Source: Orbicella franksi
Lineage: Eukaryota
Direction: 5' to 3'
Length of the DNA: 64,000 nucleotides
Assembly: GCA_964199315.1 (NCBI GenBank)
Contig: OZ116707.1
Location: forward strand, 5,456,001-5,520,000
Shown: in pieces, positions 1 through 64,000 of the stretch
How the letters are laid out: every line of letters begins with the position of its first letter
Position numbering within the stretch: position 1 is the first letter of the stretch
Made by a program: the position numbers and the translations under genes
The notes under the pieces: generated by a model
The model's input: the letters and a program-made list of their open reading frames with translations, nothing else
What the model was told of the DNA's origin: nothing
The model's database searches: none

Positions 1-1082
1 CCCTCATCAGTATCGACAAGGACTCTTGCACAAAACCCGATTGAACACCTCAATGATTTCATTGTATGTCCACATCTATCACAATGCACTACTGAGCTGC
101 AACTTACTTGAATAATTTTCTTCTTACAATTTAAACACTTAAGAAATCTCTCTACTTTCTCAATAGAAAAAATTTCGACATCGCTAGTAACTGACTCAAC
201 CACAATACTTTGCTGCTCACCTCCAGCTAAATCAGGACTGATGTTGACAGTCGCCGTTTCATCTGTGATCGAGGAAACAGTGGTGCGAAATGAAGTAGAT
301 AGCTTCTTTTTCCCTGACCATATACGTACTAGCACATTGCTTAGACAATAACAGTTTCCCTCTTTTATTGTGTCTATCATCGCTTCCCAAATATCCAAGA
401 CAATACTACCACTTGCATCTGCAAAGACAGCCTCCGCTAGTTTCAGTTTCCTTTCTCCCACGATAACTGGGTCTTTAACGGTCATAACTTTGCCTTTCAC
501 GGTAACCAAGTTCCACTCATCACTTTCGTTTAAAACTTGTAAAATCGTCATCGGATCTGGAGTAGCCAATCGCACATCTTCAAATTGGAAGGAATACTCC
601 GTACTATCTGGAAAGGAAACCTTTGTCATATCGTTTATGATTAACTTCTTCCTGTCGGGAGTACAAGTCAAGCATGACACTTTGATCGGTCTTCGACTCT
701 TCTCGCTCTCCAAGAGGAGTGACCTTTTAGGTGGAGAGTACAATAACACCTCACGATTGCCACTTGCTGTTTGCAAAGTCATAGAAGCGTAATCTAAAGT
801 ATTCTTACGATTACGCTTCAACGGCGAAAGATTTTGTACGTAGCCAATTAGACTTTCCTGTTCAGTAGAGCGAGGCTCAATCTTCGACTTGGGAGGTTCA
901 GCACACGCGGCAGTGTACTGTTCAACATCGTTCTTGGAAGGCCCAGTGCTAGGAACAGACATTTGAACATCTATATTTGTAACCTCTACATCCTTCTTAC
1001 CATGCTGAGCACCCTTCTTCGAGGACTGAGTATTCTTCCCCTCCATATTCTTCCTTCTCGACGAAGAAACTCTTGAAGCCAT
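1..1082 (-). CDS. RPA70-like ssDNA-binding protein (tandem OB folds + C4 zinc ribbon), intronless, 3'-partial at window edge
   Basis: Manual translation: ATG at 1082-1080 (aatATGg; in-frame stop upstream), then no stop through base 1 (360 codons), so the track omits it. Contains IGYVQNLSPLKR, an OB-like segment VTVKGKV...KLAEAVFADASGSIVLDIWE...EGNCYCLSNVLVRIWSGKKKLST, and CLNC-x13-CDRC. Confidence 0.75.
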   Translation of the reverse strand, partial: MASRVSSSRRKNMEGKNTQSSKKGAQHGKKDVEVTNIDVQMSVPSTGPSKNDVEQYTAACAEPPKSKIEPRSTEQESLIGYVQNLSPLKRNRKNTLDYASMTLQTASGNREVLLYSPPKRSLLLESEKSRRPIKVSCLTCTPDRKKLIINDMTKVSFPDSTEYSFQFEDVRLATPDPMTILQVLNESDEWNLVTVKGKVMTVKDPVIVGERKLKLAEAVFADASGSIVLDIWEAMIDTIKEGNCYCLSNVLVRIWSGKKKLSTSFRTTVSSITDETATVNISPDLAGGEQQSIVVESVTSDVEIFSIEKVERFLKCLNCKKKIIQVSCSSVVHCDRCGHTMKSLRCSIGFCARVLVDTDE

Positions 1083-1509
1083 ATTTGCGAAATTTGAAAA
1101 CGACAACACGCTCCTTTGCTAAACTGTCCTGATTGGTTAACAAAAATAATACAAACCACGCCCCCCTTACCCCTCCCCATTCTCCTCCCCAAGATCTCGT
1201 ATGAAAATAATTTAGTGTGGTCCACTGCGCAAAAAAAAACAGTTCTTCTTCACGTAGCCTGCCTACCTGACGCTTTTTAAGCAATTTGAGCGCTCTGAGA
1301 GCAGCAAAGCCGCGATAAACAGCGCCAAAGCCACGTAATTGCTTTAAAATATTGCTTATTAAAGCCAATAAACTGCATAGCCTGTTGTTGACAGAAGGAA
1401 CCTAATCTGATCTAATTCATGATCAATAACAGGACAGACGCACGACAAACTGACTTCAAAAGAAATTTAATTATTTTCAAAACCCATTCAAACGTAATCT
1501 ATCCACGAC

Positions 1510-1810
1510 TTATACATCGTCTCCTTTGATTTCTCTTTCTTTTATTCCCAACATTGAGCGATAGTCACTGACAGATATGGAATGAACATTTCTTATGTGG
1601 CGAGATAAATGGATTACTTCTTTAAAACACCCAGGCAGCAAACAAGTAACTCTTGACTTGCCTGACTTTTCTAACACACATCTTTTTGGCTGGTTATCAT
1701 TAAACCCTCTTGTAACACCTCTGTGAAACTTATTAAGGTGATTATCCAATCTTTTAAGCATTTTTCCCATCTGTGGGCACCCGTTGACACGGCATATACC
1801 ACTCTTTCCC
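1510..1810 (-). CDS. Terminal exon encoding two atypical C2H2 zinc fingers
   Basis: The track ORF 1510-1770 extends upstream in frame to a tttAG acceptor near 1811: CRVNGCPQMGKMLKRLDNHLNKFH and CLLPGCFKEVIHLSRHIRNVH. Upstream exons not resolved. Confidence 0.55.
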
Positions 1811-2689
1811 TAAACATTTGAATAGCAAAAAAAGGTCAATTTATTTTGAGTTACATGTATAATTCACCAAACCAACTTAGCAGTAACAAAAACAAAAAGA
1901 AACAGGCACACCAAATTTTGAAAATATTATGTAGTTGGCTACAATAATATCATCTCTCAGCTTGTATTTTATATCATCTCATGGCTCAAGCATGCAATCA
2001 TTTAAAAATTATAATCAAAACACCAGGACAAAAATCCTTGAAATGATCTTCCCTAGTATTTTGGGTAGATAATATTTATGAGGTACTTATAACCTTGCAA
2101 TATTGCCATTTAATGTAAGTCTACTAACACACTTTTTTTTGCAGGAGAAAATAGCTCAAAACAAGGACAAGTAGTCTAATCTTCTTTAGAAGAAACCCTT
2201 AAGACACCACTACAGAAACATCTTGCCATAAAAGACCAATTTACACACTTGTTTTCCATCAGCAAAGACAAAACAGTGTGAAAACCAATCAGATTTGCAG
2301 ACAAATAGGATACAGCTCTGACTTTTTACTAAATGTCTCATTCTCTGGAGGCTATATAGACTGTAGCTTACTTTGCCTGGAAAGTTTCCTCGATTCCTTC
2401 TCTTCATTTTTTGACTGTAATATATGGTCCTGTGTAAAAGCCAAACAGACCCATATTAATATGTTCCTGAATTATAGAAAGGTTGCTATATGTAACAAAA
2501 ATATCCATCCAACACTTATTCATTAGAATGAGCCCTTTAATTGAGGTGTTTAGTTCAAACATCCAGGTTATAACAATCAATGATATTTTTTACAATAACT
2601 GTCCAATTTCTTGCACAGTGATTGGCTCATTTTTATCATAAATAGGAGTACAGATGGATAAAATTGAAGACTCGGACTTGCACGCACTG

Positions 2690-2930
2690 TACTATGGAAA
2701 TGAGCTACTTGTACGCGTCAGACTCGGGTCTTGTTATTGTAAAAACAAATTGGCATTAGTTTTAAATGTGTAAATTCCATCATAACATTGTCAAAGTTCA
2801 CTGTGGAACCACTCATCTGTTACACTGCCACACAGCCACTTTGACAATGTTATGATGCAATTTTTCATCAATAAGAGGACAGACACATAAAAACTGACGA
2901 CAATTAGTTAAATATAACAGTGCTAAATAT
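2690..2930. mobile_element. Probable short non-autonomous interspersed repeat (MITE-like)
   Basis: Non-coding block resembling interspersed repeats of this kind of genome; ends and TSD not resolved. Confidence 0.25.
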
Positions 2931-3801
2931 CGAATAGCTAGATTAGTCAGGATACTATAATCTATCATAAATATCTATGAAAAAATCTCTCATTATCCAC
3001 ACAAGCTACTGTTACACTTGGTTACTTCTTGATTTCTACAAAAATTAATAATAATGTGAGGTAATATACTGGAATAAAATAAAATGCAAATCCATCCACT
3101 TCAATGCCTTCCTGTTTTAGGAGGCAGTAGAGTGGCAAGGTGGCACTCCCAATGTGGGAGTACCCCCTCCCTTGTCCATGATGTTATGGCAAAGCTCATT
3201 TCATTGCTTATATTTTTCCTCATTAACATATGACATTGTACAAGACATCATGCTAGACACAAATTGATGACAAACATTTTCAGGCCTTGTGAACATCTAG
3301 TTTTTGTAATAATTGAGTTTTTTGAACTTAGGTAGGCACAAAAATAATTCATTAACATTGGGGTAAAATTCCCTGGGACAGTTAATTGTGTTATGCTCTT
3401 TCAATACTCAGAACTGATACTTTTGTAGCTCTATCAAAACCTTATTGCTTATATTAATGAGGCAAATATTGTTAACAAATATTCTCCATATTCTCCCTCA
3501 CAGCTTTGCGAATCTAAATAATATCCACCACCGCTCTATCTAACTTACCAATTGCATCAAACTTCGAAAAACTTGCTGCACGTGCAGGCACTCGAGCAGG
3601 ATTTTGGCTGGGGGGGTGACGGGCGTATTGATACACCCGATCATGGCGGGTTTCAACGACCCTCATCGGCGGTCATTTGGGCACCTACAGAAAAACAACC
3701 CAGAACAACAAAACGAAACCACCAAAACCAAACCACTTAAGCCAGCAAAACAACCAAAACGAAGCCAACACAACGAGAAAGATCTGGAGTTAGTCATACA
3801 G

Positions 3802-4526
3802 CTTACTAGGGTCAATTGACAAAATGAACCCGTTTTTCCATCGTATGAAAAATAACTGTAAAATCGGGATGTAGATTAGGTGTTCTATAGTGAGTTATAT
3901 GGCTTACTAGGGTCAATTCACAAAATGAACCCCGTTTTTCTATCGTTTGAAAAATAACTGTAAAATCGGGATGTAGATTAGGTGTTCTATAGTGAGTTAT
4001 ATGGCTTACTAGGGTCAATTCACAAAATGAACCCTGTTTTTCTATCATTTGAAAATAACTGTAAAATTGGGAGGTAGATTAGGTGTTCTATAGTGAGTTA
4101 TATAGCTTACTAGGGTCCATTCACAGAATAAACCCCGTTTTTCCGTCGTTTCTAAAATAACTGTAAAATCGGGATGTAGATTGGGTGTTCTAGTGTGTTA
4201 TATAGCTTACTAGGTTCAATTCACAAATAAACGCCGTTTTCCCGTCATTTCTAAAGTAACTGTAAAATCGGGATGTAGATTGGGTGTTCTATAGTGTGTT
4301 ACATAGCTTACTAGGGTCAATTCACAGAATAAACCCCGTTTTTCCATCATTTCTAAAATAACTGTAAAATCGGAATGCAGATTGGGCGTTCTATAGTGTG
4401 TTATATAGCTTACTAGGTTCAATTCACAAAATGAACCCTGTTTTTCCATCGTTTCTAAAATAACTGTAAAATCGGGATGTAGATTGGGTGTTCTATAGTG
4501 TGTTATATAGCTTACTAGGGTCAATT
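3802..4526. repeat. Tandem repeat, ~101-bp unit, ~7 copies
   Basis: Unit start CTTACTAGG(G/T)TC(A/C)ATT at 3802, 3903, 4005, 4106, 4206, 4307, 4409, 4511. Whole units are conserved, with no unique spacers. Confidence 0.95.
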
Positions 4527-5794
4527 ATTTAGTTCTAATTCTACTTTTCCCAGAGTTCTAAAGTGAGTTATACCCATCAGTTGGTTGTTCTGAAACATTT
4601 ACTAAAGAGTTCCTAGAGTTGCAATTGCCGTTTCTTGTTCATAGTCAACAAACACATACCCACGTTTCATTGAGCTTCCTTTAACTAGTCTTTTTAAGAA
4701 CATTTTACTGTTTTTATAGTCTATTCATTTTCAAATGATAAACGCCTGATTAGCACAGTTAAATTTCCTAGGTTTAAATTAATTTGATAGAGCGGTCTTC
4801 ATTCAACTGTGATATGGTTGCTAAACAATTAGACATGTTTAGAGCAATTTCAGAGCTTCAACCCAAAACCAAAGTAATTACTTTGGCCAGTCACATAGAA
4901 TTTTGACCATCCAGTAAACCAAACACGCAGCAGATCCAATTTGGAGAGAACGTGCACGCGGGAGTCGCGATTTGTTTTGGGTTTTCCTCGTACTGGATTT
5001 CAAACCAATCGATGAGCACTCCCTGCCCCGCCTCCATAGTAATGCAGACTTGAAGCAATTCACCAATAACTTTTGGCGGTCAAACGAAAACCACTCTTTT
5101 CACGAAGGCCATCATTTGTTTGTTTCTTATTATAATTTGACTATTTTACAAATTAATAAAAATTTTATTTAACTCTCCCAATTGGGGCTTTTCAGTGTTA
5201 ATGAACTACGTACAATAACATACAATACGAAAAGATACAACAGATTAAAACCAAAAAATCAAAATATTACTGAGACGATGAAAGTTCATATAACTTATAA
5301 CTTATTTCAAGAATGACTATGGTAAAGAGATTTTTAGACATTGTTTCATGTTGCTATAAAAAATAGCTCTTAGAATAGCTCTGAGAAACACTAATTTGTG
5401 CAAAATTAAATTTAATTGCTTCGTAAACTGAGAACTGTCCTTTTTCATTTTTTGAAAACAATCTACAAAAAAACGGCAATACGAAAAAGCTCTATGTGAT
5501 ATTCATTACAGGACAACTTGTACTTGGTGCAGTCCTCGTGTGGAAATCTAAGTACTTATGGAGTTAAAGTCCTTGAATGCTTAAACGTAGGTACACTCTA
5601 TTAACTTAGGTAACTCGTCTTCCGAGTGCCTTCGACACTTACTATGGTATAACTTACATAGCTGTCTATTGTAGAAATACATATATTTATATGAATAACT
5701 GACATTTTACTGACAGACACAACATAATGACAAAGTCCACCATTTTTCTGTGAATAAATTGAATTCCTTGCTTTATGGTTGGCAAGTTTTGCTA

Positions 5795-6380
5795 CTAAAA
5801 GGTTACAAATACCAAATTTCCATAAGTGTTATCCTGATTGCCTTCTAATTCCTAAACAGCGTTGCAAAAAGAATTGAGCTCTTTTTCCCCAGCTGTGACT
5901 ACGACAGCACCACTTGGCTCGTGGCAATGAGTATCAATATAGGTTATGATGCCTTCGGTAAAATAGAACAAAGAAGTTTTCTTGTTGAGTATAAGAAATG
6001 CAACGAACGAAGAACGAGAAACAAATGCTTCTTGTAACTGACCACCAACGGTAGATAAAACATGATGTTCTTTCAACCGTACAGGTAAATTGATGCCTAC
6101 ATCCATATCAAACCACATCTCTAGTATGCTAGCAGCTTCTTGTATCGAAAGATACCTTGATGGCAAACTGTCACGACGCAGATCGTAAATGCGATTGCCA
6201 ATTTCTATACAACCGCGTAATACTTAAAGAAAAATGCTCGAGATACTAGAGTTGCAATCTGGAGGAGCAGTGTTCTGGAGACTTAGGGCATACCCAGCGA
6301 GTATACTCATTAAGCTGCATGCTTTGCTTCCGTTCCTGCCTTTGTAGAGGCCTTGACTTATTTCCTTTGGAAATTTCCAA
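5795..6380 (-). other. Putative papain-like cysteine protease domain (peptidase C76/herpes tegument USP-like) at C-terminus of the KDZ transposase
   Basis: KFPKEISQGLYKGRNGSKAC (Cys codon 6319-6317) ... GNRIYD..YLSIQEA ... YIDTHCH (Asp 5935, His 5929). Same frame across the premature TAA at 6226; lies in the last KDZ exon after an acidic linker. Confidence 0.6.
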
Positions 6381-9139
6381 CAGGTAACGCCAGGAGCTAT
6401 AACCTCTGGGGGAACTGCACGTACTAGAGGTGCACTTAAGCTGCTAAGTGCATCCAGGATAGTGTTTGCAGATCCCTTTCCTATCAAGTCGCAGTAGCCA
6501 CCGCTGATCAACTCAGTGTCTTCTTCATTTTCATCTCCTTCGCCTTTCAAGCTTTCGACATCACCATCTTCTACTTCTACATCATGCGTGAGGAGGAACT
6601 GACGAAATGCATCCAGATCTTCAGTCAGCACTGGAGTGAAGGCACTTATCCTGGCAACGATTTGCTTTATGGCAAAATTCTTGCCATCCTGGATTAGGGC
6701 TAGTTTTGCCATTATCACCTGCTTCTGGATCGAACAGGTTGTATACCGGAGACTCTACATGTTTGTTAGAAACAAAAACCAACTGTAAGTCACCTACTAA
6801 ACATGATACAGTACCAAGACCTTGTACGATTTCAAAAATAGTACTATTACGGAAAACATTGATTTAACCACTACAAAAGAACTTGGCACTTGGCACGGTT
6901 AGTAGGAAAGCCTTGTAGACCAAGTGGGTCATACACTGCACTTTGACCGTCTGTTATCTCAACCAACAAAAGACTTACTGAAATTTCTTCAGAAGATGCT
7001 TCCGAGTAAGTTCCTAGTCCTCTGACTTCATTTTCTTTCTGTACATCTGGAGTGAAGAAAGCAAAGTTAACTCAGTTGAAAGGGACAACACATAACAAGT
7101 TCTGTTTTGTTGGATCACTTGAAGCATAACAAAGCATATAGTGAGCTATGTGGACTGGCGTCCGTGTTTTTGTGCATCTGTCTGTCTGTATTATGCAATA
7201 CATAAATGGATGGATGGACGCACGGACAGATACATGAATAACAGTAAGAAACTTTATTTATGAGTCAAAAGTGTTCAGTATCTGTAAAAAAGGTAAATGT
7301 GAGATAACTGGGCAGTACTCAGTTTGCATTGGCGGGTTGGGCTACTGAAACCTGATGTGTAAGTGTTTTTAAAAAAGATATATTCGGAATATAGAAGTTA
7401 CTAAAGGTTAGCATACGTCACACTATAATGCTATTATTTTAGTTTTGAAAGCTAACGATCCAGATACCTTTCAATAAAATCTGCAGTTGCTCCTGTTGTT
7501 TGACCAAGGATGGTAAAACAGTGTTTTTGTAAATGCCATGAATCCAATCATCTCCTTCTGAAGAAGTTTTATTTCTTCCTGAAACCTGGAGGCTTCCATG
7601 TGTTTGTCTACCACCAATCGCTTCGTACGGATAGGTACAACTGTGAAAAACGTAGATAAAAATAAGTATTAATAACAAATTAAATTGTTTCGATCATGAT
7701 TAACTTTAATGTGCTTTTTGGAACATTCTGCTCATACCTTCAACAGTATGAAGTTCAGCTTTCCAGGGAAATTTGCCATTCTCTATCTCCTCTAATTTGG
7801 CAGAGCCATCAGAAGAAAGTCGGTTGTACTTAACAAGTAAGTCTTGTAGGTTTGCTTTCTCCACCGTTATTTTTGCACATAGCTTTTAACGCTGTTTTGA
7901 TCCGTCTAAAGAAATAAAAATATAGAGAAATTTACAGACTAGAAAAAGAAAGAAAGAGAAGGGCCTGTCAAAGGTGGTTTACCGACAGTTAGGTGTAAGC
8001 ATATTAAATTTTGTTCTTTGGCACGCTTAGGTAAAATTACAAAGAAATCACCTGCAAGTTTTCCCATATTGACTGCCAACTGAGCAATTGAATGGTGAAA
8101 ATGCTCCATTTGCCTTTCGAAATACAATAGCGCCTTTTCCACTAATACCGCTTCACCTTCATCAAAGTTGGTACAACGTTTTGGTTGAAGGTCGCTGAAC
8201 TTCTTCCCATACATTAGCTCAGCAGTCTCGCAGAGTAACTTCTGTTTAGAAGTGCAGTCTTGCAGTGTCAACAAGTGACTCAGATATAGCTCTTCATCTT
8301 TGGACAGTTGTGGCTTTTTGTTGTATAAAGCTTCATCATCTGAATTTATGTATGAAAACAAATCAAAACTAAAAAGACAAACACACACCAAAAAAAACAG
8401 ATAAAGAAACTTAAACACAACATTTCGTTATAGCTAAGTGGACAACGCCATTACATCATGCATCAGAGAAAAGCAAGGGGATGATTACACTGGCATATGT
8501 GAGAAAAAGTTGGGGCACAATTGTAACAGATAATTTCACTACATGTGGGTTTCAAGTGCCAAACATGACTTCAAAATACCTAACCTTTTGCAACCAGACG
8601 AACATCTGATTTCCAACTTTCAAAACACACATCTGTTTCCTTCAGACCAACACTTTGATACAGCTCTTTAATTTCCTGAGCCAGCGGCTTAAGATGATTT
8701 TGGGCCTGGGAACAGAGAGGTATGAAGCAGACACATTGATTTCAAACTGTGTTATCAAGGAATGATTAGCAATAAATAATCCACCCTAACTATCACAGCA
8801 CTGAAAGACAAAAGCTGTCATTTATACCTTTGTATATCGTTTTGTAAGTGAATGAGGAAGTCTTTCAAATTTTCTCCTGTTCCAATGAATAGAATGTTCT
8901 TCGTATAGTGTGATCGTCCGGGTGAGTGTAGTTCTAAAAAGAACTGTTGTTGGTGACTGACATTTCTACAACCTGAGCGGAAGTCATCTTCAGATTCAAG
9001 TGAATAGTGTTTGTCAGTCGATGATCTTATAATTCTGGTCCGTTAAACGTGATTGGTCAGTATAGCCATGATGGTATTGGCTGAAAGACTCGTGTAAAGT
9101 TTGTCATCAGTCAAATTAAATTACGCTACGAACAGGAAC

Positions 9140-9652
9140 CCTACGCCTGTTACTACAGTGACTATACCTTAAATTAAGGGCACTTCTGAGACCATCTCGC
9201 AGATCCTACAGCCCTACAACATTTGTGTAGCCCACAAACCTACAACTACGTTACGACACTTACTGACCAACGTGAAAGACAGAGATGAACCTAACGACAG
9301 ACAGGGAGCAGTTTACAAGATCAAATGCTCCAACTGCCAGGCTTCCTACATTGGTGAGACTGGCAGAAACCTTAACACGAGACTGACTGAACACAAACAA
9401 GCCACGAGAAATGGTGATGCCAACAATCACATTGCTGTACATCATCAACTGACAAACCACAACATTGACTGGGACTCTGCTCAGTGCTTAACCTACAGTA
9501 CAAACTATTTTCAACGACTGACTCTGGAAAGCTGGTACACTAACCTAGAACAAACACCTCTTAACAGATGTCAACAACTACTGGCGCCTTACAAACGACT
9601 TATCCACGACAGAAACGAAACCGACAAACAGACTTCTAACAGACCGACTTAA
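9140..9652 (+). pseudogene. Penelope GIY-YIG endonuclease fragment
   Basis: GAVYKIKCSNCQASYIGETGRNLNTRLTEH...HHQLTNHNIDW...RLTLESW; preceded in frame by TIP*IKGTSETISQILQPYNICVAHKP. Confidence 0.9.
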
Positions 9653-9827
9653 CAATACACGGACCAAAACCGACCTAATTGACTAACAATAGACGGATTG
9701 AAACCCACCAATGACTGATGACAAACTTTACACAAGTCTTTCAGCAAATACCATCATGGCTATACTGACCAATCACGTTCAACGGACCAGACTTATAAGA
9801 TCATCGACTGACAAACACTATTCACTT

Positions 9828-9870
9828 GACTCTGAAGATGACTTCCAATCAGGTTGTCGAAACGTCAGGT
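9828..9870 (+). ncRNA. Minimal hammerhead-ribozyme-like motif in Penelope pLTR
   Basis: gact-CTGAAGA-(stem/loop)-CGAAAC-GTC-ag; a second variant copy is on the minus strand at ~8953-8997 (CTGAAGA...AGAAATGTCagtc). PLE pLTRs are known to carry minimal hammerheads. Confidence 0.5.
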
Positions 9871-12386
9871 ACTCCTGGGTACCTGGGTTCAAACCATTTA
9901 CTGAATAGAATGTTCAGTAAGTAGTTCTTCTCTACCTATCGGGTTGTCAAGTAATAGAAAGAAAAATGAAAACATAAACACTTTAATCTAATACTTTAGA
10001 TTACTATATTATAAAAAAAATTATGAAGATATCTGAATCTAACATGGCTGGTTGGTGCTTCACATGGGGCATAGCTTTCAGTTGCCTTTGTTATTTTGTT
10101 AGATGCATGACAATAAGAGTGCTGTACCTTCAGGGAGCATATGCTTTGTACAGGAGCCTAATCTCGAGAAGTGGCTGTTGATATGCTCAACTTCTTCCCC
10201 AGTAGTTGCAGCTGCCTCATTCTGCCACCTACCACCCCACAAGACCTGAGTGGAAACATATACAGTGTACAGTAAACACACGCATGTAAGAACACTGATT
10301 TCAGGTTGTCAACTGATTATCTTTTTATTTATGGGATGCTTAGTGAAAACCAGCCTGAAAGTGTTCTTAAAATTGGTTTCAGAAACACTTCAGGAGGTTT
10401 ACTTGTTGCATACACTGAAAAAAAATCAATAAATACAAACAGATAAATACAAGTATTGCATGTATTTCATCCAGTATGCACTAAAATTCATTACTTAAAT
10501 TAGCTGAGAGGAAAGGGAGACCCAACTGATAAATAACACTTCACCGTACTGTGATGATAAATTCCTTTAAGATTGTTGAAATGTCAGTCTTAACAACAGA
10601 ACCCTTCAAAGGACTACTCTAATCCAAACAATCAGACTTCACAACCAACTGTATTGTTTCCTTATTGTAAAACCTTTTCCTTTATACCGGAACATGTTTT
10701 ACTTATCGAGCTGAATTTGACCTTATCTATACAGTAGCTTATTGGCAAAATTTCAGCATGATGTTCTCAGTCCGCTTGTTCTTATGAGAAGGTTCAACTC
10801 AATCTAACAGGTTTGCCTCTTATATGTACATATATAAAACATTTCTAAGTACATGGATTTAAAGCCTTTTCAATTAAAATTGTATTTACACGACAGTTTC
10901 CAAATGCACAAGAGTCAACAATATCATTGCAGATGCATATAACTATAAGTACAGTACTGCTCAAAAGTAAGTTACCACCTCTCGTCTCATTTCTCGTGAG
11001 ATGAGTCTCGTTTCTCTCGAGACGTTTCTTGTTTCTCGCGAGAATCACTGAAGTGTTTAGTATGGCTTATATTACGCGTAAGAAACCGGTTACAAGTAAC
11101 GATTGCCGCTCTGCAGTTCGTTGTCAAATCGATGGGACCGTCCAACATAAAATATGCATTGATCATTTGCTCGATTCATATCGAACAAAGGTAATATCGA
11201 ACATCGAACTTAACTACAAGTAGAGTTACATGCGTTTCAATTCGTGCAATCATGGGGGCAAAGAGTCGATTTTGCGAATCTTGCTCACTCTGAATGATTT
11301 AAGTTACCTACATTTGCTCGCTCTGCAATAACCGCTAATTCAAACAAACATTTAATTTTGCCTAGGAGAAAAACGTTCCGGCTTTCAGCATGCGCCAGCG
11401 AGTCAATTGTGAATGGGAGTCATGAAAGCGTCACGGAAATTGTTGAAAAAATGATATCTCCGGTTCTGTTTGGTATAAATCGTTCATTCAAACGCTGAAA
11501 TACTATATCTTTGAAGACAGGAGTTTTTATTGAGGTTTCTGAGATGTGCCGTTTACATTACATGTAGTTTTAAATTTTTCTGCCAATGCGAGTTTTGTCT
11601 AGCGGCACGCGTCGACAAGTCAACAACATAATGAACTTTTATTGTTCTCCGAAACATCAAGGCAAACACTAAAAATATATTTCCAGTTCTATTTGGCATA
11701 AATCGTTTATTCAAACGGCAAAATACAATATCTTTGAATACAGGAGTTTCCAATAATGTTTATGTGATGCGACGTTTACATTAACTCAATGTTTTTGCAA
11801 GGGAAAGTTCTGTCTAGCAGCAGTCGATTTAATACGCAAATGAAGTTTGTTTCGCAAAGCATTGCGGCAAAAACATCACCGGTTCTATTTGATATAAATT
11901 GTTTTTTTCCAATGGCACAATACACTCTCTTTAACAGATAGAATTTTTGTTGCTCGACAACGAAGATCTCGAGCAGTATGTAAATAAACATTTTATATAT
12001 CGGTCGATACAGCAGTCTAGGCCTGCCATAAGATACATGATCCAACTTCTGAACACTGAAACGCACTTTTATTACCACATTTGCACATAACTATTATTAA
12101 CATTGGCCAGCTAGTCTAAGAGTTGTGATCTTTTCTAAATTACATTCATGACAACGGAAACTTTTCTCTTCAAACGGCAATACTGTACTTGAGCACGCTT
12201 AAATCCACGAAACTATGTTGTTGTCTCTCAATCTTTCTTATATGAACTTGAACAGGTGAGAATCTCCAATTTTAAGACTGATGAATCCATTTTTTCACAA
12301 ACTGATCGTTAGGGTTCAATCTAAGGAAGCGGATTTTAGCGCACTCAAACATATGAATTAATTACTGTAACATTAAAAATAGATAT

Positions 12387-15211
12387 TTAATCTCGTCGTT
12401 CCTGGCCATCACGCTTTTTCCTTTGCAAAAATTTGTCGAAAGCAATAACACATTTCCTCCACACTAAGTCCTCTTGTACTGGGGTACATGGATACAGTTT
12501 TAGAACATACTTTTTTACAATATCTATTTTCGCAGCATTCAGCTGCCCCTTTCCCCGAGTCCCAGTACAGTTACGGTTAATTAACTCCTCCGGCTTAAAG
12601 ATAATGCTTAAAAACTTACCGGTGAAATTTCCCACACGACAACTTGAATGCTTCAAAAGTAATGCCTCCCCCATAAATATTTTATCCTCCTCCCCCAACG
12701 ACTGTTCCCGTGAAACATTACCAATTTCCTTATCACCCTCTTCCAAAGCGCTTGCCCGTTCCATAACATTTGAAATGTCCCCTAAAATGCGATTTCCTCC
12801 ACTTCCCCGTGAAACAACATTTTCCGTGGATCCCTGACCAAACCTTCCCATAACATTTGAAATATCCTGCAAACAGAAGTACCTGACATTCATCCTATCA
12901 AAATCAGTAAAATAGAACTATAAGAAAAAAAGGACCGGGAAGCTTCTCTAAAAGTGAACATTTCAAATTTTGTTAACAAGGTTGTTGACTTTGAAAACTT
13001 CAGGTTATACCACATGTAACCGCTGTCGCAAAACATTTGCAATCTCAATAGAAGATACAATATATACATTTCATTGCGGATCTTAGTGGAGTGATACCAA
13101 ACCGTCCAAGCATTGACATCTCAATTTGCTTAATTATCAATGTTTACTTTGTCAAGTTACCTCGTTGCCGGCATCCTTCTCCCCACTCACATTGTTGTTA
13201 GTGTTACACAATGCAGGTAGCACGGTTTCGGACTGTTCTTTCTCCGGCTCTACAGGTGCTACCATCAGAAGTACCTGACATTCATCCTATCAAACCCAAT
13301 AAAATAGAAATATAAGAAAACAAAAATGACCGGGAAGCTACTCTAAATCTGTGTTATTCGCGAATAGTTACATTGTTAACTTCAAAACTCTTCGGGCTAT
13401 GCTATGCTATCTCCCTAGAAAATGTTGACTCTAAAAACCATTGAAATTTCAAGTTACCTTCTTTCCTCCATTTTTCTTTTTCCCAGTATCCTTCTTCCCA
13501 GCCCCTCTCTTCATCATATTCACATCCTTTTCCTGAAGTGAAGAAATAAAGTATTGTTGACCTGGCATTACATACAGGTAAAAACTTATTCTGTGATGTC
13601 AATTAGTAGTTGACATGAATTGCTTGTAACTTCATCATTCCAATTACCTTACTATCTATTGCTTTTGGCCCACTAAAAAATAATTCTGTTGGCCTCCTAA
13701 TGCTCCTGTGGTAAAAATCAATATCTCTTCGCCCCAAAACTACGAAACCAGTCCTTACTGTATAGGCAGTAATTTAAGGCAAAATTTATATGACCGGTGT
13801 TACCAAGTGCAAGCGAACGCGACTAGAAGCTGCATTAGTTAATAATCAGAACTACATGTAACATAAGTTCAAAATAAAAAAAAAAGCAAAAAATTCACAA
13901 AAGTTAACTTCTGTGTGGAGCGCAGTAACTTTTGTATGGAGCGAAGTGACTTTTTTATCGAGTCTAAATGTATTTAATTTATTGCGCGTGTAGTTGCACA
14001 AGACTTCTTTTAATGGAGACTGTATTGTTTTTTTGCCACACATACCCACGCGTAAAGTGTGAACTTATGTTAATTCAAGGTGAGGCTTTTTTTTCGGCAC
14101 AACGCTTCAACCTTTCAAAGACTTGTTCATTTGAAAATTCGGACCTCAACTATTTGTGTTATCTTAAAAGATTCTACATTGTCGAGCTCAATCGAATTGA
14201 TTTCGATTTCCTAACGTTCGATTGACTATGACCGGTGTTACCAAGTGCGACCGAACGCAACTAGAAGCTGGATTATTTAATAATCAGAACTACATGTAAC
14301 ATAAGTTCAAAATAACAAAAAGCAAAACATTCACAGCAAAGTTAACTTCTGCGTGGAGCGCAGTAACTTTTGTATGGAGCGAAGTGACTTCGATTATGGA
14401 GTGAACTGACTTTTGGTTGGGGCGAAGTGACCGTAATTCGTTACGCTGGTAACAATCATTACTTAAACCAACGTTAAAACCTGAATGTTCTAATTACCCA
14501 AATGACTATTACGTTACAATCATAGTAACCAACGTTCTGCGCGCTCGAAAACCCTGAACATTCTAATTACGCTACAAGCATCATATCAGAAGGACAGATC
14601 TCGACTTACCTTACGTGGCTTCTTTCTCAGTTGTGCCTGGTTTTCCTTATCGTCGCCTCTAAGGTACTCCTGAGAAAAGGCCAGATCCTTCTTGTGCAAG
14701 ACTTGATAATGATCTACCAAGGAAAATCAAGCGGTTACAAAAATTTAGTTGATTATCAACTTGTACTTGATAAAGGTAAATTTTACTGCTGTAACGAATT
14801 TGATGAAAAGCTGGCGTTTTCAACTTGTCCGCCAACACAGCACCTGAGTTTCTTTAGTCACTAATCACTTTGTTGGTTACAAAAGTTGCCGTGAGTTCAA
14901 CGACATTTCACGAAGGTGAGTTGATAAGCTTACAAAAAGTTAACGCAATTATTACATCTGTACTTACCACTTAATGCAACTATTTTAGCGGGAACATGCT
15001 CCCCCTGCCAGTTAATGGTGACGTCCACGCCAACTGCAGCTGCTCTCTTTTCCAAAATCAAGAGTGTAGGAGTAATGCCAGTCTTACCCTCTTCGGGGAA
15101 AAAACAGTGCCTTTGAAGGTAATTGTGTCTCGCGACATAATTTTCTGGCAGCCATTTTCTTGTTAGTGTTTTTCTCTTAACAATGCACATGACGATTGTC
15201 AGAGTAATCAA
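12387..15211 (-). pseudogene. Multi-exon BEN-domain protein gene (cargo of the Tc1-like element)
   Basis: Last exon 12866-12387 encodes IFKPEELINRNCTG.RGKGQLNAAKIDIVKKYV...YP...WRKCVIAFDKFLQR (BEN-like pattern). Candidate upstream exons 15211-14968 and 14713-14610 have GTAAGT donors; the second contains a stop/frameshift. Confidence 0.65.
13789..14400. repeat. Direct repeat of ~170 bp (about 13789-13955 and 14227-14390)
   Basis: TATGACCGGTGTTACCAAGTGC...GGAGCGCAGTAACTTTTGTATGGAGCGAAGTGACTT occurs twice. Confidence 0.8.
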
Positions 15212-15487
15212 ATTACTATGGTGTTTTTAAAAACGCAGGGGTGCTTTTATAGTGTGTGTAACAAGTCCTTTGTTTAAAAACGGATCCAAATTCCTTGTCA
15301 TTGATTGGCTACTGAGTATTTAAATTTTTCATTGTTAATGGTGGATCCAAATTTCCTGATGCTCATTGGCTTTTTAAAATGTATTGAAATTTTATTGATA
15401 CCTAACTGGCTAGTTATGTTTTTCTTGTTAAAATGTATTGAATGACAGTTGCATCTCACTCAACAGTAAGAGCATTCCTTTCAATCA

Positions 15488-16163
15488 CGGGTTGCTTGAC
15501 AAATAAACAAAAAGCAAAAATTGTCAGGCTTCGAGAACAAAATAGAAATATTAGTCAAATTGTGAAAATTCTTGGCGATGATGACTGCCAAATAAGTCAT
15601 CTCAGTGTGAGGTGCTTTTTAGAACGTTTCCAAGAAAGGCAGTCATTTTCGAATGCCCCTCTACCAGGTCGTCTAAATGAAAATGTCACGCCAGAAGTAT
15701 TGAACTTTATTGATGCTGAAATGGAGAAGAATGACGAACTCACAGCACCAAAGCTTGGCAAAAAGCTCCAGGAACAGTTCGGCGTCAACTTCTCTGAGAG
15801 CAAGGTGAAGAGGCTGAGGGAGAAGCTTGAGTGGGTTCAGACTGGCACGAAATACTGCCAGCTGATACACGAGACGAACCGCGCCAAACGACTGGAGTTC
15901 TGTCTGAAGTGTGTGGAAGACAACGAGCAGTTCGATGATGTCATCTTCACAGATGAATGTTCTGTTCATATGGAAAAGCACACCAAGCTATGCTTCCGTC
16001 GCAGGTGGGAGCAGCCGAAGCTGAAAGGATGAGCCAAGCATCCTTTCAAAGTACACATCTGGGCGAGTATCTCGAAAAGAGGACCGACTAGAGTGGGAAC
16101 ATGGATGCGACGTTTTATGTCAACGAAATCTTGGAAAATTCCCTTCTGCCCTTCACCCAGAAT
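15488..16163 (+). pseudogene. Tc1-family transposase, internally deleted and C-terminally truncated
   Basis: HTH N-terminus (KQKAKIVRLREQNRNISQIVK), KRLEFC...DDVIFTDEC, stop at 16030-32, then KHPFKVHIWASISKRG and MDATFYVNEILENSLLPF. The DDxE C-terminal half is missing. Confidence 0.85.
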
Positions 16164-16306
16164 TTAAAGTTTATTTCAAAAAGTTGAAGCGCATATTGTT
16201 GACATTCGCAATTACGGTCGCATCCCTAGCAACACATGATAAGTTTTCATTTGGAGTACCTAGAAGAAACGTTTGCCTGTAAACTGTGAATAAAAAATCA
16301 GTCGAG

Positions 16307-17095
16307 TTTTCATGATCAAAGCATGGTTTAGCATGTTTACGAGTATGAATAAAAAGTTAGTCGAGGTTTCATGATCAAAGCGTAGTTTAGCATTTTTATG
16401 AGTATGAATAAAAAGTTAGTCGAGGTTTCATGATCAAAGCGTGGTTTAACATGTTTACGAGTATGAATAAAAAGTTAGTCGAGGTTTCATGATCAAAGAG
16501 TGGTTTAACATGTTTACGAGTATGAATAAAAAGTTAGTCAAGGTTTCGTGATCAAAGTGTGGTTTAGCATGTTAACGAGTATGAATAAAAAGTTAGTCAA
16601 GGTTTCATTATCAAAGCGTGGTTTAGCATGTTCACGAGTATGAATAAAATGGTAATGGAGGTTTCATGTTCAAAGTGTGGTCTAGCATGTTCACAAGTTT
16701 GAAAAAATGGCAATTGAGGTTTCATGATTAAAGCGTGGTGTTGCATGTTCACAAGTTTGAATAAAATGTTAGAGGTTTGACGTGGCAAAAAGCGTGTGAA
16801 CACAAATGTGGATAAAAAGTTGGTCGAGGCTCAGTGATTAAAGTGTGTGTTCAAAAGGTAGTCGAGATTCCTTATGTTTACAAAGCGTGTGTTCTCAAGC
16901 GTACACAAGTATGAATAAAAAGTTAGTCAACTCGGATTTCATGTGCAAAGCGAGCGTTCACAAGTTTGAATAAATTAGTTATTCGTATGTAAAGTGAAGT
17001 GAAGTGTGATCAAAGCGTGGCGTGCTCACAACTTTTGAATAAAAAGTTCGAGGCTTATGTGCAAAGTGTGTGTTTGCAAGTTTGAATATTAAATT
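16307..17095. repeat. Minisatellite, ~59-bp unit, ~8 good copies then degenerate
   Basis: Unit TTTCATGATCAAAGCGTGGTTTAGCATGTTTACGAGTATGAATAAAAAGTTAGTCGAGG repeated in tandem, decaying rightwards. Confidence 0.9.
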
Positions 17096-20000
17096 ATTTT
17101 ACAGAACACTTAGCGTCGTTTCGTATGTTCGCAATCTTTGGATAAAAAGTTCGTCGAGTTTCCCGACAAATCAGTTGGGAGCAATAGTTGGCAAAACAGG
17201 TTGCACTGCTGTATTGACATAGTGATCGCAATCGCAGCTTCAACTTCCAACACGTAGATCAGGTGACAAAATTCCACGTTTCATGAACACTACATTTTGA
17301 TTATCAACTGTATGAATCACGTTTAGGGTTGCGAACAAACTTTTTTTTTAAGATCTATACAAACAAGAGAATTAATACAACTGTAAAACATATTTGTAAA
17401 CACGAGTGACTAACTTGCCACCGATTCACATACCTTCGACTTTTATCGTGCATGTATTTACAAAAACTAAACGTCAAGCAAGTCTGGCTGTAATGCAAAA
17501 AGGTTTGGCCGATGTTTATGAAACAATACGGGACGCTTGAGAATTTATAATACACACATGGTACACACGCATTGCTGATGAGAATGAAAATCGTGTCTAC
17601 CGTGCTAATCGATACGATACAGACGTCTTATTAACAAAACAGGTTTCGAATACCGACAAATGCATAGCATTGGTACTTCCAGTGCACTCGCGAGAAACAA
17701 GACTTATCTCATTTCTCTCGAGACTCATCTCGTTTCTCTCGAGACGAGTCTCGCGAGAAACGAGATGCGTCTCGCGAGACGGTGGTAACTTACTTTTGAG
17801 CGGTACTGTACCTGACATGACCAAGCATGAGCTTTTGTATGCATCACTGACAATGCTGGTTTCATTTTCTGGGCAGTTCCTGGGTCATTCTTTTTTAGCC
17901 AAGGCCAGTATTTACAAATGACATTGTACCAAAAAAAATCAATTTTTTGGGAATATAGTAGTTGACTTGAAGATAGTGTGCATAGCCATAAGCCTCCCTA
18001 TACATCATGTTGATGGCATGCTGTGCCAATCCGTGCCTGCATCCTGATATCTCCAGGCCTGTCTCAGACAGATTTCTCCTCTTCTTTATTGTGTTTCTTG
18101 CTGCACACCAGTTTGATTCACCACACTTTGCATGCTCATCTGTTTTCTAAATTGAAATTCACATAAGCTTCAAATTTATTAAATATCAGACTAGATTTTT
18201 TTGGAGTCTGATAGAGTATGTCACATTGAATCAAACTAAACCTAAGTTATAAAAAATAAACACCTAGACATCTACACGATACTTATAAAGTGCCTTTCAC
18301 TGTTGCTACCAAAACATTTCAATAATGCATCCAGAAAATAGTCCATCAGTACAATTATTGTAGACTCCATTTAAATTATAATATTATGGCTTATTTAAAT
18401 ATTCAAGTGCAGGCAATGGCAGCACTTCCAGCCAGTGTTGTAAACATTAAGAATGTAAATGAATCATTAAAAACACATTTAAAGTAAATTTAGACTGATA
18501 ACTACTTATACTGTAAAGGGGACAGTGCAGACATTAAATAGGCTACATTAGATATACAATTGCTTTCCACAGGTGAGCACTGAAATCATTCTAGGATACT
18601 CTATTGAAAGGGCCATTAAATCCACACAAACCCAGACACCTACATGTGTCTAACATTACATGAAAATGTTGTAGTTAAAAATTAAATTCAGGTAAAAATT
18701 AAATTCCTTTGTCTTTTAACCCTTATTAGGGTTAGAAGACAAAGGAAATTGAGAATCAAACTAGGTTAAAATCACTTTAACCTGAATTTAATTTTTAACT
18801 ACAACAAACATGCTTTTTCACTAGTACTGTATTTGTACAAGTACTGTCTGTCTTTCTGATAAAATAGCTATAGCATGGTACCACACTGCAATATTATCTA
18901 CAGCATGCCAATTATTTTGGAGTAATTGGGAATCTAGTATCATACATTTTAAGTTGGCTTCTTTGAAATGTGTACAGGCAGAATGATACATGTTTAATAG
19001 AGCTCTTACCCTTTGCTTAACACCTTGATAGACCTCATGTATATGGTTGTCAACTTTCTCATTTGAAACGACAAATGCCTCTCCGTAGTAACAGTCTTTT
19101 TTTCTTCTAAATAAAGGTGTCATAAAAAATAATATTACAACTATTAATTATTGTTATAATAATTACTTAGCCAAAGAAAATAGTTGCCAATTGGTGCTTA
19201 ATGAAAGCACTGTTCACTGACCTTTATGTTAAAAAAAATATGAATCAAAAATAAACATTCTTTGTTATTGGGGCAAAATTAATTACAAAACTTACATTCC
19301 AGCAGATTTAAATCTGTAGAGTTTCATGTTGCCATCAACATGCACAGAATGTTGGTGATCACTACATGATGGGCATTCCATCCGGTCAATCTGTCGTAAT
19401 TTGTCTAGTTCAAATTGACAGTACTTCCATTCTTTAAAGGATGTTCCAAATGTTGTGGCATTAATTGTTGCGACCTGGAAAGAATATTCAAGCTATCATG
19501 TTATGAAATGTCACAACCTCTTTAGTTATGATCTCTATGCAATCCACAAATGTTATCTTTCAAACAACAGGTAAGAAAAAGAAAATGAGTTTTTAATCAT
19601 CAAGTTTTTTTTTCCTTGTGTCAACAACAAAGCTTTTAACTAAATGATCATTTAGTGCAAGCCCACTTTTAAGAGAGAATTAATATTTGTTGGTATGTTG
19701 AGAGCTTCTTAATTAAAAGCAAATGTAGGAATCTTAAAATACATCTGGCACTCAGGACTGCAGAAATAGACATCACCAAGCTGAACTGCTGTCCTCAGAT
19801 CCCACTAGGAGGCAGAACAAAGAAAACCTTTTAAACACTGGCTAACAGCCTGTCAGCAATAACATTACTACATAGTGCAGCCCGAATATAAAGTTCACTT
19901 TGCTGGTATTAACAATAAGCTATTAAATTGTTGCAGCATTATACACCATATACAACCTATCAGCAACATACAAGAACTAATTAACAACCACATTTCTAAT

Positions 20001-22086
20001 GACTGATAGTCTTCAATCTTGGTACTCACACGTCCTTTTCTCTTTGAAAAGAGTTCAAGTGACTTGAGAAATGAGTGCTCAGACACTCCAGGAATCTGCT
20101 TCTGAAGAAGATCCCAGTAAAGGAAAAGGTCTTGATTAAAGACATATGTCATATCTCTGATACTTCCTGGCCAAAACCCTGACTGTGTTACAACCACTGG
20201 TTCAGAAGTGCAAATGAGTTTATTACATTTGAGACATTGATATCTCTGGTGATTTATGTCAAACCGTCCTGAAATTTGACATACAAGTGTGTAATTAGGT
20301 AAGAAGGACAAACTGATTGTAACATCTGAAGAAGCCAATAACAGGCTTGATTAAAATTTAGAAAATGCAGCAAAAAATTAAATGCTAATATGTTACAGAA
20401 ATAGAATATGTTTAGGTTTTTTTACAGGAAGTAAATTCATACAAGCCTATTACTACCTTGAAGAGTAACAATGATGCAGTGACTTTCTGTCAAAATTTCT
20501 TGAGGTTTGCAAAGGCCATTGCAGATCATACAATGAAGCTCTGAAATTGGCAGACTTCTCACTGATAAAGAACAAAATAAATTAAGGTAAGCATTTTACA
20601 AATGCTAAATGATTCCTCTGCTATGCTGAAATACAAAACATAAATAAATAAAAATTAAGACAACTTAGGCAAGGACACTGCTAAGATTTTACACTATTTG
20701 TTAATAAATTTAAACAACCAAAAAAAATGATGTCAATGTTTGTAAACAGGAAGTGTAAAAAGATTTATAATTTATATTTTGTGTTGTTTCTTTATGCTAA
20801 TATATGTTTATGGTTTACATGTGACAAAATTACTATTCTAAGTAGACTTTCACTGCCATTTTAAATAGATAACACACACATAAATGTAACCAAATAAAAG
20901 ATTAATTACCTACTATTTCCCATTCGCCATTACTGCCCAATGATGTTGTAACAGGGATGGGCAAATACTGCCCATTAACTATGGCATTTCTGTCATGAAA
21001 TGGCCTTGTTCCATGAACAGTCTTATCGCAACCCTGACACAGATGTCTTGCACTGGAACACATGTCACATTTCACCACTGCAGCTTTAACCATACACCTG
21101 TTGCACAAAACATCCTCAGGAACAACAAAAGTGGACTGCAATAGGGCTTTGAAAAGATATGACCGATGCTCTTCCCAGCTTTCATTTAAAGCAGCCTGCC
21201 TTTCTGACCATTTCTGCCTCCTGGGTGGGTCACTTTCTTGCAATCTTGCCAGAAGTTCTTGCGATTCTAACAATATATCTTTCATTTCTCCTTTAAAAAA
21301 AAAACATTGAGAGTAAAAACAACAGTAACAATTTTTTTAACAATACATTTATTATTAGTATTCTTATGTAATATGCAATCACTACAATGTAACAGCGGTT
21401 CTAATATCATTGATTTAAGGCAACATGACCTTCACACCATGATTTGATTGTGAAGGCTAAAGCTATGATATTATGGGTTTTCTAGGCTGGAGTCTTCGAT
21501 ATGAATAATGTCAACGTTAAAATTGCTCCAAAAAAGCCCTAAGCTCTATTCAAAAAGATAATAGTTGCAACAAGGAACAAACCACTCATTGAATTGGATG
21601 AACACGTCGATGAATGTAAACTTTCACTTTCACAACAGCTCATGCCATCTGGAATGTCTGCATGAAGAAGAAAAGAGAGCTCATGAATCAAGAGCCAAGC
21701 AGAAATGTCTTTAAAGTACTAATAGATAGTCACTGATTGCAAAGCAAGAAGCTGCAACTGTACCATCACTTTCGAAACCAGGAGTCTCCGGAGCAAAACT
21801 GATCTCTTTTCGTCTTTTCTTGGGTTGCCCTTGGTATGTTCCTTTGTTATTGCGGAGTCCGTTAACAGGATCTCTCCCATATTCATAGTGGTGATCTTTG
21901 CGTCCTTTCTTCTTCGTCAAACCCAGCAATTCTTTTCCTCTGTCAAGTAGCTCAGCCATTGAGGGAAGCTTCCGTTTTCGATGACTCATTTTTAGGATAA
22001 TTTAAACTTAATAAATAATTGATTTAAAAGAGTTCGCAAGCAGCTTCCACCACTAAAAGCCTCCAAAGCCATTGCAATTTACCGAT

Positions 22087-22111
22087 ACTTACCGCCTCCG
22101 TCCGCCATATT
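22087..22111 (-). promoter_or_regulatory. YY1-like AATATGGCGG motif followed by a GTAAGT donor (probable short first exon of the KDZ gene) within a ~250-bp bidirectional intergenic region
   Basis: Reverse complement of CCGCCATATT at 22102-22111 and of ACTTAC at 22087-22092; lies between the divergent KDZ and P-like genes. Confidence 0.35.
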
Positions 22112-25082
22112 GGATAAAGCACAATCCACGGTCCCTCGTTTGTCACTACGCATGCCGGAATTGACCGGAGGATTACGATAACAATAATTTCAGAGTCAAA
22201 TAAGAAATCGCGCTAATCATAATTTTGGTCTCGAGATCATGTTGCTACAAGCAGACCAAGGTTGAGCTGTCCGGGCAACAATCTAACTTATTCAGGCAAT
22301 TGAAGGTTCAGAAGCAGGGAAGAGGGAGCTAAAGAAAATCACTGCAGAAGGGAATAAACATGAAGGCAAAGAAGGAATGAAGGCAGGCGACTGCATTAGT
22401 GGAGTGTGGGAGAAGGACAGAGAGAGTTTTTTCAAGGACCAACGAAACAATGGTATGAGTGTAAATTTTTTCTCATAAGTTTGTATTTATGTTGATTTTC
22501 TCTTTAATTAATAAGAACAATGTTAGTTAATATGTTGGGATAGACAGAATTGAACAGTTTCAAATACAGTACACTTTTAATATTTTTGCTATACTATACT
22601 AGTTGACAATTCAAGGGATCTATAAGCTTCAGTAGTTTTAAAGAACTATTAAAAAGTGACTAAAAAATTATGTTGTTATCAGGCAGACCATAATGGAAAA
22701 GTTTTAAAAGCAGTGGTCTATTTATAACCTGCAACATCTACCAGCCCCATGATATAACCTCTGCATAAAATTAAATGTGTGTTGTTAATTTTTTAGTGAC
22801 TGGCAAAAAGGGAAACAGATGGTCTTTGGCCACCATCAGAGTTGGTAAGTTTTTAAAAGTTTTATTTCATTCTTCTAACATCGTAAACCTGCGATGAGTA
22901 GACCTGACTAGACCAAGACAGCAATTTGCAAAAAACAAGAAAAGTAATTTAAAGATAGGGTTTTAATTTTCACTGTTCAAAGTTGATTACATAAACAGTA
23001 TCCTGATGATTTACTATATTTTTTGGAGCTCTAAGTTCTACAGTTTTGAAAAACATCTATATGCAGATTTGTCGGCAATGTTTGTCAAAGCATTTTTGTT
23101 GGGATGTGGAGCATTAAAAAGTAAAAATACTCATTTATCTGATTAAATGGAAATAATCTACTCTCAGCAACTATTTACCTATCCTTGCTCGTGCATACTT
23201 CTACATGTTTGACCACGGTCAAAGACCTGACACCCTATGCCATATGGTGTAACATAATGTGTTTTAACAATTTCTGTGATAGTAATTTTACTAATACAGA
23301 GTGTTGCAAGCTAACATGATCCTGAATTATGAAATTAATGCCTGGTTCCCAGTATTATGGTTTGTGATTTATTAACACATCACCACAAGGCTGATTTTAA
23401 TGTACATTGTAAATTTAAATTTAGTTTAATGCAGAGTGGTGTCCACAATTAGCTGTACTAAGCTGAATACTTCATTGGCTTTTGTTAATTAAACAGACAT
23501 GAGATTATCTGTTTTTTATTTGGTTTAAAGCTCTTGCGGTATACAACCGCTGTCCTTCTACCTATGATGCTTTGCGGGGACTAAGCATTCTTCAACTTCC
23601 CTGTACAAAGGTGCTAAAGAAAGTTCTGAAAGATGGTGCTGAGCAGCCTGGTATTGATCACCACTACTTTGAAAGTCAGCAGGAGAGGTTCCAGACCTAT
23701 CAAAGCCAACGAGAAAGTTGTGGCCATCCCCAGCCTCTTGGTATTGGAGTGTTGATGTGGGATGAGGTGAAGGTAGGACACAATATCATTAATCCTAATA
23801 AATTATGATGCTTCAAATATGAACTCAGAAAAGTCAAATGCTGTGCAAATATTCTTATGTGTTCGGGCTGGGTGACGTCGCTCTTATTTACTAGAGTACA
23901 CTACAGCCTGAACTGGGCCATTTTCAAATCACCTTGTACTTCTGTTTCAAAAAATACAAACTCTTCATGTGAAACCCTGAAATGAAAATAAGTTTTTCTC
24001 ATATTTATTTTTATGCAAATCAAATTCAATTTTTATTTAAATGGTTTCACATTGTAAAACACAGGCAAAAGGTAACTCAGAAAAACCTATTGTAATCACG
24101 ACTATAATGTTATATATTAATAGATCTTTTTTGGCAATATTTTGCTCTCAAGGTTCAAATGAAGGTAGCATGGAACCTTAAGGGTGGGGGAATAACGAGC
24201 TTCACCATGGCAGATGAGTTGCCTGTGTTGCACGATGTTTACTCATCATCCATCCAGAGTGGTTGCCATAAGACCAGCTACATTGTACAATTTCTTTGGA
24301 GGGACCTTACTTCAGGCTACAACATCATTGGGCCCTATTTTCCAGTTCCAAATTCAATGGATTCGAACACGTTGCAGGAATTCTTTCAGAAGTGTTTAAA
24401 AGCATTCAGTGCCTATGGTTTTAGGGTCTCCATAGTCCTGTGTGATGGTGCTTCTTCAAATCTGACCCTTCTTAAAATGCTGTGTGGATTACCCAGGGCA
24501 ATGCTGCCTGTCGCTGATGATGTGGAAGAATTGAGTGAAAAGTATAAAGTAAACATGTCTTTCACCAATCCTGAGGATCCGATTGGCAATCCGATATTTG
24601 CAATGATATGTCCAAGTCATCAGGTAATTATTAAGAATGTCGTAAACTTTTCAACATGCATATTTTAAATGTACCTGGGTCTTGCAAGAATGATCATAGT
24701 AATTTACACAAGCAGGGGCTCCTGTAAAGTTAAATTGGATAATACAATATTCTTTACAGTGCTGCGCACAGTACCATGAACACACTGACAGTTTTTTTGA
24801 CATTTTTATGACATATTTTTGACGAGTTGATACAGGTGGGATAGAATTCGGCGGGAAAACAAACATGACTAAAGCGCTGGACTTTTAAAAGCTCACGGTT
24901 GTGAAAGATATACTGAAATATTGATCAAGAGTTCTACAATGCTACACACTCACGTTCAAAGTGCTTGTAAGTTTTCCTTTTCTAAAATATTTGAACTTGC
25001 GTTTGCTTGACGATCCGTTTTTTTTCTTTCTACGACCTGACAGCTGTCTCGCAAATGAAATTATATTTTTATTATATTTTAC

Positions 25083-26126
25083 ACTAGTTGATGTTCAACT
25101 AAGACTGAATAGGTATGGTGGAAGCTTTGATAATGGAAGAGCCCTACCTGCGATGTACAGAGAACAAGTGTTGGACCTTTATCATGATGGATTTGGCAAC
25201 TGTCAAATCGCACGGGAAATTCATTCGAGCCCCAGTTTTGTACAGAAAGTGATAGACCGTTACAACAAACAAAATACATCCCTCAGAGGCATAAGAGTTG
25301 GCTTTCCTAATCCCAAAATGAATGAACAAGTCGTGGAGTACATAGAGGTACAAAAACTAATGAAACGGAGCACTTACTCGACCGAGACCAGAGGCTTCTA
25401 CTTGATGGCGTGGTTCATCCTGCTAATCTACCGAGCGTATCACAGATCAACACGGTCATTCACAAAGAACTTGTAATGACGAGAAAGAAACTTACATCTA
25501 TTCTACTCGAATCTACAACCCCTGAAGCAACAACAGCTATCGATGATTTTCTTACTGAAATAGCTAACATCAACCCAATGACCCTGCATTTCTTTGACAA
25601 ATCCAGCGTAATCAAAACTACAGGGAACAGAAACTACGGGAGCGCGCCACTAGGACAGGCTGCTTTCGAAATTCAGCGCTATGCGTCTAATGCAAATTTT
25701 ACTATAAATCTTTTGCATTCATTTTCCGGCGTAGATTTTTACAATATACTGGACGGTCCATCTAATGGATTTGAACTGCTAAACGTCTTTGACGAAGTTC
25801 TTCAAGAGCATCGAGCTGACGGGAGTGCAGTACTTGAGTGGGGAGACTGCGTGGTCATGGATAATTGTGGCTTCCACCACGGTCATCGCATTGAACCAGT
25901 ACTCAGCGACATGTTAGCTGATTGCGGTATAAGACTATTATTTCAGCCACCTTACTCACCACATTTCAACACCTGTGAATATTGCTTCCACAAGATAAAG
26001 GCATTTTTATGTCACCACCAGATGCTAGCTGTCAATAAAACCAAAATCGCAATAGTACAGGCGATGCTCAACATTACTGCCAATAGCTCATATGCATATT
26101 TCAAGCACTGTGGATACTTTTTATGA
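25083..26126 (+). pseudogene. IS630/Tc1-type transposase with paired-box-like N-terminus (D..D38E)
   Basis: NRYGGSFDNGRALPAMYREQVLDL...IAREIHSSPSFVQKVIDRY; frameshift ~25390; FFDKSS, VVMDNCGFHH, QPPYSPHFNTCE (38 residues between the second D and E by my count). Confidence 0.88.
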
Positions 26127-26602
26127 GCAACACTTTTTTTACCTTTTTGTAAATTAGATCAAAAAACTCAACTAAGAAAAATGTTACATGATATCTCTGA
26201 ACACAACATATCATATTTACAAAGTTTGCTGTTTGTCATTGTTGAGTTGCAAAATACATATCACAGACGTAGTAACGCAAGAGGTACAACTACAAGAGCA
26301 GAATATGAACGAAGGTTTGTTCGGCTAATAACTACAACAGTAAAACATTTCCAGGAAAATCAACAAATGAACGAGAATCTGAAATTTGCAATGCTATGAA
26401 GCCGAGTTATTTGTTATTTGACCTTGATAAATATTCCCCATGTTCAAATAAATCAGTGTACAGGAACTGTTGAGTTCACTTTAGTTTACCTTAATTTTAC
26501 TCAGGAAAAAACGCGAGGAATATAACTCAATCCTAAAAACATAACATTACAAAAAGAGGAATAAGATGCCTTCTATCCTGTGAGTGTGGTGATACACTCC
26601 AT

Positions 26603-27602
26603 TTATAAATAGATGTTTACATTTGAGTTCTCGTATTGATCTATAATCATCAGAAGTCTCCAGTCTTCGTCTTCACACCAGTCAGGAACCTTTTTGAGCG
26701 CTCTTTGCAAAATTATCAGATCCCTATCCAACCAGCTTCTGTTCACATACTTTACTTGGTTTTGTGCCTTCAATCTAGGTCTCATAACAAAGAAAAACGA
26801 AGATTTGCACGTTCACGTGCAGCCATGAAACTTTTGAGATGGGTTTCCTCTTCTTGTGCCTTGTTTTCCAGAGATCTAATCTCATGCTGAAGTTGGCTAA
26901 TTTTCGTTTTGTGTTTGGGATGCTTTTCTATTATTTTACACACACTGAGTTCCACGCAAGGAGGTTTTGAGCATTTTACTTTTGTGTGACCACTGCAATG
27001 ACAGTTGTTACAGAGTCGAGCTCGGATATCACTGAGCGACTGAAAATGTCCGAATTCACTGTTCAGTTTCTCCAATTCTTCTTTTGCGCTAGCAACTTGT
27101 ACTTTCAAAACCTTAAGATTTTCTTCCATTTCCCGTCACTGGCAGTCCACACGACTTTTCTCAGCATTTTTTGGAGCTGTCATAGTTGCGAGATGTGTGC
27201 CAGGCGTTGGTGTGAAAGACAGATGCTTCGGTTGCAGCGACTTGAATTCGTTAGAAGCTGAAGAACTCGGCAGTTCCACGTCCATTCGTCTCAGTTTTCT
27301 CGGCAGCGGCAAATCTACTTCGCTTGCCTGAAGAAAAATCTTTCCGTAGTCCCGATCCTTGACTTCTTTTGCACTCCTTAGCATCTCACCAAAAGCAAAA
27401 TCATCTGGATCTTCCGACAGATTGATCATATCGCCGTCTTCGTCGTGATATCTTACACGAATGTTTGAAGCGGGTAAGTGTGCAAGCGGTGAACAGTTTT
27501 GCTTTATCGCCTGCATAAACGTAGCAAAGGAGATATCCTTGATCAAGAAAGTACTAAATCTTTCCTCCCCGTACTTCACCTTCACCTGGTACATTGCCAT
27601 GT
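26603..27602 (-). pseudogene. ORF2: PB1 domain + Cys/His zinc-binding cluster + coiled coil
   Basis: MYQVKVKYGE...IRVRYHDEDGDMINL (PB1 acidic OPCA motif); in-frame TGA at 27138-36; CNNCHCSGHTKVKCSKPPC..VC...KH; 1-nt frameshift ~26805 into MRPRLKAQNQVKY..RSWLDRDL. Confidence 0.75.
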
Positions 27603-30094
27603 TCTTTGTAATGGATATCATGCTGGGAGATCTACTCCGCCTTACAAGATTATCTGCTCCCTGATTGGTCAGTTGCCGATTACCAAGCATCAAACACATC
27701 AAAAATATGTCAAAAAATGTAAAAAAACTGTCTGGGTGTTCACGGTACCGCGCGCAGCACTGTAATGAACTGTATTTCACTCCAGAATGTTAATGTTATT
27801 TTTTTCACTTTTTTGGCCTAAGTGTACCCCTACAAGTATAAAGCTTAGATGTTTTCATGCAGTGACTTCTTTCAAGGATTAATATTGCTCCCCTGGCCAT
27901 TTACCAGTAGTTTTAAGACTAATTTTGAAGATTCATTTGATAATTATAATCAAGAGATAATAATGATATTTGTCTCTATTACAACACCTTCAGTGCTCAT
28001 CAATGACTTTTATCAATTTCGAATCTGAACAACTGGGCCTGAAAGTTCAGATATTTGTACATAGCTCCTTTTTTGTTTATTTTTTTGTAACTTCCAGACT
28101 TGCTGTTAGTGATCCACCTCTTAAAGCAGTACACTTTTATTGTCATGATATCGTGATACTGTTGATATTCAAAAGTATTTTATTATAATTTTTTTTATTT
28201 TAAGCAAAAGAACATGATAGCTGCCTTATACAGCTCAAGAACAAGTGGCTCAAAGAGGCTCACACTGGATGGAACCCTTTTTGGATGGCAGACAATTGAG
28301 AAGATCTACAGCCAAGAGATGGAAAGAGCAGAGGGGGGACAAAGCCGCAAAGTCCCTGGTCTGAAATATGCATTTGTGTACCAAGACAACTGGACGCATC
28401 TCAATGTTGGACCAGCCAAGATCATGCAGGTAACAAACTTATTTAACCCAAAATGTTTTACATTAGAAAATAATTTCATTGCTTCAAAAGTCTGCAGCAG
28501 ATATTTTTGGATCAACTAATGATGTTTCCTTTTTTAGTAGTGGCTGTTTTATCATGATATGAGAAAGTTCTGAAAGTTGCATTTGCTAAGTTCAAATTGC
28601 TAAATATTTGGTCTGTTTGTTATTATTTTTATTATAGCAACGTTACATGATTTCTGCAATCGATGAGCTGAGCAAAGAACTGAATCAGGGGAGTGCCAAG
28701 CATGTCGTCAGTTTCCTAGAAGCTTGCAATCTCATTTTTGAAAAGGGACTGCTTAGTAAACGGAGAATAAAAAGCATGGAGAGCTCTGTCATTCAAAATA
28801 TCAAGAAAGGAATGGACTTCTTTGAGAAATGGAGCCACATTCATGATGAGACAGGTATGTTTAATACAAGTAATCATATCTTACGTACTGTGTACAGTTT
28901 GGAATGAGATGTCTGATGATATTTTATTTTCTCTTGGGATTCTGTCATTGTAAATGAAGTACTAAAGAACAAAATGTCAATCCCATATTTCTGTTTTAAG
29001 GGATTATGGTAATATTTTGTTCTTGTTCAGTAAGTAAACAACATAGAGGACAACAAATTTACTTTCTGCTTTTTTTTATGAAGTCATTAATTCCTTTTTA
29101 CCAATTTGCATCGGATAATAGCATTTTGAAATGAAGTGTAATATGCAATCTTCATAAGGATCTTTGTGTTACTTCTAGCAGTGGGAGGGGGTCTTTGACC
29201 CTTAAGTATGATTGGTTTATTTATTTAATTGCCCTGCAGTTTATATTCTATTACACAATATTAGTGAGTGTCACAATGTTTTGTCATCAAATTAAAAATA
29301 AATTATTTTGTCCTCAGAATACCCTGACAATACTAAGAAGTCTAGGCAGAAAACGTTTCTTGCATGGCAGGTTAGTTACTAATGTTTGAAATAGTAAAAA
29401 AATGATTTTGGGTCAGTTGGCAATGTTTTATTTCTCGATAGAAGTAGCTAGTGCACAAAGTTTTTATTAATAACCTGGAATAATCCCTGTCTTCTTAACA
29501 GTCTTGCTATCACTTGTTAACTTGAAAATTGATGAATTCTTACCTCAGTCTTGATAACAACAACCCTAAACAGGCAGTGCAACAGTAACTGTCACTTGCA
29601 TGCAATCATGGACAAATAACTGATATTGCTATGGATTACATTGACATATGATCCTGAATCTTGATTTCAATTATGTAATGTCACTGAAGATGCATTATGC
29701 CATTTCGCTGTATCTTATTCTATACTGAACTGTCACTATTTTTTTTTCATAGACATGGGATCTTCTTCGAGTTGTTGTGCATGGTTTTCTATCATTCTGT
29801 GAATGGTTCTTTACCAGTGTGTCACCAGATGGAAGATATTTCATCACTCCATTGTAAATCAATGGCAGTGCTTTGGAATCCATTTTTAGTGTTCTAAAGC
29901 ACACAAGAGGGGGGAATTTGTCTGCCATTGCTTACCCTCCAGCATTGGGAAGACTCATTAGCAGGAAGAGTTTAGCTCAAAACAATAATTCTGAGAAGGA
30001 TTACAGAGACCAAAGTCTGAACCTAGATGGAGGGTTAATTTCAACTCAAGATCAAATTTCCATACCATGTAGCATTGTCTCCAGGGATCTGTGC

Positions 30095-30684
30095 AAATTT
30101 ATTTTTCCTCTTATATCGCACAGTCCTTAATAGGAGGAAGGCAAGGCAGCAATGCCTGCACTATTATTGCTGTTACATTTGGTAATTATTGTATGCAATA
30201 TAAGTTAGATGTTTCATTGCTATGGACACAGTTGCCACAGTCATGGACTTCTTTATTTGTAAAAGCAATATGTGACACCAATGATATGTATGATGAGTTG
30301 TATGGGGATACTGCCATCTATCTTGACGTAGAAGATGTCGCACAGTCTCTAGGTACAGATTGTAATATACAAAGTATAAGTGCAACTGCTGGTTTCTCAA
30401 ATGCGCATAATTTTGCTGATCTAGCTGCACATGTGGGCAATGTTCAACAGCCATCCTATGGGGTTCTTATTGGCTGTGAAAAGTCAGTAGGTATTTTTGT
30501 ACAAACTAATGGTCTGTGTGCATTAATCTATAGTCATGTACACAACAGCAATGGTGCCATCATAATGATGGCAGATACTCCAAGCAGACTAATTAATGCT
30601 TACTCAAGAATGCTACTTGAGCAGAATTTAATTCTTAATCTTTCCACTTTCACATGGGTACAGTACATGTATAATCATTACTAG
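30095..30684 (+). other. Putative papain-like (C76-like) domain, homolog of 5795-6380
   Basis: F(P)SYIAQSLIGGRQGSNAC (Gln 30121, Cys 30157) ... TNDMYD..YLDVEDV ... LIYSHVH..GAIIM (Tyr 30529 in place of Asp, His 30535). Confidence 0.6.
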
Positions 30685-30767
30685 CAAATAAGATAAATTA
30701 GGCAAAAGATTCAGGCTTTACTTTTATAATTTACATCTATTGTTACTCATTATTCAAGGCTTAAGAA

Positions 30768-31062
30768 CCCAGGGTGGGGATAGCATATGAAAGGGGTGTG
30801 GATGCTCGTCGTCTCGCTTAGGGGTGTAAATTTCGGATTTTTCGTCTTGCTTAGGGTATTCCAGGCAAAACACCAATATTTTTAGCCATAATGGTCTCCT
30901 TTAGGGCTGCACATGAAGAAATATAATTCTATTCTTAGCTTTTTGGTATCTTTTAGGGGTCAAGAAAAGCTAGAGTCACACCCAGATTGCTCTCTTTCAG
31001 GGGTTCTTTTCAAAATTTTCGACAAGCATCCCCACCCCTTTCATATAGGAGTCCCCCCGGGG
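30768..31062. mobile_element. MITE with inverted ends
   Basis: Left CCCAGGGTGGGGATAGCATATGAAAGGGGTGTGGATGCTCGTC is an imperfect reverse complement of right GACAAGCATCCCCACCCCTTTCATATAGGAGTCCCCCCGGG. Confidence 0.75.
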
Positions 31063-31397
31063 CTTGAGAATAACTTAACTTTCTAGTATCATGTCATCAC
31101 AAAAAAAGTGACTATCGGTATCCTTAAACTAAAAGTTGCACCAGTCTGTGCTCATTGCTTCTTCTGTTGCCGCAATAACGAAACACTTAAAGAGAAGAAC
31201 AGGTAATCTACATGTAGCCAAACAGAAATGTTACATAAAAAATAATTTTGTGACAACCATTTCAGTCAGGAGCCCTTATGGAATCCTACTTTCAGTTCAA
31301 TCAACACCAAATAATCCGCAAGCAATAAAACTGATGTAAAAACTATCTGTCTTAATTGTCTGGCTAAAATGTTATGTTCACTATGCAAATAGAAAAG

Positions 31398-32786
31398 TCA
31401 CTTGCGTTTTGTTGCCAAGGCGCAAGCTTTCAAATGTGGTCTGAGCATCTCATTGGCATCCACAACTTTTCCCTGGTTTTTAAATTCTCTCTCCATTCTG
31501 CCATTCATAAATTCATTGATTCTGGTGTTAGCTAGTTTTGACACTAATGCCTGGAAAAGACCATTAACTATTTGTACATCAGTTGCAACTTCTGCCTCTA
31601 CAATTGAAGCCACGATAATACAGAAGTCCATTTCCAGTGTTTCATTGTTTAGCACAGCATTTTGACACATGGTCAAAAACTTTGACAGGTACTTTCGTAG
31701 ATTAGAATCCATTGCAAACTCGCAAACTTCGTTGTCCACAGATCTTAAAAAGGGGGGAAGTTCAGTTTTGGGAAACTTCAAATTCCCTTCATCGAGGGTT
31801 TTGAGGCTGGCTGCAATGTTTGTTTTATCTTTCAGTAAAAGTTCACGGAGAATTTGCAATTCTTTTGTCATGATCAGCTTTCTTTGATCGGACAATTCTC
31901 CGTGCCCTTTCTTTCCTTCCAGCGTTTCTTCCCGAAGTTTAATCATGTGGTGAAGCGAAGCTCCACAGAATCCATACATTATGTCATCCAATTCTTCCCT
32001 TAACACTGTTCTTGCCTGACCAGTTCCTCCATTCTCCATTTCGGCTTTCTTTATTTGTACATGATCATGGATCGTTAAATACACACTTTCGTGTATCACA
32101 CTTAAAACGGCATGAACAGAATTTGAATCAAACTGTTGGTTCGAAGTCTTTAGTATCCTCTCTACGATCATCCGCTCCTGCGTTGTCTTTCCAGGATACA
32201 AGTTAGACAGAAACTTCATCCACGCAATCGAAAAAGCCGCTTTCCTGTAGGTTGAAGTATTACCACTGAATGCTTCCATTGCCAAGTTAGAAAACTTCCG
32301 ACAAAAGCCATTTGTCAGCAACAGGAAATTTTGAATTTCGGTATCGCATAATAAATGCTCCACAAAACGTTTACAATCGCCTTTGTTCAGGCGTGGATCG
32401 TTCACTAAAGTTGACCGTAGCTGCTGTTCCACTTTCTCGGCTTCTTCCGATGAGAATATTGAGGTTGTAAGGTCTTCAATCTCGTTGGCATTCAACGATT
32501 TATCTGTTTTTGTCTTCTTTCTCAGCCGCACGGTCTTAGCTTTGGACCGATTACCAGAAGCTGTTTTCGTGGTTCTTGCTGGCGCTTTTCCTTTAGACGT
32601 ATTCGACGCCATTTCTTCTTCACTACTACTTTCGGAAGATGAACTGAAATCTGCCGAAGAGAGGTCATTAGAATCAGAAGTTTCACTTTCTTCACTGGAT
32701 GAATTCTCTACGCATTTCGCCATTACTTTTATTATTTTGCTGCAAGCTGTGACCAGTGGCATGTGACATGCGTGTGACGTATACAA
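31398..32786 (-). CDS. Uninterrupted single-exon ORF (462 aa by track; likely start at internal MAKCVEN), uncharacterised, convergent with the P-like gene
   Basis: Long open frame in otherwise decayed surroundings. Ser/acidic then basic N-terminus and helical C-terminus with YGFCGASLHHMIK...LDEGNLKFP...RINEF...LRPHLK. Confidence 0.7.
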   Translation of the reverse strand: MYTSHACHMPLVTACSKIIKVMAKCVENSSSEESETSDSNDLSSADFSSSSESSSEEEMASNTSKGKAPARTTKTASGNRSKAKTVRLRKKTKTDKSLNANEIEDLTTSIFSSEEAEKVEQQLRSTLVNDPRLNKGDCKRFVEHLLCDTEIQNFLLLTNGFCRKFSNLAMEAFSGNTSTYRKAAFSIAWMKFLSNLYPGKTTQERMIVERILKTSNQQFDSNSVHAVLSVIHESVYLTIHDHVQIKKAEMENGGTGQARTVLREELDDIMYGFCGASLHHMIKLREETLEGKKGHGELSDQRKLIMTKELQILRELLLKDKTNIAASLKTLDEGNLKFPKTELPPFLRSVDNEVCEFAMDSNLRKYLSKFLTMCQNAVLNNETLEMDFCIIVASIVEAEVATDVQIVNGLFQALVSKLANTRINEFMNGRMEREFKNQGKVVDANEMLRPHLKACALATKRK

Positions 32787-33179
32787 TAGCTTCCCTCTGA
32801 TTGGGCATTCTAAAGGATTTGCAGGAACACGAGAGCCCCGTGGTGTTCTAAAAATAAATTAATACGGGAAAGGGTTGACTCCAAGGGTTGGTATGGGAGA
32901 TGAAGGCTCCTGGTCATGGGCTCCTGGTTGCATGAAATCGACATTTTGCTGCTTTCTAAGAGAAATCAACATCCTTGCCGTCGCGTGTTAACATGAGTCA
33001 ACATTTTAACCACTTTTGACCTGAAATCAACAAAATTGAGCTTATATACGTTGCATGAAATTGACATTTTGCTGTTTTCTAAGTGAAATCAAAGTCCTTG
33101 CGGTCACGGTGGGCCGATCCTTTGTTATAATAAACCGAGATGAGACTTCGACTTATAACAAAGGCTTGGCTTGGTTGTT

Positions 33180-33267
33180 ATAACAAAGGATCGGCTCTGT
33201 TTATCATAACAAAGGATCGGCTCTGTTTATCATAACAAAGGATCGGCTCTGTTTATCATAACAAAGG
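33180..33267. repeat. Tandem repeat, 26-bp unit, ~3.3 copies
   Basis: ATAACAAAGGATCGGCTCTGTTTATC repeated three times plus a partial copy; related inverted fragments just upstream. Confidence 0.9.
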
Positions 33268-36101
33268 CCCGGCTTCGATTATTTGAAGGACTCGGCAGGA
33301 AAAGGGCGTTAGGTATTTTAATCAAAAGTGAACTTTGTCGAAAACACTCCAAATTTCGCACGCAGTTTTGTTCTGGTATGTTAAGCAATGTTCTGTAGTT
33401 TTCATGCTAAAGTTCGCTTCGTTTTCAAGATATTGTGTATGCAATAAACCACTCGGTTTTTCCAACCTGTGTGCCTTTTTTGCATAAGTTATTTCTCGGG
33501 AACAAAGAACAACCCAGTGAAAAAAACTTCAGAGCAATGTTTCTCAGGTGAAATAAAGCCCACATGCCAAAATTCAGCCAGTTTTGAGCACTTTCAAAAA
33601 TGGCTGAAAAAATCCAGGGGACGTTCTTGCCCACTGCCTTTCAATTGTTCTCCCATACTTCTTAATTACACCTGGAGAGTGCACAAAACTGCCAAAGCTT
33701 AACCACTTTGTACAATTCCTGGAAGTTCTTCTCATATCTGACTGTTTTGTTTACATGCGAAACTTTGATGGCATTAAACTGGCATTGATGGCATTAAACT
33801 GGTTCCAAACTTGGCAAAAGAATCTCTAAAACATTGCTGAGTAAGACTGAGAGGGAAGCCATTTTTAAGGGGTCACTGCAAATCGCCATGTTTTAGAAGT
33901 GCCGAAGAGCCATTTTTCTCATGAGACATCCACCATTTTGAATCCCATAGTGTTATGTATAAAGCTTAGTAGCCTTTCCTTATTGCAAAATAAACAATGC
34001 TGAAACATTACATCATAGAATAATTTGCAAGTATGTTGATGAATTTAGTCAATGTTACACTCATTTCAAGGAGGCAAACAGGGTCACTGCACCAGATATA
34101 AGATTTGATGGGAGAGATAAAGAAAGAATCATTTTCACTTTCAAAATTCCTTACCCCATTTTCAAAGATGTGCACAAAATTGTGCAAGAAGGAATCACAT
34201 GCTCTATGGACACTTCTGGTGAAAATTCTTTACCCAGAAGTAGCTATGAGAAGCCAAGGTCTTTGGCTACAAGCCCAAAAGAAGGCGAGGCATCATCTTT
34301 ATCGGTCACCAAACAATTCACCTACATAGATTTGGTCGAAAAGTACACATTTGGTGAATGTTTTGCCTTCAACGATGACCCAAATATTAGAAAAGAAATT
34401 GATTCAGCTTTGATGAAAACTACATACAACATTTCTCTGCAGTACAAAAAAAACAAAGGTAGGGCAAGAAAAGAGTTAGAAGAGCAAGTCCGGAAATTTC
34501 ACGTAATGGAAGGGCAGGCAAAAATGATTAGGGAGTTTTACAACAAAATGGAAAGCCTGCATGATGAAATAGGAATCCTACATGATGAGCTACAAGAATG
34601 GAAATCAAGGTGTAAGAATTTAGAGGAAGAGAAGGAAAGGATCTATGAGGAGATGGTGTTCGAGGCAAAACAAAGTGAAAGGAAAACCCAAAGTTTACAG
34701 GAAGAATACAAAGAACTGGAAGATTACATTAAATTGTTAGAAAAATCTTTGGACATTTCATCGTTCAAAGGAAAGCCTCTTTCACAAGTTAAAAACAAGT
34801 CCAGGTATTGAATTGGAAAGTTTAAGTGTCAAAGAATCAGACACCAGTGTGACTCACAAGGTTAGTTGCTTGCCTAATTCCAGCAATTCTACATCTCAAT
34901 CTGCAGAGGGGGAAGACAGGTACAGCTCCTTGTCAGAAGATGAAAAAAGAAAAGTCGAGCAAATCCTTTTCTTGTTAGACATGTTTTGTGTGGGAGATTC
35001 ATTCTATCATGAAATCTCCATGATTACAGACAACCTACCCAGGTCCTACCTGGTGAAGCAGTGCTGTGAACAGCTGAACAAAATGTGCCACATTGAGGCA
35101 TTGGATGAAAATTTTGAAGGAGGCAAAGTGAGTTCAGTTGAAATTATTTTTACTATCAATGGCAAAATCAAAATTAATATCAATGGTGGTGCCAGAATGA
35201 CAAGGAATTCAAATTTCATCTTACTTTCATTTTCTATTCTTCAAACTGGGGAGTCTGTCATGTCTGCAAAAGGAAACAGAACTATTGGTATAGTCAATGG
35301 AACTGAAGGGCATCAGACAATAATGGTGTAATTTGGAAGTTTATTCAAGGAAATAAACAGCTTGATTGACTCAGGAAAATTAACTGTAGATGGTCAAGAC
35401 TTCAACACTGAATTTTACCTTGGAGGCGATTACAAATTTATTTTACTGATGCTTGGACTCAATGAAGCCACATCCAACTATGCCTGTGCTTGGTGTAAAG
35501 TAAACAAGGCTGATTGTTGGAACATAAGTGACAACTACCTTATTTATAACACTCCACCCATGGTATGAACTCTCGAAGAGATCCATGAAAGGTCAACATC
35601 TAAAGATAATTACCGCTGTGATAAGCAACCTTTGTTGAACATTCTGCTGGATCATATAGTAGTAGATGAACTTCACTTGATGCTACGTGTTACAGATATT
35701 TTGATTGAAAATTTCGTCAATGAATGTTTAGACTGAGACTGTGAAGATGACTTAGACAAAAAAAGGGGGAAGCAAAGGAGGCACAGCTCAAAAACCCAAT
35801 TCAAGTGATCAGACCTTCTGGTGTTTCTTTCGATGTGTGGGAACAAAAAAAATGGTGATGGGAAAGCCAGCAGCAGATATGACTGGACAAGCCTCTTGGG
35901 ATCTGACAAGAAGATCCTGCTGGCTGACCTCCCCCAGTAAACTGCTCAATACCCTACGTCCAGAAACTGTATCAACAGTTGTAGAGGTATGGACAGCATT
36001 TGCTGACATCTACAAAGTTGTCAACAACTGGAATCCAGAAAACGACCCAAAACAGTTTTTTATGAAAGCAAAGCAGTGGATTTCTTTGTTCCTCAGCTTA
36101 A

Positions 36102-39100
36102 GGGGGGGTTCTACCTGAAATTGACTAGAAAAAGCGTTTTTTTGTTTTCTTAAATCACAAGTTCAACTACTTGACTTTACTTTGGCAATTGTTTTTATTC
36201 GAATATTTAAAAAATAAAGGAGAAATAAGCGTTTGTAAACAAGAGGAATTTCGTTACCATGGCAACGGAAGCTGGCATTTTTTGTTATTTCCTCCTTTAC
36301 GAGTGTGTTTGCCCCCCCCCAAACCAGGTAGAAACTAACTTAGTCATATTTGTGACCCCATACATGAAGCCATATGCGAGAAAATGCAAGAGAGACACTG
36401 GGGACAAATTGGAAATTGCTTCGAGTGGACCTTGTTTATTTCGAAATACAGTGCTGGGAAAGTTTTACTTTGAAATGACTGGAAAGAGAAAAAGAAGCAT
36501 TTTTCGGAAAACGAGGAAAAGAAAAGGATTTGGTGGAGCTATTAAAAGTCCGCAATCATGCGAGGAAACTCCTTCGAAAGAGAGTGAAATCTCTGAATCG
36601 GGACCTGGTACTTCGCACGATCAATCTGATTTATTAGATTCTGGTGAAGAGAGTGACCAGCCACTTAGTTCTTCAAGGAAGAAAATGAAACTCCAGAGCT
36701 CTGAGGATGAATCTTATATAAGTTCTGCCGAGGAAACAGAAGCAGTAGAGGAAGGAAATGGATACAGGCTTGTTGATTTGAAGAGTTTGTCGTCTGTGTT
36801 CTCGAATGTACACAAATGCAAAAAAGGTGAAACAAGCATGTACAACTCGTGTTTTCTTTGTACATTATTTTCATTTTTGTGGTGTTAATGTATTGTTATG
36901 CAAATACCTCCCAGCTTATCATGAAGGACTTTAATCAGCTGTAAATATAAAGTATTATTTTACTGTGCCAGAGTCTTGTTTAGACTCTCCATGTGTTGAC
37001 ACTGATATTGAATAAATTAATACTAATTCATGCATTCAGTATTATTTATGTTATAAGCCTATGTGTGTGGTTCCGTAGCTGTAGTTGCTAGTATATTTTT
37101 CTTGTTATTTTATTAATTCAGGAAATCTTACTATGGAAGAAAATGCCTCCAGCCGTGCAGGATTAATGTCAGACTTATCCATTCAATGCAGTTCTTGTGA
37201 TGAAAGCACTCCTTGGCAGACATCACCCCAAATCACCAAAAAAGGAAAATCTTTTGATGTCAACAGGAGAGCTGTATATCATTCAATAGAATTGGGAACT
37301 GGATATGAAGGGCTTTCCTCCTTCTGTGCAATAATGAACATGCCTTGCCTTTCAAGAGCTGCGTACTACAAGCAAATGGATGTAATTTTGGAGGCCTTGG
37401 AAGATGAGGCAAAAGAAGAACTTGTGAGAGCAGGCCAACGGCTTCGGCAGCAAGTGATGGAGGAAAACGGCGAGTCTGACAGCACTGCAATAATTGATGC
37501 TGCTGTTAGCTTTGATGGCACATGGGCCAAGAGAGGCTTCACTTCATTAACTGGTGTTGTTTTTGTTATATCAGTTGACACTGGAGAGGTACTAGACTAC
37601 CATGTGATGTCGAAGTCTTGCCATAAGTGCTCTGTGAAGAAGTCACAATGTGAAGGGGATGATGAAAAATTTGAAGACTGGAGAAGGGAGCATTTGGCAG
37701 CTGGTGAATGTGACATTAATTTTGATGGAAGTTCACCAGCTATGGAAGCTGAAGGAGCTTCTGTTCTTTGGAACAGATCAATTGAGCTTCATAACATAAG
37801 ATACAAATGGATGGTGTCAGATGGTGACAGCAAGGCTTTTAACACAGTAGAAAATGTGTATGATGGCTGCAAAGTTATTAAGCTGGATTGTGTGGGCCAT
37901 GTGCAGAAGAGGATGGGTAAACATTTGATGAATCTTAAGGCCCGCACAAAAGGTAAACTGGAGGATGGAAAGCCGGTAGGGGGAGTGGTAGGCTTACGGA
38001 AGGAAAAATTAAGCAGCTCCAAAAGTATTACGGTCTGGCGATCCGGCAAAACACCTTGGCTAAGGCAAATCCTGTGGAAAAGGAGGTCGATGTTGCAGTT
38101 TATGCAATGAAAAAGAATGTAATTGCCATTCTTCATCATTGCATAAAATCAGAGGATGCTGCTAAGCAACACCGCTTCTGCCCTTGTGGTGAAAGTTCGT
38201 GGTGTAAATGGCAGCAGGACTTAGCAACTGGAACTAATACGTACAAAGGAGACGACTGTTTACCTGAAGTCTTCCTGGAGCTGCTGAAGCCAACATTTGT
38301 GACTCTGAGTGACAGTAAACTTCTGGAAAGATGTGTACTTGGGACAACCCAGAACCCAAATGAAAGTATCAACGCTATGGTTTGGGTGCGGTGCCCAAAG
38401 CACAAACACCACGGAGTAAAAGTTGTGCGCTGTGCAGCAGCATCTGCAGTCTGTCATTTCCATGGAGGGGCTGAGAGCAGGAAAAGAGTGATGGAGAGAC
38501 TTTCCATTCCTGGTGGTGCATTTACTGACCACATATTAAGGCTCAGGGACAGGAAACGGCTCCGAAAAGCGGATAGCCAGGCAACAGCTAAGGAGAAAAA
38601 GCGTCGCCAAGGGTTACAGCTTGTCCGTATCCGTCGAGAAGAAGCCCTTCGTGAGAAAGAAGGTGTCACATATGAAGCTGGGGCTTTCTAAATTTGCTCA
38701 CAAGGCTTCTTTCACTTAAATGTGGACTGTTTACTACTCAGAGACTCTATTATTTGAATACAGCTGTTGTTTAATTTGATTTTCTTAATTTAAGGGCCTT
38801 TTTCTCAGTACGCAGTTTTTTAACACTTAAGTAAAGATATCTCAAGAAGGATTACAGCTATGGACCTAAAATTTTCAGGGATAGTTGTTAATGAGTTAAT
38901 TGGGATGAGCAAAGGAATTTGTCATAGGACTTTTAGTAAAGAAATGGTCAACCGAATAGTGACCACTCTCTGGACATGTAACTTGAGACATGTGCAATTA
39001 CGTCACATTTTGAAATTTGTCAAAACCCTTCGTTCATCCCAAGAAGCATTCTGTATGCTTTAGAATGACAGTAAAATGTTGTTTTGTTGTCGAATCTGCA

Positions 39101-39319
39101 TGTAGAAATCTTTACTCAAGTACATATGTGTCACCCACAGCACGAGGTCTCTTGGAATGCCCGGTGTCAGGTTACATTTGCCGATGGCACTCCATAACAT
39201 AAGTTTTTGAAATCTATGGTTCATGAGCTTTCCAGTGATATATAGTTTATGGTTTTGAATAAAAGTCTTTATTTTACAATTATTTGAAAAAATACACATT
39301 TTTCAGGTAGAACCCCCCC
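36102..39319 (+). mobile_element. Kolobok-type DNA transposon, full length (3218 bp)
   Basis: Perfect 19-bp TIR GGGGGGGTTCTACCTGAAA (36102-36120; rc 39301-39319). TTAA duplicated at 36098-36101 and 39320-39323. Confidence 0.9.
36475..38691 (+). pseudogene. Kolobok (Pfam 'Mutator-like') transposase, 2 exons, single frameshift
   Basis: Exons 36475-36826 and 37122-38691. Motifs: VSFDGTWAKRG, GEVLDY..SKSCHKC, SSPAME, MVSDGDSK, DCVGHVQKRMG, YYGLAIR, TQNPNESIN..W..CPK. One 1-nt shift in the G-run at ~37980. Confidence 0.85.
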
Positions 39320-39545
39320 TTAAATGACAAAAGGAAGGGGTACAAAAGAAATTCAATACCACCATATATGCATTTCATGGTGACACACATCCTCAGGTTA
39401 TTCGAGCTCCACAAATCAGTCAACATTTTCACAGGGCAAGGAGTCGAAAAGAACGACGACATGGCTCGTGGGATTATTTTGTGCAAGTCCAATAAATGGG
39501 ATTCTGCTAGGGATGTCCTTCGACAAGAAAGATGTCAATGGGAGC

Positions 39546-42397
39546 CAGGTGATCTGGTGACGTTATTGGAGAGAAAATTTTATTGCCATATCCCATAAGG
39601 CAGCCCGCATGTAGTCGTGAGTTTGCATTTGAATGATGGCAGTCACTGCCAGGGCGAGTGTTGACACTTTTCAGAATTATTTTGTCTTATCTTATACCAT
39701 GCTTGGAACTCGGAATTGTGCTGTAAATATGAGAAGTGTTGATTTGGACAGTTGGGAAGTCTCTTTCGACGGTGAATCTTTTCTACACTTGGATGGAAGT
39801 GATTTGAGTACTTGAATCGCACAACATGCAGCGCTGGCTGCATCGCATTGTAAGCTTGAAAATCACTTCGTGTTTTACTTCAATTTGCTTTTAACAGTGT
39901 ACTTTCTATACCGGTATTAAAGGTACTGTATTCCATCAATCTCTAGTTTGCTTTTATTTAGTCATTCATTTTATTATTATCGTATGTCGGCCACAGCACT
40001 AGTTTGGTCGACCATTCGATCAAATGCTCTCCAACTCAGTAAAGAAAAAAATTTAATAATCTGAATGGCACACGCCAAGAATTGCTAGAAAAGATTGGCC
40101 TGACCTTTAATAAATTTGGAGAGGTAGTTGTGGGCTATGTTGACATTGAGAATTACATAACACTATTTCTAAGTCACTCAAGTGTACAGAGTGCAGTTTC
40201 AACACCAACCAACAGCATCATGATGGTTTCCTATGGCTGAAATGGTCATGCCATTTCACAGGGGAGAAAAGTGTCAGAGTGAAAATCATTGAGCCTTATA
40301 ATTTACTGAGCACAGTATAACAGTTGCTCTTTGGTTGGGAAATGATGACTATGGCACTGTCCAAAAATGCGCAGGGGCAGTTTATGAACAGCTTACACAA
40401 CTTCAAACAATCAAACATGGACTAACCCATTGATGCCTGAATGAAATTGCCCGCGACCCACCCCTAAACCATGTGCGGAGTAACCACAGACACAAGATCA
40501 GGTTTCAAGACATCGTTTATTTAAAGTTCAATAAATGAAGGGTCAAAATATTAAAAAATTTTAACAAAAAGAACTCAACCTGATGTATAAAACTGGTGAG
40601 AAAACAAGAAATTATATTATTTCCTTACCGTGTGACAAAATGTCCCACAGAAGCAGAGAAAATTGACTTTGCGAAAATGAGTTAATTATTGACTTTGGGG
40701 GACAAAACGAAACCAAATACAACAGAATTTTATTCTTGTAACGGCTAACATTTGAGAAAACAACGAAAAATAAAAGCGAAGAACTCTTGTAAAATCAATC
40801 TGAAAACAAGAAATCAAGTAATTTCTTCACTGTGCGACGAAATTTGACGGCGCTGGAAAGAAAGATGAAAGTCGTAAATCAAAAAGACGACAAAAACAAG
40901 GCAATTATTTTGAGATCAGTTGTATTTCAACTGTGTTAATTAGTGGCCATTTTGGTTCTTTTCCCAGCGGTTCTGTAGTAGCTTAATAAGACGCGCAAAT
41001 ATTTGAACGAAGCGAATAAACAAAATAAACAAAGCGCCTGGAGGTGGCCGTAAATTAAATATGCAGAAATCCAGCGTACAAGTTACTGTTCACTTTTAAA
41101 ACCTAAATTTCCCAAACACAGGGAACCAAATGAGAGAAATGCAAAAGGAAGGTCAATAACAATAGATTTTCATTCACACTGAGGCGAAGAAACCTATTTA
41201 AACGCAAAAAATTGTTCAAAATTTTGCACACGTGCTTTGCTGCATGACCACATGTTCAAATTATTCTTTACGCTAACACAAAAGCTTGAGTTTTTACCGA
41301 CCGCTTTTCCGGACATTTTTAACGCCTGTGGCTTTACCAATTGTTCCAAAAGTTGAATTCAACTTCGAAGTAATAATGTACATTACCATTTTTGTTTCTT
41401 AAGTCCAAAAAGCTGCTTTAAATCTGTGATCTGAAAGCGCTCTGATCTTCATGTTTTCGCAGCGGTTGTAGGAAGAAAACCTTCTTCACCAGAAAGTTCT
41501 ACGGACTCTGTACTACTTGATCCTCCATACTGAGGCCACCTAAACATTGATTTGTATTTTTCCTTTCTATTTTAAAGCCCAAAGCAGTAATTTATCTCTG
41601 TTACGAGTGAAAACAAGACCTTGGAAGTTTTTAGATTTGTCCCACAAACGCGCCATGATTACTTGCACTTTTCGAGCGCACGATTTTAAGAAGAAAAACC
41701 GTCTTTCTAGACAGCAATCGGCGGAAAATGGGTGGAGCAAACTTTACAAGTAGTAGGACACAAAAAACCTCATAGAATAAAACTATTGTTGGCCTGTGGA
41801 AGAGAGCCTGGAACAACGAAGCTGCAAGAAATGTTGGACAAAGTCTCGCAACTGATGGAGGACTTGCCATTGTTTGCGATCTCTGCGATGACACCAAAGA
41901 GAATCTGGAGGAAAGATATCTGATTGCACAAGATCCATCTTTAGTTCGAGCGGCACAAATGGCTTCCTTGCGTCTTCTGCACACAGTTCCTTCAACCAAC
42001 AAAGCTGAATACTCCATCAAAATGTATGGATCAATGGAAAGAAGGTTCAACCACCTCTTGCGGGAGAGAACATGTCATGTGCCCATGCAGAAGGCCCACA
42101 AGCCAACTCACTGACTTTGTTGGTCTAGATAATCAAGTACTGAACTTTTCTTAGTTTAAAAATCTTTACGAATATGCGGTAGTAAAGTTATAACTCCACT
42201 CAACCAAAGTATGATGAGAAAAAAAGCCTTCCGACTGAAAACTGCCATGTTTATCCTCACAGCCCTATCGATGTGTCAATGGAATACACGCTGAAGGTCA
42301 GAACAAGCTCTACTAGGCGCGCAAAGTATTCTGTGCGGCTTTAAAAATAATTTCTCCTTGAAGATGATTGGTTGATTATTTACGGTCAGATCACCTG
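39546..42397. mobile_element. Unclassified 2852-bp TIR element with 4-bp TSD (GAGC)
   Basis: TIR CAGGTGATCTG at 39546-39556 and rc at 42387-42397; GAGC at 39542-45 and 42398-401. Excision restores TGG GAG CTT AAA (WELK) of the host transposase. No recognisable internal ORF. Confidence 0.75.
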
Positions 42398-43244
42398 GAG
42401 CTTAAAGAACATGAAAGGGAGGTGCGAAATTACACAGAGAGAAAAGAAAGCTACTTGAATGTTGAAATTAAAGAAGCCCGAAAGCGAGCAAAAATTCATC
42501 TAACTGAACATCTGCAACAACCAAGTGAAACTCAAAATGAACAGCCTCCTACACAATCCACAAGCTCCGATACTGATTTTTCAAAAATGACTGAGAATTC
42601 AACAATGAACTGAAACAGAGAAATGCCAAAGGCTTCAGTCAAAAAAACAAAGCTGAGCTTCTCAAACAGCTGGAAGAGATTTGTAAACAAGAAAATCATC
42701 AATCGGCAAACAGCTAGCAAGCAGACAATGCAGTTTTCTTCCTGAATCAATCAGGCAACTTGTTACTTAACATACAGTAAATAAGGTCAACACCCTTTAA
42801 ATTAGATGTGGCAGTAAGCAATGAATAAATGATAAATCTTGTTTTAAAAGGGACCAAATCAAAATCTTTTGATGCAAGAGAGCTGTTGACGAGGGTAATG
42901 ACTTGTTCCAAATCTCAAACTGTCTTTGGTGAATACTCCTGGGCAGTGAAATCATGATTTGTTGTGAGTGCTTATTACACCATGGGCTCAGCAATGGTAC
43001 TTTGACATATGGAAACAAGGCAAATATGTTGACCTTATAAACCTCCTTTGTTGTAACCCTTTCACTTCCAAGGCCAAAATCAAACTTCGGTACAATCCTA
43101 AATTTGATTTGGGTTCATTAAAAGAATGTGGAACTTTCATTTGAATGGTTACACAATATGGTTTCACTGACACGCTACAAGACCATGTCAATGGCTCAAG
43201 GTTTGGCTGCAGGAGTAGATTGGGTTAAGCTCAAAGAAAGTAAT

Positions 43245-44690
43245 CTAACTTAAAAGTGTGAATGGCCAATGGTTAAAGTCCAGAGAAAGTTTCTCAATAA
43301 GCATTCCCTTATGTTCTAGAAGTTTTCTCTGAAAAAGTGTAAAAGTTTTAGGTGACTTTCCTAAAAATATTTGCACCTTAAAAGGGTTTTTTACCCTTAC
43401 CCCGATCCCCATTGGAGTAACAAAGTAAATCCCATTTTTCAGGGAGTTTGCATCTACTGAAGTCCTCTTCATATAGTAAAATATGCCCCTTTTCCCTGGC
43501 CTCTCTTCCCTTTCCATGAAACAAACTTCAAAAGCAATCATGGTGAAAGTCAATCACTACATTACATCTACTCTTATTTTTAAGTTTCGAGAGCACTGAT
43601 ACCTGTTAAGTATCTACAGCTCTCATCAACCTCTCTGGTTGCACTTTGAAAGTTCTGCAGCAGAATCAAAATAGATACTAGGTCAGCTCCTCTTGACAGC
43701 AACCAAAATTTTGAATTTATAGAAATCGATTAAAATGAACTAGGAAACCAAAATTGAATGAAATACATGTACATTAATCAGGGTCTTATTCCAAAACTTT
43801 AATGTACAAACATAAATAAATACATTTAATAAAAAAAATAGACTTATAATTCTGTTAGAGTGTAGACATCCTACAGTAGTAATGGAGACTATTAACATAA
43901 ATTATTGGTGTACACATTTGACTGAAGTTAGAACACTGCCAATAAAAACTCTACCAAACGTTTAAGTAAAATGGTCTTTATACATGCAGTTGTTGCGTCT
44001 CCTCAAAGAAAACTCAATTGAAAAACAAAGAAGCTATAGTTCCTTTAATTATTATACAACAGCTCATTTACTAAACAGTCAAAGTGTCAATGAAAGTGAC
44101 CTGACAAGATCAATGGTGAGGGTTTCCTCTTCCTCCCAACTGTTTTCAAATGTGCTGTAACCTAGCCATTTAACCAAATACTGTGTCTAAAAATGATATA
44201 TTATATGCGTAAGTACGTGTTAAAGAACAAGAGAAATCCAACAGCAACACCTGACAAACCACAATATTAAAACCAAAACTTGAACTCACTGTTCTGCCCG
44301 AACTCCTCTTGGAAATCAATCGCTCCACAGCAAAATAATGCAAACTAACATTTCTTTTAATTTTGCGAAAGTTTTTCCCTCCCCAGAGAAGATCTCAGGA
44401 GGAAGCATTGTGTATTTGCACACAAAAAAACTGCAAGAATTTTTGCTTGAACTTCGCACACTGCTCGCCATTACAGTGTTTTTTGTTGGCCGCAATTTGA
44501 TACTTTCACACATGATCAGTATGAGCTCTTCCTTGATTCCCGAGCCCTCAATACATTCCACTGACTGTCACGGATTTATTCCCATGGAACACAATCACGC
44601 AAGTATGTTGATTTTTAGACAAGAAGGAAATTGCCAAGTTTGGATTGTTGCATTCATTTAGAATTCTACTGAAAGTATTGCCATGCTCCA
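43245..44690 (-). pseudogene. Chromodomain-containing protein gene, 3 exons, decayed
   Basis: Exons ~44690-44290, 44186-44101 and 43654-43245 splice in phase to give YFAVERLISKRSSGRT|TQYLVKWLGYSTFENSWEEEETL (chromodomain), then FHHDCF*SLFHGKG..DFSRCKLPEKW; stops and frameshifts present. Confidence 0.75.
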
Positions 44691-45179
44691 CCGTTCTTTT
44701 TAGAAATCCATGATGCTGGTTGGTTTTTCATTGTTTTGTCATTGTTTTAGCATTGCGACTGGTTTGGCTACACCAAATCATCACATTTGATGTGGCGTGC
44801 TAGTATCATTTTTCGAAGTCCAGTTTTGGCATTAGTTTCCACACATATCTCACTTAAACTTATCAAATGCCATAAGCAACCATGAAATAGCTTTCTAAAA
44901 TCATCTCTGCTAAAAAGGAAACGGGTTTAAGACTAATTTGCCAAAAACACGGTTTAAGTATGTGTCAATGTTGAAACCACTAGGCTTGCTTAGTGTTTTT
45001 GAGGCATATACTGCAATTCTATTGAAAAAATCTACAAACTCCCACCCTTGAGCAACATTATCTGGCCAAAAAAAATGTGAAAAAGTTCTTCTTAAAAGTG
45101 TGCACAATTCTGTGCCTTTAATGTTTTAGTGTATTTTAAACTTTTTAGGTCAGGGATCACATCCTTTCTTTCCCCTCGC

Positions 45180-46710
45180 AAGAGTCACATTACTCAAGAA
45201 AGGACAATGGCAACAAATGTTATTTGGAAGAAAGTCTTTTGGCGCAGCAAGTGTACCATATGTACCTGCACGAGGGAGAACCCGAAGTATGGATCAATAA
45301 TCTAAATGTCCTCAGGTAAATAATTCAAAAGTGATAAGTTCCTTGAGTGTCTCACTTCCTTGTTTTTGTTTAATAATATTATCAGTATTCTCGACATTGA
45401 CTAATTGAGTTATGGAATAGGGTAACTGATATCAGAAGGTGACATCATTGGAGCAAGATAATGTTTGTTATCTCAGACTTAATCAGAAGAAAAAGACATC
45501 ATTGAAAAAAGTTTATGTTTGTTAATTTTTTGGCACTAAATATTTCTTTTCTTCCTTATAGAGAAGTACTGCAAAACCAGCAACCCTTGCCGAAACTTCA
45601 ACCTAAAATCAGCCAAGACTATTACTGGCATGTGTTTAACACAGAATTCAATCTGGGCTTTGGTCTGCTGAGGATGGATACCTACGTGAGGTGTGATGAG
45701 CTGGCTTTAGCAATTAAAGTCAGCTCAGGAGAAGAGAAAGAACAACTAAAAGAGGAGCATGACAAACACCAAGAGGAGGCACAAGCTGGCTACGACAATA
45801 AATGTAGGGAAAAGCTAGTCACCACCCACAGCTGGTTGGGAAAGCAAAGGATTCTGGGGCCACAGAATAAGCCACTGACTGTAGATGCCGTGGACAAGAT
45901 AACCTTTGACTGTGAACAAAACCTTCCCACACCCAATCTCCACCAAAGCGATGAGTTTTACGCCACGCAGCTTTGGGTCTACAACTTTGGCATCCACGAT
46001 TGTGTGGCCGAGCAGGGCTACATGATGTGGGGGGGAATGTAGCAAAGTGCGATTCCTGTGTAGTGGTCTCCTGCCTGAACATGTTCTTCACAGAATTCAG
46101 AAGTGGAGCAACTGAAAGTTTGCATTAAAAAGAAAATTCAGATCTAGTTTGACGCAGCGGTTTTAAACAGTGTGGTTAATTTATTACTCTTAGAAATCAC
46201 AAAAACTTAGAAAACCAAGTGAACCAACCACAACTCAAGCAAATGCAAGTGGTTAGCAGTATTGTCTTAACGAAGAGAGAAACGAGACTAAAAAGGTCTT
46301 AATATCTTCTCTGTAATTTTTCATAAGTTATAAGTAAAAAACAAAAATAGAGGTAAAAACCAAACAGCATGATTTTAAGACTTATCACAGTAGAGAATTG
46401 AAGATCAAATCCATTTCATTTGAACTTTCATTTTTTTACCTACAGATTGCTGCTCAGCTACTCTGACAGGTGTATCGGCCAGAATAAAAACTACCTCCTA
46501 GTGAAGTTCTTAGCAGACCTCCAACATGAAGGAATCTACGAGGTGATTAATCACAAGTTTCTCATGAGAGGCCACACATTCCTTGAGAACGACAGGGATT
46601 TCACCCAGATCGAAGAGCAAAAAACAGCCCAGGTGTTGGTGCCCAACAATTGGCTTACGGTCGTCAGAGAAGCCAAGCTAACAAAACCATTCATTCTAAG
46701 TTTATTTTGA
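45180..46710 (+). pseudogene. Sola-like DDE transposase fragments
   Basis: ESHYSRK, FNTEFNLGF...D.Y.RCD, TFDCEQNLPTP..FYATQLWVYNFGIHD, YSDRCIGQNKN, HKFLMRGHTFLENDRDF; fragmented by stops and introns. Superfamily call made from motif memory. Confidence 0.6.
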
Positions 46711-46849
46711 ATTATATTCAGTTCTTATCGTAACAGGAATAACAAAAAAATGGCAAAAGGACTGCAGTGATGCGCACCCGGAGTCTCTATGAGTCAAGAA
46801 TTTATCTATAGTTATAGCGACCCGTATTGTTAGAGTCTTACCGGAAATC

Positions 46850-49051
46850 ATTCATAGCAATCAAACTGGGTGCGTTTCAGGTCGCTACATGGAAGAAGCC
46901 GCAAGATCAATTCTGGACATAATGGATTACACAAAAACTTATGTTATTCCTGGATTGCTACTTTTTATAGATTTCGAGAAAGCTTTCAACAGTCTGGAGT
47001 GAAATTTTATGTTCAAATGCTTAGAAGTCTTTGGATTTGGTCCCAGTCTTACAAGATGGGTAGAAACCTTTTACAGTAACATAACAAGTTGTATTGTCTA
47101 TAATAGAATGCTCTCAGCTAGCTTTGAAATAAATCGATGAGTAAGGCAGGGAGACCCTCTTTCCCCTTACTTGTTTATCATCGCTGTGGAACTATTAGCA
47201 GTTGCTATTCACTCATGTTCAGAAATAAATGGAATCAAAATAGATTCAAAAGAATTCAAAATGGTGCAGTATGCAGATGATTCAACAGCTTTTGTGTCAG
47301 ATATCAGATCTGCTCAACACCTTTTAAGTTACTTGATCAATTTGAAAAATGTTCTGGCCTAAAGGTGAATTATACAAAAACTGAAGCAATGTGGATTGCC
47401 TCCTTCCGTAATAACACCGAAACACCTCTAGCATTGAAATGGCAAAAACTGTAAAAGCTTTAGGACTTCACTTTAGTTACAATAATGCAGAATCAGTACA
47501 AAAGAATTTCTACGATAACCTCAGAGGAATCAAATCTCAGATACACTTGTAGAGTTGGAGAGGCCTCTCCCTGTTTGGTCAAGTGACAGTTACTAAGAGT
47601 TTATTACTTCCTAAAGTTTTATACATCTCATCAATTCTTCCTTCTCCTATGGAGTTCATAAAGGCTTTTCAAACAATTATGTTTAATTTTCTTTGGAAGG
47701 GTCCTCATAAAATCACCACAACAGAAGTAATAAATGATTTTGGATTTGGTGGCCTAAAGGTAACTCATCTCACAACATCAATTATGTCAGTCTGAATTTC
47801 ATGGATCAGAAGATTTTTAAGCAATAATTTTTATCCCTGGAAAGCACATCTATTACATTTACTAAAACCTTTTGGTGGAGAATTTTTTCTTCATTGTGAT
47901 TATAATATTGATGACTATAACATTTTCCCAATATTTTATAAGGAGATGTTACATTGGTGGTCAGATTTTTGTTTTAGATTCAACCTTGTAAGTCCATGTG
48001 AAACAATCATCTGGAACAATCATAACATTGAAGTAAACAGTAAACCTATATTTTATAATAATTATAATAGCGCAAACATTGTTCTTCTAAGCAACTTTAA
48101 ATTTGATTTCAGTAACACAGAGTCCTTTAACCTTGCAAAACATAATAGTTAAAAAGATTCCAACTTTCTGACCTAGACTGGTGTTTGTTGCGCTGTACCG
48201 TCATCTAAGAATTCCAACCTGCGAAGTTAATAAAGATCATGTCAGATCACTGCAATTTAAAATCGGTGACAAAACCTTTGATCCAGCACTTAGCAAATCT
48301 AGGGATTTCTACGGTCTGCTTACATCTTGTAACGCGACAGAGTCCAGAGGCTTCACAATGTTAAAATCTAAATTTTCTATTGATAGCCTTCTCATTAATA
48401 ATGTCCTGTATCTGTGAAACATATGTGCAATGCTTTCAGTTTAAAATATTGAAAGACATTTTATTCACAAATTCTTGCTTAGCTAAGATAGGTTTAATAC
48501 AAAGCAATGTTTGCACCTTTTGCAATACTGGTGTGGAAACCATTGATCATTTATTCTTTTACTGTATTTACTCATGAATTTTGGGAAGAAGTTGAATCTT
48601 ACTGGTTTGCTATAGCCAAAGACCAAAGGAAACTCCAGTTAAAGACTTTTTAGTTGATGTCACAGATACTAAATGTTCTCTGTTTAACTACTGAATCGTT
48701 TTAGGTAAGCTGCATTTATGGAACTGCCGTAGAAATAATAGTCGTCCTTTTTTCTCTTCCTATAAGGAACTAATTCAAAGAAAATATGAAACTGGATGTC
48801 AAATTGCTGCTAGGTACAATAATAGCAAGATGCTAGAGGCTAAGTGGAAACCCTTTCTACATTGTAATTTGCTAGGCACATTGGTGTGTAATCGAAAAAA
48901 GGAAAAAACAAACTGTAAAAGTAGTGTAAGAATTGTACTCTAAGGAAGTATTGTATAGTAAGTAGTATAAGTAACTTATCGTTAGTGGTATTGTAAGTAG
49001 TGTATGTCTTGTTTTGTTAGTAGTGTCCTTTGTGTTGCAATAAAGAAAAAA
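46850..49051 (+). mobile_element. 5'-truncated, heavily decayed L1/Tx1-clade non-LTR retrotransposon (RT + C-terminal zinc motif)
   Basis: NQTG.VSGRY, LFIDFEKAFNS, RQGDPLSPYLFII, QYADD, CTFC...ETIDHLFFYC; AATAAA and A-rich tail at 49039-49051. Confidence 0.85.
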
Positions 49052-50806
49052 GTTTACTTTAAATTATATTCAGTTATTATTGTAACGGGAATAACAAATA
49101 AACAGCACGCAATGCATGCAGAAGCGATAACGTAAAATTATTCCTAGAAGATTGGAACATAGGCAGACAAACTGATTCTTAAACTAAACTGTAGAACTTT
49201 TGTGTTAGAAATTTTAGGGGTTCACATTTAGGGTAGTTCATTTGTAGTTCATTCAAGTAGTTCATGTACCAGGTCCATGGTGTTAGTCCATGTGCTATGG
49301 GTCAGTGAAATGTACCAACCCAAAAGAAAGATTAATCACTAAATTTTGCAATACATAATAAAGGAATTTCTGTTAGTGTATTTTTCAAATTTCTTACACT
49401 TACTTTTATTTTTGTTTCAGCGAGGATGTTCATCAGGATCTTTTCAGGAAAGCTGAGGATGTTTAGGGTTGTTACTGTGATTTCGAGATTGATATTTTCG
49501 AAACTATTTTAGTGCTATGTTATAAATTTTCAAAACAACATTTTGCAATGTATGAATCAAAATTTTGTAAACCATTTTGAAATATCACTTTGTACGTAGT
49601 AAACATTCAAATAGAAACGAAACAGTGAAGCAGTTGTAACTGATTATTATTTGTCATTAAAGGTAACTTTAAGATATCGGTTTTGTATTGAATTGCTGAT
49701 ATAAAATTAGAGCTGTTGTTTTTTTGTTTTGCTTTGTAACAAATTACTTAAGGCCGGTGCTTAGGTAATGTGCACACATTGTGTGCATAATGCAAGGCAT
49801 AGATCAAGTAAAGCCTGTCCAATTGTTCTACATCATGCAGTTGACACTCAACGATCTCAACGCACACCACGTGCCAGCTACTTGGGTTCGTTACAAGAAT
49901 ACTATTCTAAGCTGGTTGTACTTTCAAGCAAGGTAAGAATTACAAAAGTTGTCATCACATAATGAGCATTGATATAAAAGTGCGTGGAGAATTGCAAACG
50001 GTTTAATAGTCTGTATCGTGGGCCAAAATGAAGCTACAGTACAAAGATACAAACCTTAGAAAGTAGTGTTGTTGGACTTAATTCATTCCTGTAGTATTGG
50101 AATTTAAGAACTATTTTATTTTAACAAATAAATCGTCTATTTTGTTTATTGAAAGCTTTTTCTTTAAATCAAAACCAAAACCAAGACCTCTTAAACAAAG
50201 AACCTAATACCTTTACACTCACAACATTACTTTCTGTCAAGTTCAAGAGCTTTATTGCTCATGTCAGGATGGAGGTTTAAGAAGGTAGAACCATGATGAT
50301 ATAAGAAAATTGAAATTGCAGGGGATGAAGTTGGAGCAGAAATCAATTAAGGGAAGGCCATGATTCTGTTGTTGAGGGTAACCCACATAAAATTTCAATA
50401 ATGAAATGAGCTACTCAGCTTTACAAAACACATATTCCTTATCTGATGAGTAGATACATACGGGAAAATTTCTTACTATAAGAATGGCCGGTGAGGTTAG
50501 GGGCATTAGAGCAGAGAGTAAGGTCAGAATAGCACTTGCCTTGTAAAAAGAAATCATTGCAAGGGGGTACTTAAAAAATGTAGCTATAGAAACCCTTAAA
50601 TTATTTAATAGTTACTACCGAAACAGGTAGACCGCGAATTAAAAGATACGCGTGACAGTTGATTTTGGCGCTAAATGTCAACGACTTAGGTCACGTGGCT
50701 TTGTTTTTCAAACCAAAAACATGAACTCACGTGACCACATTCCAGAACTCTACGATTATTCGCAATAGTTGCCCTTTTTGCTTTTCCTCCTTCTCTGGTC
50801 ACAAGT

Positions 50807-52206
50807 ATGTTGCAGCTAAAAGTTTTTTATAGCATCCCAGAAGGAGTCGACAGGTGTGAAGTCATCTTCACCGAAAGTATAAGACAGAATTTTGAAGATC
50901 TCATGCAAGTAATTAGAGGTAAAATTGAGAGTTTACAGTTTATACCTGACACGGAACTATGAGTACTGTACACGGATGATGAGAACACGTTGGTAACCAT
51001 ACGCGCGAACGACTCCTTCCACGATGCTTGGCGTTGTGCTTCCAAAGTGCAAGGAACGACATTTCGCCGTTTAAAGATAAAAATCATGTGGCAACCTAAA
51101 TCAACACCCGAGTTAATTTCTGCGAAGCGTCAGCAGATGAGAGAGGGAAGCGAAACAGACAGAGATTTGAAGAGAAAACTCAAATCTCCACCTCGAAAAC
51201 AACAGCACGGAGTTAGTACAGGCGATTTGCCCGAAAACAATGTGCTAAATCGTGGGCCACGATCAAATCATTATATGTCCCCCTTGGATCTCCTCATATC
51301 AGATAAACAAGAAGAAGTAAAAAAAGAGAGGAAAAAGGTGGCGGAAAAAGAAGAGGAAGTACAGCGATTGATGGCTAGATACGGCAAACTTGCAGGGATA
51401 GATTATTCGAAACCTTCTTGTACCAATGTCATCGGCGTGAAAGGCACAATCGTGTCAACTGCCCGTACAAAGCTCACCCTTGCCAATCAGCAGAATTTTG
51501 TGGTGACTTAAGCAAACACAAAGATGAAAAAGATGTTGTTTCTCACGCAGTTAACGAACTGAACAATGCAAAGAAAGGTCTTGAGAAACTGCAAAACACT
51601 TTGTCAATGAAGATAGCACTAAAGAATCAAACATCAAACTCATTCTCAAGTCTTATGCGATCGCGATTGATTAACGAGTGCAAGCCATGCTACCTAAATA
51701 CTCAAGGGTTTGAAAACTGGCGTCAGGTTAACATGGATTTAAAGAAACTTGAATCCCATTTTAAAGGAAAAATTCCCCCAGTTGGGGTCAGCTTACTTGA
51801 GGCACTGACGGAATATGACAAGAAGATAGTGCTAGAAAGCTACCAAGTGCCACACCAAGGAAATCCCGTGCGAACTTTATGGGAATTAAAAGGCATTAAA
51901 TGGCCTTCAGAAACCCCTGAACCTCTGCAATATAAACCCGTAGACTCGCCGCTTAGCTTTACTTTTAGCAAATCTTATTCAACTGGTACAGAACTCCAAC
52001 CATTAACAGTCGAAGACGAAGAGGAACAACTGGCCACTGCACTGAAGGAAAGCAACTTGTACTTGCATGGTACGCAAACTAAACCCAGCGCGACTATCAC
52101 CCGATCGACACTTTCCACGAGTGAAGGAAATGATGACAATGAGCAAACTGAACTTAACGACGCTGCAAATGCTCTACTAAATTTGTCCGAACTAAGCTTA
52201 AATTAA
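50807..52206 (+). pseudogene. ORF2: PB1-like domain + Cys/His zinc cluster + coiled coil (homolog of 26603-27602)
   Basis: ATG at 50807: MLQLKVFY...L*VLYTDDENTLVTI (TGA at 50960, likely CGA); 1-nt shift ~51420; C.NCHRRERHNRVNC...PC...FC...KH; SFSSLMRSRL...NWRQVNMDL. Confidence 0.72.
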
Positions 52207-52763
52207 ATAGTCTTCGTTTCAAAATACAGTGCGATTCAGCAGGAGACAAACTGTCTGGCTGTCAATTACCTGCTTGAACCATGTTGTGCTTTTAAAGAGT
52301 ACATATTTTACTGCTCTTGAAATTTTTAAGTTAATGTGTTTAAAATTCCGATACTAAGAAAGATAAACATTTTTCCTTGGAAAAGAGTAATTTCATGTTG
52401 TATTTTTCTGTCTATAAGGTCTACAGTCGACAAAGATAATGAAATACTGAAAGTAAACAAACATGCACCTGCTGCCACTTCAGCGATTCTCAGTTACAAA
52501 TGGACTAGAACAAAACATTGAAAGTTTTAATATTGTTCAAGAAACGTAAATTGTAACTTACATTAACCATTGTTGAAGTTCTACAGTTTTGTACAAATGT
52601 TACTTTACACGACATGCTTGCTGCAATAATAGTAAATGTAAACTGAAACTTTCATCAGACAAATGAATAAAAACTTGTGTTGTTTTTATATCAGATCAAC
52701 AGGTTCTTTAGTTAACAAGGTAATTCGATTCAGTACACAGCAAATAAAATTTAACTGACATAG

Positions 52764-53831
52764 CTACAAGATAAAGCTATAAAAACCAAACATGTCCTCA
52801 GTAGTTATGAGTTCCAACGCCTCAAAGATTGCAACATGAACGTTTTCACGCAATAGGCATCCAAATTCCTCCTTCTTTAAAACAGTTTTCAATTTATTGA
52901 AAACGAATTCTGGGACGTTGAATTCTGGTGAAAGGGATGGAGTGTAAATGATTTGTGCTCCCATGTGCAATAGCCATCTTTGCAAAATGTCCCCAGTCTC
53001 GAAACGATGTGTGGCGCAATTGTCAAGAATGATATAATCACCAAATTCAATTGCTGGATTACCGAGTGCAGTTCTGGCTTGGCCAGCTTCAGCGAAGAAA
53101 TTGAGAAAATTTGTAGAATCCGACGCGCCCTCCACAGTGTTTGCATACAGTACTCCTTCCAGTCCACACAATAAGCTAAGCGTTACATTTGCTCCTTTTT
53201 TATTTCCTGAAATTATTTCAACCGCTATTTCCCCTTTGAGAGAATTTCCATAAGTGGGGTTTCCTGTCCCACTATGAACGCCAGCCTCATTGAAAAATTT
53301 AAGTTTTTCTGGTGGCAAAGCACTCAAAGTATTTAGAAACTGTTGACAGTAAACTGTGTTCACAGGGGTAAATTTTTCCGCGGATGTCTTCGTCAGTCGT
53401 TTTCTAGTGTAAGGTCCTTCTGGCAGCTTATTCCTGATAACATTTCCGATCGCTGTCAAGGACGTTCTGCCGTCTAAAGTACTGTAGTTTTCAAGAACAT
53501 CTTTAACTGATTTATAGGGAAGGGAAGGCTTCTCCTGTTTGAGAAATTCCATCAGTTCTATGTCCTCAGGCTTGAGGTGTGATGGATTACCTGATAGTTT
53601 CTTCGAAGGCAAATGGTCACCCGTAGCGCACAAATTTTGCCATAACTTTGAAACAAATTGAGTTGACACTCTGAAGCGGTTAGCAACATCAGAAAACTTT
53701 CCTGGAAAGAACCCTGAGGCTGGATCTCCACCTTCCGCCATAATGGAGTCGATAACACTTCCTCTCAAACTTTCATTGATTGATTTTCCTCGGTAGTAAC
53801 TTCGCCCTTTGCTGTTTACGGAGAATGCCAT
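52764..53831 (-). CDS. IS630/Tc1-type transposase (D37E spacing), full-length ORF, first catalytic Asp replaced by Asn
   Basis: 355-aa ORF with HTH N-terminus; KFFNEAG (N for D), IILDNCATH, TPSLSPEFNVPE; 37 residues between the second D and E by my count. Confidence 0.9.
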   Translation of the reverse strand: MAFSVNSKGRSYYRGKSINESLRGSVIDSIMAEGGDPASGFFPGKFSDVANRFRVSTQFVSKLWQNLCATGDHLPSKKLSGNPSHLKPEDIELMEFLKQEKPSLPYKSVKDVLENYSTLDGRTSLTAIGNVIRNKLPEGPYTRKRLTKTSAEKFTPVNTVYCQQFLNTLSALPPEKLKFFNEAGVHSGTGNPTYGNSLKGEIAVEIISGNKKGANVTLSLLCGLEGVLYANTVEGASDSTNFLNFFAEAGQARTALGNPAIEFGDYIILDNCATHRFETGDILQRWLLHMGAQIIYTPSLSPEFNVPEFVFNKLKTVLKKEEFGCLLRENVHVAIFEALELITTEDMFGFYSFIL

Positions 53832-56800
53832 TCTTTGACTCGCTCTATCGCACTCTTAGGAATGTGACCACGTGAGTTCATGTTTTTGGTTTGAAAAACA
53901 AAGCCATGTGACCTAAGTCGTTGACGTTTAGTGCCAAAATCAACTGTCACACATATCTTTCAATTCGCGGTCTACCTGTTTCGGTAGTATACTTGAAAAT
54001 TGACAATTCGGGTTCTTAAAAACCTGGAACACATAGTATCTGGCAGTCATGTAAGCACTCCTTGCCAAGTTTGGAACTCCATTATTCATCGAGCGGAATC
54101 CGGTAATGACACAAAAAACTTTTGGCCACCTGTGGATGCATTAAAGCTCATCGCATGGATGTCTCAATGCATGACAGCAAAATAACCAACCCTGATATCA
54201 TCTCCAAAGGTTTACAATTGCTACCTCACATATCACACTACTAAAAGACAGACAGGTAGGCTTGAACCAAGACAATAAATGCACTTAACTATGAGAAATG
54301 TAAGGCACATTATTTATATACAGCTTAGTTCAATTTCAGTCCCATAAAGGGACTACAATAGGAGTAAGCGTACATGTATTCCACGAGGATGAGATACTAG
54401 TGCATGTAGAGGTCATTCCCAGCATCACCTTTGCATGTAACCAATTGACACACAGGGGTGGAGAGTGGCATTGTGAAAATAAAGTAGAGACTGTTGTTGA
54501 AGAAACAAAAACACTGTGCCAATGTGGTTACAGTGAATGTTGTTCTGTTTAATTAAAGGGAAATGATATATTGGCATTTAAAACTGGTTTCAAAGTTCCC
54601 TTTGAGACAAAGCAGCACATAAATAATTGACATGCTTTAGGCAGAGAAGTGAAATATCAAGAAGTACACTAATGAAGGTATTTACCTTGTTCATCCAAGT
54701 TTTTACTCTAACAGGGCATGAAGAGAACCTTACAGGATCGTGACTTGAAGAGGCTGACTTGACATTTAGCAACTATGACATAAATTCAGGGTACAGATTT
54801 CACCTTCTCTTTTTAGCATGGGTTACAAGTGTGATTGAGATTGAATTTCTAATTTTGTCTGGAAGAATTGAAATACGGAATATATTTAACATTTTACAAG
54901 GACTATAGTTTATTAAAACCCAGCACCCTAGGCACTACCTAACTAAGCAATAACACTGAATGAAAATTGCTCAATCTATCTTTTTGGAAAAAGCCTGTCG
55001 AAGTGCACTATCATTGCTATATTGAATAAGTAATCCATTTTATGAAAAACTTATAAGTTCTTCCTCCATGACAAAGTCACAAAATCAAAACTCTAAGGGC
55101 CCCTTTAAGAGATCATAGTACTGTAGGATTAAGCTGGAACAAAGTAAATCTTAGGCCTGCACTATCAGTTTGATTTTTTTGCATCAAATGAATGCTATTG
55201 TTTATATAATACAATACAAATCATATTGGAAAGGGGGAACACAATATTCATACAACACATTACTTTAGCTTGAAACAAAAGACATTTTATGCCAAGTTAA
55301 TTCTAAATATAAGCAGATGGTCAATTTAATTCAGCATCCAGTTACCACCTGTACACTTTTTTCAGTAACTCCACTGATACGAACATAACCTAAAATTTTA
55401 GCCTTTGTAGGATCTTATGTGCAGGGGTCTTAAACCAAGGATATTATGTGCAAATCAATCTCTGTTATGGATGCACTGTGCGTTTGCAAGTTATTGAAAT
55501 CATCGCAATTATACAACAGGTCTAATCTCAGAGAGAGCAAGGAATTTTTACCAATGAAATAAACCATGTGTACATTCGCAATTGGTCATAACTGACCTCT
55601 GGAAAGATGTAGCAAAAACAGCATTTTAGCAGCTGAACCAAGACAGTTGAGCCAAGATAGAAATCTTTTCCTCAACAATGTATAAGTTATGAATGTTCTA
55701 CAACATGCTTGTTGTTGAAGGCCTCCCCACATTGAAATAGCTTTTGGTATTTTACTAATCTGCTGAGAAAATTCAAAACTTAGTAAATCCAAGCTTACCA
55801 AACGTAGGAAAGAGGTAGTTTATCGCTTGTAGGATTATTCGATCTGCCTTCACGTCGATTCACAGATAGTCACGCTTTATACTAGTCTTTCTCTTTAGCG
55901 TGTTTGGGTGAAAAAGAGGTGTCAAGAATTTGGAACTAAAATTTTACATTTTATTTAGATTTCAGGATTGGCGAGAAATCTCAGATTGTAAAACTGAATT
56001 CACCTGTAGGCTAAAGGATGGGTTTTCGAAATGGCCATTAGCTTAATAATAACAACAACCGAAGCAGTTCCATTATTATTTTGCACTCACCTGTGCTAAA
56101 TTTTAGAAGTTCACCCAATTTCCTCTGCAATTCTGCATTCAATTTTTGTGCACGGCCAAGGACAGAAGCACAGATTCTCAAGAAGGCAAAAAGTCAACAC
56201 AGAGAACAAGTTTTAGCAACACGGTTCATCAATAGTTGCTTGATAGCAGACTCATTAGTGCAGACTACAACTACCTCACAAAGGGTCACTGCAAAATGGC
56301 AGTACAGAAGCCTCCACCCAATGTGGGAAATGGGGAAGCATTAAGAACCTGGCCCAATAAGCATCTTTAACTTGAATTCAACAGTTGGTACTCTTTGAAA
56401 AATGAATTAAAATGTATTCAATTGCTGTATAGTATGTTCGGCTTGTGAATATGAGCTGTCAATTAAAACCAGCCCCCCCCCCCCTCATCTTCCTTTTACG
56501 GATGGCGATTATGTAACGTGAGGTATACAGCCAAATTGTCAAGACATTTGTCGTGCCGTTGGTGTTTGTAAACAAGGCAAGTTACAGTAAATTCCAGGAG
56601 AGGTAAGTATTGCTCATGAATTAGTTATTACTAGAAAACACAGGATTGTCTGATCGTAGAAGCACGATTGTTAAAACTGTTTCTTTCACAATAGTACAAT
56701 AATCCCACAAATGAAACCATTTCAACTGTGAATCTGTTTTATTTTATCAACAGCACAGCGAAAGTGATACATATGTAAGCATGAATTTGTTCACATGTGA

Positions 56801-58098
56801 AATAAATCAACATCTAAGCTTTCGCACCCGTTTACTAGTGATTGATTGCGATAACAATGGAAAGATTGTGCTTTTCAACAATTCTTTCATTGAAACAAGC
56901 TTATCAAGGGCTATTTTTATTTGTAAAGTTATGGTACCACATGACACTCAGACCATTCAAGTGCTACAGCAAATTTTAGTTAGTGAACTTATGTAGCTTA
57001 AAAAGGTGTAACCAAATGTCGCTGTCCTTTTTTTTTGCCAGAGAAGTAATATATTGCTATCGCTGGTTTTCGTTGTAGTGTGCCTTGTCACTTTGCGCCC
57101 ATACTGATTCAAAAGGCCTCTGCATTGTCTCTATTTTCTTTGCTTTGTCCCACGTGCACTGCCGTATGATCTGTTTGCCAGAATTGGGAAGAACCAAACC
57201 AGCAAATGATACCAATACCATTTCCCTTTACCTACAATGCAATAATTCTTCATCTTTCACATAGTAATTAAAGAAAAAGTAATGTTCCATTAAAAGTGAA
57301 AATAGAGAATAGCTGAACAAGCGTTTTCTTTGGACAACAGTGAAATTTGACTCTCAACACAAGTGCCCAGCAAATAGGACTAATATTTTTTAGCGCAAAT
57401 AGAAACAGCCTCGATTGTAAAATAGCTTGACAAGAATGAACAGAATCTACTGTTCTAAATATTTCGATAAGACTAAAACACATAGGTTACAAAACAATAA
57501 CTTGTAATGCACTAAAAAGTGAATTGTGTTAAAGGCATTATAATTATCTCACAAATCCAAACAGAGAGTGGTAAGTCTAGAAATTCGGATTTCTTGTAAC
57601 ACTTTCTCCATTGAAAGAGCTCCCTACGAGACCATACTTTGAAATGAAATTACTGATTGTTTCACACGAGGTAAATGCGAATTAATTTAATGTTACATCA
57701 ATTACTTCTTCAAAAGAAATAACTCTTGAGTTTATAACAAATCCTGCTTTCTATTCCTTGTTTTCCTTTTTTCTCCCCTTTGAAATTCTTGTTCATAACC
57801 AAAATATTAAAACAAAATATACCATAATTTCCGGCAGATTACCCGCACCGGTCGTTTTTTGCCAAAATGAGAGAAAAGATTCAGCAGATTACCCACACTG
57901 GCAGATAACCCGCACCAAAAAACAAAAGAAAGTTATGCTAAAGCGTTCGTTGTTGGAGCAATCAATCGTTGAGCGCCATTTTTGTAAGGTTGAGAGAAAG
58001 CTGGGACGAGTGTAAAAGATCCTTATGGGGTAGGGGTGAGGGGCAGCCAAAAAGTACCCGCGAAACAGCAAAACTGCAATTTAGAACTTATAACAATA

Positions 58099-58229
58099 CC
58101 TTTAATGTGCTAAGTAAAAACGATCTTCAAAACTCTTTTAAAACACTAGAAATAACAAACAGTTCTTAATGTGCTAAGTAAAAACGATCTTCAAAACTAT
58201 TTTAAAACACTAGAAATAACAAACAGTTC
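58099..58229. repeat. Tandem duplication of ~61 bp in the pogo 3' UTR
   Basis: AATGTGCTAAGTAAAAACGATCTTCAAAACT(C/A)TTTTAAAACACTAGAAATAACAAACAGTTC occurs twice in tandem. Confidence 0.9.
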
Positions 58230-58326
58230 ATTCACTTCTAAAATGTTCGAAAAATACCTGAAACATGCATTCCTTCACTAAAACCTAAATGATCCCAGGC
58301 TAGTGGTCAGTTTGATCAAGTTCAGT

Positions 58327-59622
58327 TTAAACTCCATTAAAGTCCTCATCTTCCGTGTCACTATTAAACAAGTCAATTAAATGGGCATCCATAACACCAT
58401 CCAGAGCGGTCGCGGATTCCATTTCATCATAGTCACTGATGTCCGACTCATCGCTCGCTCTATCCTCGGCACAACCCGTAATGCCTGCCTTCCTGAAACC
58501 ATTTGTGATTGACGTTGTTTTCACTGCCCTCCATGCTCGAATAACCCAATCGCAGACTTCCACATGTGTTGCCCTCCTCATTTTCCCGGTTGCGGTGAAG
58601 GTGTGTAGGCCCTCCAACATCCACTTTTCCCACTCGACACGGATATGGTTTTTAAATGAGCGATTCACAGAAATGTCTAATGGCTGCAATTTCTTAGTAA
58701 GACAGCCAGGAATCACTGCAGTGGTTGTTTTGTGCTCGTTTTTGAAAGTGTTCCGAACATCTTCATCGATGTGCGCGCTGAAACTGTCGAAGATCAGAAG
58801 CGATGTTCTGTCGAAGAAAGACACAGGTCTTGTTCGCCAAACTTTCTCGCCCCAAACAGCCATTCCGTCGCGATCCATCCATCCTTTGCGGTGGCAGTGG
58901 ACAACCACACCATCTGGGAGCTTTTCTTTTGGCATTGTTTTGCGTTTAAAAATGACCATTGGTTTGAGCTTTTTCCCTGACTCCGAGCACGCAAGTACAA
59001 CAGTGAAGCCAGTTTTCTCGTGTCCGGTGGTTGAAACAGGAACGCTTTCAGCACCGGTTGAATCAACAGTTCTGGAATGAGGAGCATCAAATGACATCGG
59101 AACTTCATCCATGTTGAAAACACGATCTGCTTGGATGCCAAGCTCCTCTTTTCTTCGCGAAACAAACTCGCGAAAGTTCACAACTTTCTCCTCCCAGTCA
59201 TCTGGCAGCTTCTGGCCAACAGTGGTTCTCGCACGCACAGATAGGCGATTTCGGCGCATGAATCTGCTACACCAGCTCGGACCAACAACAAATTCAGCGA
59301 CATTCATCTGTTTTGCCAACTCCTTCGCTTTGAAACAGATCATAACGGTGGTGACTGCATGGCTCTTTTCTCTTTGGCTGATGACCCACTCTTTCAAAGT
59401 TCTCTCCAATGCAGGAAACTTCGCTTTACCAGTATGGCAGGTGCGTTGACGCTTTGGCATTTTCGTCATTACAGCCTTCTTCTTTCGCCAGTAACGGATC
59501 ATGGATTCGTCGATCTCAAACTCTCGTGCTGCTGCTCTGTTACCGATTTCATCTGCCCGAGCGATAACTCTCAGCTTGTACTCAAATGTGAAACTTTGTC
59601 GAGGGCGTTTCAAACCAGGCAT
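58327..59622 (-). CDS. pogo/POGK-like transposase (Brinker-type HTH + CENP-B HTH + DDE_1), apparently intact
   Basis: 431-aa ORF: RQSFTFEYKLRVI..A...GNRAAAREF.IDESMIRYW; WCSRFMRR; NMDEVP, IFDSFSAH, LQPLDISVN (36 residues between the last two Asp by my count); acidic tail. Confidence 0.93.
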   Translation of the reverse strand: MPGLKRPRQSFTFEYKLRVIARADEIGNRAAAREFEIDESMIRYWRKKKAVMTKMPKRQRTCHTGKAKFPALERTLKEWVISQREKSHAVTTVMICFKAKELAKQMNVAEFVVGPSWCSRFMRRNRLSVRARTTVGQKLPDDWEEKVVNFREFVSRRKEELGIQADRVFNMDEVPMSFDAPHSRTVDSTGAESVPVSTTGHEKTGFTVVLACSESGKKLKPMVIFKRKTMPKEKLPDGVVVHCHRKGWMDRDGMAVWGEKVWRTRPVSFFDRTSLLIFDSFSAHIDEDVRNTFKNEHKTTTAVIPGCLTKKLQPLDISVNRSFKNHIRVEWEKWMLEGLHTFTATGKMRRATHVEVCDWVIRAWRAVKTTSITNGFRKAGITGCAEDRASDESDISDYDEMESATALDGVMDAHLIDLFNSDTEDEDFNGV

Positions 59623-61629
59623 TTTTAAATTGAACTCGTATTAAACTCGTAACTTACTCGTGGATGCACTTATCGTAAATGATTGATGTTTGAAAAACTT
59701 ATTGAGTTAGTTAGCCTTTTATAACGATTTTGCATCGAAGAAAATTTTATTCATTGTTTTTGTTAACAAAGCAATTTCCAGCATGCAATTAGTAAATTTT
59801 CACACCCATTGTTTTCGATATTCATTGAGAGTTGAACTGACTTGTAAAATTCGGCTCGCAATTTTCTCAAAAAACAATATCTCGGGATCTACTTGGTCTT
59901 AGAAATCGCTTGAAACAGGAAAATACTTTTTAAATCAAGGCAGTACTAACTGTAAATTTTCCACTGATGCGTCGAGTATTTTTGTATTATTTCTTCACTT
60001 GTCGGTGTTTTGTTTACACTCGTGCCGACAATTATGTTTTTTATCACGTTCCACTAATTATGCGGCGCCATGAATTTAACAGATCACCAAGATATTTATG
60101 GTATCTCAGGTTCTACTGGGTCTAAGAAATTGCTTGAAACGGGAAAATACTCTATAACTCAAGGCAGCACTAGCTAGGAATATTTCGCTGATGCGTTGAG
60201 TATTCTTGCATTTTTTTATCACAGTCAATGCTATTTTTTCACTGCATACGTGCCGACAAACGTTGGCATCATGTTTCAGTTGGACTTTGTGTTTTCCACA
60301 ATAAAAGACACGTTGAAAGGTTTAGGTGAGAATATTTCCAAGCAAAAAAAAACTAGCTGTGAAATTGACAAGGTAAGAAAACTATCAAAGCACAAACGCG
60401 TAGCGAAAAATTTGTTTGTATGGAATTTTTTTTGTATGATTTCATCCAACTTGCATCAGCTATAATCAATCAACATTTAAAAGAATTTTATAGCAAATAA
60501 AGCACGATACAAGAGTTGATAGGACGTGTTTCTCGTTTAAACAAATGAGGCATTACACAGGTTTGTGGCAAGTGTATATTTAATGACTCTTATCTTTGCT
60601 TTATCTTCTGTCAGTACTATAATAATTACTGTTAAATACTTACGGGAAGATTAAAAAATTATCAGATAACCCGCACCACCCTATTACCCACAGCAACGGT
60701 AGTTTACTGAAAAATTAACGCATTACCCGCAGGTAATCTGCCAGAAATTACAGTAATTAATTTTTCTCCTTTCTTACTTGCAGATGCCATTTTTGGCGGT
60801 CATACACCATAAAAGTGACTTGAACTTAGAGTGTCCAATTTAATAATTTTGTTCTTGATGTTTTTGGCCACATGTCGTAAATTAATCTGTTTTGTTTTCT
60901 TGGGCATTTACCATGCAAATATTTTGAAGAAATTGTGAAAGAAAAGATTGCAGCTATCAGCTTTTACCTTTTATATTGTTCTTTTGTCAAATACCGACTT
61001 TCCCACGGACATAAACTGAAAGTTTCTATTATTGACTGAGATGTCTGTAGTTATTGTTTTTATCTATTTCTTCGAAGTTGATGTATATTATAAGTGTAGT
61101 ATTTTTGTTGCACTTCAGAGCTATAAATCATTCAAAACCTATTTTTAAAGAAAATACAAAATGTATAGCATTTCTGGAAATGAAAGTCTTCTTGTTAGAC
61201 TCTTTAGTTGCTAAGTAACATGACAAATCTGCTCGCACCATTGCTTTCGGAGTAGTCGTGGGAGCTAGCTCTTGCTAGTTTTTTCTTGGCAACAATACAA
61301 GATTGCCAAGACCAGACCTCATTCTCCCGAGTCTTCCCCCAATTGCCCTCCAACGGTCTGAATGCCTAATAATCTGGCTGGTGTTCCTTTGAAGTGAGGG
61401 ACTGATGTGAGTTTTTTGCCATTCATCAGACGGGAGGTGGCAGTAACAAGAAATTTGCAAGCGGTAAGTAACATACATTTTCAGATTTCATTCATGTGAC
61501 AAGAAATTCATCAAGGTAAATGTGAAACCCACGTTTTACTGTTTACTTCTATAAGTTATGGGCATAAATACATGTCTGATCAATCGATGCTTGTCTTCTG
61601 CTTCTGCAGTTATACGTTCATGGTTTATT

Positions 61630-61850
61630 TACGAACTACAAAAGTCCACAACAATAGCGTTTTCAAGGAACTCACTCTACTCTTTCCACTCCAGAAATTC
61701 CACCTGTGACATCCCCTCATGCCTTCAGATTTCCAATCATAAATACCCCCCATGCCCTCAGAATTCCATAATCGTGAATGCCCCTCCCCTTTGGAAATCC
61801 TAAACGCCTTCACTGGTATAGGTATGGATATTTTCTGGAATCACCCAATT
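61630..61850. mobile_element. Probable MITE
   Basis: Non-coding block ending in GGTATAGGTATGGATATTTTCTGGAATCACCCA with internal TTCCA.. repeats; left end not resolved. Confidence 0.35.
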
Positions 61851-61995
61851 CGCCCTGTGCCCAGCCCTAAATGAAACCCTGCATGTAGTGCATAATGTAT
61901 TATGTATATATATATATATATTTTATTTATTCCTGTTTTTTAGTCGTCATTGTTTGACGACTGTGATGTTCATTGAACTTTTCTTTATTGTATCA

Positions 61996-63570
61996 GACAA
62001 AACTAACGAGTCAAAGAAAAGTGAGGCAGCAAAAGTTTATGATTCTGACAGTGGATGTGACAGTGATAAACATAAAGTTGTGAGTACATATAATACAACT
62101 ACAACTGTTAATAATAAATTTGTTTACTGTTATTTCAGTATGAATTTGTGTTTTGCTGGATAGATTTTGCCCTCAGAACTAATCTTAATTAGTCTGTAGA
62201 AAACACACAAAATATGTCTTGATCAATGAAACCAATTTTGACATTGTTATCATCCAGGCTATTGATGTGAACTTGACAGTGGACCCTTAGCTTTTCAAAC
62301 TACGCATTATGACCCTTTTATTATCGGCTAATAGTTTTAAGTTGTTTTCCTTAATAGGGTCGATCCTTGGCAACCATTTGGCTGAAAAGGTGATTTGGGC
62401 TTAAGAAAAGTTATAAAAATGATTAATGTGTCAGCTTTAAGTTTTTCAACTGGAACATCACCTGCCACCTTCCTTTCTGATTATTTATATTATCATTTAA
62501 TTAGAATAAAGTACCAGTGGCTACCCTTACTCGTTTTACTCAATCTAACTAATAAAAGAATTTAAATGAAAATGTGCTGATCAGAGTTTACATGGTGACT
62601 TTTATGCCATTTTGCTTCCATAGTTTTATCGCAAAAGTTGAATTAGAGCATGTTCCGGTGAACACTTGTTCATTAACATTAATGCTGTCCATTGTTATCG
62701 CCATCCATTGGGACGGGCGAACAATACACGGCATGCTTGAATTTAAGTCTTAACTAATTAATATTCGAATTGGTTGTGTTAGTAAGTTAGTTGTTGTTCA
62801 GCAGTCGCAGAGTACGGACTAAAAACAGTATGTTTAGTCACTGCATTTTCGTTTTGAGTTTTGTAATAGTTGAAGAATTTTGTATCGTCGAAACAGAGCA
62901 TATTTATTATAACTAAATATAATCTTTTGCTAAAGACAAAATTGTAAGTAAACTGATTAAAGGAATGATGTTTCTTATTAACAGTAACTACATTGTCTGA
63001 GAATGTTTCTTGCTCATGATAGCAAAAGAACAATAAAAATAATACTTAACTGAGCATTGATAAATGTTTTCATGCTTTAGCAAAAAACCATGTTAGAGAA
63101 ACAACGGACAAATCAGCCAGTTGCACACAAAGAAAGGGAAGCTCCAAAAAATACTGCAGAGATAGATGAACCCAGAGTCACAGTTGGTTAGTTTCTAATT
63201 AAGAATATCAATAATCTTTGTTAGTTCAGTTATATTTTATATGTATTTTAACATTCCAGCTTCTATGTATATTACTGCACCTTGTTCACTTGATTTGTCT
63301 ACATTATTGCCTGGGTGACCCAGATTACAGACTGTTACATCTTTAAGCAGGTCTCCACAGACTAAAGACACTGTAAAATAGCAAGTAAATAGCAATCATA
63401 AATTAAGATATTGATTTAATTTTTAGTCCAAAAAAAAATCACATAACTCACTGATTGTTTTCCTACAAACAGACAAAAGTGCCAGGAGAAGGCACAGAAC
63501 AAAGAACATGTCTCATCAGATAGTGAGACTGATAGAGAAAGCAATTACAAGATTGACATTCAAACAGTTT
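61996..63570 (+). other. Possible exons of a low-complexity acidic/basic protein gene
   Basis: AG/GT-bounded open segments at ~61996-62080, ~63096-63186 and ~63473-63572 (DSDSGCDSDKH; SSDSETDRESNY); no domain recognised. Confidence 0.25.
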
Positions 63571-64000
63571 AATTGTAAACTACAATGAGGGCTACATTTG
63601 TAAACTCCTGCTCATCTAGATCTATGTTCTGTGTACTTAGGCACAATAGACTGAATTTAACCAATCAATACAGGTGACTCCTGACTGATAACTCTAACCT
63701 TCAAGGGAAATTTTAAAGCATCTGGAATGAGTTATAGAGAGTTCATGTTACAGAGGGCAAAATTTGCAATATTAAATCACCTGAAAGGAGAATAAAACCA
63801 GACGCTCTAAGAGTGTTTACTCAGGCTTTATACCACAAGAGTACGGAACACAATAAAAACTTTACACTGTGTCTAGATACCCGGCTGCTGGGAAGTGTTT
63901 TTCAGAAAACTAGGACCAGATACCCAGCAGTCTGAAATTATTATAGAATTTCCACGAAATAACTCGTTAATTAGAATAGTAGATCTTTGTTTAGAAATGT

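Follow-up and report, generated by a model that had tools for sequence, protein, structure and literature searches.

When the open reading frames of a 64,000-nt stretch of Orbicella franksi DNA (contig OZ116707.1, positions 5,456,001 to 5,520,000; hereafter the window) are listed, two apparently unrelated frames appear at 6224-6718 and 5852-6166. A preliminary description of the same DNA had remarked on these two entries and had read them as the broken halves of a single exon, in which a KDZ transposase would be fused to a protease. The locus thus raises the question of whether this peptidase is part of the transposase, to which family it belongs and what such a tail might do. As detailed below, the region 21962-5795 on the minus strand is very probably a decayed multi-exon KDZ (Kyakuja-Dileera-Zisupton) transposon gene, encoding a VTD-tailed transposase whose tail is predicted to be a deubiquitinase. 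The protein would start with a basic N-terminus and a CxC3 zinc cluster, continue with the KDZ core and a long C-terminal region of helical character, and close with a short conserved helix, an acidic linker and the VTD.

The transposase gene and its decay

All parts of the gene lie on the minus strand. An N-terminal basic exon block, with approximate bounds 21741-21962, was detected by tblastn of the Nematostella protein P0019 (aa 12-87, 39% identity, E 1.4e-7). It is followed by the CxC3 cysteine cluster of KDZ transposases at 20021-20308 (Pfam PF18804, E 1.8e-21, 76.5 bits against a cutoff of 26.6; P0019 aa 120-215, 52% identity), by a zinc-ribbon-like exon block at 19298-19492, which is the start of the KDZ region (85% amino acid identity to the homologous copy L001 and 68% to P0019 aa 212-271, with a weak Zn_ribbon_16 match), and by an exon block with approximate bounds 19001-19132 (70% amino acid identity to L001; P0019 aa 272-299). 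The KDZ core exon at 17803-18146 matches positions 51-107 (E 7.5e-6) and 120-167 (E 1e-4) of PF18758 in two frames, and a frame-shifting 1-nt deletion is present near 17938 when compared to L001. The Pfam domain ends in the exon at 10126-10260 (PF18758 positions 164-202, E 0.04; amino acid identity of 82% to L001 and 79% to P0019 aa 416-462). An insertion of about 1 kb interrupts the KDZ exon at 8825-9972 (approximate pieces 9936-9901 and 8911-8825), which is continuous in L001. Three transposase C-terminal exon blocks with approximate bounds were found at 8583-8735 (65% amino acid identity to L001), 8050-8388 (62%; aa 3-71 of P0014) and 7730-7906 (63%; P0014 aa 72-122). The exon at 7468-7640, delimited by cag/TTG and AAAG/gtatct, ends in ...QEQLQILLK plus a G (phase 1), and has a 1-nt deletion near 7531 when compared to both L002 and L001.

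The three PF18758 pieces are collinear between 18146 and 10126, on the same strand as the CxC3 cluster. They score 26.2, 22.5 and 14 bits; taken singly, none exceeds the cutoff of 26.6, as each window exon, and each piece between stops, was a query of its own. The collinear homolog P0019 reaches 100.9 bits with the same KDZ model. The presence of both a KDZ domain and an N-terminal CxC cluster supports the identity of the gene as a KDZ transposase.

In addition to two stops and the two 1-nt deletions, the window copy contains two nested transposon insertions. The larger one, of about 6.9 kb (10949-17811, with inverted arms at 10949-11046 and 17746-17811), lies in an intron that measures 7.5 kb in the window versus 0.46 kb in L001, and contains a BEN-domain ORF at 12387-12893 on the minus strand (BEN PF10523, E 6e-5). 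The insertion of about 1 kb in the split KDZ exon has 157-nt inverted arms (8957-9113 and 9712-9868) and a plus-strand GIY-YIG ORF at 9272-9652 (PF01541, E 2e-5), and GAACATTCTATTCA is duplicated at both of its junctions. The window copy is a dead pseudogene, and a function for it is unlikely.

The last exon, its junctions and the fusion in relatives

The last exon (5795-6754, minus strand) encodes a helix (6709-6590), an acidic linker (6571-6512, EDGDVESLKGEGDENEEDTE) and the VTD peptidase domain (about 6388-5798). Its acceptor 'ag' is found at 6756-6755, and its first base, 6754, opens SLRYTTCSIQKQVIMAKLALIQDGKNFAIKQI. The 320-codon frame 6754-5795 carries only two in-frame stops, TAA at 6226-6224 and TAG at 5854-5852, before the terminal TAG at 5797-5795, which is indeed the natural stop that had been proposed, since intact homologs terminate at the same ...NLVFVTF as the window frame. 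About 20 stops would be expected by our own estimate in 319 random codons at a G+C content of about 39%, so that a frame left open by chance is far from likely, and the homologs settle this point anyway. It had also been predicted that the two stops would be CAA and TGG in other copies: TGG was found in both L002 and L001, but the first position is AAA in L002 and GAT in L001. Similarly, the view that only point lesions break the frame holds for the last exon, but not for the upstream exons, with their two 1-nt deletions and the 1-kb insertion. What lies within one exon is the peptidase together with the acidic linker and the conserved C-terminal helix of the transposase; the KDZ catalytic core is located in other exons, 4-12 kb upstream.

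A small exon of 68 nt (6979-7046, minus strand, phase 1 to 0) precedes the last exon. It starts at 7046, after an 'ag' at 7048-7047, ends at 6979, where 'gtaagt' follows, and reads (D)VQKENEVRGLGTYSEASSEEIS, where the first two bases complete a codon that the intron divides. The in-phase join of this exon to 6754 had been proposed before, and it proved correct in all its coordinates, with the ag and gt boundaries present and the join in frame. In L001 (77% DNA identity, considering exon blocks only), the 7468 donor, the small exon and the 6754 acceptor are conserved, with their phase kept and the frame open across them. The L001 small exon has 65 nt instead of 68 nt, in frame and with the same boundaries, and the surrounding introns do not align. 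In L002, the closest copy (95% identical), an N gap covers the small exon, so that it is silent on the small-exon junctions. Conservation and the relatives described below support that both junctions (7468 to 7046 and 6979 to 6754) join the peptidase exon to the transposase in frame, and hence the helix, the linker and the VTD would be spliced to the transposase through the 68-nt exon.

Alternatively, the peptidase could be encoded by an independent gene downstream of the KDZ gene, with a promoter and a start codon of its own, and the fusion would then be an artefact of the gene model. Most database homologs are in fact stand-alone proteins of about 300 aa, which start near the GTG/ATG at 6718-6712 of the window. 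However, these proteins stem from prokaryote-style ORF prediction on short contigs from metagenomes, and the predicted ORFs start at the first start codon past an in-frame 'tag', which is none other than the splice acceptor. Furthermore, the Met is not conserved (L001 has VIAAQLAL, with Ala at the Met position), the coding signal extends upstream to the acceptor both in the window and in L001, and the two parts are joined in the Nematostella RefSeq models, in the intronless L003 ORF and in L006. A separate peptidase gene is therefore hardly credible.

The fused gene was found in several relatives. The Nematostella RefSeq protein XP_048586080.1 (1048 aa) contains CxC3 (aa 100-209), KDZ (aa 256-469) and VTD (aa 845-1047) domains, and this protein and its paralogs are collinear with 21962-5798 of the window, a 16-kb gene. 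Nematostella has at least three such loci, each on a different contig (17.9-20.8 Mb), and their proteins share 96-99% identity over the full length. In a third element, L006, the CxC3/KDZ/peptidase order of the window is collinear within 5.6 kb, and a partial version of this order is present in L005. The intronless contig L003 carries an ORF without interruption, still open where the contig begins at its 5′ end, in which the transposase tail continues directly into the VTD domain. Two comparisons suggested in the preliminary description, with paralogous copies and with the domain architecture of animal KDZ proteins, thus point in the same direction: L001, L006 and L003 keep the transposase-peptidase join, and the Nematostella proteins combine CxC3, KDZ and the peptidase domain. 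Together with the conserved junctions and the lack of a conserved Met, they bear out a KDZ transposase-protease fusion.

The copies are many and often broken, at 59-95% identity, and include numerous metagenome copies of 59-92% identity, several of which have broken tails; from this copy number and decay we infer that the KDZ family is mobile. In the VTD-domain tree, the KDZ-linked VTDs fall to one side of a branch (support 87/92). A dN/dS of 0.10 was obtained for the VTD part in the comparison of L002 with L001, and of 0.46 for the linker, which indicates that the VTD domain evolved under purifying selection. A search for shared 5-residue words, run with the VTD portion of P0019 against long proteins, gave only Nematostella matches and says little on other taxa. 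About 270 homologs are currently without a family annotation.

Strong purifying selection on the VTD would also fit a domesticated, KDZ-derived host gene with a deubiquitinase tail, of which the window copy would be a duplicated pseudogene. An inverted-repeat search of the window revealed no convincing TIRs or target-site duplication for the KDZ element itself (a lone flanking pair, 3294-3328 and 26156-26190, is 74% complementary and may be due to chance), Nematostella RefSeq lists the copies as ordinary loci, and VTDs have been domesticated repeatedly (Erven et al. 2022, PMC9741609). However, the number of divergent and often broken copies, the near-identical Nematostella loci on separate contigs and the retention of a complete CxC3 and KDZ set argue against a host gene, and the decay of the window copy by stops, frameshifts and nested insertions resembles that of dead transposon copies. 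We consider domestication improbable.

The family of the peptidase

The fold was modelled with AlphaFold2 on an intact natural homolog (P0002:95-308), which is 88-90% identical at the protein level to the window pieces, and a model with a pLDDT of 95.7 and a pTM of 0.92 was obtained. When this model was compared with the PDB using Foldseek, the top matches were M48 (2j7q, E 3.7e-6, TM 0.65) and DrT1-VTD (8add, TM 0.64), with Wc-VTD (8adb/8adc) at TM 0.49-0.57, so that M48 and VTD structures were the best matches overall. The TM range of M48 and DrT1-VTD was 0.60-0.65, versus 0.46 for AvrPphB (1ukf). In a viral structure library (BFVD), 25 of the 27 best matches were herpesvirus large tegument (UL36-type) proteins. 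A 45-sequence profile (A3) run against PDB sequences had 8adb_A as its sole match below 0.1 (E 0.0024), with the Cys and Asp-x-His boxes aligned, but phmmer searches of PDB sequences with each piece of the broken exon gave nothing useful. No peptidase family was found by Pfam (Peptidase_C76 included, E up to 1) on either exon piece, P0002 or P0008.

Among the 45 homologs (23-91% identity), a Gln, a Cys and a His are invariant, and an Asp is conserved in at least 90%. Based on this conservation and on the 8adb alignment, the putative active-site residues are Gln 6355-6353, Cys 6319-6317, Asp 5935-5933 and His 5929-5927 (minus strand), and all four are still present in the window copy. The fold model and the residue order support the assignment of the domain to the papain-fold thiol peptidases, as a predicted VTD / peptidase C76-like member of about 200 residues; that the protease belongs to a family different from Ulp1, as initially suggested, agrees with this. 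The domain shares with the VTD family (MCMV M48, HSV UL36 and the Helitron VTDs) a papain-type fold, an Asp-x-His, a conserved Gln about 12 residues before the putative catalytic Cys and a transposon carrier. The 'invariable Asp-x-His' is the hallmark of VTDs (Erven et al. 2022, PMC9741609). Solved VTDs have only 12-15% sequence identity to the window-type domain, which no Pfam model covers.

In the window copy, a Lys is found two residues before the putative catalytic Cys, at a position where most homologs have Asn.

Other thiol peptidase families were rejected. For Ulp1 / SENP (C48), there was no Pfam match and no structure among the 50 best folds, and the order of residues is Cys...Asp-x-His, not His-Asp-Cys; OTU likewise gave no Pfam match and was absent from the top fold matches. 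UfSP (C78)/ATG4-type peptidases, first considered for the Cys...Asp-x-His order, were weaker than the VTDs (UfSP2 3oqc, E 7e-3, TM 0.40, rmsd 13; UfSP1 2z84, E 0.09). In the YopT family (C58) the catalytic order is Cys...His...Asp. The YopT / AvrPphB match (1ukf, E 2e-4) was also weaker than the VTD matches, and in the domain studied here it is the Asp that comes first, two residues ahead of the His.

The C58 neighbourhood nevertheless leaves room for a different role, that of a processing protease, with the transposase polyprotein (cut, e.g., at its acidic linker) or a host protein as its substrate, as is the case of the structurally related YopT/AvrPphB. The AvrPphB, PaTox and MCF cysteine-protease domains come next in fold after the VTDs, YopT/AvrPphB-type neighbours are not deubiquitinases, and a protease family without deubiquitinase function has been put forward as the source of the VTDs themselves (Erven et al. 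2022, PMC9741609). Against this stand the clearly higher scores of VTD and tegument structures, with tegument proteins heading the viral library search as well, the VTD-like order of the catalytic residues, and the reported ubiquitin chain cleavage by all assayed VTDs with intact catalytic residues (PMC9741609). A processing protease thus appears unlikely, and by analogy the KDZ-linked VTD would be a deubiquitinase.

KDZ transposons as probable carriers of a VTD

VTDs have been known mainly from Helitrons. Their spread through transposons has been proposed (Erven et al. 2022, PMC9741609), and the same study notes that VTDs of cnidarians occur in fusion with 'several transposon-associated domains'. 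The text of PMC9741609 and its available supplements contain no mention of KDZ, Kyakuja or Zisupton, and no paper on a KDZ-deubiquitinase link was found in the literature searched. The KDZ-VTD pairing, intact in sea-anemone genomes, seems to be undescribed. The carrier of the Helitron VTDs is the Helitron/Helentron RepHel protein, whereas here it is a KDZ cut-and-paste transposase; this carrier is a modest new variant among VTDs.

C-terminal proteases are found in other DNA transposons, namely OTU or Ulp1 in Ginger1, Ulp1 in Mutator-like elements and OTU in Helitrons (Bao et al. 2010, PMC2836005). The design is the same, a DNA transposase with a C-terminal thiol peptidase of the ubiquitin/SUMO system, and occurs here also in a cnidarian-type element, but those peptidases are clan CE Ulp1 or OTU, whereas the present one is a VTD with Cys...Asp-x-His. 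When compared to KDZ transposons (PF18758; CxC clusters PF18802-PF18804), the gene has CxC3 and then KDZ, in the usual order, but it is multi-exon and has about 580 extra residues that end in the VTD peptidase. Fish Zisupton elements with Ulp1 had been named as an analogous case. No supporting text for a Zisupton-Ulp1 link was found in the literature searched, and for platyfish Zisupton an F-box isoform has been reported (PMC12062965).

In active copies, the tethered peptidase might remove ubiquitin or a ubiquitin-like modifier from the transposase itself, or from chromatin or repair factors present where transposition takes place, and such a deubiquitination could shield the transposition machinery from degradation or silencing. 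This role is modelled on that proposed for the VTD/OTU domains of Helitrons and the Ulp1/OTU tails of Ginger1 and Mutator. We slightly favour the broader reading that KDZ elements are a second, undescribed animal vehicle of VTDs beside Helitrons. The VTD would have been captured once and maintained by purifying selection across anthozoan-type elements, and the Nematostella elements would still be intact and perhaps mobile. In this reading, Serinc membrane proteins and RING proteins would also have acquired the domain family, which would form part of a broader, unannotated eukaryotic VTD clade without a Pfam model.

Mutator, Ginger1, Helitron and now KDZ are unrelated superfamilies, each of which has tied a ubiquitin/SUMO protease to a transposition enzyme. 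A further independent case, with another peptidase fold, strengthens the idea that DNA transposons generally need an escape from ubiquitin-dependent control. With regard to the origin of the herpesviral tegument deubiquitinase, a cnidarian cut-and-paste carrier widens the range of possible VTD vehicles. The intact Nematostella copies provide a system that is tractable by experiment, since the genes are full-length and come from a model animal, and a model of the peptidase domain with a pLDDT of about 96 is at hand.

The last exon and its fusion to the KDZ transposase

The preliminary description placed a protease in the last exon of the KDZ (Kyakuja-Dileera-Zisupton) transposase gene, and direct reading of the sequence bore out the exon coordinates and joining splice sites that it gave. 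The small exon (7046-6979, minus strand) is preceded by 'ag' at 7048-7047 and followed by 'gtaagt', and, past the two bases that finish the split codon, it encodes VQKENEVRGLGTYSEASSEEIS. The last exon starts at 6754 (minus strand), directly after 'ag' at 6756-6755, and its frame of 320 codons, which ends naturally at TAG 5797-5795, contains as sole in-frame stops TAA 6226-6224 and TAG 5854-5852; by estimate, a random frame this long would hold about 20 (G+C ~39%). As had been proposed, point stops alone break this frame, and no indel was found inside the exon when the window was compared with a 77%-identical copy (L001; GCA_044670265.1, contig JADOBR010009509.1) and a 95%-identical one (L002). 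The two halves also appear as separate entries (6224-6718 and 5852-6166) in the mechanical ORF list. The codons predicted for the stop positions in other copies were CAA and TGG; TGG was observed in both copies, but the first position is AAA in L002 and GAT in L001. Just 3' of the gene's stop codon, ~450 bp (5325-5773) are missing from L002, an indel between copies.

The domains upstream lie on the same strand. The cysteine-cluster domain CxC3 (PF18804) was detected at 20308-20021 (E 1.8e-21), and three Pfam pieces of KDZ (PF18758), collinear with the profile, at 18146-17931 (profile 51-107), 17949-17803 (profile 120-167) and 10260-10126 (profile 164-202). The alignment of L001 to the window is confined to exon-sized blocks, the intervening sequence being unalignable, and L001 keeps both the phase-1 donor after ...QEQLQ(I/E)LLK (window 7468) and the tag|AGT acceptor (window 6754). 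Its counterpart of the 68-nt small exon, which is covered by an N gap in L002, is 65 nt long and bounded by ag and gtaagt, and its frame is open across both junctions. An exhaustive profile search with the peptidase domain gave 274 matches at E up to 1e-3, including a 1048-aa Nematostella vectensis protein (P0019; XP_048586080.1, 'uncharacterized protein LOC116618382 isoform X3') with CxC3 at 100-209, KDZ at 256-469 and the peptidase domain at 845-1047. This protein is collinear with the window from 21962 to 5798 (tblastn), its alignment to the last exon begins at the exon's second codon, and copies of 96-99% identity to this protein are present at no fewer than three Nematostella loci. With Nematostella as the source of the closest named relatives, the window itself is probably anthozoan. 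A more distant element (L006; peptidase domain 40% identical) has CxC3, KDZ, tail and peptidase in the same order within 5.6 kb, and L005 has part of this order. On the 1.8-kb contig L003, transposase tail and peptidase domain share one ORF that has no interruption, is still open at the 5' edge of the contig and passes over the positions of four window introns.

A stand-alone protein would need its own start, and L001 has Ala at the position of the window's would-be start Met. The database 300-aa 'proteins' begin right past the acceptor's in-frame 'tag' and are therefore ORF-calling artefacts. Hence several independent lines (domains, junctions, P0019, L006, L003 and the lack of a conserved start) show that the last exon belongs to the KDZ gene, and the one-gene fusion is found intact in an animal KDZ protein.

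A VTD-type peptidase domain

The last-exon pieces between stops were searched one by one rather than as a read-through, and neither Pfam nor PDB sequence searches gave a match. A word search with 6754-6227 returned 11 proteins (59-92% identity), all of them predicted as ORFs from short contigs of metagenomes or genomes; intact homologs and the window frame share the C-terminus ...NLVFVTF. In an alignment of 45 sequences, 23-91% identical to the reference, the patterns ...SQ-x11-C... and D-S/T-H-x-H are conserved, with Gln, Cys and His invariant and the Asp two residues before His nearly so.

The AlphaFold2 model of an intact homolog (P0002:95-308) was very confident (pLDDT 95.7, pTM 0.92). Its top PDB fold match was the murine cytomegalovirus M48 tegument deubiquitinase (2j7q, TM 0.65), and the zebrafish Helitron VTD (8add, TM 0.64) and Waddlia VTD (8adc/8adb) were also among the best; AvrPphB, PaTox, MCF and UfSP2 followed at a distance, and YopT-type structural neighbours have likewise been noted for VTDs (PMC9741609). 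Herpesvirus large tegument (UL36-type) proteins made up 25 of the 27 top matches from a library of viral structures. The sequence profile matched 8adb (E 0.0024) in an alignment that covers the Cys box as well as the Asp-x-His box, and an invariable Asp-x-His is the peculiarity of the VTD family as defined by Erven et al. 2022 (PMC9741609). Because conserved residues, fold matches, profile match and Asp-x-His all agree with this family, the domain is a VTD-type thiol peptidase and most likely acts as a deubiquitinase. Ulp1, which the preliminary description had already set apart, was rejected: the residue order differs, and neither a Pfam hit nor a fold match to it was obtained.

Decay of the window gene and other VTD carriers

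The window gene is dead despite its retained Asp, His, Gln and Cys of the putative active site; besides the two in-frame stops, it carries 1-nt deletions near 17938 and 7531. A KDZ exon is split by a ~1-kb insertion (8912-9900) with 157-nt inverted arms (8957-9113 and 9712-9868, 94% complementary), a duplication of 14 bp, GAACATTCTATTCA, at the junctions and a GIY-YIG ORF (9272-9652, plus strand; PF01541, E 2e-5); the insertion could be a piece of a Penelope-like element. The large intron holds a 6.9-kb insertion (10949-17811), missing from L001, with inverted ends (31 nt, 97% complementary, and 34 nt, 85%) and a BEN-domain ORF (12387-12893, minus strand; PF10523, E 6e-5). A search for inverted repeats did not locate the ends of the KDZ element. 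Downstream of the gene, ORFs of ~35-aa tandem repeats (…LTLVSHITHYRTPNLHPDFTVI…) at 3812-4524 (minus strand) form a minisatellite-like array. Elsewhere on this strand are a PB1-domain ORF of 214 aa (27136-27780; PF00564, E 1.5e-7) and a 462-aa ORF (31398-32786) whose N-terminus is acidic and rich in Ser and for which a Pfam search returned nothing.

A second, divergent VTD-like domain occupies an intact 197-aa ORF (30091-30684, plus strand; E 2.8e-20 and 99.3% probability in hhalign with the domain profile). It keeps Gln, Cys and His, and Tyr replaces the Asp of Asp-x-His (IYSHVH); its nearest kin are two other homologs (P0124 and P0153, 32-34% identity), then Serinc-linked VTDs. The plus-strand ORFs upstream of it (28214-30130) gave no match in a Pfam search. 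The Serinc-linked proteins (P0062, P0074, P0088, P0089, P0110 and L004:3001-5145; ~700 aa) have an N-terminal serine incorporator membrane domain (PF03348) and a C-terminal VTD, and form a well supported clade (100/99) in the domain tree. P0089 is encoded without interruption by one ORF of a 1.1-Mb metagenome contig, and Serinc is not mentioned in the text of the VTD paper (PMC9741609). In two further homologs (P0133 and P0147) weak RING-finger matches, all under Pfam cutoffs, precede the VTD; if real, they would combine a ubiquitin ligase-type finger and a deubiquitinase-type domain in one protein. At L005:1264-4827 (minus strand), a Helitron-like ORF (Helitron_like_N) neighbours an OTU-domain ORF, and a KDZ-VTD copy truncated at its 5' side follows directly downstream; thus two transposon types with ubiquitin-system peptidases stand side by side.

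KDZ transposons as carriers of a VTD

Transposon VTDs are already known, chiefly from Helitrons/Helentrons, and one sentence reports that in several Cnidaria VTD domains are fused to 'several transposon-associated domains' (PMC9741609). Neither KDZ nor Kyakuja nor Zisupton is named in the text of that paper or the supplements checked, and literature searches found no paper linking KDZ to a deubiquitinase and no support for a Zisupton-Ulp1 link. The peptidase family is thus the same as in Helitrons/Helentrons, whereas the carrier is a KDZ transposon: what is new is the class of carrier, not the peptidase family, and intact members are present in RefSeq without annotation. KDZ-linked VTDs are confined to one side of a branch in the domain tree (support 87/92), which is compatible with a single capture without proving one.

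Between L002-type and L001-type elements, dN/dS is 0.10 in the VTD and 0.46 in the linker part, and this low VTD value indicates that the domain was useful to the element lineage. Its role can be modelled on suggestions made for Helitron VTD/OTU domains (PMC9741609) and, comparably, for the OTU/Ulp1 tails of Ginger1/Mutator (PMC2836005). By this analogy, a tethered deubiquitinase or ubiquitin-like protease might protect the transposase, or the tethered peptidase might instead modify factors at the target.
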